A stretch of 18,913 bases of DNA from the IMG/VR virus record IMGVR_UViG_2671180298_000003, positions 1 to 18,913 of that record; one strand, written 5' to 3'. The position numbers were made by a program, and so were the translations under genes. A model generated the notes under the pieces. That model saw only the letters and a list, made by a program, of their open reading frames with translations. It had not been told where the DNA came from and searched no databases. Shown in pieces: positions 1 through 18,913 of this stretch. Within the stretch, counting starts at the first letter, position 1. The number at the start of each line of letters is the position of its first letter. This stretch comes from a virus (lineage: Duplodnaviria > Heunggongvirae > Uroviricota > Caudoviricetes).

Positions 1-1401
1 CATTAGGGGATTCATCAGGGCCTTGCGCCGACGTTTGACATCATCCGGATTACGACCACCAGCACGTACCCAGTCTGATTCTGTCGCCGCTCCACCACGA
101 ATCTGGATTTTCCAGGCCTCAGCCTCCTTAACAGGGTCAATCCACGGCATCACTGGTCCGGAATACACCGCGGTATACAGTGAAGAACGGTCAAGATCGC
201 GGGGTAACCTGATAACACCGGATGCCACAGCCTGTTTCAGCCAGGCACGATACATCGGGCGGGTGACGGCACCAATAAACCAGTCCTGCAGGATCAGGTA
301 GCCATCAGTAGACTCAACCAGTTCCTGACGCTGGGCGCTGTAAGTGCCGTTATAGTTGCGTGCCGTACTGGAAAAACTCAGACGACTGCCCGCCGCCACG
401 GCACGCAACTGACCATTACGAAAAGTTTCAAGGTTAGGATTGGGACGATCCGACTTCACCATTCCGATTTCTTCGCCGGGTTTCAGATCGTCGTAAATAA
501 TGCCTGGCTGAATGGTAAGCTCGCGTTCATTCTCCTTGCTGCCATTACCATCCGGTTCATAGCTCTGCCCGTCGCCTTTCCGGATGTACATCCCCAGAGC
601 AGCGGCGATCCTTGCTGCAGTCAGCTCAGAATCTTCATACTCTTTCAGGGCACTGAGGCGGATCAGCACACCGGACAACAAAGACGTCCCGCGCATCTGG
701 TGCAGACGGCGAACAAATTTAAGATGCAGCATTCGCTCTGCATCCACTTCTTTGGTTTCCATCTGCCGCCCGGATACGGGACGGCTTTTATACACCAGAT
801 ATTTTTCGGGACGCCCCCAGTCATCAACAAACACGCCCTGATTCAGCCTGTTGCTCTCATCACTGGTCATGGGAATAAAGTCCGGCTCGAGCGCCTCCAG
901 CCAGAAATGAACACCGGCAGAAGGCGTCAGGCTGTTTATGCGCCCGGAAACCATCTGGGCAAACACCTCACCATCGCGCAGCCAGGTACGCAGCATCAGA
1001 CGTTCCAGCATCGGACGGGTAAACTGCCCGGTGACTTCCGGACTGACAGACCATTCACTCCATCGGGTGCGTATCTCCGCTGCCAGATCACGGGCAATGG
1101 CCCCATTGCGTAATACCGGATGTGGCTCGACAATAATCCCGTTTTTCCCCACCACCCGTTCTTCCAGCTTGTCAAATACACCAATAACCAGATCGTGGTT
1201 GTTATCAAGGTAACGGGCCTGCTCACGTAACGACACGGCCCCGTACTGGCTTAACTGGTCGGCAGTTCGGTTTTCCCGCCGGGCTTTGTGTGTCCGTGTC
1301 GTTTTTACGGCCTCATAAGCCTGGATCACCGCACGGGAACGCAGCCTTGCCGCTTTCCATCCTGGTGAAAAAACGCCAATCACATCATCAAGAATTGCCA
1401 T
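1..1401 (-). CDS. Phage portal protein, lambda gpB-like (partial; 467 codons in window, C-terminus beyond position 1)
   Basis: ATG at 1401-1399 overlaps the gpW stop (ATGA), GAGG SD 6 nt upstream; open frame runs to position 1 (hand-translated, begins MAILDDVIGVFSPGWKAARLRS); position directly after terminase large subunit and gpW matches lambda head-gene order. Not in ORF track because no stop lies in the window. Confidence 0.7.
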   Translation of the reverse strand, partial: MAILDDVIGVFSPGWKAARLRSRAVIQAYEAVKTTRTHKARRENRTADQLSQYGAVSLREQARYLDNNHDLVIGVFDKLEERVVGKNGIIVEPHPVLRNGAIARDLAAEIRTRWSEWSVSPEVTGQFTRPMLERLMLRTWLRDGEVFAQMVSGRINSLTPSAGVHFWLEALEPDFIPMTSDESNRLNQGVFVDDWGRPEKYLVYKSRPVSGRQMETKEVDAERMLHLKFVRRLHQMRGTSLLSGVLIRLSALKEYEDSELTAARIAAALGMYIRKGDGQSYEPDGNGSKENERELTIQPGIIYDDLKPGEEIGMVKSDRPNPNLETFRNGQLRAVAAGSRLSFSSTARNYNGTYSAQRQELVESTDGYLILQDWFIGAVTRPMYRAWLKQAVASGVIRLPRDLDRSSLYTAVYSGPVMPWIDPVKEAEAWKIQIRGGAATESDWVRAGGRNPDDVKRRRKALMNPLM

Positions 1402-1613
1402 CAGAACCTCGCCAGCCGGTACCCAGGATGCCCCCGTCGTCGTGTAATCAGAGCCGCAAGGCGGCGCTCCCACTCCTGCCGTCCCTGCCGGATCTCAGAT
1501 AAGTTTTCCATGGTCATCTGCTGACCATTAAAGGTGACGGATTTTCCGTCCAGCACCGCCATTTCAGCTTCCGTATAACGCTGAATCATGGCTTCGATAT
1601 CATTCTGGTTCAT
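1401..1613 (-). CDS. Head-tail joining protein gpW family
   Basis: ORF 1401..1619; ATG at 1613 overlaps the terminase TGA (ATGA) with GGAGG 6 nt upstream; ~70 aa with C-terminal RRRGHPGY resembling lambda W (RRRGPAGF). Confidence 0.7.
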   Translation of the reverse strand: MNQNDIEAMIQRYTEAEMAVLDGKSVTFNGQQMTMENLSEIRQGRQEWERRLAALITRRRGHPGYRLARF

Positions 1614-3712
1614 AACCATCCTCCGGAAGTCAGCCAGGGGTTAACATCGTCAGTTACTGTTTTCTTCCGTTTTTGTTTTTTAACAGGCGTGGATACCGGT
1701 TCCGGTGAGGGTGACGGTTCGGTACTGTCCGGGACACACTCCAGCCAGGTTTCCAGGCTCGCCCACTCCGGTGCATCCGGCCAGCGGATCTTTTCGTATC
1801 CATGCAGAATGACCAGAGCCTCGGCATACACCATCAGGTCAAAAGCTTCGTTGGCACCGCGACCCGGCTTACTCCATTTCCCGTCACTACTCCGCTCTTC
1901 ATACGTCAGTTCGTCGTAAAACCAGCTCCCCAGCCAGTCAGGGAAATGCACATAGCCGGGACCTGGAGAGTCACGCCATAACGCGTTATTCACCCGGTCT
2001 TTCAGGGCATCCGTCTGAAGAAGCCAGAGCGGCACATCACCTGCGGCCTGCGCCCGTCGGCCCGTTCGTCCGGTGTTATCAGGGAATGTACGGGTGATCA
2101 GTTTTGCGCGCCGGATGCTGTCGCCCTTAAACAGGTAAATACGTTTACCAAGGCCATCACGACGGCAACGACGCCAGAATTTATAGGCATTATCAGTGAC
2201 CCCGTCTTCACCGCCGGAGTCCACCGCCATTGCCATCAGTCGCATTTGTTGAGAAGGATCGGAGGCCAGCGGCCAGCTTTTATGAAAAACATCCGTCAGC
2301 AGGACATCCCAGTCTTCCGGATAGCTGGCCGGATCAATTCGCTGGCTCTCCCCGTCGCTGTCACCGCGCAATGACTGCGTGATGTTGTAACGATCAATAA
2401 TCCAGCGTTCGCCACGGCTGCCATAGCCCGTTACCTGAACCACAAAACGGCGATGACGTCCCGCCTGCACATCCACTGTCGCCACCAGGAAATTAACGCC
2501 ATCCGGCACACTGCGGGAAGGAACTGGCTCTGCCCGCTGCTCAAGCAGTTCACTTTTTCGTTGCTCCATGCTGGCACGGGGAAGATAAGGTAATCCCCAG
2601 TCGGTATTGATAACCGTCTTGAGTGTTTCTTCACTTCCGGTTGTCTCGTATTCCTGTTCTGCAGTAAGCAGTTTGTAAACGAGTTGCGAGAGTGTCTGGT
2701 AAGCAGCTGCCGGACCCTCCATCCAGAATGACGCAATACGTGAGCGTCGGGGATCACCATAACGACTGCCATCCGCATTGATGGATTCACCATCCCGCAA
2801 CCAGACCCCACGTCCGTTCAGCTCACGTTTTTGTTCAGGCATAATCCGTCCTGAACAGGAAGGACACTGAATATAAGCCGCCTCACTTGCCAGCACGGGA
2901 TCGGCAATATCACGGAAACCAGCAACCACATCGCCGCAGGGCTGAAAATACTCACCACAGTGTGGACAGGGCCAGTACCAGCGACGGCGATCGCCACGGT
3001 TATAGAGCGACAGTATCCCCGTGGTTGGTGGAGCCTCATGCGGTGAAGTCCGTCGCCATTTCACATCCTTCACATCCCTGCCGGGGGAACTCTCCACCAG
3101 CGTCATACCACTGGACATAAATGTGGTGGTACGTTTTGAGGCAAGAGAGAAGGCATCCCCCTCGCCATCAATATCTTCCGGAAAACGGTCATAATCCGTC
3201 AGCGCCACGCATTTATAATCTGATGAGGACATGATATTGACTGACGGCCAGCCGATTTTCAGGTAGTTGCCAGCAAGGAATGTTCTGTCATAAACGTTGT
3301 TGTCATTTTTGTTCGGACTCAGGCGACTGACCACTTCCGGGCTGACGCGAAACGTTCTGGCAAGTCGTTTTTTGGAGTGTTCGCGGGCTTTTTCCTCCGT
3401 CATCTGAATGATCAGCATATCAGCAGGATCGCAAATCACATTGTAAATCACCCAGCCGTCAATCAGGCCGATAGTCTTGCCAGTTCGTGCCGGGCCAACA
3501 AATATCACTGCGTCGTATTCACGCGAGGCCAGGCAGTTCATCGGCTCAATAACATACGGTGCCACCAGCGGATCCCACGGGACTGAATTCCCGGCCCCCA
3601 TGGGCACCCGCATATACTGAGCAACGGCATCAGCAACCAGCATTCGTCTCGGTGCGCGAAGGATATAACCTGAATCGGTTCGTGCTGCCTTTGCGGTTTC
3701 CTGATTCAGCAT
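1610..3712 (-). CDS. Terminase large subunit (lambda gpA family)
   Basis: 700-aa ORF; Walker A-like GPARTGKT; CPHCGE zinc motif as in lambda gpA; GGAGG SD 5 nt upstream of ATG; start overlaps the TerS stop (TAATG). Confidence 0.9.
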   Translation of the reverse strand: MLNQETAKAARTDSGYILRAPRRMLVADAVAQYMRVPMGAGNSVPWDPLVAPYVIEPMNCLASREYDAVIFVGPARTGKTIGLIDGWVIYNVICDPADMLIIQMTEEKAREHSKKRLARTFRVSPEVVSRLSPNKNDNNVYDRTFLAGNYLKIGWPSVNIMSSSDYKCVALTDYDRFPEDIDGEGDAFSLASKRTTTFMSSGMTLVESSPGRDVKDVKWRRTSPHEAPPTTGILSLYNRGDRRRWYWPCPHCGEYFQPCGDVVAGFRDIADPVLASEAAYIQCPSCSGRIMPEQKRELNGRGVWLRDGESINADGSRYGDPRRSRIASFWMEGPAAAYQTLSQLVYKLLTAEQEYETTGSEETLKTVINTDWGLPYLPRASMEQRKSELLEQRAEPVPSRSVPDGVNFLVATVDVQAGRHRRFVVQVTGYGSRGERWIIDRYNITQSLRGDSDGESQRIDPASYPEDWDVLLTDVFHKSWPLASDPSQQMRLMAMAVDSGGEDGVTDNAYKFWRRCRRDGLGKRIYLFKGDSIRRAKLITRTFPDNTGRTGRRAQAAGDVPLWLLQTDALKDRVNNALWRDSPGPGYVHFPDWLGSWFYDELTYEERSSDGKWSKPGRGANEAFDLMVYAEALVILHGYEKIRWPDAPEWASLETWLECVPDSTEPSPSPEPVSTPVKKQKRKKTVTDDVNPWLTSGGWL

Positions 3713-4206
3713 TACTCCTCCTGCTGTAATTCCTCCTCATCATCCGCACCTGCTTCGGTCACCCGCAGGGCTATCTGATCGCGCAGATCATCAATAATGG
3801 ACTGAACACGGCTCACAGCGGCAGGCTGCAGGCCGCAGTCACGTTCCAGAATATCCGGTAATGTCTCCAGCACCTGCACGACCGCTTTTGCCCAGATGGC
3901 AAACTCCCGTCTGACATCACTGGCCGGAATGAGTTGTGCCGTTTCCTGTTCGAACTTAAGACGCTCACGTTCAGACTGATACCAGGCTTTGCGTTCATGT
4001 GGATCCATTTCGCCCTCAGCAACCGGCGGTGGTAACCCCATAAATTCAGTCAGAATATCGGTCAACCGGTATAGCTTGAGTTTGTCATGTCCACCAGCGG
4101 GACGAATGTTTTTCAGTCTTGCCACGACAGTCTGGCGGTGCAGACCAGATATCCGCATGCAGCTCGTCGTGATGCTTTCTGCACAAAGGCAACACAAAGA
4201 GGTCAT
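3712..4206 (-). CDS. Terminase small subunit (Nu1-like); start unresolved (GTG 4227 / ATG 4206 / ATG 4158)
   Basis: Immediately upstream of and coupled to the large subunit; HTH-like GLHRQTVVARL near the N-terminus, acidic C-terminal tail; the 5' end overlaps the upstream DUF968 gene in another frame. Confidence 0.6.
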   Translation of the reverse strand: MTSLCCLCAESITTSCMRISGLHRQTVVARLKNIRPAGGHDKLKLYRLTDILTEFMGLPPPVAEGEMDPHERKAWYQSERERLKFEQETAQLIPASDVRREFAIWAKAVVQVLETLPDILERDCGLQPAAVSRVQSIIDDLRDQIALRVTEAGADDEEELQQEE

Positions 4207-5056
4207 GCGCTTTAGTACCCATTCCACCCTGACCGTGACCTATCAGGTGGTGGGGATCATCAGCGGGCTTTCCACAACATGCACACGGCTGTGTCTTAAC
4301 CCAACGCGTGTACTTTTCATTAACCCAGCGGCGACGTTTTGGGCGTAACATAAAAGACTCCGGCGACTCCGGATCCACTTTCAGCGCCAGCACCTTTTTT
4401 GCCTTATCCTGGATGATGCTGGTGGCAGGAACCGAAGGCACAAGGTCACTTTCCCGGGTGACAGACGGCACAACAGGCTTTGGTAATCTCAGTGCCTTAC
4501 GGGCTGCACTTTCCGGTAAGGCATCCGCCAGGTCATTACGAATCAGCCACCAGCACAGTTCCGGCATTGTCACAACGTGACTATCATCAAAACCGAGATC
4601 CCGACGCACAACAGACAACACCCAGCGGGCACAGTTATCCGTTGCCATTGATTCCAGCCGTTCCGTGAACTGATCGCGCAGCTGGTTATCGCAGTGCCAG
4701 CACAGACGGATTGCGCCCGGCGCGTGTCGCATTGTTGTCATGTTCTCGCTGTGCCAGTCGGAATGAGGCCACTGGCAGCCTTTTTCACGAAGTAACCAGC
4801 TTTCAAGACATTCCACGCCACCAGCACGACGGATCACTGCCTCATTGCGGAACACGGCCCGAACGGCAGGATCATCCGCCAGCGGTTGTGATGCCGCCGG
4901 TACGGCACCACTGGCGAAAGATGAATAACGTTCCGGCTCAGGCTCCAGCAGGACACGCCCCTGCATAAACAGGGGCATCAGCTCTGAACCTGGTCTGAAC
5001 AATACGATCCCCATACGCGGGGCAATTTCAGGGGTCAGTAGTGCTCTCACGGTCAC
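4085..5056 (-). CDS. DUF968-like phage protein with C-terminal Cys/His (HNH-like) metal-binding motif
   Basis: 323-aa ORF; C-terminal PCACCGKP...HHLIGHGQGGMGTKAHD...PLCRKHHDELH motif; GTG start 1 nt after the KilA-N stop; family assignment from memory. Confidence 0.5.
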   Translation of the reverse strand: MTVRALLTPEIAPRMGIVLFRPGSELMPLFMQGRVLLEPEPERYSSFASGAVPAASQPLADDPAVRAVFRNEAVIRRAGGVECLESWLLREKGCQWPHSDWHSENMTTMRHAPGAIRLCWHCDNQLRDQFTERLESMATDNCARWVLSVVRRDLGFDDSHVVTMPELCWWLIRNDLADALPESAARKALRLPKPVVPSVTRESDLVPSVPATSIIQDKAKKVLALKVDPESPESFMLRPKRRRWVNEKYTRWVKTQPCACCGKPADDPHHLIGHGQGGMGTKAHDLFVLPLCRKHHDELHADIWSAPPDCRGKTEKHSSRWWT

Positions 5057-5057
5057 C

Positions 5058-5867
5058 TCAATGAACGGTATCGAGCAGCTTTAACAGCTCAGGGAATCGG
5101 GATTCGAAGAAATGCGGCTGCGTCTCGCGCGGATTGGCGGGACTGGTGATGTTCTTGCCGAACATGCAGCCTTTCGCTGTCAGCGACCAGAATTTTTTGA
5201 TGTTGTTAATCGCGGTACGGCTGTATCGTTCGCGCTGCTCGACGATCCCCAGCTTCACCATCTGGTGATATGCCTGATTAGCTGTCAGGCGGATACCATA
5301 CTGCTTCAGCAGTGCACTCAGTGACAGCGTGGGGCGGCTTGAGCCATCAGGCGCGTCAGCAGGAGCATCAATGGCATAGCGCGGTGCCAGATTCGGTAAG
5401 CCAACAGCCTCCTGGAGTTTCTGACAGGCACCAAGCACTGAAGAGTTAGACAGGTTTAATTCCCGGCGCATAAAGTCCAGCAGAATCACACCAGCCTGCA
5501 TCTTGTCAGCAGCCTGTCCGGATAATTTTTCCGGTGCGCTGGTTACCATGTCGAAAGTACGGATCACCTTCAGATGGAATGACGGGCTGATCCACATTGC
5601 ATAGGCATACACCAGTTCCTTGCAGACATACGTTCCCCGTTCATTTCCCCCATGAATCACACTCACCGGGTCAACACCCAAATTCTGGGTGTTGGTCAAT
5701 TCATGAACAAGCTCAACAGTTTGTTGGCTGGAAAGAAACTTTCCTGGCTCCTTGGTTCTGGCATTTGCACCAGATGCTACTGCTGCGCGATGCAGATCGT
5801 TCAGGCTGTAACGCCCATAAGCATCACGACGAACTTCAATACCATCAATGACCATCAGATTATTCAT
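5058..5867 (-). CDS. KilA-N domain-containing phage protein (antirepressor-like)
   Basis: 269-aa ORF; N-terminal KilA-N pattern (IDGIEVRRDAYGRYSLNDLHRAA ... GTYVCKELVYAYAMWISPSFHLKV); GAGGAG SD upstream of ATG. Confidence 0.7.
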   Translation of the reverse strand: MNNLMVIDGIEVRRDAYGRYSLNDLHRAAVASGANARTKEPGKFLSSQQTVELVHELTNTQNLGVDPVSVIHGGNERGTYVCKELVYAYAMWISPSFHLKVIRTFDMVTSAPEKLSGQAADKMQAGVILLDFMRRELNLSNSSVLGACQKLQEAVGLPNLAPRYAIDAPADAPDGSSRPTLSLSALLKQYGIRLTANQAYHQMVKLGIVEQRERYSRTAINNIKKFWSLTAKGCMFGKNITSPANPRETQPHFFESRFPELLKLLDTVH

Positions 5868-5886
5868 ACTTCGTTTCTCCTCTTAA

Positions 5887-6276
5887 TCAGGCGGCTGCAC
5901 CCGCCGGTTTCTCATACTTACTGATAGTGATCTCGACCTTCCCTTTCGGGATAACCGGTCCCCACTCCACCAGCATTCTTTTCACCTGTCTGTCGTCTTC
6001 CCACACACCCGCGTGGGTCAGGGCGTCAAACAGCGCCTTGTTATAGTTGTCCAGATCGCGGATCCGGTTATCCGGAGGAAACAACACGATCTCCACTGAA
6101 GCAGGTGCCGACGTTGGTTTCGGCAGACGACGTAACTGCTCAACTATTGCTGCGCACGCCGCGCTCTGAAATTTTCGCCCCGCCTCGCTTATCAGGCTCT
6201 TACCAGCAAATGCCCCTTTGTTGGGGTGTCGCCAGTACGTGTTCACGCTGGGCGGAAAAGGCAGTATTAGCTTCAT
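5887..6276 (-). CDS. rusA: Holliday junction resolvase RusA
   Basis: 129-aa ORF; RusA-like LPFPPSVNTYWR N-terminus and DLDNYNKALFDALTHAGVWEDD core; ATG overlaps the upstream stop (ATGA); GAGGGAG SD. Confidence 0.85.
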   Translation of the reverse strand: MKLILPFPPSVNTYWRHPNKGAFAGKSLISEAGRKFQSAACAAIVEQLRRLPKPTSAPASVEIVLFPPDNRIRDLDNYNKALFDALTHAGVWEDDRQVKRMLVEWGPVIPKGKVEITISKYEKPAGAAA

Positions 6277-6599
6277 ACTTTCAGCTCCCTCTCATGTAAC
6301 CAGTGGGCTGCACGCAGCCTGGCGTTTTCCTCACCGGCAAGCAGTGCGCGGATGATACCGACCGCTTCGCTGTCGTCGTCCTTCACCGCGGTATGAAGCG
6401 TGATCCCCCGGGCCACGCCACGCTTTATCGTGATGACGCCTTTTTTCTCCAGTGCGCGAAGATGCTCCACCGCTGCATTCACTGAACGGTATCCCAGCAT
6501 GGTTGCCACCTCCTGATTGGTTGGCGGGAAGCCACGTTCTTTCTGGTAAGAAATCAGCATATCCAGCACCTGCTGCTGGCATTGAGTTAACGTCGTCAT
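6273..6599 (-). CDS. LexA-family DNA-binding protein: N-terminal LexA winged-HTH domain only, no S24 peptidase domain
   Basis: 108-aa ORF; residues 1-70 align closely by eye with the E. coli LexA N-terminal domain (LTQCQQQVLDMLISYQKERGFPPT...GYRSVNAAVEHLRALEKKGVI...ARGI); ends 40 residues later with no Ser/Lys protease motifs; ATGA-coupled to Dam. Confidence 0.75.
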   Translation of the reverse strand: MTTLTQCQQQVLDMLISYQKERGFPPTNQEVATMLGYRSVNAAVEHLRALEKKGVITIKRGVARGITLHTAVKDDDSEAVGIIRALLAGEENARLRAAHWLHERELKV

Positions 6600-7249
6600 G
6601 CCGCCATCTCCCTGACCAGTTTTTCCGCCTGCTGGCGAACCTGCGCCAGAAAGGCCTCACCACATGCCTCAAGTTCATCGCGCCCGATGTAGCTGATTGC
6701 CGGTCCCTTCCAGGTCTTGTCGAAAACAGCAATAGCACCAGCGAAGAAAGCGCCTGTCGGCACCTGCTTCTCATCCTTCGGGATAAACCAGGCAGGCAGT
6801 TCAAAACCAATACGCCCGCGAATAAAAGCAATATGGTCTGCGTCTTCCGGCCACCACACTTCGCTGGTGGCAGCTTTGATCAGGAAAACATAGCGCCCGC
6901 CTTTATCACGCATGGAACTGGCATGCTTCATGATGTAACGCATGCCAGTGATGTATTGCCCCTCATGCTGACTGGCGCGGCTGTATGGGGGATTACCAAA
7001 GGCAGCCCCTTTAAGCTCCGCAAGACGTTCTGACCAGTCATGTGCCAGCGCGTTGTCTTCCGCCGTGTAATACGCGGCACATTTGGCGTTATCACCGTCA
7101 GTGAACAGATCCAGAACAAACGGACCAAACAGGGTGTTAATTCCCCAGAAAATGTTATCCGGCGTGCGCCACTGATCGCCCACTTCCTTCAGTTCATGGG
7201 CTGGTTTGTTCCGCAGTTCCACCAGCGCCTGGCAATATTTATTACTCAT
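6596..7249 (-). CDS. Phage Dam-family DNA N6-adenine methyltransferase
   Basis: NPPY catalytic motif (FGNPPYS) and N-terminal WRTP motif; ATG at 7249 with GGGGG SD, overlapping the PerC-like stop (TAATG); ORF-track start 7282 is probably an upstream extension. Confidence 0.8.
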   Translation of the reverse strand: MSNKYCQALVELRNKPAHELKEVGDQWRTPDNIFWGINTLFGPFVLDLFTDGDNAKCAAYYTAEDNALAHDWSERLAELKGAAFGNPPYSRASQHEGQYITGMRYIMKHASSMRDKGGRYVFLIKAATSEVWWPEDADHIAFIRGRIGFELPAWFIPKDEKQVPTGAFFAGAIAVFDKTWKGPAISYIGRDELEACGEAFLAQVRQQAEKLVREMAA

Positions 7250-7737
7250 TAAGCCCCCACGTAATTCCCTGACAGATACCACTCTTCACCTGATGCAGCC
7301 CGCTTATTGCTTTTCCGTAAACACCGTTCACGACGCGCCAGAAAATTATTTCGTTCTGGCTGGGAGTGGCTTTCACGGAATGCCGCCATCCACACCGTTG
7401 CAGCACGACGGTATAAGCCCCTGGACTCCAGTTCTTCCGCCTGGCGGGTCAGGCACAAAATCACCCGCGGGTCGTTAGTGCCGACATAGAAATTGCGCAC
7501 AGGTCTGGTTTCACGAACTGGTTGTGGTTCCGGCTCCTGCGCTCTCTCAGTCAGGCGTGGGAAATGTCTGCGTGTATCTCCTTCACAACGGTGAGCCACA
7601 CGCCCACTCTGACGTAACTTGCTTGCTGACTGCAGAACGCGCTGCCGTGAGTAACCTGCAAAAGCATCCGCAATGTCTCCGGAAGTACACCCCGGATGGG
7701 CTTCAATGAATTTCTGAACTTCATTCAAAAGACTCAT
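7249..7737 (-). CDS. PerC-family transcriptional activator-like protein (YfdN-like)
   Basis: C-terminal LESRGLYRRAATVWMAAF resembles the conserved PerC/Pch motif; ATG at 7737 (third codon of ORF) with GGGGG SD; 2 nt after the upstream TGA. Confidence 0.5.
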   Translation of the reverse strand: MSLLNEVQKFIEAHPGCTSGDIADAFAGYSRQRVLQSASKLRQSGRVAHRCEGDTRRHFPRLTERAQEPEPQPVRETRPVRNFYVGTNDPRVILCLTRQAEELESRGLYRRAATVWMAAFRESHSQPERNNFLARRERCLRKSNKRAASGEEWYLSGNYVGA

Positions 7738-7739
7738 GA

Positions 7740-8558
7740 TCACCCCCTGAATCCTGCCGGGATCTGGCTGTAGTCCACGTTGTCGTAACTGGCTTTGAAG
7801 TACGGGTCCTCACGTCTGGCTGCAGATACCGCAGGAACTTCCCAGGATTCTTCGAAATGACGATCCGGACCAAAGAACGTGACAGCCTGTTTCACAAATT
7901 GTGTGCCGCTGTTACCCATCGCAGATACCCAGCCTGCATAGCGTTTCACACCTTCCAGCATGGTTTCGGGGTTTACCCCCTCATTCAAACGGGCTTTCCA
8001 GGCTTTGAAGGCTGCTGATTTTGAATTGCCACCAGCACGTTTGGGGTATGCCAGCCATGCCTGCTCAAACTCCGGAGAGTATTCCGGTCGGTTTGAACGA
8101 ACTCGCACGGACTCATCAGCAGATGCACCAACAGCTATTGGTTCATTGACTGGTTCTTTGACTGGTTCAAAAGAGTGACTGGTTCTGGGTGAATCTCCTG
8201 CACTACCCCCTGGTGCAACTCCTGCACTACCTGGTGAATTTGCTGCACCAGATAGTGAATTATTTGCACTACCCCCTAGTGAATCTCCTGCACCATCCAG
8301 ATGAAGGAGATAGATATTACTTGAGTTACCTTTTTCACCTTTCCGGGTGACTTTTTTTACCAGCCCGGACTCACAAAGGGCCGCAATATGATTCATCACA
8401 GAACGTTTGCTAATCTCGCACTGGTCAGCAATATGCTGGTAGCTGGGCCAGCACTCCCCCTGATCGCTGGCATTATCAGCCAGCTTGATCAGAACCAGTT
8501 TTCGCAATGGATTACCCACTCGAATTTTCATCGCTTTAACCATCAGCTCCATACTCAT
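7740..8558 (-). CDS. Replication initiator / replisome organizer (lambda O-like, YfdO-like) with internal iteron-bearing linker
   Basis: 272 aa; N-terminal winged-HTH typical of phage replication proteins; Gly/Ser/Ala-rich linker encoded by direct nucleotide repeats; lies downstream of cro/CII-like genes. Confidence 0.6.
   Translation of the reverse strand: MSMELMVKAMKIRVGNPLRKLVLIKLADNASDQGECWPSYQHIADQCEISKRSVMNHIAALCESGLVKKVTRKGEKGNSSNIYLLHLDGAGDSLGGSANNSLSGAANSPGSAGVAPGGSAGDSPRTSHSFEPVKEPVNEPIAVGASADESVRVRSNRPEYSPEFEQAWLAYPKRAGGNSKSAAFKAWKARLNEGVNPETMLEGVKRYAGWVSAMGNSGTQFVKQAVTFFGPDRHFEESWEVPAVSAARREDPYFKASYDNVDYSQIPAGFRG
8189..8300. repeat. Putative replication origin: about five ~22-24-bp direct repeats (iterons, core cTGCACtacc...GTGAAt) inside the O-like gene, preceded by three gactggttc repeats (8147-8185)
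   Basis: Repeats read directly from sequence; arrangement parallels lambda ori inside gene O. Confidence 0.55.
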
Positions 8559-8779
8559 GCAGCACCTCCGAGATGCTTCATGTTTTTTCCGGAGCGAAAG
8601 GTTATAAGCGGCATACTGACGCGGTAACTACGGCCCAGCGGTTCACAAATCACCTTCTGACATTCACGGTCAACCAGGCTAACACGTAGAACATGCCCTG
8701 CAGGTGTGGTGTACCACTGACCCGGACGAGGACAACGGAAAGTCTGATTGGTAAACCGTTTGAAAATATTCCGGATCAT
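8555..8779 (-). CDS. Hypothetical small phage protein (74 aa)
   Basis: ORF bracketed by ATGA/ATGA overlaps with both neighbours, consistent with translational coupling; no recognisable domain. Confidence 0.4.
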   Translation of the reverse strand: MIRNIFKRFTNQTFRCPRPGQWYTTPAGHVLRVSLVDRECQKVICEPLGRSYRVSMPLITFRSGKNMKHLGGAA

Positions 8780-9924
8780 TTGCGCCCCCTTACCTCTGAA
8801 GGGTTCAGCGACAAATTTATGAGGCAGGCCAGTGCCGAAGCATCATTAATATAGTCATACAAGCTAACAGCCAGCGGAGATTCGGCTTTTGCCAACATAG
8901 GATAAAGCTGCTGCAGCCAGACCTGATGAATTGATGAAATGTAGGAATAGAGAACGCTGGCGTTATGTGCAACGTCGCTCGGTACAGGGGGTTTTGAAAG
9001 CTGTTTCTCCATCTGGTTAAAGGCATTGATATATGCCTCTTTGAACTGGGCAGCACGTTTACCCGTGAAACCCATAGCAAGAAACGCAAAGCCGTCGCGG
9101 GTTATTTGATAGCAAGGTAGTTTGCGGCCTGATGCGTCGATGTACTCACTGAGCTGAAAATTCAGCTCAGTAAATTCGGCAGAGCATTCAAGAGACGCAA
9201 TTTTTTGAATGACATTTTTGTGTTGTTTGCCGAAATAACTAGCAACAGCCAGAGAAGAAGTAACAACTTTGTCTGCAATAATGCAAAGTTCAGGTTGTAC
9301 TAAGGCAGGGATCGTAGCCATGATGGCAGCCTCCGTATGCAATGGATAACTTCCACCACCGGAAACGCCAATTTCGCTGGTGGTGAACTGAGCAGGGTTG
9401 GCGTAACCGGCGCATACGGAAACCGGCGCACCTTTCGGTGCCCCCACCCAGCCCACCATAATTTGGGTATAGCTGAGTTGTAGCAACAAAAAAGACGCTA
9501 ACGCGCCAATTGTCGCCGTATGCAATTCCAGGACGCCAATCCCGGCACCCGCTTTATAAGGTGCCTGAACAGTGTAACGTCCCGGAATGGCAGAATCAAT
9601 GTGCTGGTGGTCCTTCACACTCAACAAAATCACGCCTGAATTTCCACAAAGGACTAAAGCACTCATGCGGGTAGTCTTTGCGAAGATAGATAACGCGCTG
9701 TGTTTCTGGCTCCCAACGAATAACATGGACATAAAGCCCTCTTCCGTCACGAAACCAGCGGTTAAGTTCCTGCACAACTCGCCCCCCACAGTCAGGTAAA
9801 GTTCTCTGTGGTTACTTACAGCCAGGTGATCTGGTAATCTGCATTCATGCCGTAACAACAGGTGTTCAGCGACACTGACCACCAGCTGTTGCGACAAACG
9901 GTTATTTGCCGTTAAACTGTTCAT
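8776..9924 (-). CDS. Rha-family phage regulatory protein with ~200-aa N-terminal extension; nested in-frame start at 9321 would give a 181-aa Rha-only product (8776..9321)
   Basis: C-terminal 181 aa begins MATIPALV and carries the Rha signature GFAFLAMGFTGKRAAQFKEAYINAFNQME; GGAGG SD 8 nt upstream of internal ATG 9321; upstream ATG 9924 overlaps the stop of the preceding gene (ATGA) and the frame stays open for 201 codons. Confidence 0.65.
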   Translation of the reverse strand: MNSLTANNRLSQQLVVSVAEHLLLRHECRLPDHLAVSNHRELYLTVGGELCRNLTAGFVTEEGFMSMLFVGSQKHSALSIFAKTTRMSALVLCGNSGVILLSVKDHQHIDSAIPGRYTVQAPYKAGAGIGVLELHTATIGALASFLLLQLSYTQIMVGWVGAPKGAPVSVCAGYANPAQFTTSEIGVSGGGSYPLHTEAAIMATIPALVQPELCIIADKVVTSSLAVASYFGKQHKNVIQKIASLECSAEFTELNFQLSEYIDASGRKLPCYQITRDGFAFLAMGFTGKRAAQFKEAYINAFNQMEKQLSKPPVPSDVAHNASVLYSYISSIHQVWLQQLYPMLAKAESPLAVSLYDYINDASALACLINLSLNPSEVRGRK

Positions 9925-10472
9925 GCGTTAGTTTCTCCACAGACACAAAACGCCACGACGCCCGGAGCTGCACACTCGCGGGCGTCACTCTTTTCTGGAG
10001 CGCAGAAGATTTTGTAGACCAGTGCTGCATGCTCCTGGAGCTTCGAAATTGACAGATACAACTCATCATTAATTGCTGTCTGCTCGTGTGGCTCCACGAC
10101 CCCATCTTCGATTGCCGAACGAATCTGCTTTGAGTAATTCCCGATCTGTTCGATGACTTCCAGCAGGCGCTGGTTTATATCGGCGTTCTCTACTTCCTCA
10201 ATTTCAGGAAGCGATACGAACACCCCACCGGCAGACTGTGCGACAGCATCCGCAATGTAGTGAGTGCCAGCCGCGCGCTGTAAAACCATTGCCCATCCCA
10301 GCGGGAAAATCTGATCGCCATCTGCACGAAGGCGGTTGAATAAAGCGTTCTCTGTTACATCCAGCCAGTCAGCAGCTTCAGCGTAACCCCCAGGCAATGC
10401 CGCGATAGTTTTTCTGACAGCTTTCACGTACCACTCAGGTTGTTTTTCCACTTTCCAGTGATGCTTACCCAC
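9921..10472 (-). CDS. Putative CII-like (CP76-type) phage regulatory protein
   Basis: 183-aa ORF directly after cro; GTG start with GGAGG SD 6 nt upstream; HTH-like segment GGYAEAADWLDVTENALFNRL; family assignment tentative. Confidence 0.4.
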   Translation of the reverse strand: MGKHHWKVEKQPEWYVKAVRKTIAALPGGYAEAADWLDVTENALFNRLRADGDQIFPLGWAMVLQRAAGTHYIADAVAQSAGGVFVSLPEIEEVENADINQRLLEVIEQIGNYSKQIRSAIEDGVVEPHEQTAINDELYLSISKLQEHAALVYKIFCAPEKSDARECAAPGVVAFCVCGETNA

Positions 10473-10725
10473 GGCTTACCTCCTGTTCCTGTGGTTTAAA
10501 CCCATTCTGGTTTTGGCTAGATTGAAAACGTGCCGGATAAAGAATCTGCATTTCGCTGATTTCACCCTTAAAAAAATTGGCCAGACGTTCTGCAAGATCG
10601 ATAGATGGAATTTGTTCCAGTCTTTCAATACGACTCAGCGTCGCTGGATTGACCTGAACGCCCGCAGCAACATGCTGCAAAGTAAATCCGTGCGCCTTAC
10701 GCACATTTCGTAATGGTGATTGCAT
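10465..10725 (-). CDS. cro: Cro-like XRE-family HTH repressor
   Basis: 86 aa; HTH FTLQHVAAGVQVNPATLSRIERLEQ; divergent from cI across an operator-rich 97-bp spacer; GGAGG SD 5 nt upstream. Confidence 0.75.
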   Translation of the reverse strand: MQSPLRNVRKAHGFTLQHVAAGVQVNPATLSRIERLEQIPSIDLAERLANFFKGEISEMQILYPARFQSSQNQNGFKPQEQEVSRG

Positions 10726-10822
10726 ATAACCTCCACATATTGCGTGATGAGCATATTATTTCACGCAAATATTTTGCGCAAGTTGATTTGCTTAACGCGC
10801 AATAAAGAAATGTAATAAACGC
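10726..10822. promoter_or_regulatory. Immunity switch region (OR-like): divergent cro and cI promoters with operator-like sites
   Basis: TTGCTTAACGCGCAA (10788-10802, TTGC-N7-GCAA), palindromic TTGCGCAA (10774-10781), inverted repeat TTGCGTGA...TCACGCAA (10740-10768); putative -35 TTGCTT / -10 TGTAAT ending at the cI ATG. Confidence 0.6.
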
Positions 10823-11515
10823 ATGAACATAGGAAACCGAGTCAGACAACTTCGCCAGGCGAAGAACATGAAAATCGCCGATCTCGCTGAAGCAATAGGA
10901 GTGGATGCGGCGAATATCTCGCGCCTGGAAACAGGTAAGCAGAAACAATTCACTGAACAAGCCCTGAGTAATATTGCCAGGAGCTTAGGTGTTGATATTG
11001 CTGATCTCTTTACCTCAGACGTCAAAAGTAATACTGTATGTAAAAACAGTATTAGTGAGGATGTTGCGCAGGTGAAGGATGTATTCCGTATTGAAATGCT
11101 GGATGTCAGTGCCAGTGCGGGAAATGGCCTTATCCAGGGCGGTGATGTCATTGATGTGATTCATGCCATTGAATACAGAACTGATAATGCTGTATCGATG
11201 TTTGGCGGACGACCAGCCAATCACATTAAAGTTATCAACGTTCGTGGGGACAGTATGTGTCCAACCATTGAGCCAGGAGATCTCATCTTCGTTGATATCA
11301 GTATCAATCAGTTTGATGGGGATGGTATATATGTATTTGGTTTTGATGATAAAATTTACGTCAAACGACTGCAAATGATACCTGATAAACTGCTGGTAAT
11401 TTCTGATAATCAGATTTACCGCGAATGGGGAATTACCAGCGAAAACGAACATCGGTTTATGGTCTTTGGAAAGGTCTTAATCAGTCAGTCACAAACCCTT
11501 AAGCGACACAATTAA
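10823..11515 (+). CDS. cI: CI-type prophage repressor (N-terminal XRE HTH, C-terminal S24 LexA-like peptidase)
   Basis: 230 aa; HTH MKIADLAEAIGVDAANISRLETGK; Ala-Gly cleavage site (SASAGNG); catalytic Ser in GDSM and Lys in YVKRL. Confidence 0.9.
   Translation: MNIGNRVRQLRQAKNMKIADLAEAIGVDAANISRLETGKQKQFTEQALSNIARSLGVDIADLFTSDVKSNTVCKNSISEDVAQVKDVFRIEMLDVSASAGNGLIQGGDVIDVIHAIEYRTDNAVSMFGGRPANHIKVINVRGDSMCPTIEPGDLIFVDISINQFDGDGIYVFGFDDKIYVKRLQMIPDKLLVISDNQIYREWGITSENEHRFMVFGKVLISQSQTLKRHN
11032..11051. promoter_or_regulatory. LexA/SOS-box-like palindrome TACTGTATGTAAAAACAGTA inside the cI coding sequence
   Basis: Perfect CTGT-N8-ACAG with TA flanks and AT-rich spacer; only such site found in a manual scan of the window. 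Confidence 0.4.
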
Positions 11516-11536
11516 CCCCCTACCTCAACATCAATT

Positions 11537-11558
11537 AGCCACCAGAAGGTGGCTTTTC
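11537..11558 (+). terminator. Rho-independent terminator downstream of cI
   Basis: Hairpin AGCCACC-agaa-GGTGGCT followed by TTTT, 22 nt after the cI stop. Confidence 0.6.
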
Positions 11559-11571
11559 ATTACCCACCAAA

Positions 11572-11610
11572 TTGCATATCTCGCAATAAAAACACTTGCA
11601 TAATGCGCAA
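11572..11610. promoter_or_regulatory. OL-like operator pair / probable early-left promoter region
   Basis: Two TTGC-N7-GCAA sites (TTGCATATCTCGCAA 11572-11586; TTGCATAATGCGCAA 11596-11610) matching the motif in the cI/cro spacer. Confidence 0.5.
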
Positions 11611-12055
11611 CTTCATTTTATCTTTCTTTCCAGACCTACAAACAAGGTACTAACAAAATTTGGTTGTAACACGGCGTATGGCACATGCGTCGTTAGCGGT
11701 CTGGGGACGTTAAAGGGGACAATCCACTCCTTGCTCGGGCAAACAAACCAGGTAGCCGGAATGTGCAAGTCAATGATGATGCTGATAAGACGCCTAACCA
11801 GCGTGGCGATTCGGTTTGACGCCTGGGAAGAGACCAGGGTGCAACGATGAGGGCATTTATGGAGCCGCGACAAAGTGTGGTGCCGTAACTGGCTAAGTGC
11901 TCTCAGCGTTGTGGTGAATGCGCAGGCTGATGCGCGAAAGACATTGCAGCTATTGCGGAAAAGAGCTGTTCGGCGGGGCAATTAAACGCCCGTGAGAGTC
12001 TGAAATAACCGCAAGCCGGAGATCAGCACCGGTCACCACAACAGCCACTGCTTTG

Positions 12056-12101
12056 GCGGTACCAGTTTGTACACTTGCTTCCGGCTGGTACCGCTCTTTT
12101 T
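12056..12101 (+). terminator. Terminator-like hairpin in early-left leader, overlapping a boxA-like CGCTCTTTTTAC
   Basis: Perfect 10-bp stem GCGGTACCAG/CTGGTACCGC, 19-nt loop, then TCTTTTT. Confidence 0.4.
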
Positions 12102-12238
12102 ACAAAACAGAGAAGAGCATCACCGGACGACGGGCTCATAACCCAATCCATCCGGGCGGCTGCCACCGCAGGTGTTCTTCTCTGTTTTGTGGAGAAACCA
12201 ACCGACCTTGCAGGGTCGATATGATGAGGAGCAGCAAA

Positions 12239-12601
12239 ATGGCTAGCGAACGCAGTACTGATGTGCAGGCATTTATCGGGGAGCTGGACGGCGGCGTATT
12301 TGAAACCAAAATCGGCGCAGTTCTCAGTGAAGTCGCTTCAGGTGTGATGAACACGAAAACCAAAGGTAAGGTCTCACTCAACCTGGAAATCGAACCATTT
12401 GATGAGAACCGTGTGAAAATCAAACACAAACTCTCATATGTTCGCCCGACTAACCGCGGGAAAATTTCCGAAGAAGACACCACCGAAACGCCGATGTATG
12501 TCAATCGCGGTGGTCGCCTGACTATTCTGCAGGAAGACCAGGGACAATTACTGACTCTTGCCGGTGAACCTGACGGAAAACTACGCGCAGCAGGTCATTA
12601 A
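12239..12601 (+). CDS. Hypothetical early phage protein (YfdP-like, 120 aa)
   Basis: AGGAG SD 7 nt upstream of ATG 12239; ORF-track upstream extension (TTG at 12053) crosses leader hairpins and lacks an RBS. Confidence 0.6.
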   Translation: MASERSTDVQAFIGELDGGVFETKIGAVLSEVASGVMNTKTKGKVSLNLEIEPFDENRVKIKHKLSYVRPTNRGKISEEDTTETPMYVNRGGRLTILQEDQGQLLTLAGEPDGKLRAAGH

Positions 12602-12666
12602 TATCGTTCTTAATTAACTGATTATTTATCTCATCACTGAATATCTTTATATAGTGAGGACTTATT

Positions 12667-13491
12667 ATGTCTCAGAACTTAGACGCAACCGCAATTAATC
12701 AAATCCATGCCCTTATTTCTGCTCAGGGTGTTAATGAAATTATCAGTAAGATTGGTGCCGATGCTGTGGCATTGCCTGAGAATTTCCGCATTCATGATCT
12801 GGAAAAATTTAATTTAAATCGCTTCCGTTTCCGTGGTGCGCTTTCCACTGCCAACATCGATGACTTTACCCGTTATTCTAAAGATCTTGCAGATGAAGGC
12901 ACCCGCTGCTTTATCGATGCTGATAATATGCGTGCCGTCAGTGTACTTAACCTGGGTACTATTGATGAACCAGGTCACGCAGATAACACCGCCACTCTCA
13001 AACTGAAAAAGACAGCACCGTTCTCTGCCCTGTTGTCTGTTAACGGCGAGCGTAACTCCCAGAAGTCACTGGCAGAATGGATTGAAGACTGGGCCGACTA
13101 CCTTGTGGGCTTTGATGCTAATGGTGACGCTATTCAGGCAACAAAAGCGGCTGCGGCAGTCCGTAAAATCACGATTGAAGCAAACCAGACCGCTGATTTT
13201 GAAGATAATGACTTCAGCGGCAAACGCTCCCTGATGGAATCTGTCGAAGCGAAGACCAAAGACATTATGCCAGTGGCATTTGAATTTAAATGCGTTCCGT
13301 TTGAAGGTCTGAAAGAACGTCCGTTTAAATTACGCCTCAGCATTATCACTGGCGATCGTCCTGTACTGGTTCTGCGCATTATTCAGCTGGAAGCGGTGCA
13401 GGAAGATATGGCTAACGAATTTCGTGATCTGCTTGTTGAGAAATTCAAAGACAGCAAAGTAGAAACCTTTATTGGTACTTTCACCGCCTGA
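12667..13491 (+). CDS. yfdQ: YfdQ-like protein (DUF2303 family), function unknown
   Basis: 274 aa, same length and operon position as CPS-53 YfdQ; GAGGA SD upstream; family call from memory. Confidence 0.6.
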
Positions 13492-13503
13492 TTTCATTAC
13501 TGC

Positions 13504-13527
13504 AAATGCCCCTGCGGGGGCATTTAT
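13504..13527 (+). terminator. Intra-operon rho-independent terminator/attenuator
   Basis: AAATGCCCC-tgcg-GGGGCATTT hairpin followed by AT-rich tail, 13 nt after the yfdQ-like stop. Confidence 0.55.
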
Positions 13528-13618
13528 GGAAACGTAATTAACTCAATAATCACCGGATGGTGAGGGCTTCCTTTTACCCAAACTCAGCGCGGTGCAGCGC
13601 ATATACGTGGAGAACAAA

Positions 13619-14155
13619 ATGTCATTTATTAAAACTTTTTCCGGGAAGCATTTTTATTATGACAAGATAAATAAAGACGACATCGTGATTAACGATATCG
13701 CGGTTTCCCTTTCAAATATCTGCCGCTTTGCCGGTCATCTTTCTCACTTCTACAGTGTCGCCCAACATGCGGTGCTTTGCAGCCAGCTGGTGCCGCAGGA
13801 ATTTGCTTTTGAAGCGTTAATGCATGATGCAACAGAAGCGTATTGCCAGGATATTCCCGCTCCACTGAAACGCCTTCTTCCTGACTATAAACGGATGGAA
13901 GAAAAAATTGACGCCGTAATCCGTGAGAAATACGGGTTACCCCCAGTTATGAGTACGCCCGTGAAATATGCCGATCTTATCATGCTGGCAACCGAACGCC
14001 GCGATCTCGGGCTTGATGATGGCTCTTTCTGGCCTGTACTGGAAGGCATCCCGGCAACAGAGATGTTCAACGTGATTCCACTGGCACCTAGCCATGCCTA
14101 CGGGATGTTTATGGAACGTTTTAACGAGTTATCGGAGTTACGCAAATGCGCATGA
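13619..14155 (+). CDS. yfdR: HD-domain phosphohydrolase, YfdR-like 5'-deoxynucleotidase
   Basis: 178 aa from ATG 13619 (GGAG SD); HD signature H...HD (SVAQHAV ... LMHDATEA); ORF-track GTG start at 13592 is probably an extension. Confidence 0.7.
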   Translation: MSFIKTFSGKHFYYDKINKDDIVINDIAVSLSNICRFAGHLSHFYSVAQHAVLCSQLVPQEFAFEALMHDATEAYCQDIPAPLKRLLPDYKRMEEKIDAVIREKYGLPPVMSTPVKYADLIMLATERRDLGLDDGSFWPVLEGIPATEMFNVIPLAPSHAYGMFMERFNELSELRKCA

Positions 14156-14508
14156 ATGTTTTCGAAATGGAAGGGTTTCTTCGCGGGAAATGTGTACCGC
14201 GAGATCTGAAAGTGAACGAAACAAATGCTGAGTACCTGGTACGTAAATTCGACGCGCTTGAAGCTAAATGTGCGGCACTGGAAAACAAAATAATACCAGT
14301 GTCAGCTGAACTGCCACCAGCAAATGAAAGTGTTCTGTTATTTGATGCTAACGGAGAAGGCTGGCTGATTGGCTGGCGTTCTCTCTGGTACACTTGGGGA
14401 CAAAAAGAAACCGGAGAATGGCAGTGGACATTTCAGGTCGGGGACCTTGAAAACTTCAATATCACTCACTGGGCAGTAATGCCAAAAGCGCCGGAGGCTG
14501 GAGCATAA
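14146..14508 (+). CDS. DUF551-like phage protein (YfdS-like)
   Basis: 120 aa; C-terminal ITHWAVMPKAPE motif; GGAG SD; overlaps upstream stop. Confidence 0.55.
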   Translation: MRMNVFEMEGFLRGKCVPRDLKVNETNAEYLVRKFDALEAKCAALENKIIPVSAELPPANESVLLFDANGEGWLIGWRSLWYTWGQKETGEWQWTFQVGDLENFNITHWAVMPKAPEAGA

Positions 14509-15128
14509 TGACCACATTTACCAATAAAGAACTGATTAAAGAAATCAAAGAACGAATCAGCAGCCTAGAGGTTCGAGACGATATTGAGCGCCGTGCTTAT
14601 GAAATTGCTCTGGCATCGCTAGAAGAGGAGCCGGTGGCATGGCTGCATTCAGAAAATGGCTTAGGTATTCCGGCAATAACGAGGAGTAAAAACATTGCTG
14701 ACAGTTGGTTATCAAAGGGCTGGTATGTTCAGCCGCTATATATAGCCAAGCCAGTGCCGGTGGTGCCAGATGCTCGTCCGTCTTTAAATAATGGCATAGT
14801 CGGCTTTGATGAAGGCTGGAACGCCTGCCGCGCCGCCATGCTTAATGGTGCCGAACCTGTAAGCCAGACTTACAAGTTGAACGAGCTGTCGGGCAACTCT
14901 CCGGTAACTCCGGATGGTTGGATAAGCTGTAGTGAGCGAATGCCGAACGATAAACAGTATGTTTGGTGTTGGGGTAAGTCTTACGGCTGGACTGAGTGCG
15001 ATACCTTCGAAGGGTATTACGATTGTTCGAGAAACAAATGGTGGGCAGTTACTGACAATGGGGAAGAACCGGCATCGAAAGTAACCCACTGGATGCCGCT
15101 ACCGGAGCCACCGCAGGAGGTGAAGTAA
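14508..15128 (+). CDS. DUF551-domain phage protein (YfdT-like, longer form)
   Basis: 206 aa; C-terminal W...ERMP...VTHWMPLPEPP motif; TAATG overlap with upstream gene. Confidence 0.55.
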   Translation: MTTFTNKELIKEIKERISSLEVRDDIERRAYEIALASLEEEPVAWLHSENGLGIPAITRSKNIADSWLSKGWYVQPLYIAKPVPVVPDARPSLNNGIVGFDEGWNACRAAMLNGAEPVSQTYKLNELSGNSPVTPDGWISCSERMPNDKQYVWCWGKSYGWTECDTFEGYYDCSRNKWWAVTDNGEEPASKVTHWMPLPEPPQEVK

Positions 15129-15322
15129 TGAACAACTTAATGACAACTAAACAAGTCGCCGACTTCTGTGGCGTTTCAGTATCGACCGTTCTTCGCTGGA
15201 ACAGCGTAAACAGGAGAACTGGCCAGAAATACAGGCCAGACTTTCCAGATCCTGATATTAAATCATGCCCAAATAAATGGGCATCACGCAAGATTTACAA
15301 ATTTGCGGGAGTTATTGAGTAA
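15128..15322 (+). CDS. Excisionase-like HTH DNA-binding protein (AlpA/TorI family)
   Basis: 64 aa; HTH MTTKQVADFCGVSVSTVLRW; strong AGGAGGTGA SD; last gene of early-left operon, facing the integrase. Confidence 0.7.
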   Translation: MNNLMTTKQVADFCGVSVSTVLRWNSVNRRTGQKYRPDFPDPDIKSCPNKWASRKIYKFAGVIE

Positions 15323-15357
15323 CGAGCATTAGCTCAGATGAGAGTTGGTACACCTAT

Positions 15358-15398
15358 GGCACAGAGCTAAACCTGATCTGTTATATTCGCTCTGTGCC
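15358..15398. repeat. Perfect 10-bp inverted repeat GGCACAGAGC / GCTCTGTGCC with 21-nt spacer between convergent genes
   Basis: Read directly from sequence; nested TAGCTC/GAGCTA repeat at 15330-15369; no U-tract on either strand. Confidence 0.4.
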
Positions 15399-15429
15399 GG
15401 AAGTATGCCATATTTATTACATACAGTTG

Positions 15430-17562
15430 TCAATCTTTAAGACTAATTGTGATTGCATCTGGAAATCCAATTTGGCTATAGCACATAGTTTCGGTTATGA
15501 ATAATTTTCTATCGATAAAATCAAGTACATCTTTTTTCGTGAGCCCCGTTAACATCGTCAATTTGTTAATTACATAATCATACCAATCATGGTGAAGCAT
15601 GTTTATATACATGTTAATATCAACTGCATCTTTCTTCCATGAGTTATTCGGTATCAAATCTTCAGATAAAAATCCTCTTATTAAATCGCTTGCATAGGAC
15701 ATCCTAAGAAAAACAGAAAGAAAAAGCCTTACATTAACATGTGTAAAATTTGTAGATAGCGTCGAAGGAAACTCGTAAAACCGGTAGATCAACCGACTTA
15801 CAAACACAGCAGAGTCTATCGCATTTACTGGCAGTAATGTTCCGATGACACTTAATGCACCACTTATAACGAAGCCATTAGCAACAGAGGCATGAGAACC
15901 GCTTAGGGCAGATGTTAAACATGCACTCAGAATTACGATAGGAGGAATTCTTGCTATTTTTCTCAAACTCCAAGTGTCCACTTTATCCTCACCTATTATT
16001 AACCATCCATGACTCCCATTGCCATCATGGTTTCCATGACAATCCATAACAAGAATATGACCTTGATATTGATTTAGAGCATCAATAAACTCAGCTTTCG
16101 ATCTAACATCAATAATCTCGCAATCAAGATCTGGCATCTGTTTTTTAAATATCTCAATTGCGTTCTCTAATATGAACTTTAAGTGATCATCAGGCTCAAA
16201 AGAACGTATAACTAAAACCTTTCTCAACTCAGATGCTTTTACTAAAACGCGCGGAAAAGCAGAGGCGCTCTGTAGAAGAACGTTACCAGGCGTAGCATTT
16301 ATTCTTGATATCTCATGACTGAACATTATAGGTATGTTATTAAACCTAATCCAATCCAATGGTACATCACAAACAAAGGACAAATCGCTATAGTTTTTAC
16401 TTATATATGTTCTCAACTTGCAACCAAGGGCTCTTCGAATAACAGTATTGAATGCTTTAGATTTAGTGATGAATGCTTCACTATTTATCCCAGAAGAAGT
16501 TGCAAGATCTTCAAGATTTTTCAAATAATTGGAGTAATGATTTATTGCATTTGGCAATCTTATTGCTGGGATTTTTTTATTTATGCTAAATAAAGTAATC
16601 GCAGCTGTTGTTAATCGCATTTCAGCGCGTCTTAGTGAGGTGAGGTAACGGAAAGCAGGACTTTTAAAAAGTTCTTTTCTATCTGAATTTATATCAAGTC
16701 TAATTCCAGAATAGCCAGGATTCCTCAACACTCCATCAATAAGGAATTTTTTCTCAATTGTGGATAAATTTTCCGTTATTAACTCATAAAAGTCATTATT
16801 TTTATCATATAAAAAAGAGTGCATACCCGGAGCAAAAAGTAAGACTTCCGTTGGAAGTGGTATATCTAATTCCTTTAAACATTCGGTGTATGCATCAACG
16901 CTATGAAGTATTATTTCTATAAACTCTCTTTTGCTACTACCATCTTTAATTCTTTTTGGTGGAGATAGCATATAGCCAAGTGATTCAATTAACAACTCAT
17001 TGGGTAGTGTTGAATTGTTAAGCGTCGATCTCCAAGGTGATTTATTAAATAAAGCCCCTCTTCGCTTCAACTTCGTTGATATTTTCTTTTCACTGTGATT
17101 TTTTCTTATTTTATCCTCAATGAATTTCAACCGAGAGAAGAGCACCTTATCAAATGAGTATATACTATTAATCTTATTAAGTGGTAGATCAGCGCGTTTA
17201 GAATTGCAACAAATTATAGGTGGTATAGCAAAATGTTTTTTTAAAGCACAAACATACGAAAAATCTTCTTTAGCACAAAAAATTAAGCAAAATGGCGTTT
17301 GATAAATATTTGGTATTTTTTCAAGATTTTCTTTAGATATTAAAAAAATAGGATTTAGCCCGCTTAGAGTAGGCTGAAAGTTATCATTTTCATTGACAAA
17401 AATCTCACTAATTTCTTTTGGTGTTTTGGCCAATAAAAAAAGAATGTTGGATATCTCTGGGTTGAGGAGGCCAGTATCGAAACCTTGGATTATGGTTTGT
17501 TCCCCAGTAGTAGGCATGATTACAACTTTAAGTATCGCCCCGTGTTCCTGTAACAGTTCCAT
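15430..17562 (-). CDS. CHAT (caspase-like) protease domain protein with ~470-aa uncharacterised N-terminal region; candidate phage-defence/abortive-infection cargo
   Basis: ATG at 17562 with AGGA SD 6 nt upstream (ORF-track TTG at 17619 adds 19 hydrophobic residues); caspase/CHAT His-Cys dyad context ILVMDCHGNHDGNGSHGWLIIGED ... IPPIVILSACLTSALSG ... GALSVIGTLLPVN; strongly AT-rich relative to flanks. Confidence 0.7.
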   Translation of the reverse strand: MELLQEHGAILKVVIMPTTGEQTIIQGFDTGLLNPEISNILFLLAKTPKEISEIFVNENDNFQPTLSGLNPIFLISKENLEKIPNIYQTPFCLIFCAKEDFSYVCALKKHFAIPPIICCNSKRADLPLNKINSIYSFDKVLFSRLKFIEDKIRKNHSEKKISTKLKRRGALFNKSPWRSTLNNSTLPNELLIESLGYMLSPPKRIKDGSSKREFIEIILHSVDAYTECLKELDIPLPTEVLLFAPGMHSFLYDKNNDFYELITENLSTIEKKFLIDGVLRNPGYSGIRLDINSDRKELFKSPAFRYLTSLRRAEMRLTTAAITLFSINKKIPAIRLPNAINHYSNYLKNLEDLATSSGINSEAFITKSKAFNTVIRRALGCKLRTYISKNYSDLSFVCDVPLDWIRFNNIPIMFSHEISRINATPGNVLLQSASAFPRVLVKASELRKVLVIRSFEPDDHLKFILENAIEIFKKQMPDLDCEIIDVRSKAEFIDALNQYQGHILVMDCHGNHDGNGSHGWLIIGEDKVDTWSLRKIARIPPIVILSACLTSALSGSHASVANGFVISGALSVIGTLLPVNAIDSAVFVSRLIYRFYEFPSTLSTNFTHVNVRLFLSVFLRMSYASDLIRGFLSEDLIPNNSWKKDAVDINMYINMLHHDWYDYVINKLTMLTGLTKKDVLDFIDRKLFITETMCYSQIGFPDAITISLKD

Positions 17563-17645
17563 CAAAAATCCTAATAAACAAATAAAAATGTTATAATCAA
17601 AAACTGCAAGGATTAGCAAGCAATTCTTACAGTTTTAAGAAGGGG

Positions 17646-17671
17646 ATTATACCGCAATATGCATAATTGCG
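17646..17671 (-). promoter_or_regulatory. Putative promoter of the CHAT gene: perfect -10 TATAAT (minus strand) abutting a 19-bp palindrome CGCAATATGCATAATTGCG
   Basis: Read from sequence; palindrome occupies the -35/spacer position; no good -35 hexamer. Confidence 0.4.
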
Positions 17672-17695
17672 TTCTGCCTATGCAAAATGTCAGTT

Positions 17696-18913
17696 CTAGT
17701 CTGAACAAGTACAAGTAACTATCGATTCAACCCTCTCCCACCACGCCTGGTAAGCTTTACGCTGTTCTTCTAAATAATCGCTCTTGTCATAAACCTGCCA
17801 TACCCCTGGCAGTTTATGACCGAGCATTATTTCTGCAATATGAGGCGCAGTAAGATCAGAAAAGTTTGTTCGTGCTGTTCGTCTCAAATCATGAAGAGAC
17901 CAATGAGGGAATTGATACCCCAAACGCCGCCATGCGTACTGCATTAAATTGTAAGGCAGCGACTGCAATGATGTCCGTCCAACGGGCTCCCTGCTTCCTT
18001 CCTTAGTAAAAAGCATATCGGAACCATTGTTCATAGAGATAACGTACTTTATAAGCTCTTCAACCGGTTCAATAATGGGGCGCTTTAGCGGTTCGCCTGT
18101 TATATCCCCTGTCTTATGTCGTTCTGGCGGTACAGTCCATACCTTATTTATGAAATCAAAATCATCCACCCTAGCAGTAATTAGCTCCGAACTACGGCAA
18201 CCAAAATGCAGTAATAGTTTAATGAAGGCCCGGTATTTGGGAACCATTCTAGAGCCATCGATCGCAGCATAAAGAATTTTAATTTCATCGTGTGTCAGAA
18301 ACCGTTTCTTCTGACCTTTACGGATATCCATATCTTTACCCGTGATATCCGACAGCGGGCGAGTTTCAATAAGCTTTCTCTTATACGCCCAGACATGGGC
18401 CTGCTTTGCGTTAATTAGCAATCGGTCTGCTATTGCTGGAGTCTTAGTGCTAAGAGGCTCCAAGACTTCTAACCAATCATGCAATGTAGCTGCATCGTGA
18501 GGGATATTCCCGATTTTAGAGAACAGGTGCAGCTCAAACGAGCGGAGTATCTGTTCAGAACCCTTTTTATTTTTTACACAATATGCTTCATACCAGGCAC
18601 GGATCACAGACTCTACCGTCATGGCTTCAGTAGCTTTTCGTTTTTCAGCCTGCTTGACCAATCGTGGATTACGGTTTGACTCGAGTTCACCACGGAGACG
18701 GATAACTTCTTCTCTGGCCTCTTTTAATCCAGTTGCCGGGTAAGTTCCGATATCAAGACGCTCACCTTTCCCTGCCCATTGATAACGATATTGGAACACT
18801 ACGCGACCTTTCGGTGATACTCTGACAGACAGACCATCACGATCGGATTTAACCAAAACCTTATCACGTTCCTTTCCAACGACTGAACGCAACCACGCAT
18901 CAGACAGCGCCAT
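17696..18913 (-). CDS. int: Tyrosine-type site-specific integrase, P4-like family
   Basis: 405 aa; N-terminal arm-binding-type domain (GLSVRVSPKGRVVFQYRYQWAGKGERLDIGTYP); C-terminal catalytic residues (HDLRRT ... Y); start codon is the last three bases of the window. Confidence 0.85.
   Translation of the reverse strand: MALSDAWLRSVVGKERDKVLVKSDRDGLSVRVSPKGRVVFQYRYQWAGKGERLDIGTYPATGLKEAREEVIRLRGELESNRNPRLVKQAEKRKATEAMTVESVIRAWYEAYCVKNKKGSEQILRSFELHLFSKIGNIPHDAATLHDWLEVLEPLSTKTPAIADRLLINAKQAHVWAYKRKLIETRPLSDITGKDMDIRKGQKKRFLTHDEIKILYAAIDGSRMVPKYRAFIKLLLHFGCRSSELITARVDDFDFINKVWTVPPERHKTGDITGEPLKRPIIEPVEELIKYVISMNNGSDMLFTKEGSREPVGRTSLQSLPYNLMQYAWRRLGYQFPHWSLHDLRRTARTNFSDLTAPHIAEIMLGHKLPGVWQVYDKSDYLEEQRKAYQAWWERVESIVTCTCSD

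Follow-up and report, generated by a model that had tools for sequence, protein, structure and literature searches.

The window analyzed here, that is, the whole stretch of 18,913 nucleotides, carries a lambda-like prophage of Escherichia coli that is defective and has its late region deleted. The repressor gene of the immunity region, cI, is located on the plus strand (10823..11515), and on the minus strand the gene order is cro-like, ymfL, Rha, O-like HTH protein, PerC/YfdN, Dam, LexA-like, RusA, KilA-N, and DUF968. The gene under study is the LexA-like one, which sits on the cro side of the cI/cro immunity region and appears in the list of open reading frames as a complete ORF with an ATG start that encodes a protein of 108 amino acids (6273..6599, minus strand; ATG at 6599-6597, stop codon at 6275-6273). 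Its start codon overlaps the stop codon of the Dam ORF (6596..7282, minus strand; PF05869 methyltransferase, E = 9e-46) within an ATGA read from the sequence at 6596..6599 of the minus strand, and its stop codon overlaps the start of the RusA ORF (5887..6276, minus strand; PF05866 resolvase, E = 1e-14) within a second ATGA, read in the same way and on the same strand at 6273..6276. The original prediction had placed the gene in the middle of an operon and translationally coupled to Dam and RusA; both overlaps agree with this, and the operon is the early one of the cro side. A Shine-Dalgarno-like GGAG (6608..6611, minus strand) lies 8 nt 5' of the ATG, within the 3' end of Dam, in the context TCAGGGAGATGGCGGC-ATG. 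No promoter-like site was found directly upstream of the gene on its own strand, so its expression should depend on derepression of the early operon. Homologues of phrog_1813 and phrog_1212, two families that are neighbors of the gene in some relatives (see below), were absent from the window. The single PADLOC match of the protein was marginal and irrelevant.

Residues 1 to 65 of the protein covered all 65 positions of the Pfam model PF01726 (LexA_DNA_bind) with 69 bits and an E value of 2.9e-19, the gathering score of this model being 23.7 bits. A phmmer search against the PDB matched the DNA-binding domain of E. coli LexA (1LEA) at E = 6.4e-16 and full-length LexA at ca. 1e-15. [quoted passage not shown] 70 residues, ran ungapped through residues 1 to 70 with 35 of the 70 positions identical, and the similarity was thereby confirmed. 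A single-sequence AlphaFold model (pLDDT of 56) was set aside, and in its place we used a model built with an alignment of 26 family sequences (alignment A3), which had a mean pLDDT of 81.8 and reached ca. 87 in the winged helix-turn-helix part. In a Foldseek comparison, the latter superposed on the operator-bound LexA of 3JSO with an rmsd of 0.9 Å over 68 columns and 50% identity. The predicted LexA-type winged helix-turn-helix occupies codons 1 to 68 (6396..6599, minus strand), with helices at residues 6-22, 28-35, and 40-52 and a beta wing at 56-58 and 66-68.

The recognition helix of the window protein reads S39-V-N-A-A-V-E45-H-L-R-A-L50, in which the predicted context NAAxEHLxAL is indeed present, and the wing has R64-G65. 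The contact residues of helix III in LexA are S39, N41, A42, E44, and E45 (PMC3091678), of which the window protein keeps four (S39, N41, A42, and E45), the remaining E44 being replaced by V44. Across alignment A3, S39, N41, R64, and G65 were invariant in 26 of 26 family members. Position 44 was never Glu in these 26 short proteins, position 45 was E, D, G, L, T, or I, and the recognition-helix positions 40 and 43 to 45 differed between clades of the family.

Other hallmarks of LexA were missing. The NCBIfam equivalog model for lexA (TIGR00498) scored 70.6 bits, below its cutoff of 110.95, and was aligned only at positions 1 to 91 of 203. The Pfam search gave no match to the Peptidase_S24 domain, with its Ser119-Lys156 dyad, and the protein stops at residue 108. 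The protein thus carries the DNA-binding domain of PF01726 and is not LexA proper, since its TIGR00498 score, its lack of an S24 domain, and its lack of a conserved scissile bond (see below) all set it apart. The match to the LexA domain is far beyond chance, and judging from it the protein would be LexA-like in its working, yet it is not LexA.

The protein had been described as consisting of the DNA-binding domain only, which proved incorrect, as residues ca. 75 to 103 are a conserved two-helix extension. The domain is connected to it by a linker at codons 69 to 74 (6378..6395, minus strand) that is modeled with low confidence (the block of residues 71 to 80 has a mean pLDDT of 61) and varies in length and sequence within alignment A3. 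The two-helix tail itself corresponds to codons 75 to 103 (6291..6377, minus strand), with helices predicted at residues 75-88 and 93-103 at a pLDDT of ca. 85. The tail, ca. 35 to 40 residues long, is conserved in Enterobacterales relatives across genera, with the family motif EAVxLLRALxAxExxARxRAxxxLxxxG. Among relatives with 40 to 50% overall identity, A97 was invariant and A79 and L101 nearly so. Searches with the tail retrieved nothing below E = 0.04 in Pfam and nothing below E = 0.25 in the PDB, and Foldseek matched the winged helix-turn-helix only, and a HEAT-like repeat or any other known domain was therefore rejected. The hydrophobic moment of the tail was the same as in shuffled sequences. 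We infer that the tail is a dimerization or partner-binding module in place of the S24 domain, dimerization being the most likely role.

In the phmmer alignment, Ala88-Gly89 of the window protein (codons at 6333..6338, minus strand) fell opposite the cleavage bond Ala84-Gly85 of LexA, and the match extended to the next residue (Ala88-Gly89-Glu90 aligned with LexA Ala84-Gly85-Glu86). Relatives have ANE, ERE, TRK, DDQ, AEE, and other triplets at this position, and in the AlphaFold model a predicted helix ends at the dipeptide. We judged it to be a chance resemblance or a relic and not a cleavage site; a trans-cleavage or decoy role was likewise rejected, the dipeptide being unconserved and predicted to be helical. 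Self-cleavage is excluded because the peptidase domain is absent, and RecA* cannot inactivate the protein because it has neither the peptidase nor a conserved cleavage site. Of the two absences stated in the original prediction, that of the Ser/Lys peptidase was therefore correct and that of an Ala-Gly was not, although the one present is unconserved and predicted to be helical; the immunity to RecA-stimulated autocleavage that had been expected from them stands, given the missing peptidase domain. Taken together, these sequence features suggest a protein that probably binds DNA and yet is not switched off by DNA damage.

Proteins of this kind, namely a phage LexA DNA-binding domain without the protease, are already known, and the family has been catalogued and named. 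The window protein matched phrog_362 ("transcriptional repressor") at E = 6.8e-59, with residues 1 to 108 on profile positions 1 to 106 of 106; the name of this profile is an annotation and not an experimentally derived function. Deposited names include "LexA family transcriptional regulator" (NCBI), "LexA-like protein," "repressor, lexA family," "lexA DNA-binding domain protein," and "LexA repressor," and a survey of Stx phages has the entry "pham 237, LexA family, pfam01726, 15 phages" (PMC8136144). Full-text searches of the literature turned up mentions of the enterobacterial family at the level of annotation and no experimental study. The name "LexA repressor" is misleading, since the protein is something other than LexA and is unable to respond to RecA.

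The gene is common. It was found in 2,233 of 5,426 complete E. coli genomes (41%), where a genome can have as many as four copies, and the E. coli copies had 90 to 100% nucleotide identity (at least 95% in all but ten records). Among deposited phage genomes, 51 have it, those of Stx2a-, Stx2c-, and Stx2k-converting phages and of Shigella phages included, and it is carried by viable phages such as the mEp460-like ones. Exhaustive and profile searches recovered short relatives of 104 to 135 amino acids, all of them with the tail, from Escherichia, Citrobacter, Salmonella, Cronobacter, Klebsiella, Enterobacter, Atlantibacter, Kosakonia, Hafnia, and Scandinavium. When the A3 profile was used to search genome contigs, the returns were mostly the true lexA genes of the hosts, as LexA shares the peptide pattern that had been chosen; the useful loci from this search were L016, L017, L019, and L039. 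Comparison of the alleles of the window, Stx2a_1447, and phage Kati gave synonymous to nonsynonymous codon differences of 8:2, 6:3, and 9:1. All amino acid replacements between them fell in the tail, the helix-turn-helix part being invariant, and the gene is under purifying selection.

Two arrangements were recognized among the relatives. In type A, the order is methyltransferase, LexA-like gene (106 to 112 amino acids), and RusA, as seen in E. coli, Cronobacter, Salmonella (P0296), Atlantibacter, and Kosakonia. Type B operons start from a promoter bearing canonical SOS boxes (one or two), followed by a dinI homologue, a recA homologue of 361 to 369 amino acids, or nothing, and continue with a small phrog_1813 ORF, the LexA-like gene, a phrog_1212 ORF, RusA (in some loci), and DUF968, with Q after DUF968 where a match was on record. 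The LexA-like proteins of type B are longer (118 to 135 amino acids) and have an N-terminal extension; their hosts are Klebsiella pneumoniae/variicola, K. oxytoca, K. michiganensis, Enterobacter, Scandinavium, and one Salmonella genome. A terminator-like hairpin with a T run preceded the SOS promoter in all five loci in which the upstream region was read (L013, L014, L098, L102, and L103). An upstream feature of this LexA box/dinI type was found in L004-6, L013, L014, L039, and L098-103 and is absent before the window gene. No SOS box was found within 8 to 16 kb in the Cronobacter, Atlantibacter, and Salmonella (P0296) loci that share the order of the window.

The SOS boxes before the type B operons were canonical whatever the residue at position 45. 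A covariation of this residue with the upstream boxes was thus discarded, and host LexA alone explains the boxes, as they are canonical throughout and do not covary with the phage protein. Across genera, the constant neighbors of the gene were RusA and DUF968, and no promoter region was constant. One protein sequence, P0274, recurs unchanged alongside two different pairs of cI and cro, and members of the family occur with different types of Q.

Exact CTGT-N8-ACAG sites were found twice in the window, against 0.20 expected, and 3 of 200 shuffled sequences reached two. One of them, TACTGTATGTAAAAACAGTA (11032..11051, no strand assigned), matches 17 of the 20 positions of the SOS box consensus and lies in the part of cI that codes for the linker; we regard it as a candidate target only. 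The other, at 9806 within the Rha ORF, is poor, with 11 of 20 positions of the 20-bp consensus. Other spacings and orientations of CTGT half-sites in the window gave nothing outstanding, N8 being the exception. As for an operator-like palindrome in the co-inherited block from Dam to DUF968, only five inverted repeats were seen, all of them short and lacking CTGT half-sites. An exact box is located at the same offset in the cI homologues of ST64B (76% nucleotide identity) and Klebsiella phage 1 LV-2017 (69%), whereas phiNP and Flotzy retain the site in the form CTG-N10-CAG, with a change in one of its half-sites. All four phages lack the LexA-like gene. The original prediction had named the box inside cI as a site on which to test the protein: the box is real, but a specific pairing with the LexA-like gene was rejected, since the site is kept in four phages that lack the gene. 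It is probably the host-LexA site of that family of cI repressor genes.

Among known systems, the closest in structure is the N-terminal domain of E. coli LexA (1LEA and 3JSO), with which the window protein shares the winged helix-turn-helix fold at ca. 50% identity over 68 to 70 residues, as well as S39, N41, A42, E45, and the R64-G65 wing. In contrast to LexA, it has no S24 peptidase/dimerization domain, carries V44 for E44, ends in a two-helix tail unrelated to LexA, falls below the TIGR00498 cutoff, and is encoded in a phage early operon. A DNA-binding domain without the peptidase is also what remains in the N-terminal fragment of LexA (residues 1 to 84). This autocleavage fragment has been reported to keep some SOS-box binding and repression and must be cleared by ClpXP (PMC10584840), and cleavage exposes residues that target it for degradation by ClpXP and Lon (PMC3159453). 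The phage protein, however, continues into a predicted folded tail and ends in ELKV, unlike the exposed C terminus of the fragment, and with this different end and tail it should not share the degradation of the fragment. A further parallel is non-cleavable LexA (lexA3 Ind-, G85D), which blocks LexA-dependent prophage induction (PMC3121763). The expected occupancy of SOS boxes, not relieved by RecA*, would be alike in both cases, but proteins of the lexA3 type are full-length dimeric LexA with point mutations, while the phage protein is devoid of the whole cleavage machinery.

The gp6 protein of phage GIL01 is a truncated LexA homologue that activates the late promoter P3 through a palindrome of its own, GaCACAnnTGTGaC (PMC6182141). 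[quoted passage not shown] They differ in most other respects. With 66 amino acids, gp6 has no tail, whereas the window protein has the additional conserved one, and gp6 has K, T, H, and R where the window protein has N41, A42, V44, and E45 (E44 in LexA). In particular, the Lys at the K38 position of gp6 aligned opposite N41, the residue found in both the window protein and LexA. The gp6 operator was not present in the window with up to one mismatch, the late region of this prophage being deleted, and BLASTP gave no pairwise alignment between the two proteins. GIL01 is a tectivirus of a Gram-positive host (Bacillus), and the window is from an E. coli prophage. Given these differences in tail, recognition residues, operator, and BLASTP result, the window protein does not belong to the gp6 family.

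The Gifsy prophages of Salmonella have a LexA-controlled module of dinI and an antirepressor (PMC3121763). Type B relatives resemble it in that they are downstream of the replication genes and have the succession of SOS box, dinI, and small ORF, with the terminator-like hairpin ahead of the box in the five loci read upstream. The window copy, on the other hand, is embedded between Dam and RusA and has no such promoter, dinI, or small ORF. Gifsy modules have not been described with a LexA-like gene, and the phrog_1813 small ORF had no match at E ≤ 1e-5 in the Gifsy records of the phage collection.

Our best reading of these data, which we put forward tentatively and at somewhat less than even chances, is that the protein is a cleavage-proof LexA-type repressor, i.e., a LexA surrogate. 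It would be a small regulator derived from LexA, with the winged helix-turn-helix and a tail that replaces S24 and dimerizes. It would be made only upon loss of the cI repressor, as it would be translated, like Dam and RusA, from the early transcript of the cro side. Once the host LexA had been cleaved, it would occupy LexA-type operators (CTGT half-sites) and reimpose repression on host or prophage promoters with SOS boxes, as an "SOS off-switch." A target of this sort that does not travel with the cI/cro or Q modules, such as generic SOS boxes, fits the presence of P0274 with two cI/cro pairs and the varied Q types. The binding of SOS boxes that the original prediction expected is plausible, as four of the five contact residues of helix III and the R64-G65 wing are kept. 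The retention of N41, A42, and E45 in the clade of the window, unlike in gp6, speaks for a LexA-type target, as may the location of relatives in SOS-box operons with dinI or recA homologues; by analogy, the LexA N-terminal fragment (PMC10584840) would provide a precedent. Against it, the variability of positions 44 and 45 seems hard to square with a single invariant host operator, the canonical boxes of the type B operons call for nothing beyond host LexA, several type A loci have no SOS box, the cI box is kept in phages without the gene, and the tail resembles nothing known. Besides, if gp6 is taken as a guide, the only precedent that has been studied is an activator with its own site (PMC6182141).

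This last point leads to the main rival, a phage-specific regulator, either activator or repressor, that would use the LexA fold at its own operator in a phage promoter, as gp6 does. We regard it as unlikely but a serious contender. Besides the precedent of activation from an own palindrome (PMC6182141), the clade-dependent positions 40 and 43 to 45 vary as diverging specificities would, the gene is LexA controlled in relatives, as gp6 is, and the PHROGs and NCBI family names are generic only. However, the residues N41, A42, and E45, which the clade of the window retains, are replaced in gp6; the gp6-type operator is missing from the window, as is an operator-like palindrome from the Dam-to-DUF968 block; and, with P0274 occurring with two cI/cro pairs and family members with varied Q, a cognate operator would often part from its regulator. 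A role through partners, in which the tail would bring the DNA-binding module to RusA or DUF968/HNH or would bind a host SOS protein, the protein then being no promoter-specific regulator, seems improbable to us. It would agree with the constancy of RusA and DUF968, but not of promoter regions, across genera, with a tail that is the conserved feature of the family itself and has no known homologue, and with the cotranscription of relatives with DinI or RecA homologues. Nevertheless, its sole basis is gene neighborhood, and the nin regions of lambdoid phages are mosaics whose accessory genes are unrelated to one another, while the invariant S39, N41, and R64-G65 wing point to sequence-specific contact with DNA. 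Finally, the gene could be the decaying, functionless relic of a repressor, either a full-length LexA or one of the cI type, as the phmmer alignment that runs up to LexA residue 86, Ala-Gly included, might suggest (as if truncated just past the cleavage region), and the window prophage is itself defective. This we find very hard to believe: members of 104 to 135 amino acids with a conserved tail are found in over eight genera, the differences between alleles are mostly synonymous, the ribosome-binding site and the coupled start and stop codons are present, and the gene is carried by 2,233 of 5,426 E. coli genomes and by viable mEp460-like and Stx2 phages.

Extending the reading as a cleavage-proof LexA-type repressor to the whole family, i.e., as a RecA-proof LexA surrogate that closes SOS-box promoters after the destruction of host LexA, is a bolder proposal that we see as doubtful, though conceivable. 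If so, in prophages of the window type, Stx2 phages included, the protein would dampen the SOS response of the host while lytic development proceeds. In the type found in Klebsiella and Enterobacter, the protein would exert a cleavage-insensitive negative feedback on its own operon of dinI, recA, or small ORF, by which a sustained SOS signal would be converted into a pulse.

The points of greatest interest are the SOS-box, dinI, and recA operons of the relatives and the conserved tail. Should the protein act at an operator of its own instead, it would correspond, in Gram-negative bacteria, to gp6 of GIL01. The SOS response is a driver of mutagenesis and persistence as well as of colicin release and the induction of other prophages. 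If SOS boxes are truly occupied by a protein that is not cleaved, a common prophage gene would reset or blunt the bacterial response to DNA damage, and if the protein is indeed a LexA surrogate, it would represent a widespread phage switch over SOS mutagenesis, cross-induction of Shiga toxin phages, and responses to antibiotics.

The window carries a defective prophage, which lacks 4.8 kb with respect to the related prophage in NZ_CP062901 (L001), to which it is 98 to 99.7% identical outside the deletion. The junction lies at window position 4149/4150 (counterpart, L001 14451-19243) and fuses DUF968, which has lost its 3' end, to the DUF1441/terminase region. Also missing are the Q antiterminator, a DNA methyltransferase of the late region, and the lysis genes (holin/lysozyme/Rz). 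A further canonical SOS box (LexA operator) recurs in the late region of other loci, 2.7 to 4.1 kb downstream of the LexA-like gene, with sequences such as TACTGTAAAAATAAACAGTG (positions L001 16088, L013 7741, L039 7883, and L017 6796). In L001 and L013, an N6/N4 DNA methyltransferase gene has this box at its 5' end or a short distance upstream; a similar box at 9166 in L014 has a lysozyme gene on one side and an unannotated minus-strand ORF on the other. The late region carrying the recurrent box is deleted from the window. At another point of the prophage, adjoining the integrase, a 729-amino-acid ORF (window 15430-17619, minus strand) was identified by PADLOC (E = 2e-241) as BovA, from the Borvo system of anti-phage defence; Pfam adds a weak CHAT domain. 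L001 has an “anti-phage dCTP deaminase” in this position, which looks like a hot spot for swapping defence genes.

Prophages of Klebsiella and relatives carry, behind canonical SOS boxes that are either single or tandem, a full-length recA homologue (361 to 369 amino acids) or a dinI homologue (L098 to L102, 2575/2598-3683/3684; L004 to L006, 7425-7658; L103, 3425-3658; L039, 1816-2049), followed first by a small, conserved ORF (phrog_1813) and then by the LexA-like gene. Among these loci, those with upstream sequence read (L098, L102, and L103) have a terminator-like hairpin upstream of the boxes. Alignment A3, with 26 short-family LexA-like proteins, showed that the homologues from loci with this type of organization (type B) have an N-terminal extension of ca. 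25 residues with a recurrent (S/C/N/G)-Ala-Gly motif, present in P0268, P0286, P0315, P0138, P0271, P0291, P0259, and P0174 and absent from P0194, P0246, the L039 protein, and the window protein. Two tandem LexA_DNA_bind stretches, again without a peptidase, were found by exhaustive search in P0130, P0132, P0148, P0151, P0152, and P0156. Single-member fusions of Dam or RusA to the LexA-like protein also appeared among database entries (P0121, P0254, P0025, P0092, and P0253); frameshifts or misassembly where the genes overlap by ATGA are the most likely source of these entries, rather than real fusions.

Within the window itself, a perfect 9-nucleotide inverted repeat, CAACACCCA-N5-TGGGTGTTG, is located at 5672-5694 inside the KilA-N gene (5058-5867, minus strand); by a rough hand estimate, ca. 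0.2 such repeats would be expected in the 3.4 kb scanned. Of the two exact CTGT-N8-ACAG sites in the window, one, CTGTGGTTACTTACAG, is found at 9806-9821, toward the 5' end of the coding sequence of the Rha-family ORF (8776-9924, minus strand), and also in L001. Its agreement with the 20-bp SOS consensus is limited to 11 of 20 positions, its spacer is richer in GC, and the site is probably weak or due to chance.

A strong SOS box, TACTGTATGTAAAAACAGTA, with 17 of 20 positions matching the consensus, lies at window 11032-11051, in the linker-coding part of cI (10823-11515, plus strand). We found it at a constant offset (+211) in cI homologues with nucleotide identity as low as 69%, among them those of L002 and L003 (8210-8229 in both), L011, and L012. 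The box is exact in ST64B and Klebsiella phage 1 LV-2017, and the site takes the form CTG-N10-CAG in phiNP and Flotzy. The box is kept at this offset while its spacer and the encoded residues differ among homologues, which suggests a LexA site within the repressor gene that could act as a roadblock or as an internal promoter.

Follow-up and report, generated by a model that had tools for sequence, protein, structure and literature searches.

A P4-like RNA immunity module predicted within a continuous reading frame that runs into rha in a lambdoid prophage

In the immI region (c4-icd-ant1/ant2) of phages P1 and P7, the regulated gene is an antirepressor whose products, Ant1 and Ant2, are nested in frame, and specificity types differ among related phages. 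In P1, icd is interposed between C4 and ant, and the target site b2 overlies the ribosome site of the first gene downstream; to our knowledge, no translated open reading frame (ORF) is known to cross c4. As reportedly described by Citron and Schuster in 1990, the loops a' and b' of the C4 RNA have two sets of targets, a1/b1 and a2/b2.

The satellite P4 has nested genes, eta and kil, from which two products, Eta and Kil, reportedly arise (PMC10111431, summarising Forti et al. 1999). Translation of Eta from an upstream promoter prevents termination, and Kil is a truncated form of the same protein (summary in PMC10111431). Gifsy-1 has an isrK promoter, partial read-through of a terminator and a processed C4-like RNA, STnc1160, and translation of its antirepressor requires translation of the upstream ORF across the C4 region (PMC4825925).

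Herein we compare these systems with a locus in an 18,913-nt stretch of Caudoviricetes DNA (IMG/VR record IMGVR_UViG_2671180298_000003), which is referred to as the window. A first-pass annotation of the window had described a long ORF that overlaps the stop of the preceding gene and contains a second, internal start. Both features were confirmed: the ATG of the 382-codon ORF (9924-9922) overlaps the TGA of ymfL (9923-9921) as ATGA, and an in-frame ATG (9321-9319) follows GGAGG (9334-9330) placed 8 nt upstream, a nested layout that recurs in at least 37 distinct leaders. The Rha-type domain said to follow the internal ATG was also recovered. PF09669 (E 1.8e-32) matches residues 222-307 of the long ORF, which are residues 21-106 of the 181-aa form, and positions 10-106 of TIGR02681 align with residues 17-110 of the 181-aa form, i.e. 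near its N-terminus. Codons 202-382 of the long ORF are Rha, and in the 382-aa form the domain begins only at residue 218-222. Across six aligned phages, GAGG, the 8-nt spacing and the ATG are kept in all six, and the five non-Sakai sequences carry ATGGCTAC after the Rha ATG; the sequence just 5' of the conserved Shine-Dalgarno (SD) varies, in an RNA-specificity pattern. The conserved GAGG, spacing and ATG, together with the alignment of TIGR02681 position 10 to residue 17, argue that ATG 9321 is the real Rha start, and our analysis points to the 181-aa form as the canonical Rha protein. PGAP gives the whole 382-aa ORF a single annotation, 'Rha family phage regulatory protein' (WP_040100577.1). 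Downstream, the Rha TGA overlaps the ATG of a 74-aa gene as ATGA. As this gene and the replication gene that follows it belong to the same early-right operon as the RNA module described below, their transcription must cross that module. The window also encodes an XRE/cI-type repressor, at 10823-11515.

Table 1. Features predicted in and around the long open frame (window positions; strand given where assigned)
Feature	Position	Strand	Remarks
ymfL, cII-like (Pfam Phage_CP76)	9921..10472	(-)	directly upstream of long ORF
Long open frame, Eta-like	8776..9924	(-)	382 codons
DUF4222 gene (PF13973)	9596..9775	(-)	59 aa, GTG start, +2 frame inside long ORF
Candidate sigma-70 promoter	9571..9599	(-)	TTGATT (9599-9594) N17 TACACT (9576-9571), read from sequence
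IsrK / P4 seqA-type RNA	9488..9564	(-)	Rfam RF01394 isrK, 61.2 bits (gathering score 50)
a1 ATTGGCGT	9540-9533	(-)	within IsrK
b1 TTGCATACGG	9525-9516	(-)	within IsrK
Intrinsic terminator	9507-9488	(-)	3' end of IsrK; found by terminator scan
C4 / P4 CI-type antisense RNA	9376..9463	(-)	Rfam RF01695, 80.7 bits (gathering score 45)
orf45-like AUG	9459-9457	(-)	5' end of C4, in frame with Rha
b' loop of C4	9422-9411	(-)	core CCGTATGC 9419-9412
a' of C4	9404-9398	(-)	ACGCCAA
a2 ATTGGCGT	9372-9365	(-)	C4 target site on Rha leader
b2 TTGCATACGG	9342-9333	(-)	C4 target site over Rha SD; target region 9330..9372
Rha gene, nested	8776..9321	(-)	181 aa, own SD and ATG; PF09669 / TIGR02681
74-aa gene, phrog_1153	8555..8779	(-)	downstream of Rha
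Replication gene, HTH_36/DnaD_N	7740-8558		follows 74-aa gene

The N-terminal 200 residues of the long ORF, to which the first-pass annotation could assign no function, proved assignable. Residues 117-212 match Pfam Phage_ASH (PF10554, E 2.5e-17), the underlying DNA matches the Rfam C4 and isrK models, and in place of an unknown protein domain the region is best described as a DUF4222 gene read in a different frame, a candidate promoter, RNAs and target sites. Codons 117-201 thereby read as the translation of the candidate promoter, IsrK with its terminator, C4 and the target sites. No NCBIfam model matched the N-terminal extension, and PADLOC returned no match to Rha or the long ORF. The candidate promoter, a positional analogue of P4 PLE and Gifsy-1 PisrK, precedes the 5' end of IsrK by 6 nt, with the stop codon of the DUF4222 gene inside its -35 element. 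Its agreement with the consensus, at 8 of 12 positions, falls short of the 9/12 threshold of our scanner, which did not report it. It was kept, as a candidate only, because it is conserved: most of the 37 leaders carry it almost unchanged. By eye, two variant leaders have other pairs with 17-nt spacing (TTGAAA..TATAGT and TTTACA..TACACT).

Both RNAs scored above the gathering thresholds of their Rfam models, and the c4-a1b1 model matched the IsrK region weakly (21.4 bits, where its gathering score is 46.7). Exact complementary 8-10-mers link the C4 loops to a1 and b1 in IsrK and to a2 and b2 on the Rha leader. The a' segment is complementary to 9371-9365 in a2, and the b' loop pairs with 9341-9330 through up to 12 contiguous pairs (G-U included) that run across the GGAGG. 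Duplex energies calculated with RNAduplex for the whole C4 against its targets were large, and 7 and 25 of 500 shuffles were as low; these energies were uninformative, and exact loop complementarity and covariation counts were used in their stead.

Covariation was counted over 39 distinct homologous leaders. For the C4 helices together with a':a2 and b':b2, 97.3% of cells were paired, and 99.0% when the a1/b1 pairings were included, as opposed to 33-46% in slid controls for the same pairings. Changes on both sides were found in 22-23 pairs, and 0/500 shuffles matched the pairing observed. The three internal C4 helices were 100% paired, with compensatory changes. Between loops and targets, b':b2 was paired in 94.2% of cells, with both sides changed in 8 of its 12 pairs, a':a2 in 87-98% of cells, and a1/b1 covaried with a'/b' (96-98% paired). 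To judge from these sequences, the following features of a C4/CI immunity module are present: a C4-type RNA, paired target sites, and an upstream copy of the targets with a terminator.

These counts also bear on whether the extension could be a folded 'Ash' domain fused to Rha and having its own function. Pfam PF10554 and the families phrog_821, phrog_995 and phrog_3960 do model the region as protein, but they derive from called ORFs, and the RNA helices and intermolecular pairings, with their compensatory changes, fully account for the same columns. The variable segments change amino acids freely, moreover, and the supposed domain covers the candidate promoter and the T-run of a terminator. 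We therefore consider a genuine two-domain protein very unlikely.

The same arrangement was found in P4, where isrK and C4 matches lie inside a long ORF that is ATGA-coupled to ORF88. Residues 37-161 of that ORF match the full Pfam Ash model (E 4.5e-23), and it ends in '..EAAIMATT..', where kil is nested in the same frame. Elements follow one order in both loci: an upstream gene, an ATGA-coupled long ORF, an internal promoter (a candidate here), a seqA/IsrK-type RNA with a T-run, a CI/C4-type RNA, a target over the SD, and a nested in-frame gene (the RNA elements being seqA, CI and seqC in P4). P4 also shares the junction GGAGGCTGCCATCATGGCTAC, with the protein sequence ..EAAIMAT.., and both long ORFs match Pfam Ash; by BLASTP, similarity between the two ORFs is weak (E 1e-5, 38% over 61 aa). 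The loci differ in what is nested, a Rha-family regulator of 181 aa here and the 65-aa Icd-like Kil in P4, and in that the module here sits between the cII-like and replication genes of a lambdoid prophage, whereas P4 is a satellite. About 100 additional ymfM-like codons and an overlapping DUF4222 gene are present here, and IsrK and C4 are 24 nt apart rather than 107 nt as in P4. By sequence and order, the locus appears to be of the known P4 eta/kil kind, with Rha as the nested gene being what differs. In relation to P1, b2 here overlies the cargo gene's own SD. Compared with isrK-orf45-anrP of Gifsy-1, the isrK element, terminator, C4-like RNA and antirepressor-type cargo gene are alike; orf45, however, is a separate ORF of 45 codons whose stop overlaps the anrP AUG, whereas here the frame runs from ymfL to Rha, and no stop was found between 9459 and 9321. 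In a Sakai-type relative the cargo is ORF6N plus P22_AR_C instead of Rha.

The first-pass annotation had also raised the possibility that two genes were recently fused in this copy through loss of a stop codon. The small upstream ORF and the antirepressor are indeed separate in Gifsy-1- and Sakai-type relatives. The fused layout, however, occurs in 37 distinct leaders, with Rha cargo of several lengths and with other short cargo genes. Phages cdtI, Stx2a_1447, Stx1_EH1995 and Stx2_12E129 have this layout as well, and so does P4. Being widespread and present in P4, it is not a one-off, and a recent fusion is left unsupported and extremely improbable. As for the stop codon or frameshift near 9322 for which a comparison of homologues had been suggested, none of the 37 leaders, all with the nested layout, has such a stop; in six close relatives a deletion of 1 nt places the Icd-like gene out of frame.

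Codons 1 to ~112 of the long ORF are homologous to ymfM of Escherichia coli K-12. In the K-12 element e14, ymfM (MNSLT..) is likewise ATGA-coupled to ymfL and contains a DUF4222 ORF in the +2 frame; e14 differs in being without the IsrK/C4/Rha module, and the ymfM stop lies just before the replication gene. We found no frame or stop-codon control in the text of the ymfM preprint. The DUF4222 gene, which overlaps about codons 50-110 of the long ORF, matches PF13973 (E 9.5e-14, 51 bits against a cut-off of 27, profile positions 4-51 of 53) and, over its full length, phrog_1343 (E 1e-36). Substitutions fall 8/6/27 on its three codon positions, and dN/dS is 0.04-0.05 in its frame versus 1.5-1.8 for the long frame over the overlap. 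By these comparisons, amino-acid-level purifying selection in the overlap acts on the DUF4222 frame, not on the long frame. The first ~100 codons of the long ORF are represented by few independent lineages, from which translation of that part is not evident, and an IMG/VR query with the DUF4222 protein returned only copies 97-98% identical, which provide no independent check on the openness of codons 1-100.

That the 201 codons upstream of Rha stay open, as the first-pass annotation had remarked, is more than chance: the 603 nt ahead of the Rha ATG hold no stop in 201 codons, versus 12 and 6 when read in the two alternative frames, and 0/20000 mononucleotide shuffles of this leader remain open. 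An annotation artefact could nonetheless be envisaged, in which the 181-aa Rha is the sole protein and the untranslated long frame is open as a by-product of conserved, G+C-rich RNA. The value of dN/dS above 1 over the DUF4222 overlap would fit such an explanation, as would the lack of amino-acid conservation in the extension peptide among leaders, where the spacer, for example, reads LLLQLSYT, LYALFCHA, LCHDQHYA or LSSALTHA. Structured RNA regions, furthermore, often hold open frames, and VT2-Sakai has stretches of 66-79 codons open in other frames.

The distribution of stops among relatives weighs against this artefact. Over the 250 nt before the Rha-position ATG in 37 distinct leaders (176 variable columns), the variable loops take stops in the other two frames (22/375 and 17/372 distinct column-codons) but never in frame 0 (0/370). 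Upstream of 9459 and through IsrK, frame 0 again contained no stop sites versus 9 and 7 distinct sites elsewhere. The three indels among the leaders are each 3 nt, and the frame begins with an ATG at or adjoining the stop of the preceding ORF in at least eight different, unrelated upstream contexts; where modules lie in tandem, the stop of one ORF overlaps the ATG of the next. Since our first frame analysis took only leaders with multiple-of-3 spacing, which carries a risk of ascertainment, relatives were also checked without this filter, and the region upstream of the orf45 AUG, which the filter does not affect, was analysed apart. The six out-of-frame relatives noted above emerged from the unfiltered set, so in-frame fusion with the cargo gene is not essential. 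In the wider family, stops in the through-frame upstream of the orf45 AUG are present in 28 of 86 distinct leaders, a finding that favours the artefact. Gifsy-1- and Sakai-type leaders have a stop immediately before this AUG (TGA in Gifsy-1-type loci), leaving no through-frame from upstream, and the through-frame is thus not universal. Translation of P4 eta, by comparison, has been reported (PMC10111431). Taken together, the long frame is apparently held open by selection among the sequences compared, apparently for ribosome read-through, with the encoded peptide not conserved, and we regard an artefact as unlikely.

We favour, at a probability of roughly 70%, the reading that the locus is an RNA immunity module of the P4/P1 type in a lambdoid early-right operon, that Rha is regulated by it, and that the frame is open for through-translation. 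By analogy with P4 eta/kil, P1 c4-icd-ant and Gifsy-1 isrK-orf45-anrP, the internal promoter alone would fire in the lysogen, and its transcripts would stop at the terminator or become C4 by processing. C4 would then pair with a2 and b2 and block the Rha ribosome site, so that Rha and the downstream genes are off. After derepression of the early promoter upstream, ribosomes that finish ymfL could re-initiate at ATG 9924 or nearer, e.g. at GTG 9618, and would keep translating across the terminator, C4 and its targets, which would prevent both termination and antisense repression. The Rha domain would in this state be the C-terminal portion of a long product resembling Eta, transcription would reach the replication genes, and the N-terminal extension would represent a translated leader, not a folded domain. 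On this reading, two products, the long one and the 181-aa form, are both plausible.

Control could also be of the Gifsy-1 type, with translation starting from AUG 9459 on internal-promoter transcripts and the short IsrK RNA acting in trans as its activator. This AUG occupies the position of the Gifsy-1 orf45 AUG-107, and the exact Gifsy-1 layout, a 45-codon ORF with an AUGA overlap, exists in three IMG/VR loci (L009, L107 and L115). As there is no stop between AUG 9459 and Rha, initiation here would yield a 227-aa N-extended Rha, not a coupled pair. No Shine-Dalgarno precedes 9459, the preceding sequence being CCCAAAUU, and such control would leave unexplained both the stop depletion upstream of 9459 and the coupled upstream ATGs; we judge it improbable as the explanation of this locus. 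Control of this type and through-translation from ymfL are not mutually exclusive.

These results have consequences for annotation. In PGAP and GenBank records a single protein of 382 aa (or 340 or 384 aa) is called, under the names "Rha family", "antirepressor" or "transcriptional regulator", and the RNAs are left unannotated. Pfam "Ash" and several PHROGs amount to translated RNA genes. An RNA immunity switch of the P4/P1 type would lie before a Rha-type regulator in the main early operon of lambdoid phages, including Shiga-toxin phages. With its frame free of stops, its 3-nt indels and its starts placed at stops, the locus offers an experimentally testable case of an RNA gene that doubles as a translated leader, and the combinations of a/b specificity types hint that co-resident prophages may fall into compatibility groups at the RNA level.

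We put forward a broader, joint reading tentatively, at somewhat less than even odds. In a large group of lambdoid prophages of E. coli, including Stx and cdt phages, about 250 nt may serve at once as a promoter, as two regulatory RNAs with a terminator, and as an ORF whose openness is selected solely for the passage of ribosomes. The early-right operon would need translation-coupled suppression, the a/b loops would form a second layer of heteroimmunity, and the 382-aa Rha would be a lytic isoform. Were this so, expression of Rha, the replication genes and, where present, Q would depend on suppressing an embedded sRNA terminator and antisense immunity; freely re-assorting a/b loop types would set RNA-based heteroimmunity; and the 382-aa product would differ from the 181-aa one. 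Of 5426 complete E. coli genomes, 1552 have matches to the DNA of the ORF, and at least 80% of the ORF was present in 522.

The first-pass annotation had described a Rha gene nested in frame behind an internal ATG with a GGAGG Shine-Dalgarno sequence, within a 382-codon ORF coupled to the stop of the upstream gene, and this proved correct in its coordinates and in the match to Rha, whose domain (PF09669, TIGR02681) begins about 20 residues past ATG 9321. The 201 codons upstream of this ATG contained no stop in the long frame versus 12 and 6 in the other frames of the same 603 nt, and none of 20000 shuffles of this stretch was open. The long ORF is therefore real rather than a chance feature. 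In an E. coli chromosome that carries an identical copy, the entire ORF is annotated by PGAP as a single "Rha family phage regulatory protein", and GenBank phage records likewise treat it as one protein under varying names.

Features of the nested Rha locus and adjoining genes
Feature	Position	Strand	Remarks
Long ORF, 382 codons	8776..9924	-	ATG 9924-9922 overlaps TGA of upstream gene
Upstream gene ymfL (PGAP name)	9921..10472	-	matches CII/CP76 family
In-frame internal ATG of Rha	9321	-	GGAGG at 9334-9330
DUF4222 protein, 59-codon ORF	9775-9596	-	full length, frame differing from long ORF; Pfam E 9.5e-14; phrog_1343
Candidate promoter TTGATT-N17-TACACT	9599-9571	-	6 bases upstream of isrK 5' end
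isrK RNA	9564-9488	-	Rfam 61.2 bits, above gathering score
Terminator, hairpin and T-run at isrK 3' end	9507-9488	-	also detected by terminator scan
C4 antisense RNA	9463-9376	-	Rfam 80.7 bits, above gathering score
cro-like gene	10465-10725		
XRE/cI-type repressor gene	10823-11515		

Pfam "Phage_ASH" (PF10554) matched residues 117-212 of the long ORF, and these residues are exactly the promoter, isrK, C4 and the first Rha residues in translation. The family itself, "Ash", corresponds to the translated seqA/isrK and CI/C4 RNA genes with their target sites in P4 eta and its homologues (window 9289-9576; P4, L128, 8330-8704), and the same region is included in PHROGs 821, 995 and 3960. By Pfam, the Stx1_EH1995 protein deposited as "phage antirepressor Ant" (L004 1483-2505; BCI49837) is Ash plus Rha, and Stx2_12E129 (L005) has a "hypothetical protein" of 277 aa that combines Ash with a diverged Rha domain. 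The candidate promoter matched at 8/12 positions, under the promoter-scanner threshold. It is nearly invariant among homologues, and two divergent leaders have other 17-nt-spaced hexamer pairs at this site, as read by eye.

The hairpin loop b' of C4 (core CCGTATGC, 9419-9412) is complementary to GCATACGG, which is present twice, as b1 within isrK (9523-9516) and as b2 right over the Rha Shine-Dalgarno sequence; between 9422-9411 and 9341-9330, up to 12 contiguous pairs can be written, G-U counted. The single-stranded segment a' (ACGCCAA, 9404-9398) is complementary to TTGGCGT, also present twice (a1, 9539-9533; a2, 9371-9365). Loop and both targets co-vary between phages: cdtI has GGTAGCC with GGCTACC and GCTACC, and Stx2a_1447 has loop TTTGGTGA with targets TCACCAAA and TCACCAAA. 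Across 39 distinct leaders (alignment A2), the C4 helices with a':a2 and b':b2 were 97.3% paired, and 99.0% with a1/b1 as partners; controls with partners slid 1-3 columns were 33-46% paired. Pairs changed on both sides numbered 22-23, and the observed pairing was reached by 0/500 shuffles. Judged by sequence comparison, the C4 and isrK elements of the window appear to be functional. Downstream of b2, GAGG, 8 nt and an ATG were kept in 6/6 aligned phages, with ATGGCTAC after that ATG in the five non-Sakai sequences; ATG 9321 is thus where the cargo gene starts, at a site that is conserved and probably regulated.

The a and b specificity types combine independently of each other (alignment A2, window 9330-9540): about seven types of a and ten of b were counted among the 39 leaders, variously combined, which suggests recombination between modules, as well as RNA-level compatibility groups among prophages. 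In the IMG/VR contigs L022, L023, L037 and L075, two or three modules stand in tandem at a spacing of about 656 nt; in L037, every module consists of an isrK- and C4-bearing leader followed by a 120-aa Rha-like gene, with a/b specificity types that vary between modules.

A DNA pattern from the C4 5' end gathered 120 IMG/VR loci, and stops were analysed in those whose cargo gene starts MAT.. as in the window (37 distinct leaders, 176 variable columns, last 250 nt). Of 370 distinct column-codon combinations in the cargo-ATG frame, none was a stop, versus 22/375 and 17/372 in the other two frames, many of these within variable loops; the three leader indels were each 3 nt. Upstream of the orf45-like AUG (9459-9457, named after Gifsy-1 orf45), a region unaffected by the leader grouping criterion, there were 0 stop sites versus 9 and 7 in the other frames. 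The frame invariably starts with an ATG at or adjoining the stop of the preceding ORF, in at least 8 differing upstream contexts, and where modules are in tandem, each further module has its ATG overlapping the stop of the ORF before it. In one class without DUF4222, the start ATG precedes the -35 element by 15-21 nt, a position occupied by GTG 9618 in the window. The spacer peptide varies between leaders (LLLQLSYT, LYALFCHA, LCHDQHYA, LSSALTHA), and across the DUF4222 overlap dN/dS was 1.5-1.8 in the long frame versus 0.05 in the DUF4222 frame. By these comparisons, the peptide encoded by the long-frame leader is not conserved, and selection seems to act on openness rather than on a protein domain.

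This frame is interrupted upstream of the orf45 AUG in part of the wider family, with stops in 28/86 distinct leaders. Gifsy-1- and Sakai-type loci have a TGA directly before this AUG, and a separate 45-codon ORF with an AUGA overlap, or earlier stops. In six close relatives, 1 nt is deleted ahead of the cargo ATG, and their through-frame crosses an Icd-like gene in a different frame from that gene. Given these stops and deletions, the recurrent property is an ORF entering from upstream across the RNA module; among the leaders compared, in-frame cargo fusion is the rule within the window's group, yet not essential. L014, L045, L051 and L024 have leaders followed by Icd-like genes (64-81 aa); here the ORF begins at an ATGA start upstream, passes through the module and overruns the Icd-like gene out of frame, for up to 416 codons.

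Codons 1-116 of the long ORF are homologous to K-12 e14 ymfM (112 aa, annotated cell division inhibitor), which is ATGA-coupled to ymfL, as is the long ORF. The +2 frame of K-12 e14 also contains the DUF4222 ORF, which is better conserved than ymfM, and the two share DNA (K-12 e14, L127, 3323-3681; window 9596-9924). Available copies of the ymfM-like stretch are nearly identical. Since the published ymfM expression clone holds both frames, and a text search of that publication found no frame-specific control, either product could be responsible for the filamentation phenotype.

In P4 (NC_001609), isrK (60.8 bits, 8692-8615) and C4 (74.9 bits, 8507-8420) both matched within a long ORF (8812-8168) whose ATG overlaps the ORF88 TGA, like the ymfL-coupled ORF of the window, and which matches the whole Pfam Ash model (E 4.5e-23). 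It ends in QEAAIMATTLTPSHPEF, which we take to be Kil (65 aa); this gene is nested in frame, and the GGAGGCTGCCATCATGGCTAC junction preceding it is shared with the window. The P1 c4-icd-ant system is a further precedent. According to the summary of Forti et al. (1999) in PMC10111431, Kil is a truncated Eta translated upon occasional read-through, and full-length Eta is made solely from a late promoter upstream, in coupling with the preceding gene; translating it blocks termination and so permits downstream expression. CI/seqA homologues embedded in satellite Bro-network genes are already noted in PMC10111431. In Gifsy-1, the same RNA parts control an antirepressor whose translation requires translation across the C4 region (PMC4825925). 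The kind of locus is already known, from P4 eta/kil with CI RNA and with C4 and isrK both in Rfam. New here are Rha as cargo within a lambdoid early operon, the additional ymfM/DUF4222 overlap and quantitative comparative evidence pointing to a frame kept open.

Alongside the parts observed here (the anatomy, covarying RNA pairings, conserved Shine-Dalgarno sequence and ATG, stop-free frame and starts at an upstream stop), we propose a mechanism by homology. In a lysogen, the internal promoter would yield IsrK and C4, and C4 would cover the Rha ribosome site, so that downstream genes stay silent. Upon derepression of the early promoter, ribosomes coupled from ymfL would translate the terminator, C4 and targets, and this through-translation would beat termination and antisense control, giving a long Rha-containing product. 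The operon runs on from Rha into replication genes. Rha may be an antirepressor-like effector, given the PHROG anti-repressor families sharing its domain and the analogy to AnrP/Ant.

Elsewhere, the window lacks about 4.8 kb at about 4149/4150 relative to a 99.7%-identical prophage in NZ_CP062901 (compare L209 15776-20568), comprising the DUF968 gene 3' end, Q antiterminator, DNA methyltransferase and lysis genes. Since this segment is missing and DUF968 adjoins DUF1441 and the terminase gene, the prophage is probably defective. At the integrase-proximal cargo site, a 729-aa ORF with a CHAT domain (15430-17619, minus strand) matches the PADLOC model BovA (PDLC03831, E 2e-241); the related prophage has an anti-phage dCTP deaminase there instead.

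What the first reader, a model, noticed from the sequence alone, without database searches (positions are those of the whole stretch)
11032..11051. Near-consensus SOS box embedded in the cI repressor coding sequence
TACTGTATGTAAAAACAGTA has the full CTGT-N8-ACAG core, TA flanks and an AT-rich spacer, closely matching the E. coli LexA-box consensus. It lies within the cI linker-encoding region, and I found no other such site in a manual scan. It could couple host LexA, or the phage LexA-like protein, to cI transcription, adding a second SOS-linked layer to RecA-mediated cI autocleavage. It may also be a chance match; I expect roughly 0.3 core matches in 19 kb.
Basis: partly seen in the sequence, partly recalled or inferred. 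Interest (0 to 1): 0.5.

Follow-up and report, generated by a model that had tools for sequence, protein, structure and literature searches.

The report
Conserved LexA box inside phage cI
A near-perfect binding site for the bacterial DNA-damage repressor LexA sits inside a phage repressor gene and has been preserved at the DNA level across many bacterial genera, probably to switch on a shortened, DNA-binding-less copy of the repressor when the host's DNA is damaged.

Summary
TACTGTATGTAAAAACAGTA lies at 11032-11051, in the linker of a lambda-type cI gene (HTH + S24 peptidase), and it is not a chance match. It is the only strong LexA-type site in the window (0 of 200 shuffles give one).

A LexA-like box sits at the same codons in 46 of 49 non-redundant cI homologs, from Escherichia, Shigella, Salmonella, Citrobacter, Klebsiella, Pantoea, Serratia, Proteus and others, down to 47% protein identity. 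The conservation is in the DNA, not the protein. The linker residues vary freely, but the box bases do not: Thr is always ACT, Ser is AGT in 44 of 46, and codon 75 is always NAC/NCC whichever residue it encodes.

The homologs share a sense-strand promoter overlapping the box. In 40 of 46 a Shine-Dalgarno sequence and an in-frame GTG/ATG follow it, where 4.5 would be expected from synonymous resampling. In the window these are GAGGA at 11057 and GTG at 11072.

My best reading is an SOS-inducible nested gene encoding a 147-aa CI without its HTH domain, which probably antagonises full-length CI. This rests on inference from sequence. I could reach no TSS, ChIP or protein data, and I found no published description.

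The parts
11032..11051 (.). LexA (SOS) box TACTGTATGTAAAAACAGTA, spanning the last base of cI codon 70 to codon 77
   Evidence: A LexA-like box is at the same codons in 46 of 49 non-redundant homologs. Synonymous positions are invariant.
10823..11515 (+). cI repressor gene, 230 aa: HTH 3-64, variable linker 65-86, Ala99-Gly100 (11117-11122), Ser144 (11252-11254), Lys181
   Evidence: Pfam domains; annotated as cI/prophage repressor in mEp460 and SfII; catalytic and cleavage residues conserved in 48 of 49.
11009..11014 (+). Predicted -35 hexamer TTTACC of the internal sense promoter (codons Phe63-Thr64)
   Evidence: TTTAC(N)-17 nt-TACTGT is at a fixed offset in 34 of 47 homologs and scores above the 99.9th percentile of background. 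Spacing from the Phe63 codon to the box is fixed in 45 of 47. The tool's stricter consensus scan does not flag it in the window.
11032..11037 (+). Predicted -10 hexamer TACTGT, the left arm of the box. Pantoea/Serratia-type homologs instead have TATAAT in the box centre.
11057..11061 (+). Shine-Dalgarno-like GAGGA, 10 nt upstream of GTG84
   Evidence: Duplex with the 16S rRNA 3' end is -6.4 kcal/mol. An SD-preceded in-frame start is present in 40 of 46 homologs, against 4.5 expected from synonymous resampling.
11072..11515 (+). Predicted nested in-frame ORF (GTG84 to the cI stop): a 147-aa HTH-less CI containing the Ala-Gly site and the whole S24 domain
   Evidence: Pfam Peptidase_S24 on this product, E=1.9e-19. 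Start-codon statistics.
11537..11554 (+). Intrinsic terminator after cI; it would also end the internal transcript
   Evidence: annotated as a terminator in SfII.
10465..10725 (-). Divergent cro-like HTH gene. The OR/PRM/PR intergenic region is 10726-10822.
6273..6599 (-). Phage protein consisting only of a LexA DNA-binding domain (108 aa); a possible second ligand for the box in this phage
   Evidence: PF01726, E=2.9e-19. It is 44% identical to E. coli LexA residues 3-86 and keeps the recognition helix. It is not linked to the box across the family.

Best explanation
The 20-mer is a working operator for host LexA, kept by purifying selection on the DNA itself. It overlaps the -10/+1 region of a weak sense-strand promoter inside cI (-35 TTTACC at 11009, 17-nt spacer, -10 TACTGT at 11032).

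In an undamaged lysogen, LexA keeps this promoter off and only full-length CI is made, from PRM. When DNA damage activates RecA and LexA is cleaved, the internal promoter fires. Its roughly 470-nt transcript carries its own ribosome-binding site (GAGGA, 11057) and an in-frame GTG (11072). Translation gives a 147-aa CI isoform that lacks the HTH domain but keeps the Ala-Gly cleavage region and the S24 dimerisation/catalytic domain.

I infer that this isoform forms mixed oligomers with full-length CI and weakens operator binding. It would act as a built-in, LexA-controlled antirepressor working alongside RecA-stimulated CI self-cleavage.

Shown here: the site exists, it is LexA-like, and it is selected at the DNA level. 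A sense promoter-like architecture, an SD and an in-frame start co-occur with it across homologs.

Inferred: that LexA binds, that the promoter fires on SOS induction, that the short protein is made, and what it does. My confidence by step is about 0.9 for a functional LexA site, about 0.55 for an internal sense promoter plus nested ORF, and about 0.35 for the dominant-negative role. The overall figure of 0.5 refers to the operator-plus-internal-promoter-plus-nested-isoform reading.
For: (1) Strength and uniqueness of the site.

(2) Deep positional conservation. A LexA-like box is at the same codons in 46 of 49 non-redundant cI genes (below 93% DNA identity to each other) from about a dozen genera, down to 47% amino-acid identity. 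It is also in Cronobacter phage ENT47670 at 50%. 43 of the 49 score <=6 on the LexA matrix.

(3) Selection acts on DNA, not protein. Thr71 is ACT in 45 of 45 (31.7% usage elsewhere), Ser76 is AGT in 44 of 46 (15%), and Val72 is GTA in 41 of 45 (19%). At codons 70, 73, 74 and 75 the residue varies (for example N/D/Y/H/S/T) while the box bases stay fixed. Third-position information is 2.0 bits at codons 71, 73, 75 and 76, against a gene mean of 0.65. The box 18-mer scores 1.694 bits, essentially level with the top stretch of the gene (1.698), although it lies in the least conserved protein segment.

(4) The variation fits LexA sites and not an RNA hairpin: position 15 changes A to C with no compensating change.

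(5) Sense promoter. TTTAC(N)-17-TACTGT is at a fixed offset in 34 of 47. Lineages that lost that -35 carry CTGNNA-17-TATAAT with the TATAAT in the box centre. This is the only promoter-like site that the tool's scan finds in the whole gene, on either strand, in L111 and L191. The upstream spacer length is fixed in 45 of 47, while the downstream linker has indels.

(6) Nested start. An in-frame GTG/ATG with SD <= -5.4 kcal/mol is at codons 84-89 in 16 of 17, against a 2.6% background per 6-codon window. In the larger set it is 40 of 46, against 4.5 expected when the same proteins are re-encoded with random synonymous codons. At least 10 different SD/start configurations occur. Box-bearing versus box-less relatives give 35/9 versus 2/6.

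(7) The nested product is a complete S24 domain, and its closest solved relatives by sequence are UmuD/UmuD'.

(8) Weakly consistent: ST64B cI mRNA rises from 250.8 to 393.6 TPM on peroxide shock, while BTP1 cI does not.
Against: I could reach no experimental evidence: no TSS, LexA ChIP, Ribo-seq or protein data.

In the window itself the predicted promoter is weak. It matches 7 of 12 consensus positions, the tool's scan does not flag it, and a minus-strand candidate scores about the same (7.2 against 7.3).

Part of the promoter's apparent conservation comes for free, from the conserved Leu-Phe-Thr residues plus the box.

The window's SD-to-GTG spacing of 10 nt is at the long end of the usual range.

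Six of the 46 box-bearing genes (Klebsiella type) lack a start at codons 84-89 and have only GTG96.

Two box-less relatives, Omnitron and PHL101, also have an SD-preceded internal ATG. Internal initiation may therefore not depend on the LexA promoter.

The statistics are not corrected for shared ancestry. The LexA and sigma-70 matrices were built from recalled values. The proposed function of the short isoform rests only on analogy.
Confidence: 0.5

Rival explanations
1. LexA roadblock or attenuator. LexA bound about 210 bp into the cI transcription unit partly blocks RNA polymerase coming from PRM (or PRE). This limits full-length cI mRNA in undamaged cells, and the block is lifted on SOS induction. 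No internal promoter is involved.
For: It explains the DNA-level conservation and fixed position equally well. The window's internal promoter is weak and is not flagged by the tool. The ST64B cI mRNA rise on peroxide shock fits this reading too.
Against: It does not explain the selected SD and in-frame start downstream. It does not explain the perfect TATAAT with a 17-nt-spaced -35 in Pantoea/Serratia-type genes, or the fixed upstream spacer. Raising cI on SOS induction runs against induction, although it could serve recovery.
Confidence: 0.15
2. LexA-repressed antisense promoter. The AT-rich box centre acts as a -10 on the minus strand. On SOS induction, transcription runs antisense through the 5' third of cI into PRM/OR and on into cro. 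This would interfere with cI synthesis and bypass CI repression of the lytic operon.
For: In the window, a minus-strand candidate TTCACC-17-AATACT scores 7.2, about the same as the + strand one. Palindromic AT-rich boxes contain -10-like hexamers on both strands. The logic would suit induction.
Against: Minus-strand candidates have no common architecture across homologs: offsets and hexamers differ, and the mean score is lower (6.05 against 7.6). The region where a -35 would lie is the hypervariable linker. The tool's scan finds no minus-strand promoter in cI of L111 or L191. This reading does not explain the SD/start signal.
Confidence: 0.12
3. The site is mainly the target of the phage's own LexA-DBD-only protein (6273-6599), not of host LexA. 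For example, it might shut off the internal unit or block cI transcription during lytic growth.
For: The window encodes a full LexA_DNA_bind domain that is 44% identical to the LexA N-terminal domain and keeps most of the recognition helix. SfII, the Stx2 phages and mEp460 carry both this gene and the box.
Against: The gene travels with the Dam-RusA module. It is also in phages such as SfV, SfIV and cdtI, and it is not listed for ST64B, Eeyore or Klebsiella P7641, which keep the box. The box matches the host consensus in about a dozen genera. A lone DNA-binding domain has no known dimerisation domain.
Confidence: 0.05
4. No present function. The box is a chance match, a by-product of a conserved T-V-Y-K-N-S peptide, or an inert relic of an ancestral fusion between an HTH domain and a LexA-regulated umuD-like gene.
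For: The closest solved relatives of the C-terminal domain are UmuD/UmuD', and the SfII version of the box is identical to the umuDC operator as I recall it. This makes a fusion origin plausible as history.
Against: Chance is excluded. A protein-level cause is excluded because the residues vary while the box bases and synonymous positions stay fixed. An inert relic would have decayed at synonymous sites across lineages at 47-70% amino-acid identity.
Confidence: 0.03

Closest known systems
LexA-controlled prophage antirepressors (Tum of coliphage 186, GfoA/GfhA of the Gifsy prophages; Lemire et al. 2011, PMC3121763)
   Same: Host LexA directly represses a phage promoter whose product is proposed to inactivate the prophage repressor by binding it. 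SOS induction then reaches the phage through LexA cleavage.
   Different: In those systems the antirepressor is a separate small gene and the repressor is not cleavable. Here the candidate antagonist is an in-frame isoform nested inside a repressor gene that also keeps its own cleavage site and catalytic residues.
Classical lambda-type induction (RecA-stimulated CI self-cleavage)
   Same: The domain plan is the same (HTH + linker + S24, with Ala-Gly and a Ser/Lys dyad), as are the divergent cro, the terminator and the OL/PL layout.
   Different: To my knowledge lambda cI has no LexA box. The more distant relatives checked here also lack one: HK022 cI, ST104 C2, Turner, PHL101, PSTCR7lys, Stx2d_112808 and Omnitron.
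UmuD (a LexA-regulated S24 protein without a DNA-binding domain)
   Same: The predicted short product has the same plan: a short N-terminal arm, a cleavage site and an S24 domain, behind an operator nearly identical to the umuDC one. UmuD/UmuD' are its closest solved relatives by sequence.
   Different: There is no umuC partner. The similarity is weak (E about 3e-4). The product is an isoform of a repressor, not a polymerase subunit.
Tn5 transposase/inhibitor pair (Tnp and the in-frame, N-terminally truncated Inh made from an internal start) - from my own knowledge
   Same: Two in-frame proteins come from one gene. The shorter one lacks the DNA-binding N-terminus and inhibits the longer through mixed oligomers.
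   Different: It is a different protein family and biology. In Tn5, LexA is reported to act weakly on the full-length promoter, not on the short one.
Direct LexA repression of phage promoters (CTXphi PrstA; GIL01 P1 with gp7, PMC4551915)
   Same: Host LexA binds phage DNA as part of lysogeny control.
   Different: Those boxes are in intergenic promoters that control lytic or replication genes, not inside the repressor's coding sequence.

Membership tests
Enterobacterial LexA operator (SOS box) | 16-bp palindrome CTGT-N8-ACAG with an AT-rich spacer and TA flanks | tested here: met
   Exact core and flanks. There are 3 mismatches to the 20-mer consensus, and 0 of 200 shuffles match.
Enterobacterial LexA operator (SOS box) | Low heterology to known sites, in the range of validated operators | tested here: met
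   The heterology-like score is 1.8, against recA 4.3 and polB 9.1 on the same matrix. The matrix was built from sites I recalled, so absolute values are approximate.
Enterobacterial LexA operator (SOS box) | Overlaps or adjoins a promoter that it can occlude | tested here: inconclusive
   A predicted + strand promoter overlaps the box in most homologs. In the window it is weak and the tool's scan does not flag it.
Enterobacterial LexA operator (SOS box) | LexA binding and LexA-dependent SOS induction of the adjacent transcript | not testable with these tools
   This needs EMSA or footprinting, ChIP and 5'-end mapping. The only hint is a gene-level mRNA rise in ST64B.
Lambda/LexA-type self-cleaving repressor (HTH + S24) | N-terminal HTH and a C-terminal Peptidase_S24 domain | tested here: met
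   Pfam HTH_3/HTH_26 at residues 3-64 and Peptidase_S24 at 104-218.
Lambda/LexA-type self-cleaving repressor (HTH + S24) | Ala-Gly cleavage site and a Ser/Lys catalytic dyad | tested here: met
   A99-G100, S144 and K181 are conserved in 48 of 49 homologs.
Lambda/LexA-type self-cleaving repressor (HTH + S24) | RecA-stimulated cleavage leading to induction | not testable with these tools
   ST64B is reported to be SOS-inducible (PMC12626290), but the mechanism was not examined here.
LexA-controlled antirepressor module (Tum/GfoA type) | A separate antirepressor gene with its own LexA-regulated promoter | tested here: not met
   There is no separate gene. The candidate is an in-frame internal ORF of cI. 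It would work like such a module but is not a member of it.
LexA-controlled antirepressor module (Tum/GfoA type) | The product binds and inactivates the cognate repressor | not testable with these tools
   Inferred only, from the shared C-terminal oligomerisation domain.
UmuD family | A standalone S24 protein encoded next to umuC | tested here: not met
   No Y-family polymerase gene was found among the ORFs examined in the window. Similarity to UmuD is marginal.
Nested in-frame inhibitor isoform (Tn5 Inh type) | An internal in-frame start with its own ribosome-binding site, giving an N-terminally truncated protein | tested here: inconclusive
   The sequence signal is strong (40 of 46 against 4.5 expected; 16 of 17 against 2.6% background). 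There is no protein or ribosome-profiling evidence.

The most novel reading that the evidence does not exclude
A widespread family of lambdoid repressor genes (mEp460, SfII, ST64B, several Stx2 phages, and many Klebsiella, Pantoea, Serratia and Proteus prophages) contains a LexA-controlled gene within the gene. On SOS induction the cI gene itself produces an HTH-less CI isoform that poisons full-length CI. The repressor locus would thus encode both the repressor and its own SOS-triggered antirepressor, giving two-key control of prophage induction (RecA-stimulated cleavage plus LexA derepression).
Probability: 0.35. Interest if true: 0.8.

Novelty: new variant of a known kind. Interest (0 to 1): 0.68.

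Why it matters
This cI type is in 1,040 of 5,426 complete E. coli genomes. It is also in Shiga-toxin phages, Shigella serotype-converting phage SfII and Salmonella ST64B. In these phages, induction controls toxin release, gene transfer and killing by DNA-damaging antibiotics.

A LexA-controlled element inside the repressor gene would mean their induction threshold depends on LexA as well as on RecA-stimulated CI cleavage. This bears on why some prophages fire earlier or more readily than lambda.

It would also be a clear example of a transcription-factor site, a promoter and a ribosome-binding site all maintained inside a coding sequence. The prediction can be tested cleanly, because the box can be destroyed with synonymous changes and the internal start with a Val-to-Val change.

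Tried and rejected
1. e14 as a K-12 proxy, where LexA ChIP and TSS data exist. YmfK (CohE) belongs to a different repressor family and has no box in its linker.

2. STnc1310, an SOS-responsive RNA near ST64B cI. It maps about 330 nt downstream of cI, so it is a PL-leader transcript and not intragenic.

3. Published TSS or expression tables for ST64B. Only gene-level values were held, or the papers were not held. A search for SL1344_1967 found nothing.

4. Literature searches for a described LexA site in cI of ST64B, SfII, Stx phages or e14, or for truncated-repressor isoforms. I found no description. Alonso et al. 2005 on ST64B is not held.

5. An RNA hairpin as the selected feature. Rejected: the arms change in the LexA-typical way without compensation, and the 'loop' is conserved.

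6. A conserved peptide as the cause. Rejected by the codon analysis.

7. A CTD-only protein starting at Met92. Rejected because that codon is not a conserved start.

8. Generality across all HK022-like repressors. Rejected: relatives at about 42% identity or lower lack the box.

9. Structure prediction was not run. Only a single-sequence job was allowed, and the Pfam boundaries were enough.

Full report
**What is there.** The window's immunity region is 100% identical to phage mEp460 over 10400-11600. It is closely related to Stx2 phages and SfII, and more distantly to ST64B, Eeyore and Klebsiella phages. The layout is lambdoid. A cro-like gene lies at 10465-10725 (-) and a CII (CP76)-family gene lies beyond it. 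An operator region occupies 10726-10822. cI lies at 10823-11515 (+), followed by a terminator at 11537-11554 and then OL/PL-like operators. CI has an HTH domain (residues 3-64) and a Peptidase_S24 domain (104-218). Ala99-Gly100, Ser144 and Lys181 are conserved in 48 of 49 homologs, so it looks like a normal self-cleaving repressor.

**The observation.** TACTGTATGTAAAAACAGTA is at 11032-11051, from the last base of codon 70 to codon 77, inside the interdomain linker. The bare core occurs twice in the window, against 0.20 expected. The second copy (9806-9821) has a GC-rich spacer and scores poorly (14.7). The full 20-mer is a different matter. It has 3 mismatches to the consensus, and none of 200 shuffles matches. 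On a matrix built from E. coli operators as I recall them, it scores 1.8. recA scores 4.3 and the next-best 20-mer in the window scores 11.7.

**Conservation.** I collected cI homologs from annotated phages, from one genome per species and from viral contigs. This gave 201 full-length genes, 126 unique sequences, and 49 that are non-redundant at 93% DNA identity. A LexA-like CTG-N10-CAG box sits at exactly the same codons in 46 of the 49. The hosts include Escherichia, Shigella, Salmonella, Citrobacter, Kluyvera, Klebsiella, Buttiauxella, Trabulsiella, Pantoea, Mixta, Rosenbergiella, Proteus and Serratia, and identity falls as low as 47%. Cronobacter phage ENT47670 (50%) has it too. 43 of the 49 score <=6 on the LexA matrix. 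Only two Dryocola genes (one keeps a degenerate GC-rich core) and the Phaseolibacter gene (39%) lack a canonical box. More distant repressors with a different N-terminal half also lack it: HK022, ST104, Turner, PHL101, PSTCR7lys, Stx2d_112808 and Omnitron. The feature therefore marks one clade of cI genes.

**Selection acts on the DNA.** The linker is the least conserved part of the protein. Mean column identity is 0.43 for residues 65-70 and 0.34 for 77-86, against about 0.8 in the two domains. Yet the box 18-mer scores 1.694 bits, essentially level with the most conserved DNA stretch of the whole gene (1.698). Thr71 is ACT in 45 of 45, where ACT makes up 31.7% of Thr codons elsewhere in these genes. 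Ser76 is AGT in 44 of 46 (15% elsewhere) and Val72 is GTA in 41 of 45 (19% elsewhere). At codons 70, 73, 74 and 75 the amino acid changes freely, but the bases belonging to the box do not. Codon 75, for example, is AAC, GAC, TAC, CAC, TCC or ACC, always ending in C. Third-position information is 2.0 bits at codons 71, 73, 75 and 76, against a gene mean of 0.65. The way the box varies matches real LexA sites. Position 15 switches A to C in 6 of 46 without a compensating change at position 6, and the information profile correlates at 0.77 with E. coli operators. This argues against an RNA hairpin.

**Which strand, and what does it control?** A simple sigma-70 matrix (frequencies recalled, so approximate) was scored on both strands of 47 genes that have a CTG-N10-CAG at this position. 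On the + strand, 34 share one architecture: TTTAC(N), a 17-nt spacer, then TACTGT, the left arm of the box. This scores above the 99.9th percentile of background. The Pantoea, Serratia and Rosenbergiella lineages have lost that -35. They instead carry a perfect TATAAT in the box centre, with a CTGNNA-type -35 located 17 nt upstream. In L111 and L191 this is the only promoter-like site the tool's own scan reports in the whole gene, on either strand. The distance from the Phe63 codon to the box is fixed in 45 of 47, although the six residues in between vary. The downstream linker tolerates indels. Minus-strand candidates have no common architecture and a lower mean score. There are caveats for the window itself. 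The + strand promoter is weak, the tool does not flag it, and a minus-strand candidate scores about the same.

**A nested reading frame.** Downstream of the box, most homologs have a purine-rich Shine-Dalgarno match 7-10 nt before an in-frame GTG or ATG. In the first set of 17, 16 have one at codons 84-89 with a duplex energy of -5.4 kcal/mol or better. The background rate is 0.43% per codon, or 2.6% per 6-codon window. In the larger set, 40 of 46 have one. Only 4.5 are expected when the same protein sequences are re-encoded with random synonymous codons, and the maximum in 100,000 simulations was 15. The SD and the start codon move together between lineages: GAGGA...GTG84, AGGAAGGA...GTG85, GGAGA...GTG87, GAGGG...GTG88 and AGGAG...ATG87, among others. 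This argues for maintenance by selection and against a single inherited accident. Relatives with the box have such a start more often than relatives without it (35/9 against 2/6, p=0.005, not corrected for phylogeny). In the window the elements are GAGGA at 11057-11061 and GTG at 11072-11074. The product is 147 aa and consists of the cleavage-site region plus a complete S24 domain. Its nearest solved relatives by sequence are UmuD/UmuD'.

**Exceptions to the nested-frame pattern.** Six Klebsiella-type genes have only a GTG at codon 96. Two box-less relatives also carry an SD-preceded internal ATG, so internal initiation may be older than the LexA control or partly independent of it.

**Mechanism.** I think host LexA holds an internal sense promoter off in undamaged lysogens. 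When LexA is cleaved, the cI gene itself yields an HTH-less CI isoform. It shares the C-terminal oligomerisation domain, so the simplest expectation is that it forms mixed oligomers with full-length CI and weakens operator occupancy. It would then be a LexA-controlled antirepressor in function, acting together with RecA-stimulated CI cleavage. Negative dominance of repressor C-terminal fragments is established in general terms (my own knowledge); its application here is inference. Other roles for the same product cannot be separated by sequence: a decoy substrate that delays cleavage of CI, or cleavage of CI in trans.

**Rivals for the box itself.** They are a LexA roadblock on PRM transcription, an antisense promoter reading into OR and cro, and binding by the phage's own LexA-DBD-only protein. 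That protein is real (PF01726, E=2.9e-19) and is 44% identical to the LexA N-terminal domain. It is not listed for ST64B, Eeyore or Klebsiella P7641, which keep the box. In this phage it could add a further layer, such as re-repressing SOS boxes during lytic growth.

**Comparison with what is known.** The system would work like the LexA-controlled antirepressors of coliphage 186 and the Gifsy prophages (PMC3121763). It is not a member of that group, because there is no separate antirepressor gene and the repressor remains cleavable. The predicted product resembles UmuD in plan, but no umuC was found among the ORFs examined. Formally it resembles the Tn5 transposase/inhibitor pair. Full-text searches found no description of this site or of a short CI isoform. 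Key older papers on ST64B are not in the library, so prior description cannot be excluded.

**Experimental hints.** The only accessible hint is weak. ST64B cI mRNA rises from 250.8 to 393.6 TPM on peroxide shock, a condition in which that prophage's lytic genes come on. BTP1 cI does not rise (126.9 to 108.2). The data are per gene, so they cannot separate the 5' and 3' parts of cI.

**Verdict.** The site is real, strong and under purifying selection as DNA; I put about 0.9 on its being a functional LexA operator. That it controls an internal sense promoter for a nested HTH-less CI is the best-supported reading (about 0.55). That this product antagonises CI is plausible but untested (about 0.35). 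I rate it a new variant of a known kind (LexA-linked control of prophage induction), in a repressor family present in 1,040 of 5,426 complete E. coli genomes and in Stx2, SfII and ST64B phages.

Noticed in passing
window 6273-6599 (-): A 108-aa protein made only of a LexA DNA-binding domain (PF01726, E=2.9e-19). It is 44% identical to E. coli LexA residues 3-86, keeps most of the recognition helix (NAAVEH against NAAEEH) and has no S24 domain. It lies between the Dam and RusA genes and occurs in 61 phage records. It could be a non-cleavable LexA mimic that re-represses SOS genes during lytic growth.
   Followed up: partly
window 9806-9821: A second CTGT-N8-ACAG core (CTGTGGTTACTTACAG) lies inside the Rha/Ash-domain ORF 8776-9924 (-). 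It has a GC-rich spacer, no TA flanks and a heterology-like score of 14.7, so it is probably chance. Its conservation was not tested.
   Followed up: partly
window 15430-18913 (-): A 729-aa protein with a weak CHAT-domain match (15430-17619) lies next to a P4-type integrase (17696-18913, running off the window end). This arm differs from mEp460, whose immunity region is otherwise identical. It may be a cargo or defence gene at the prophage end.
   Followed up: no
window 10726-10822 and 11573-11612: The operators appear to follow TTGC-N7-GCAA at both OR and OL. The cI ATG at 10823 has no Shine-Dalgarno sequence, and a -10-like TGTAAT/TAATAA lies just upstream. The PRM transcript may therefore be leaderless, as in lambda.
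   Followed up: no
L211 (Citrobacter phage Omnitron) 883-1638; L213 (Mannheimia phage PHL101) 692-1378: These box-less, more distant repressors still have an SD-preceded in-frame ATG about 12-16 codons before the Ala-Gly site. Internal initiation of a CTD-only isoform may be more general, or older, than the LexA box.
   Followed up: partly
L110 (E. coli K-12 e14) 2080-2099: TTCTGTACCAGAAAACAGTT, a CTGT-N8-ACAG core, lies in the ymfI/ymfJ overlap of e14. It may be relevant to the reported LexA-dependent induction of e14 genes (PMC11228462). e14's repressor YmfK is unrelated to this cI family and has no linker box.
   Followed up: no
L003 (ST64B), downstream of cI: The Salmonella sRNA STnc1310 maps about 330 nt downstream of the ST64B cI stop and is induced by peroxide and nitric-oxide shock. 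It is probably a PL-leader transcript. The equivalent region in the window is about 11600-11900.
   Followed up: partly

Follow-up and report, generated by a model that had tools for sequence, protein, structure and literature searches.

What fills the roughly 600 bases ahead of the first early-left gene of a lambdoid phage? The original prediction for this locus had proposed an untranslated, strongly structured leader, built around a terminator hairpin, a boxA-like motif and a long-range inverted repeat, which might act in antitermination or riboregulation or might hold an unannotated RNA. The window, that is, the whole stretch of 18,913 nucleotides that we analyzed, is 100% identical to phage mEp460, and cI, operator-like repeats and a putative promoter directly adjoin the region in question on the upstream side. 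The best explanation is that pL, the repressor-controlled early-left promoter of mEp460, makes a transcript whose untranslated leader spans these ~620 bases. The leader is not a single riboregulator but several separately conserved RNA elements in series, noncoding and all on the plus strand, in the order module A, a spacer hairpin (a tRNA-type 5' leader), module B, the terminator T1, hairpin C and then the ribosome-binding site. Compensatory base changes back A, B, T1 and C, each individually. The features are as follows, with positions in the window.

11537-11554, plus strand: terminator-like hairpin ending the cI repressor gene (AGCCACC-AGAA-GGTGGCT, then TTTT), from a consensus scan
11572-11610, strand not given: two operator-like 15-bp direct repeats, TTGCATATCTCGCAA at 11572-11586 and TTGCATAATGCGCAA at 11596-11610, from a repeat search
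11596-11624, plus strand: putative pL promoter as read from the sequence, with -35 TTGCAT (11596-11601), a 17-nt spacer and -10 TATCTT (11619-11624)
11670-11839, plus strand: module A, a ~170-nt pseudoknotted RNA motif, from covariation
11849-11904, plus strand: spacer hairpin and tRNA-type 5' leader, ending in AAGTGCTCTC, from alignment and from locus L002 (a phiV10-like prophage)
11908-12042, plus strand: module B, a cloverleaf-like four-way junction with a hypervariable arm, from covariation and folding
12055-12101, plus strand: T1, a conserved intrinsic terminator with a 10-13 bp GC-rich stem (12055-12067/12083-12095) followed by UCUUUUU, from folding and covariation
12102-12190, plus strand: hairpin C, a ~20-bp lower stem around the near-invariant interior CACCGGRCGACGGGCTCATWACCCAATCCAYCCGGGCGG, from folding and covariation
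12191-12238, plus strand: conserved GGAGAAAC (12191-12198), a small hairpin (12203-12208/12213-12218) and the Shine-Dalgarno sequence GAGGAG (12226-12231), from alignments
12239-12601, plus strand: yfdP homologue, the first early-left gene, from homology and strong codon periodicity of substitutions
12667-13491, plus strand: yfdQ (DUF2303), the next gene after yfdP, from annotation and homology

The borders of the leader are much as had been predicted. Downstream of the cI stop codon at 11515 and its terminator-like hairpin stand the anticipated operator-like sites, at 11572 and 11596, each an imperfect palindrome of the form TTGC..GCAA that is probably bound by the repressor. The putative pL falls below detection in a stricter consensus promoter scan and would start transcription near 11631; comparable promoter and operator layouts lie ahead of module A at three other loci (L002, L098 and L177). 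At the other end, the first early gene begins at 12239, where its ATG occupies 12239-12241. The small hairpin just ahead of it varies in sequence among relatives while its pairing is kept, and its fold is not significant when taken alone (z -0.56). Over half of the complete genomes of E. coli contain part of the leader. In E. coli K-12, modules A and B are both missing from the DLP12 prophage, and the region upstream of yfdP in CPS-53 shares only the last 20 nt with the leader.

The leader does contain open reading frames, of 84 amino acids on the plus strand and of 122 and 47 amino acids on the minus strand, and GenBank lists both minus-strand frames as hypothetical proteins (mEp460_036 and mEp460_037). 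These entries, together with the stop-free frames that short GC-rich elements often have, would suit a reading in which the conserved blocks are protein-coding, or are DNA-level sites for recombination, packaging or binding, rather than RNA. We consider this reading highly improbable. As the elements are so short, a test for stop-free frames is uninformative, and it was replaced by a test for three-base periodicity of substitutions, which is absent in the leader ORFs (p 0.28-0.93) but strong in the control genes yfdP, yfdQ and cI (p 7e-8 or lower). The leader ORFs have no Pfam matches, indels in the leader elements are not multiples of three, and the lengths of the variable arm of module B spread evenly over the three residues modulo 3, so that no frame is preserved. 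Moreover, base pairing is kept by compensatory changes that include strand-specific G.U pairs, and the modules are always oriented as the neighboring tRNAs and genes. The claim that the leader has no convincing ORF thus stands insofar as none carries a coding signal, but not if it is taken to mean that ORFs are missing; by the periodicity, Pfam and indel tests, no conserved protein-coding ORF was found there. With a plus-strand fold z of -6.67 for the whole leader (11625-12240), the prediction of an untranslated and strongly structured region is upheld. mEp460_036 and mEp460_037 are probably spurious protein entries, and plp and upl of phage P1 are possibly spurious too.

At gathering threshold, the 4227 models of Rfam 15, which cover sRNAs, ribozymes, riboswitches, ROOL and GOLLD, match the window only at C4 and IsrK, both outside the leader, and with E up to 10 the interval 11500-12300 gives only three chance-level matches (E 1.6-6.7). 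The suspicion of unannotated structured RNA in this place was well founded, and neither A nor B matches Rfam. The hairpin and the inverted repeat that formed the core of the prediction are both conserved, but the most remarkable elements, the widespread and portable modules A and B in the ~400 nt upstream of them (11670-12042), had been missed.

Module A occurs in at least 240 copies in IMG/VR. Helix H1 (11672-11676 with 11688-11692) is followed by H2 (11700-11704 with 11748-11752), which closes a variable hairpin, the invariant block GGTAGCCGGAATGTGCAAG (11751-11769), H4 (11790-11793 with 11801-11804) with a 7-nt loop, and H6 (11822-11826 with 11834-11838) with the loop GAAGAGA, and a pseudoknot joins AACC (11796-11799) to GGTT (11813-11816). 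Among 109 distinct cores, every helix exceeds 300 of 300 column shuffles and shows double compensatory changes; a further long-range complementarity, GCACAU with AUGUGC, is invariant on both sides and hence offers no covariation to read. The pairs include 359 G.U against 20 A.C, which indicates that the plus strand of A is the functional one. Of the distinct sequences of A, 23% have a promoter-like site in the 110 nt before them (controls, 3%), and 71% are followed by an intrinsic terminator inside 700 nt (controls, 22-29%), at a median distance of ~244 nt. Same-strand tRNAs come up in the 300 nt after A in 33 of 184 cases and before it in four. These enrichments have the distinct sequence rather than the independent lineage as their unit and are inflated by relatedness. 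In the ban operon of phage P1, A stands mid-operon after tRNA-Ile, and in both P1 and p95 it starts within ~17 nt of the 3' end of that tRNA.

The spacer hairpin between the modules (-22.6 kcal/mol, z -2.6) stands ahead of tRNA-Arg in the phiV10-like prophage, and B and true tRNA genes have a 5' leader, and apparently a trailer, in common. Module B, with at least 190 copies, is closed by helix P1 (11908-11916 with 12034-12042); the junction AAU (11917-11919) leads to P2 (11920-11924 with 11931-11935, loop GGCUGA), the variable arm (11936-12014) and P4 (12015-12019 with 12029-12033, loop AGAUCAGCA), which stacks directly on P1. A single-sequence fold recovers P1-P4. In the core alignment of 113 distinct sequences, 88% of cells pair and 20 of 27 pairs show double changes, whereas none of 500 shuffles is as good and slid controls pair at 28-46%; G.U pairs outnumber A.C by 54 to 23. 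P1 extends over 9-16 bp, its covarying pairs reaching past the 7-bp length of an acceptor stem. The loops of P2 and P4 are complementary (GCUGA with UCAGC) and near-invariant, with five G.U-compatible and three to four disruptive changes at terminal positions. An exact 20-mer of B is found in alpha-, beta- and gammaproteobacterial genomes, and its ~45-nt core is near letter-identical from Rhizobium through Pseudomonas to E. coli phages; the harvests were regex-anchored on exact core words, which makes the invariance of the search words partly a matter of construction, and each conserved block was checked with harvests anchored on the other. Conservation of this kind is normal only in catalytic RNAs or in those in contact with the machinery of translation or transcription.

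The surroundings of B are diverse: its 121 flanking proteins fall into 105 clusters, it is co-oriented with its neighbors, and the next ORF is ~100 nt away. About 20% of copies have a same-strand tRNA within 250 nt. B follows tRNA-Asn/Thr in the ban operon of phage P1, ends 6 nt before tRNA-Ser in p95, precedes tRNA-Phe and a terminator in Erwinia phage phiEt88, and is frequently found downstream of Q and qut. It usually has no promoter of its own, and a terminator follows within 150 nt in only 17 of 146 cases; downstream terminators are unenriched overall (34% versus 25-27% in controls). If B acts in trans, it must therefore be co-transcribed and processed. The rarity of terminators after B and the unrelatedness of the flanking genes also speak against B as a riboswitch with T1 as its expression platform. 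Nor is B one of the Pas sRNAs, which are ~84 nt long, of Hfq type, endowed with their own intrinsic terminator and confined to Escherichia and Shigella (bioRxiv 10.64898/2026.05.13.724894); B differs in length, has no terminator of its own and is spread over Pseudomonadota, and the description of Pas sets the two apart.

B resembles a tRNA in several respects. Its closing stem carries a 5-bp 3' arm stacked on top, the 5' arm follows after a 3-nt linker with the variable arm in between, and the two complementary loops are placed like the D-loop and the T-loop. Moreover, B fills tRNA slots in arrays and has tRNA leader sequences. Bacterial YrlA Y RNA is an example of such a tRNA-like RNA. However, B has no T- or D-loop consensus and no conserved CCA or anticodon loop, and its loops would pair by Watson-Crick contacts. 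The likeness to a canonical tRNA is thus one of cloverleaf topology only, and ARAGORN finds zero tRNAs in the window, B included.

The terminator hairpin had been described as a perfect 10-bp stem (12056-12065/12085-12094) followed by TCTTTTT, and this is what we find, with an extension possible to 13 bp. T1 has a free energy of -21.2 kcal/mol (z -5.35), and none of 200 shuffles is equally stable. In 56 of 61 distinct relatives the hairpin abuts the T run, with at least eight different compensating stem sequences, and a T1-like terminator also closes the unit of A and tRNA-Arg in the phiV10-like prophage. By these sequence comparisons, T1 qualifies as a genuine intrinsic terminator maintained in evolution, a textbook GC-rich hairpin with a U tract in a leader, like those in the lambda N leader and the early leaders of T7. 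The downstream inverted repeat, CAAAACAGAGAAGA with TCTTCTCTGTTTTG, turned out to be the core of a 25-nt repeat (12102-12126/12166-12190) that is 84% complementary and forms a conserved RNA hairpin, so that the paired segments of both T1 and C fold stably and covary among relatives. C (89 nt) folds at -45.5 kcal/mol (z -7.27) with 20 consecutive pairs in its lower stem, where 27 double changes compare with at most 20 in any of 300 shuffles. C is conserved in 120 or more viral contigs, and the first genes after it differ among relatives, which makes it a leader element rather than one specific to yfdP. RNase III sites in the lambda N leader and in T7 early RNA belong to the size class of ~20-bp duplexes. 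The lower stem of C is a near-perfect duplex of about that length and likewise lies between a noncoding leader and the first ribosome-binding site, and we take C as a candidate RNase III-type processing or stability element by analogy; its ~40-nt near-invariant interior, however, would be needless for a simple site.

It had been tempting to combine the hairpin, the boxA-like string CGCTCTTTTTAC and the 14-bp inverted repeat into a boxA/Nus-dependent or put-like antitermination switch upstream of the ribosome-binding site. All these sequence elements exist, with the string at 12092-12103 resembling the boxA of lambda nut and rrn, and relatives keep the terminator and the inverted-repeat hairpin together as one unit. 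The boxA reading fails, however, because the GCTCTT core is not maintained: relatives have GTCCTT, GACCTT or GCCCTT at this position and only the CTTTTTACA tail is invariant, and the residues are simply the 3' arm and U tract of T1. C sits 3' of the terminator and is therefore unable to block its formation, and a search for an alternative pairing with consistent covariation returned none, so that the alternative antiterminator pairing of terminator attenuators was not found in the mEp460 leader. We give this switch very little credence. Another boxA-like string fares no better. AGTGCTCTTTCC, within which TGCTCTTT is presumably the first 8 nt of rrn boxA, precedes just ~20% of B copies, and the corresponding mEp460 string, GTGCTCTC, is base-paired in the spacer hairpin. 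The leader also differs from lambda nut and the rrn boxA-Nus systems in having neither a boxB nor an N gene.

The model that we favor, to which we assign about an even chance, is that early promoter, A, cargo and T1 form a mobile noncoding RNA gene cassette of the phage tRNA-island type, whose cargo would be either a tRNA or the tRNA-like module B, and which in mEp460 would have been placed between pL and the early-left genes. Upon derepression, most polymerases would yield a ~470-nt A-B RNA ending at T1, which is probably processed in the manner of pre-tRNAs to give stable A and B RNAs that might then act on some conserved host machinery. The polymerases that pass T1 would transcribe yfdP, yfdQ and beyond; as these genes would depend on read-through, T1 would attenuate the operon, and C would most likely be a double-stranded processing or stabilizing site that splits the mRNA from the noncoding part. 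This idea is best illustrated by the phiV10-like prophage, whose order is operator-promoter, A, the mEp460-type spacer, tRNA-Arg and a T1-like terminator. Because tRNA-Arg there takes the place of B between A and T1, the arrangement suggests a portable noncoding RNA cassette that also attenuates early-left transcription. That A and B are portable modules is plain from their recurrence in hundreds of unrelated phage contexts. Two observations weigh against the cassette: B has neither downstream-terminator enrichment nor, usually, a promoter of its own, and a strong T1 ahead of all early-left genes, with no protein antiterminator seen, would fit a dedicated read-through mechanism equally well.

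Such a mechanism is known from HK022, whose put is a cis-encoded structured RNA of two stem-loops and ~70 nt (PMC9378689) and is confined to HK022-like phages. It suppresses termination in cis through RNA polymerase, at the beta' zinc-binding domain. A, possibly with B, might likewise be a protein-independent, cis-acting processive antiterminator: the nascent RNA would fold just past pL, stay on RNA polymerase and carry it through T1 and the Rho-dependent sites in 600 untranslated bases, so that only pL-initiated transcripts would reach the early-left genes. The setting is suggestive. A begins ~40 nt after the putative pL start, with T1 downstream, and the promoter proximity and conserved terminators of A recur elsewhere. 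As predicted, no N-like gene was found by PHROG and Pfam scans of the main ORFs in the window, nor was any other gene for a protein antiterminator seen, either in the interval from pL to T1 or in the rest of the window. The invariant loops and double pseudoknot of A would suit binding to a conserved host machine, and the untranslated tRNA arrays 3' of A would need protection from Rho. A structured RNA just after an early lambdoid promoter, in a phage without N and with terminators downstream, does recall putL, which sits directly after PL and suppresses termination of both kinds, intrinsic and Rho-dependent (PMC9378689). The element, which had been called put-like, is nevertheless not a member of the put family: HK022 carries neither module, its immunity region contains none of their conserved blocks even when 4-7 mismatches are tolerated, and both sequence and architecture (in A, ~170 nt with two pseudoknot-type contacts; in B, a four-way junction) are unlike the two stem-loops of put (PMC9378689). 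Other contexts also fit poorly, since in the phiV10-like prophage two terminators come after the unit of A and tRNA-Arg, which has the look of a gene complete in itself, A stands mid-operon in phage P1, and B is often found downstream of Q and qut, where Q already antiterminates. On balance, we hold antitermination by A to be unlikely, though worth keeping in mind. A search for paired divergent copies in the style of putL and putR gave a single candidate, a late-region copy beside an IS element.

Lower still is the probability that we attach to A and/or B being self-cleaving ribozymes or dedicated substrates of RNase P or RNase E, which would cut polycistronic transcripts and free tRNAs and mRNAs with defined ends. 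The promiscuous contexts, the invariant junction and loop nucleotides with their pseudoknot or loop-loop contacts, the tRNAs that immediately adjoin both modules in phages P1 and p95, and the leader and apparent trailer that B has in common with true tRNA genes would all suit such a role, and HDV-like 'theta' ribozymes process tRNAs in gut phages. However, no Rfam 15 ribozyme family matches even at E up to 10, the topology of A is unlike the HDV, twister and hammerhead cores, and the covariation of P1 beyond acceptor-stem length is atypical for an RNase P substrate.

A broader proposal, which we offer tentatively as less probable than the cassette but ahead of antitermination, is that A and B represent two widespread classes of phage noncoding RNA, not described before, that act on a host machine conserved across Pseudomonadota. 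Possible versions are that A is a new kind of leader that needs no protein and brings antitermination or an anti-Rho activity to untranslated phage RNA, and that B is a tRNA-shaped decoy or effector, for example against tRNA-targeting defense nucleases or a tRNA-processing enzyme. Exact-sequence literature searches with the core strings of the motifs found no papers, and topic searches found no description of them, though they may be among the 8,495 candidate RNAs of an IMG/VR catalogue (PMC10690425).

ROOL and GOLLD are orphan phage RNAs that cluster with tRNA genes and whose purpose is not known. They too are structured RNAs of phages and prophages, often near tRNA islands, with conserved kissing-loop contacts and an internal linker of low conservation (PMC12286853). 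A and B differ from them in size (140-250 nt, against 500-800 nt or more), in host range (phages of Pseudomonadota, against mainly Firmicutes, Actinobacteria and environmental phages) and in having no Rfam model match. By analogy with ROOL and GOLLD, it is also possible that B self-assembles through its complementary loops, although such loop-driven oligomerization is purely speculative. Should A and B be functional, as covariation indicates, they would be two compact and very widespread additions to the orphan phage RNAs, and a promoter-proximal RNA that precedes a conserved terminator in lambdoid phages without N would stand as just the second candidate, next to HK022 put, for antitermination by RNA only. 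Carriers of A or B include the E. coli phages P1, HK620, SfV and mEp460 and Stx2 phages; because these are genetically tractable, function can be tested directly, which has so far been difficult for ROOL and GOLLD.

The leader is shown here to be a non-coding chain on the plus strand, in which module A, a tRNA-type spacer, module B, a conserved terminator (T1), a conserved long hairpin (C) and a ribosome-binding site follow one another, and A and B to be portable RNA motifs supported by covariation. The window is 100% identical, in reverse orientation, to Enterobacteria phage mEp460 (JQ182728), and its layout around the leader is as follows, with genes assigned by PHROG and Pfam scans.

10465-10725, minus strand, cro
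10823-11515, plus strand, cI repressor, S24-type
11537-11554, terminator-like hairpin 3' of cI
11572 and 11596, two operator-like 15-bp repeats 3' of the cI hairpin
ending at 11624, inferred promoter, weak but readable (TTGCAT, 17 nt, TATCTT)
11670-11839, plus strand, module A
11849-11904, spacer (hairpin and tRNA-type 5' leader)
11908-12042, plus strand, module B
12055-12101, plus strand, T1
12102-12190, plus strand, C
12239-12601, plus strand, yfdP, the early-left gene directly after the leader
12667-13491, yfdQ/DUF2303, after yfdP

The early-left genes beyond yfdQ comprise a 5'-deoxynucleotidase and others (PHROG, Pfam). Neither an N-like nor a Q-like antiterminator was found by these scans among the genes of the window, which for N agrees with the original prediction. 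ORFs are present in the leader, two of them annotated in GenBank, but none has a coding signature. In ungapped homologues of the leader ORFs, variable columns did not follow a 3-base period (p = 0.28, 0.60 and 0.93), whereas yfdP, yfdQ and cI gave p of 7e-8 or lower in this test, and a Pfam scan of the leader ORFs returned no match. The leader as a whole is structured, as had been proposed (fold z -6.67 on the plus strand versus shuffled sequence).

The perfect 10-bp hairpin noticed earlier (12056-12065 with 12085-12094, then TCTTTTT) is present and lengthens to 13 bp (dG -21.2 kcal/mol, z -5.35). Because a hairpin before CTTTTTACA is kept with different compensating stems in SfV, ST64B, Citrobacter phiNP and a Klebsiella phage, and abuts the T run in 56 of 61 distinct relatives, sequence comparison argues that T1 is a real, selected terminator. 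A boxA-like motif had also been read here; its letters are not kept, relatives having GTCCTT, GACCTT or GCCCTT, and the boxA interpretation is therefore removed. The 14-bp inverted repeat turned out to be the core of a 25-nt repeat (12102-12126 with 12166-12190) in the 89-nt hairpin C (-45.5 kcal/mol, z -7.27). At least 120 viral contigs carry this hairpin, and the first genes after it differ among them; the lower stem of C covaries (27 double changes versus a shuffle maximum of 20) and its 40-nt interior is almost invariant. The terminator and inverted repeat that the original prediction stressed are fairly ordinary; the part of the leader upstream of them is not.

Stretches of the leader travel separately and recur beside tRNA genes, as found by BLAST against phage and E. 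coli collections. The counterpart of 11671-11914 immediately precedes tRNA-Arg in L002, a phiV10-like prophage, that of 11896-12041 immediately precedes tRNA-Ser in L003, a phage-plasmid of 95 kb, and that of 11658-11832 closely follows tRNA-Ile in both L003 and phage P1, the phage P1 copy being placed between trnI and ban. The K-12 CPS-53 remnant has only the final 20 nt before yfdP in common with the leader.

Exact-word harvesting, as applied to B, yielded at least 240 instances of A, and base pairs were counted for each helix in 109 distinct cores. One pair of the 5' hairpin is G-C in 65 and A-U in 44, and the stem closing a variable hairpin is C-G in 71 and U-A in 37. A stem of 4-5 bp carries a 7-nt loop, YUCACCA, which forms a pseudoknot with a downstream GGUG (C-G 93, A-U 12 across the set; mEp460 has the compensated form AACC/GGUU), and three pairs covary in the 3' hairpin, with loop GAAGAGA. 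Every helix exceeded all 300 column shuffles. In 23% of distinct copies, versus 3% of control windows, the 110 nt upstream of A hold a sigma-70-like promoter, and an intrinsic terminator lies within 700 nt downstream in 71% versus 22-29% of controls (median about 244 nt). Of 184 copies, 33 have a tRNA on the same strand that begins no more than 300 nt downstream, versus 4 with one ending upstream, and B follows A by 160-520 nt in 40 of 208. The clearest example is L002, in which the order is TTGACA, 17 nt, TACCTT with a palindromic operator, A, the spacer of mEp460, tRNA-Arg and a terminator whose tail, CCGC-ACTTTTTACA, resembles T1; in mEp460 this tRNA slot is occupied by B.

B was aligned from six very different phages (mEp460, the phage-plasmid, a P1-like phage, HK620, a Klebsiella Ackermannviridae phage and Erwinia phiEt88), in which two almost invariant blocks flank a stretch variable in length and sequence. 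Exact-word scans of IMG/VR with each block gave at least 120 loci per block and, together, at least about 190 instances, whose inserts span 24 to >166 nt. We model B as a four-way junction of helix P1 (GUUGUGGUG paired with CACCACAAC), a 3-nt linker (AAU), P2 (GCGCA-GGCUGA-UGCGC), the variable arm and P4 (GCCGG-AGAUCAGCA-CCGGC), which is directly stacked on P1. Across 113 distinct core sequences, 88.4% of cells are pairing, versus 77.7% in shuffles and 28-46% with slid partners, 20 of 27 pairs are changed on both sides, and none of 500 shuffles matched the observed values. The inner 8 bp of P1, all five pairs of P2 and three of the five of P4 covary, and a single-sequence fold of the mEp460 copy independently yields P1-P4. 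The hairpin loops are complementary (GCUGA / UCAGC), and as both are nearly invariant they leave little variation to test a contact. Since G.U pairs outnumber A.C pairs (359 versus 20 in A, 54 versus 23 in B), both modules are read as RNA from the plus strand, in the direction of the inferred repressor-controlled early-left promoter, pL.

The topology of B is that of a tRNA cloverleaf; ARAGORN called no tRNA at B, and its 5' flank in enteric phages, AGTGCTCTTTCCGTT, is common to a genuine tRNA-Arg gene. About 20% of copies have this flank 20 nt upstream of B (in L007 at 2004-2022, for instance). It also stands ahead of the real tRNA-Arg in L002, and a degenerate form at 11895-11904 is base-paired in the mEp460 spacer hairpin. 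The flank contains TGCTCTTT, which we take to equal the first 8 nt of rrn boxA, and may act as a signal for processing or as a site for Nus factors. The variable arm has tRNA D-arm and T-arm sequences in a few IMG/VR contigs (L088, L124, L067), with a tRNA-Pro called by ARAGORN inside B of L124; in those copies B appears to enclose a tRNA or a fragment of one.

B is co-oriented with its neighbors (the next ORF is a median of about 100 nt away, the previous one about 120 nt), has a tRNA on the same strand no more than 250 nt away in about 20% of copies, and is flanked by very diverse proteins (121 downstream proteins fall into 105 clusters). Common positions are after cI and between Q and holin; in HK620, B lies between qut and the annotated tQ. 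Its exact 20-mer core occurs in Enterobacterales, Pseudomonas, Xanthomonadales, Burkholderiales, Rhizobium, Methylobacterium and others, and among the matches listed the full motif is present in 91 of 120 loci, about 10 of the 120 having an unrelated, probably coding, context. Six loci from Dyella, Silanimonas and Methylobacterium genomes (L529, L540, L544, L578, L579, L586) have this 20-mer, GAATGCGCAGGCTGATGCGC, in a different fixed context, with CATGTCGATCGCnA ahead, an CCGGAnATCAGCTCGGC-like string 24 nt after and helix P1 absent; this is probably a conserved protein-coding gene, not B. A riboswitch was rejected for B, which is associated with no particular gene and has a terminator no more than 150 nt away in just 17 of 146 cases.

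Upstream of T1, relatives carry either B or other modules, B2 and B3. The latter replace B in SfV (L212, 1052-1180), ST64B (L209, 988-1130) and the relatives L210, L211, L217, L277 and L445, with P1 strands (GTTGTGG...CCACAAC) and a GAATGCG start as in B and different internal hairpins, and the three may form a superfamily of tRNA-slot cassettes. Phage P1 (L005, AF234172) has a copy of B and a copy of A (2314-2400 and 3501-3685). Its B is a compensated variant on the ban-operon strand, antisense to the plp and upl ORFs, whose annotations may be spurious, and two more tRNA-leader-like strings (AGTNCYCTTWCCGTTG) at 2063 and 2557 suggest further cassettes.

No family in Rfam 15 matches the leader, and literature searches, some with exact core strings, yielded no account of A or B, which the published IMG/VR catalogue of candidate RNAs may include. 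The HK022 antiterminator RNA put is a 70-nt two-stem RNA (PMC9378689); identity with put was rejected, as the HK022 region has no match and size and architecture differ, and Pas sRNAs are set apart by size, terminator and host range. ROOL and GOLLD exemplify a known kind, structured phage RNAs of unknown function beside tRNA islands (PMC12286853). A and B appear to be new classes of this kind. They are unusually attractive in being compact, extremely conserved across Pseudomonadota and carried by classic, tractable phages of E. coli, P1 among them.

We propose that promoter, A, cargo and terminator make up a mobile cassette for non-coding RNA, of the type seen in tRNA islands, which in mEp460 lies between pL and the early-left genes, so that T1 would attenuate the early-left operon and an abundant A-B RNA of about 470 nt would be made early after derepression. 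This RNA would probably be processed like a tRNA precursor, and C is probably a double-stranded processing or stability site. We give this composite of cassette, attenuation and processing an even chance of being correct. Its main rival, which we consider possible though rather unlikely, sees A as a put-like antiterminator that needs no protein and takes pL transcripts through T1 and through Rho sites; it fits the closeness of A to the promoter, the terminator downstream of A and the lack of an N gene. A processing role for A and/or B, as self-cleaving modules or as nuclease substrates, is more improbable still.

Elsewhere in the window, a KilA-N-domain regulator whose gene immediately precedes those for the HNH endonuclease and terminase, or a PerC-like transcriptional activator in the early-right operon (5058-5867 and 7249-7743, minus strand), could be the late-gene activator of the Q-less mEp460. 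Rfam matches to C4 antisense RNA (9376-9463, minus strand, 80.7 bits) and IsrK RNA (9488-9564, minus strand, 61.2 bits) fall inside ORF 8776-9924 (382 aa, labeled 'regulatory protein Rha' in GenBank), which suggests that the 5' part of this ORF is really a non-coding leader; the arrangement looks like the RNA-controlled antirepressor module of P1/Gifsy type. The interval from the early-left genes to the integrase (17696-18913, minus strand) holds a 729-aa ORF (15430-17619, minus strand) that has a weak CHAT-domain match and fits the PADLOC model BovA of the Borvo defense system (E = 2e-241); it is a candidate prophage-borne anti-phage defense gene.

Follow-up and report, generated by a model that had tools for sequence, protein, structure and literature searches.

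What does a lambdoid prophage carry in its early-left operon when exo, bet and gam, the genes that lambda keeps at that position, are missing? Positions 12239 to 15322 of the DNA analyzed here, an 18,913-nucleotide stretch (the window), raise this question, as six open reading frames on the plus strand correspond to yfdP, yfdQ, yfdR, yfdS, the gene of a DUF551 protein of 206 aa and that of an excisionase. The explanation that we favor as a whole, and consider rather probable, is an accessory early-left module that would damp oriC via DnaA, with recombination proceeding via RecBCD and Chi.

The yfd block and its relatives

The six genes are as follows.
12239-12601, plus strand: yfdP, 120 aa, PHROG 204 (E=1e-49), 119/120 identical to K-12 YfdP
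12667-13491, plus strand: yfdQ, 274 aa, DUF2303, 272/274 identical to K-12 YfdQ
13619-14155, plus strand: yfdR, 178 aa from the ATG at 13619, HD-domain phosphohydrolase family
14146-14508, plus strand: yfdS, 120 aa, DUF551, PHROG 583 (E=4e-82), 119/120 identical to K-12 YfdS
14508-15128, plus strand: 206-aa DUF551 protein, PHROG 60 (E=8e-63)
15128-15322, plus strand: excisionase (xis), 64 aa, PHROG 1553 excisionase (E=9e-36)

An initial annotation had proposed a DUF2303 protein, an HD protein, two DUF551 proteins and an excisionase in early-left position, and profile searches (Pfam, PHROGs) together with the identity to K-12 bear out both the gene identities and their placement. Judged by its sequence, 12239-15322 corresponds to the early-left operon yfdP-yfdQ-yfdR-yfdS(-DUF551)-xis that is standard in lambdoid phages of the SfV/mEp460/ST64B type. 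The gene block is already known, being annotated in thousands of genomes with its best-studied copy in Escherichia coli K-12, and the observation of such a block, as originally stated, adds nothing new. Of 5426 complete E. coli genomes, 3970 carry it wholly or in part, the same genes are annotated in RefSeq and in phage records, and the viable phages that carry it include mEp460, PhiR47_1, cdtI and Stx2c phages.

The operon lies downstream of a LexA-like cI, its terminator and two operator-like palindromes, and is transcribed away from cI. Packing is tight between yfdR and xis, the last gene of the operon: the first 10 nt of yfdS coincide with the last 10 of yfdR, and the gene for the 206-aa protein has an ATGA overlap at either end. 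If yfdR started at the in-frame GTG at 13592 instead, its product would have 187 aa. YfdP has no Pfam, NCBIfam or PADLOC match. The assignment of YfdS to Pfam DUF551 (PF04448) is borderline (22.6 bits, cut-off 22), and the 206-aa protein scores 67.4 bits against the same cut-off, through its C-terminal residues 137-203. This fifth gene is not a yfdT orthologue: only residues 1-42 align with K-12 YfdT (40/42 identical), the remainder being the DUF551 domain, which K-12 YfdT lacks. Its counterparts in related phage records are annotated "Eae protein" or "Ea22". The excisionase, small and of the HTH type, is encoded at the operon's int-proximal end and matches an excisionase family in PHROGs, with weak HTH_17/MerR and Xis matches (Pfam HTH_17 and TIGR01764 both under cut-off). 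A Borvo defense gene (BovA) lies between xis and int.

The best-studied relative is yfdPQRST of CPS-53 (KplE1) in E. coli K-12 (PMC4776307). YfdP, YfdQ, YfdR and YfdS are 99% identical to their MG1655 orthologues and share their order, strand and spacing; at the DNA level identity reaches 98.2% over window 12220-14632. The initial annotation had contrasted an intact operon here with relics in K-12, which is half right. Since homology to the window begins only at 12220, K-12 lacks the repressor, promoter and leader; CPS-53 has lost cI, the operator-like sites, the 620-nt leader and the structured RNA within it, all four of which the window keeps, and the spacer that replaces them in K-12 is bound by the host factor SrsR (PMC9181523). 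Yet yfdPQRS itself is intact in K-12, and the window prophage is itself defective, a 4.8-kb deletion at 4150/4151 having removed Q, tRNAs, S, R and Rz. The two also differ in the fifth gene (206-aa DUF551 protein vs. 101-aa YfdT in CPS-53), in the excisionase, which is not TorI-like, and, on a summary comparison, in integrase type. Two viable phages are also close: mEp460 (NC_019716), whose leader is 100% identical, and PhiR47_1 (PV340566), 97-99% identical to window 20-11923 and 12034-14879. Both share its immunity region and its yfdPQRS block, but carry Q, tRNA and lysis genes absent from the window, as well as extra genes (Ea22-like, small exonuclease) between yfdS and xis. In both, the int-proximal cargo differs from that of the window (PanT/PanA in PhiR47_1, in place of BovA).

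Missing Rec module and Chi sites

For the ORFs lying between cI and xis, searches against Pfam and PHROGs found no match to Red-beta/RecT/Erf/Sak, exonuclease (Exo) or Gam/Abc families, in agreement with the absence of exo, bet and gam initially noted; not even an annealing-protein gene, the minimum for a lambda-type Rec module in the early-left operon, is found. Chi sites, on the other hand, abound: 15 copies of GCTGGTGG occur in the 18.9-kb window, against 0.65 expected and no more than 4 in any of 200 shuffles.
56-9886: cluster of 14 Chi sites, 10 of them on the minus strand
14314-14321, minus strand: fifteenth Chi site, inside yfdS

Eleven of the 15 thus lie on the minus strand, which, from the gene order, would be the "top" strand in conventional lambda orientation. 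A class of lambdoid phages without a Rec module, with many Chi sites and using host RecBCD has been described, and homologues of yfdR, yfdQ and yfdP are found in the early-left operon of two of its members, LLS and ST64B (PMC12315714, Genome Res 2025). Like the window, LLS-type phages including ST64B have no annealing protein, exonuclease or RecBCD inhibitor, and show very high Chi density with a top-strand bias, although ST64B proteins are only ~67% identical to those of the window. The missing Rec module fits this published class, and the link between lack of Rec genes and Chi enrichment is already known since 2025; the window displays the LLS-type combination as a partial genome and deletion derivative.

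Could the yfd genes nonetheless handle DNA ends themselves? YfdP and YfdQ, with the HD protein, might form an unrecognized annealing or end-handling system standing in for exo/bet/gam, a reading that we regard as very unlikely. The module does occupy the operon position of lambda's Rec genes, and deletion of yfdQ in K-12 confers weak MMS and H2O2 sensitivity (PMC4776307). YfdQ matches Pfam DUF2303 (PF10065) over its full length (308 bits, cut-off 26.6, residues 7-272), in a family from which 617 homologues were retrieved, and PDB 9O7M, "YfdQ Protein" (E=7e-44 by sequence, E=1e-58 by profile), in which the homologue forms a large homo-oligomer of 36 chains. Annealing proteins often form very large homo-oligomers. 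Against this, an AF2 model of YfdQ (33-sequence alignment, pLDDT 76) found no fold match in PDB by Foldseek at E<=0.001, annealing proteins included, and in BFVD only DUF2303 or unnamed proteins; as modelled, YfdQ would represent an orphan fold, and a recombinase role for it was rejected as unsupported. Moreover, Burkholderia phage JC1 has RecT and YqaJ besides its DUF2303 protein, and the strong Chi enrichment argues that recombination is delegated to RecBCD. Finally, there are phages that have both the yfd cluster and a separate, complete Rec module, from which the authors deem a recombination role unlikely (PMC12315714). We read the block as accessory rather than as a substitute recombination system: that it stands "in place of recombination genes" is true as a description, but not as a functional substitution, given the same genes beside full Rec modules.

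YfdR between nucleotides and DnaA

The HD protein, 176/178 identical to K-12 YfdR, is labelled by its families as an enzyme: PHROG 318, "deoxyribonucleoside 5' monophosphate phosphatase" (E=3e-111), and 5'-deoxynucleotidase in RefSeq. It falls under the curated cut-offs for YfbR, both in Pfam (YfbR-like PF12917, 24.2 vs. 25.9 bits) and in NCBIfam (YfbR equivalog NF003009, 19.8 vs. 122 bits), and is closer in sequence to the HD protein Atu1052 (PDB 2GZ4, E=4e-14), with which the HD metal-ligand residues align. YfbR and Atu1052 both belong to the HD superfamily and show the pattern H...HD..E....D...D as in YfdR, with similar spacing in YfbR. The window protein has the H...HD...D metal ligands, and in an alignment with 70 homologues (~40-100% identity) H50, H69, D70, E73, D78 and D119 are conserved at 98.6-100%. 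Given these invariant metal-binding residues, phosphohydrolase activity is probably retained, though weak on nucleotides according to the literature; K-12 YfdR is described as having weak nucleotide affinity, much below that of YfbR (cited in PMC4776307).

It is conceivable, if unlikely in our estimate, that YfdR acts mainly as an early phosphatase of dNMPs or other nucleotides that aids phage replication, with DnaA binding being incidental. The invariance of the metal-ligand and catalytic-type residues and the family labels speak for such remodelling of nucleotide pools, and the scores below the YfbR thresholds against it. Also in its favor, the HD gene travels without yfdP/yfdQ, in a Mu-like Klebsiella phage and in Pseudomonas phages, one of which has it adjoining Sak4, Cas4 exonuclease, helicase and primase genes; the HD protein can therefore act alone. 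T5, considered for a relation to its Dmp, did not appear in a spread sample listing 40 of the 333 phage records that matched.

The initial annotation went further, proposing that an early dNMP phosphatase could reshape pools, for example as counter-defense. Beyond the conserved HD residues we find no support for this, and the K-12 literature points to DnaA. Destruction of nucleotide immune signals, or the countering of nucleotide-depleting systems, by the HD enzyme alone or with YfdQ/YfdP appears highly improbable. What suggests it is circumstantial: the placement for early expression, the conserved HD site, the very wide spread of the block in E. coli prophages and the defense gene BovA beside the operon. 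Searches of Pfam, PHROGs, PDB and BFVD showed no similarity to known anti-defense enzymes, the literature retrieved for yfdR, yfdQ, yfdP or DUF2303 reports no such role, and the sole partner of YfdR found experimentally is DnaA (PMC4776307). PADLOC defense-system models matched none of the five operon proteins searched; as PADLOC does not cover anti-defense, this result neither backs nor rules out counter-defense.

In K-12, YfdR binds DnaA domain I in a manner dependent on DnaA Phe46, is in competition for DnaA with DiaA and with DnaB and inhibits in vitro as well, and multicopy yfdQ plus yfdR plus either yfdS or yfdT blocks initiation at oriC, YfdP being dispensable for the DnaA-related phenotype (PMC4776307). 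The effect was seen only with multicopy or overexpression, a yfdQRST deletion has no replication phenotype, and the authors allow that it may be an artefact (PMC4776307). Transposed to the prophage, the oriC-damping module that we favor would work as follows. Once the repressor is lifted, YfdR would bind domain I of DnaA, on the Phe46 surface that serves DiaA and DnaB too, as deduced from the K-12 proteins; with YfdQ and one downstream small protein (YfdS or YfdT in K-12) it would damp initiation at oriC of the host, a step of host takeover with an outcome similar to that of lambda P on DnaA, while recombination for growth would be supplied by host RecBCD at the many Chi sites of the phage. 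Lambda P and Bacillus subtilis SirA, which uses the DnaA residue equivalent to Phe46 (PMC4776307), are likewise small accessory proteins that block host initiation via DnaA. This is an analogy only: neither has a sequence or fold relationship to YfdR, and lambda P, which is the helicase loader in its own right, attaches to domain III of DnaA, whereas YfdR needs YfdQ and YfdS/YfdT in vivo. Two observations on the DUF2303 family, a member found in JC1 virions and the 36-chain assembly of a YfdQ homologue, are not explained by a DnaA role. For the part played by yfdPQRS in a real phage cycle the locus keeps some value: mEp460 and PhiR47_1, viable and with native promoter and leader, suit the study of this role better than the copy in K-12, which has lost its head.

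A structured leader RNA upstream of yfdP

The region between cI and yfdP holds further elements.
11572-11610, strand not assigned: two operator-like palindromes, TTGCATATCTCGCAA and TTGCATAATGCGCAA, just past the cI terminator hairpin
12056-12100, plus strand: intrinsic-terminator-like hairpin GCGGTACCAG...CTGGTACCGC followed by TCTTTTT (sequence and RNA fold)
12102-12190, plus strand: conserved structured leader RNA (RNAfold z=-6.5, covariation)

The palindromes follow a terminator-like hairpin of cI (11537-11554) and have in common with a cI-cro intergenic copy at 10788-10802 the repeat motif TTGC-N7-GCAA; 11572-11610 is a putative OL/pL region of the early-left operon, with the promoter position inferred. 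Further downstream, the second hairpin directly abuts the leader RNA, and a hairpin with T-run is found 5' of this element in nearly all homologous loci. The RNA folds into a long outer stem (18 predicted pairs, ~20 bp), a small variable hairpin and an inner arm capped by the loop GGG-CUCAUAA-CCC, which is also that of the initiator-tRNA anticodon arm. From the 3' end of the RNA to the start codon of yfdP there are ~50 nt.

Conservation supports the structure. In an 18-sequence alignment 97.2% of cells are paired, vs. 38-50% when partners are slid, and seven pairs show both-sided changes; covariation extends across Escherichia, Salmonella, Klebsiella and Pantoea phages. The covariance model scores 100 bits on the plus strand and 45 on the minus. 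The core recurs in over 120 viral contigs, and in 89 of 131 instances the core motif is followed, 100-140 nt downstream, by the start of a YfdP homologue. Some of the length differences that separate the 18 homologues are not multiples of three, indicating that the structured part is non-coding; a protein-coding gene in the 620-nt leader, N-like or other, was rejected, as ORFs there are only short or TTG-started. Neither did the RNA match an Rfam family at E<=1 or a tRNA by ARAGORN. An HK022 put-like antiterminator RNA was also discarded, the covariance model having found nothing in HK022 20-40.7 kb, a result that excludes similarity of sequence and structure but not functional analogy.

Such a tRNA-like leader RNA does not seem to have been described before. 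We tentatively suggest, at somewhat less than even confidence, that it represents a new class of phage tRNA-like RNA controlling or accompanying yfdPQR, and that the real role of the module is still undiscovered; if so, that role could be host takeover or an interplay with tRNA- or nucleotide-directed defense. Covarying, present in more than 100 viral contigs and outside Rfam, the RNA may deserve a study of its own. A late-type variant gave no tRNA call and no credible Rfam match, and a sister form of ~70 nt, which has an acceptor-like stem and ends in an NCCA tail, adjoins genuine tRNA genes of the late region in Klebsiella phages.

The yfd block and its products

Pfam and PHROG profiles, together with comparisons to the proteins of E. 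coli K-12 MG1655, bear out the initial annotation, which had identified a yfdP/Q/R/S/T-like operon at this position.

Genes of the operon
12239-12601, +, yfdP; PHROG 204, no Pfam family
12667-13491, +, yfdQ; DUF2303 (308 bits)
13619-14155, +, yfdR, encoding the HD protein; PHROG 318, "deoxyribonucleoside 5' monophosphate phosphatase" (E=3e-111)
14146-14508, +, yfdS; DUF551
14508-15128, +, fifth gene; DUF551
15128-15322, +, excisionase gene xis; PHROG 1553 (E=9e-36)

From yfdR to xis, each gene touches or overlaps the next (by 10 nt or through ATGA), and the genes thus form one tightly packed unit. Identity to the MG1655 proteins, encoded by the cryptic prophage CPS-53, is 119/120 for YfdP, 272/274 for YfdQ, 176/178 for YfdR, and 119/120 for YfdS. 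The fifth protein, on the other hand, has only its first 42 residues in common with K-12 YfdT, continuing into a DUF551 domain that YfdT lacks. The yfdPQRS block is already known and is not a new finding; in RefSeq the names yfdP, yfdQ, yfdR (5'-deoxynucleotidase), and yfdS are in place. The 3.4-kb stretch with this block finds at least a partial match in 3970 of 5426 complete E. coli genomes, with match coverage of at least 80% in 473 of these 3970; phage records with a match number 432, among them Stx2c-converting phages, cdtI, 2H10, and Ayreon. Among viable phages, PhiR47_1 is 97-99% identical over almost the whole window, and the leader of mEp460 is 100% identical to that of the window. 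Salmonella phage ST64B keeps the P-Q-R triad at ~67% identity, with a long leader upstream. The HD gene also occurs without yfdP and yfdQ, in a Mu-like Klebsiella phage and in a Pseudomonas phage, where it adjoins Sak4, Cas4, helicase, and primase genes.

YfdR scores 24.2 bits against the Pfam YfbR-like family, just below the 25.9 cut-off, and matches PDB entry 2GZ4 (Atu1052, E=4e-14). Since H50, H69, D70, E73, D78, and D119 are 98.6-100% conserved across the window protein and 70 homologues (~40-100% identity), some phosphohydrolase activity is probably under selection. Nucleotide affinity is much lower in YfdR than in YfbR, according to Zimmerman (2008) as cited in PMC4776307. The only activity of these genes with experimental support is interference with DnaA. 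The yfdQRST cluster was isolated as a multicopy suppressor of over-initiation; purified YfdR binds DnaA, with Phe46 of DnaA domain I being important for binding, and YfdQRST-enriched extracts suppress replication from oriC in vitro (Noguchi and Katayama, PMC4776307). Deletion of the cluster gave no replication phenotype, and the authors conceded that the effect might be an artefact of overexpression; they suggested that the ancestral function resembled that of lambda P, another DnaA inhibitor (PMC4776307). The role in counter-defence or in remodelling of nucleotide pools that had been proposed for the HD protein is speculation.

YfdQ has 617 detectable relatives. An AF2 model built from a 33-sequence alignment, of moderate confidence (pLDDT 76), matched no solved structure at E<=0.001 in Foldseek, and in BFVD matched only DUF2303 or unnamed phage proteins, as far as those of actinophages. 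By sequence (E=7e-44) and by profile (E=1e-58), PDB entry 9O7M ("YfdQ Protein"), for which no paper was found, is a YfdQ homologue; it comprises 36 chains, and thus the family assembles into a very large homo-oligomer. Virions of Burkholderia phage JC1, which also carries RecT and YqaJ, were found to contain a DUF2303 protein (PMC9144972). An annealing-protein role for YfdQ was considered and finds no support in the fold search, BFVD, 9O7M, or JC1.

The putative control region and a structured leader RNA

Upstream of yfdP, 720 nt separate the operon from cI, and no credible ORF is found in them.

Features of the immunity and leader region
10465-10725, -, Cro-like HTH protein
10788-10802, relative of the palindromes below, in the cI-cro spacer
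10823-11515, +, LexA/S24-type cI repressor
11537-11554, terminator-like hairpin 3' of cI
11572-11586 and 11596-11610, two 15-nt palindromes, TTGC-N7-GCAA, after this hairpin
12056-12100, +, terminator-like hairpin just upstream of the RNA structure
12102-12190, +, tRNA-like leader RNA, ~50 nt upstream of yfdP

The hairpin and the palindromes on either side of cI have the layout expected of OL/pL and OR; because of this arrangement, the six-gene operon is very probably repressor-controlled and early. The leader as a whole folds better than its own shuffles (z=-4.8). Its stretch from the putative pL to the terminator-like hairpin (11620-12056, +, ~440 nt), also without a credible ORF, is identical in mEp460 and not alignable with ST64B; possibly it is transcribed separately, as a short RNA.

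The element at 12102-12190 is predicted to fold very stably (z=-6.5, computed over 12030-12240); besides a long outer stem of 18 predicted pairs, the structure comprises a small variable hairpin and an inner arm. In the latter, the loop CUCAUAA is closed by GGG/CCC, and loop and closing pairs are the same as in the anticodon arm of initiator tRNA from E. coli. The core GACGGGCTCATNNYCCAATCCA is present in more than 120 viral contigs, a lower bound, and in 89 of 131 instances among the matches listed it is followed, at a distance of 100-140 nt, by the start of a YfdP homologue (50-100% identity). An 18-sequence non-redundant alignment was used to assess covariation: 97.2% of cells form a pair, versus only 38-50% with the partners slid; 7 of the 32 pairs change on both sides (e.g., G-C 12/C-G 6 and A-U 10/G-C 7), and the observed covariation score was reached by none of 500 shuffles. 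Length differences among the variants are not multiples of three, and the stretch is therefore non-coding. Both the G-U pairs and the covariance model, which scores 100 bits on the + strand versus 45 on the -, favour transcription of the RNA in the same direction as the operon. It has no Rfam match and is not called as a tRNA by ARAGORN. As candidate roles, it may be a site processed by RNase P or RNase III, it may control translation or transcription, or it may act as a tRNA decoy. A put-like identity, as in HK022, was rejected in terms of sequence, given that the covariance model finds nothing in 20-40.7 kb of that phage.

In the Klebsiella phages GZ7 and Chronis, tRNA genes are immediately followed by a sister form of ~70 nt, in the interval that separates Q from the lysis genes; its stem is acceptor-like and 6 bp long, and its tail reads (A/G)CCA. 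It has no Rfam match, and tRNA finders recognise no D or T arms in the Klebsiella form.

Late-region relatives of the leader RNA, by phage segment
L008 2509-2578, sister RNA, Klebsiella phage GZ7
L009 2509-2578, sister RNA, phage Chronis
L012 1497-1590, related RNA copy in the late region, Pantoea phage PA-1

K-12 CPS-53 differs from the window in that native promoter, leader, and RNA element have been replaced by an unrelated spacer (9247-9605 in the K-12 segment L002, opposite window 11516-12238). Homology to the window begins only at 12220, so K-12 has lost the native upstream control region. The replacement spacer is bound by the host regulator SrsR (PMC9181523); thus, expression results obtained for yfdPQRST in K-12 may not transfer to intact phages.

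Recombination genes and Chi sites

Between cI and xis, Pfam and PHROG searches detected no annealing protein, exonuclease, or RecBCD inhibitor, in agreement with the earlier claim that the early-left operon carries no recombination genes. A 2025 survey of 325 lambdoid genomes described a class of phages that lack a Rec module, have abundant Chi sites, and benefit from RecBCD in growth; its authors considered it unlikely that the yfd genes are hidden recombination proteins (PMC12315714). The number of Chi sites (GCTGGTGG) in the window is 15; the expectation is 0.65, and the highest count among 200 shuffles was 4. Fourteen of the sites fall within 56-9886, the part for early-right functions and packaging, the remaining one at 14314-14321, and 11 of the 15 are on the - strand, which becomes the "top", putatively active Chi strand when the map is read in lambda orientation; this strand bias alone is weak (11/15), the density is not. 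The window fits the published class, and its Chi content supports the published explanation for the missing Rec module (PMC12315714).

State of the prophage and neighbouring genes

The window represents one end of a lambda-like prophage.

Further features of the window
1610-3712, -, large terminase
beside the large terminase, -, DUF1441 protein
after DUF1441, by rising coordinates, -, DUF968/HNH, KilA-N, RusA, LexA-like DNA-binding protein, Dam methylase, PerC
next, toward the Cro-like gene, -, replication protein, Rha/Ash antirepressor, YmfL-like protein
9376-9463, -, C4 antisense RNA (Rfam, 80.7 bits)
9488-9564, -, isrK RNA (Rfam, 61.2 bits)
15430-17619, -, low-GC gene 3' of the six-gene block
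17696-18913, -, tyrosine integrase

When compared with PhiR47_1, the window lacks 4.8 kb at the junction 4150/4151. Because this deletion removes Q and the lysis genes (holin S, lysozyme R, and Rz), along with four tRNAs, and leaves the DUF968 and DUF1441 genes fused or truncated, the prophage is, as judged from its gene content, defective. Going by gene order, cos is probably gone as well.

Between xis and int lies a gene of 32-40% GC (15430-17619, -) whose 729-aa product has a CHAT domain (Pfam) and is identified by PADLOC as BovA, which belongs to the anti-phage defence system Borvo (E=2e-241). Cargo at this spot varies among related phages, PhiR47_1 having PanT/PanA. The C4 and isrK RNAs are both embedded in the 5' part of what is annotated as the Ash/Rha antirepressor ORF. 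Their position suggests that an antirepressor module of the P1/P7 type, under antisense control, is present at 9376-9564, and that the true start of the ORF may be later than annotated.

Follow-up and report, generated by a model that had tools for sequence, protein, structure and literature searches.

We propose that a single-gene "moron" cassette, a piece of accessory cargo dispensable for phage growth, makes up the AT-rich islet lying between an HTH gene and the integrase of a lambdoid prophage, and that its product is BovA, the only component of the Borvo defence system. As the best explanation of the islet as a whole, we hold this reading with high confidence. The islet occupies positions 15323-17695 of the window, by which we mean the whole 18,913-nucleotide stretch of viral DNA that was analysed, and corresponds exactly to the gap from the stop codon of the HTH gene to the stop codon of the integrase.

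An earlier note, made from the sequence alone, had described this segment as separately acquired cargo encoding a CHAT (caspase-like) protease, possibly a stand-alone defence or abortive-infection gene. That part holds, since the protein belongs to a family, BovA, that has been cloned and shown to defend. The novelty implied in the note does not, as the gene falls into a defence family that already has a name. What we describe is a rediscovery of a known system, not a new kind.

Prophage setting

The gene content read across the window is that of a lambdoid prophage. It comprises the terminase large subunit, DUF968, KilA-N, a DnaD-like replication protein, Rha/Ash, CII and a CI-type repressor, together with DUF2303/YfdQ, a YfdR-like protein, DUF551, a 64-aa HTH protein and a tyrosine integrase. 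The genes neighbouring the islet are ordinary lambdoid lysogeny and early genes, and none of them gave a defence-family match. The features around the islet are as follows.

15128-15322, plus strand: 64-aa HTH protein in the excisionase/AlpA-like position; HTH_17 and HTH_23 below cut-off; kept in related prophages
15346-15410, no strand: hairpin GGCACAGAGC ... GCTCTGTGCC (inverted repeat I1) between the convergent stops of the HTH gene and bovA
15381-17665, no strand: variable AT-rich cargo cassette, 2,285 bp, GC 0.340, delimited by loss of homology with related prophages
15430-17562, minus strand: bovA, stop codon included, 710-aa Borvo defence protein (PADLOC BovA; RefSeq WP_000421881.1, "CHAT domain-containing protein")
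17569-17572, minus strand: Shine-Dalgarno AGGA, 6 nt before the ATG, read from the sequence
17590-17619, minus strand: candidate promoter TTGCTA, 18 nt, TATAAC, read by hand, entirely within the cassette
17646-17671, minus strand: palindrome CGCAATTATGCATATTGCG (17653-17671) lying just ahead of a TATAAT (17646-17651)
17696-18913, minus strand: tyrosine integrase, 405 aa (Pfam Phage_integrase, Arm-DNA-bind_3 and Phage_int_M)

By its Pfam matches the integrase has arm-binding, central and catalytic domains. That the left flank is an excisionase-like gene, as had been claimed, is plausible; the HTH_17 and HTH_23 matches are weak and sub-threshold and do not prove it.

The islet is 100% identical to that of E. 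coli O145:H28 RM12761 (NZ_CP007133.1), where the corresponding region stops at the integrase, adjoining yjjG. Over a wider 4.8-kb stretch (14146-18913) the identity is 99.7%. The gene order departs from that of RM12761 in the part upstream of about 12.6 kb: in the window the terminase and DUF1441 adjoin DUF968, and there is no IS3. Gene order and the 99.7% identity, taken together, indicate that the window derives from a related but different mosaic prophage.

The DUF551 protein (14508-15128 in the window; 5186-5806 in locus L007 and 3186-3806 in locus L008) is labelled "valyl-tRNA synthetase" in phages cdtI and Ayreon. This label looks like a propagated misannotation, as Pfam gives only DUF551 here.

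Identity and distribution of the protein

Borvo and its protein BovA are reportedly to be credited to Millman et al. 2022. A PADLOC run, which the earlier note had recommended for the locus, returned a full-length match to the BovA profile (PDLC03831; E 2.1e-241, 801 bits), with residues 4-709 aligned to positions 3-715 of the 720-position model. Nine relatives at 31-85% identity score lower against the same profile (592-760 bits). These profile scores place the protein firmly in the BovA family of the Borvo system. PHROGs assigned it to a family without annotation, and a literature search for BovA in combination with CHAT returned unrelated papers only.

The bovA gene is present in 32 of 5,426 complete E. 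coli genomes as a single allele, at least 99.5% identical throughout, and a sensitive blastn search gave the same picture. The exact protein occurs on 507 contigs, under the source names "CHAT domain protein" or "hypothetical protein". From the single E. coli allele, the top BovA score and this wide occurrence we strongly infer that the window protein is the same as that of the Borvo gene cloned from E. coli 403116. Temperate phages cdtI and Ayreon carry the same cassette next to int at 99.6-99.7% identity, annotated as hypothetical; in cdtI, a CDT-converting phage, bovA lies near cdtABC.

Some copies are broken. In O121 Shiga-toxin-producing E. coli (L009, 301-2432; L010, 301-3699) a 1-base deletion splits bovA into ORFs of 260 and 396 aa, and in one O121 strain the gene is additionally interrupted by IS600. 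Annotation splits bovA in 9 of the 32 carrying complete genomes, two of which were examined directly. The frameshifted and IS-interrupted copies in O121 strains show the gene to be dispensable to the host, a point that counts against our reading.

Protease core and domain layout

We divide the protein, partly on the basis of its AlphaFold2 model (pLDDT 85.6, pTM 0.87), into these parts, all encoded on the minus strand.

17083-17562, minus strand: residues 1-160, N-terminal alpha/beta domain with a generic flavodoxin-like (receiver / Argonaute-MID-like) fold
16393-17055, minus strand: residues 170-390, second alpha/beta domain and helical segment, conserved in the family (secondary structure of the model)
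15733-16386, minus strand: residues 393-610, caspase-like CHAT protease core (Pfam, invariant motifs, Foldseek)
16036-16038, minus strand: codon of His509
15919-15921, minus strand: codon of Cys548

The assignment to CHAT/caspase-like proteases is supported by Pfam, by structure prediction combined with Foldseek and by the conserved His and Cys. Pfam CHAT (PF12770) matches residues 488-592 (15787-16101) at 26.5 bits against a gathering threshold of 24. A profile search against PDB sequences gave a marginal match only, to the Cys region of a CHAT protein (E 0.01), so that it took a fold search to establish the relationship. Foldseek of the model against the PDB retrieved Csx29/TPR-CHAT (E 1.3e-7), separase (7e-7 to 5e-5) and SAVED-CHAT (7e-5 to 2e-4).

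The homologue search yielded 34 clusters, nearly all of 700-720 aa; the named ones come from Enterobacterales. In an alignment of 31 family members reaching down to 31% identity, the residues D507-C508-H509-G510, H512, G514 and S546-A547-C548 are invariant. They lie in the motifs DCHGNHDG (His509 and His512) and LSACLTS (Cys548), both invariant in these 31 members. Conservation thus confirms His509 (in DCHG) and Cys548 (in LSAC) as the predicted catalytic pair. The earlier note had pointed to the same His and Cys motifs and also to the His of a "SHGW" stretch; this last His is not conserved.

Outside the core, the model predicts a beta-alpha-beta arrangement for residues 1-160, an alpha/beta region for 170-300, a helical one for 302-390 and a mainly helical C-terminal part (611-710). 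Many N-terminal residues are invariant in the 31-sequence alignment as well, and so are R168, T185, G196, P245, N281, Y284, S285, R311, E314, P332, R335 and P337 in the middle region. In Foldseek, the alignments with Csx29 and with separase extend over about 375 columns, more than the catalytic core alone would occupy, which suggests that the middle region falls partly within an extended CHAT module. In terms of the model, residues 170-390 are possibly the non-catalytic half of a CHAT module of the separase/Csx29 type. The claim that about 470 N-terminal residues match nothing recognisable therefore stands for about 300 of them, for which only the generic flavodoxin-like fold was found, while the rest is covered by the CHAT-type fold match of about 375 columns.

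Residues 1-160 are presumed to be a sensor or regulatory part. When a profile of the N-terminal 300 residues was run against 1.84 billion representative proteins, 137 clusters were obtained, most of them 700-770 aa long and matching at their N-terminus; the shorter ones were taken for fragments. To judge from these matches, the N-terminal part seems to travel only with the BovA-type protease, rather than being a portable sensor module.

Start site and regulatory elements

The islet was expected to hold one gene of about 710 aa, and it does, on the minus strand. The sole long ORF of the AT-rich stretch extends over 15430-17619 and would encode 729 aa from an upstream TTG, the start used in PHROG 34827 and in the annotation of phage Ayreon. 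We dropped this start and adopted the ATG at 17562 instead: AGGA precedes it at a distance of 6 nt, homologues all begin with MELLQ, and RefSeq likewise gives 710 aa.

A consensus promoter scan called zero minus-strand promoters upstream of bovA, and its total matches were fewer than expected from shuffled sequence. As the scan accepts only -10 hexamers that end in T, it does not call the TATAAC candidate at 17590-17619. At the TATAAT (17646-17651) the scan calls no promoter, and the -35 there is poor, with none that would be acceptable. The earlier note had given the gene its own TATAAT with an operator-like palindrome. Both sequences are present, the palindrome being CGCAAT-N7-ATTGCG. It straddles the cassette boundary (17665|17666): the cassette contributes one arm and the conserved flank of the integrase the other. 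In the other cassettes found at this junction the cassette-side arm is missing. The operator role is consequently unsupported, and we regard the palindrome as a feature of the junction. Several other cassettes end instead in GTCCGC...GCGGAC hairpins near the junctions.

At the opposite end, the hairpin at 15346-15410 has a predicted RNA folding energy of -30.2 kcal/mol (z -2.77). It is a possible two-way terminator, though it carries no T-run. An Rfam search of 15000-18000 gave nothing credible.

Cassette boundaries and exchange of cargo

The AT-rich character of the islet was confirmed. In 500-bp segments, GC is 0.32-0.38 over 15251-17750 versus 0.43-0.57 in the rest of the window; for the cassette as a whole it is 0.340 versus 0.506 outside it, and leftward segments of the same length (2,285 bp) all have at least 0.454. 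The cassette edges were set by comparison with five related prophages that occupy the same site in the chromosome: homology with them ends at 15372-15398 and returns at 17663-17680.

In these prophages both flanks are 93-98% identical to those of the window, and different AT-rich single-gene cassettes (GC 0.32-0.37) lie between them. The comparison of the int-xis junction across relatives, proposed in the earlier note, thereby bears out its idea of separately acquired cargo. The cassette of locus L002 carries a defence gene of the dGTPase family (PADLOC dGTPase, 349 bits). Loci L003 and L006 share a gene for WP_000653746.1, a 331-aa protein (phrog_5157) whose hydrophobic stretches probably span the membrane. 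WP_000040218.1 (239 aa, phrog_8440) is encoded in L004 and WP_225092812.1 (342 aa, phrog_7779) in L005. These last three proteins have no Pfam, PADLOC or NCBIfam match, and their PHROG families are without assigned function.

The exchange of bovA for a dGTPase defence gene and for other cassettes places it in a hotspot of the defence type. We tentatively suggest that AT-rich single-gene defence cassettes replace one another at the xis-int junction, and that at least one of its three uncharacterised occupants could be a new anti-phage gene; we give this proposal serious weight, while holding it slightly short of evenly balanced. In the literature searched we found no description of the lambdoid xis-int cargo site as a location of Borvo.

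Proposed mode of action

The Borvo system of E. coli 403116 was cloned into MG1655 as a single gene with its native promoter (construct SG178 of the Sorek laboratory; Stokar-Avihail). Phages T5, SECphi4 and SECphi18 escape it through missense mutations in the proofreading cleft of their polymerase. When the SECphi4 DNA polymerase is expressed, only Borvo-carrying cells suffer toxicity, which mutant polymerases relieve. For a group of five systems including Borvo, abortive infection was supported by infecting liquid cultures at high MOI. For the family, one gene suffices, and so does the phage DNA polymerase as trigger. Later papers still call the system "poorly understood".

On this background, a possible course of events is the following. 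In the lysogen, BovA would be expressed from its own promoter and kept inactive, with the conserved N-terminal 390 residues as the likely sensing and autoinhibitory part. After infection by a phage with its own family-A DNA polymerase (such as T5, SECphi4 or SECphi18), the polymerase, or something that depends on its proofreading cleft, would activate BovA; this trigger step was shown for the system of E. coli 403116. The CHAT protease would then use His509 and Cys548 to cleave at least one cellular or phage protein, as its fold and conservation suggest. Finally, the infected cell would arrest or die and the spread of the phage would be halted, in keeping with the abortive infection shown in the literature. 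The window itself contains no polymerase gene, and the carrier prophage should therefore not trigger its own cargo. We are highly confident in this overall explanation, i.e. BovA of Borvo as a polymerase-triggered CHAT protease acting by abortive infection.

Other explanations have to be weighed against it. The BovA family might act without proteolysis, with the CHAT part as a scaffold or binding module that, for example, sequesters or blocks the phage polymerase, and with toxicity arising otherwise. The literature searched yields no report of catalytic-dyad mutants or of a protease substrate for Borvo, and a single-protein trigger, with escape mutations clustered in one cleft, fits direct binding. 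We nevertheless consider this unlikely: invariance of His509, Cys548 and the caspase-type motifs down to 31% identity would be unexpected in a dead enzyme, and co-expression is toxic to the cell, which points to an effect beyond inhibition of the polymerase. It is still less probable that BovA depends on a partner whose gene lies elsewhere in the prophage or in the host, and is not truly stand-alone. The single native-promoter construct worked in MG1655, which is without bovA, and here the neighbours have no defence-family matches and cassettes swap as single genes, in agreement with the single-gene definition of Borvo. The existence of a "Borvo-like" two-gene variant, reported in Streptococcus thermophilus, is what speaks in favour of a partner. 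A host factor or substrate for BovA is possible.

We give the least credit, and very little, to the view that bovA serves the prophage itself, for instance by controlling lysogeny or by acting on the host as a virulence factor, its defence activity being incidental. The temperate phages cdtI and Ayreon do carry the gene beside int, in cdtI close to cdtABC. On the other hand, close relatives lack the cassette and have unrelated genes in its place, which sets it outside the phage life cycle; neither a signal peptide nor a secretion context is present, and the family is a tested defence system. All three alternatives appear less likely than the action of BovA as a polymerase-triggered protease.

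Significance

A real stand-alone defence gene was recognisable here from sequence alone, and no new kind of system is added by it. Of use to work on Borvo are the dyad (His509/Cys548), the domain layout and the finding that proteins of BovA length are almost the only ones to contain the N-terminal 300 residues. The remaining interest lies in the Borvo substrate, in the sensing of the polymerase proofreading cleft and in the alternative cassettes of the junction. The latter is a compact cargo site with sharp boundaries in lambdoid prophages of E. coli, and could be mined for new single-gene defences.

Comparison with known CHAT systems

Csx29/TPR-CHAT (Craspase, type III-E CRISPR-Cas) is the best structural match to the protease part of BovA (about 376 columns at the E-value given above). 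Like BovA, it is a caspase-like His/Cys protease that brings about abortive infection once activated. The two differ at the N-terminus, which is TPR in Csx29 and alpha/beta in BovA, and in the trigger, a target RNA for Csx29 and a phage protein for Borvo. Membership in Csx29 was rejected, as the NCBIfam score is 14.7 bits against a cut-off of 300, the N-terminus is not TPR and CRISPR genes are missing; neither gRAMP/Cas7-11 nor Csx30 nor a CRISPR array was found near bovA.

SAVED-CHAT, a protease activated by cyclic oligonucleotides in CBASS, is also a CHAT effector in anti-phage immunity and is among the fold matches. We rejected this assignment too, since the protein has no SAVED match and the window no cyclase. 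A gasdermin-activating protease was likewise dismissed, the cassette consisting of one gene only, flanked by the HTH gene and the integrase. The earlier note was thus right that partner cyclase, gasdermin and CRISPR genes are lacking nearby.

Separase is a eukaryotic protease of the CHAT type. Its layout, in which the active protease comes after a non-catalytic half, may be common to BovA. At the same time the two share only about 10-14% identity, and separase has an unrelated N-terminal region and unrelated biology.

Finally, compared with Borvo/BovA itself, the window protein agrees in its end-to-end profile match (710 aa on a 720-position model), its single gene, its CHAT part and its origin in E. 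coli. No difference between them is detectable, and we infer that it is identical to the 403116 allele.
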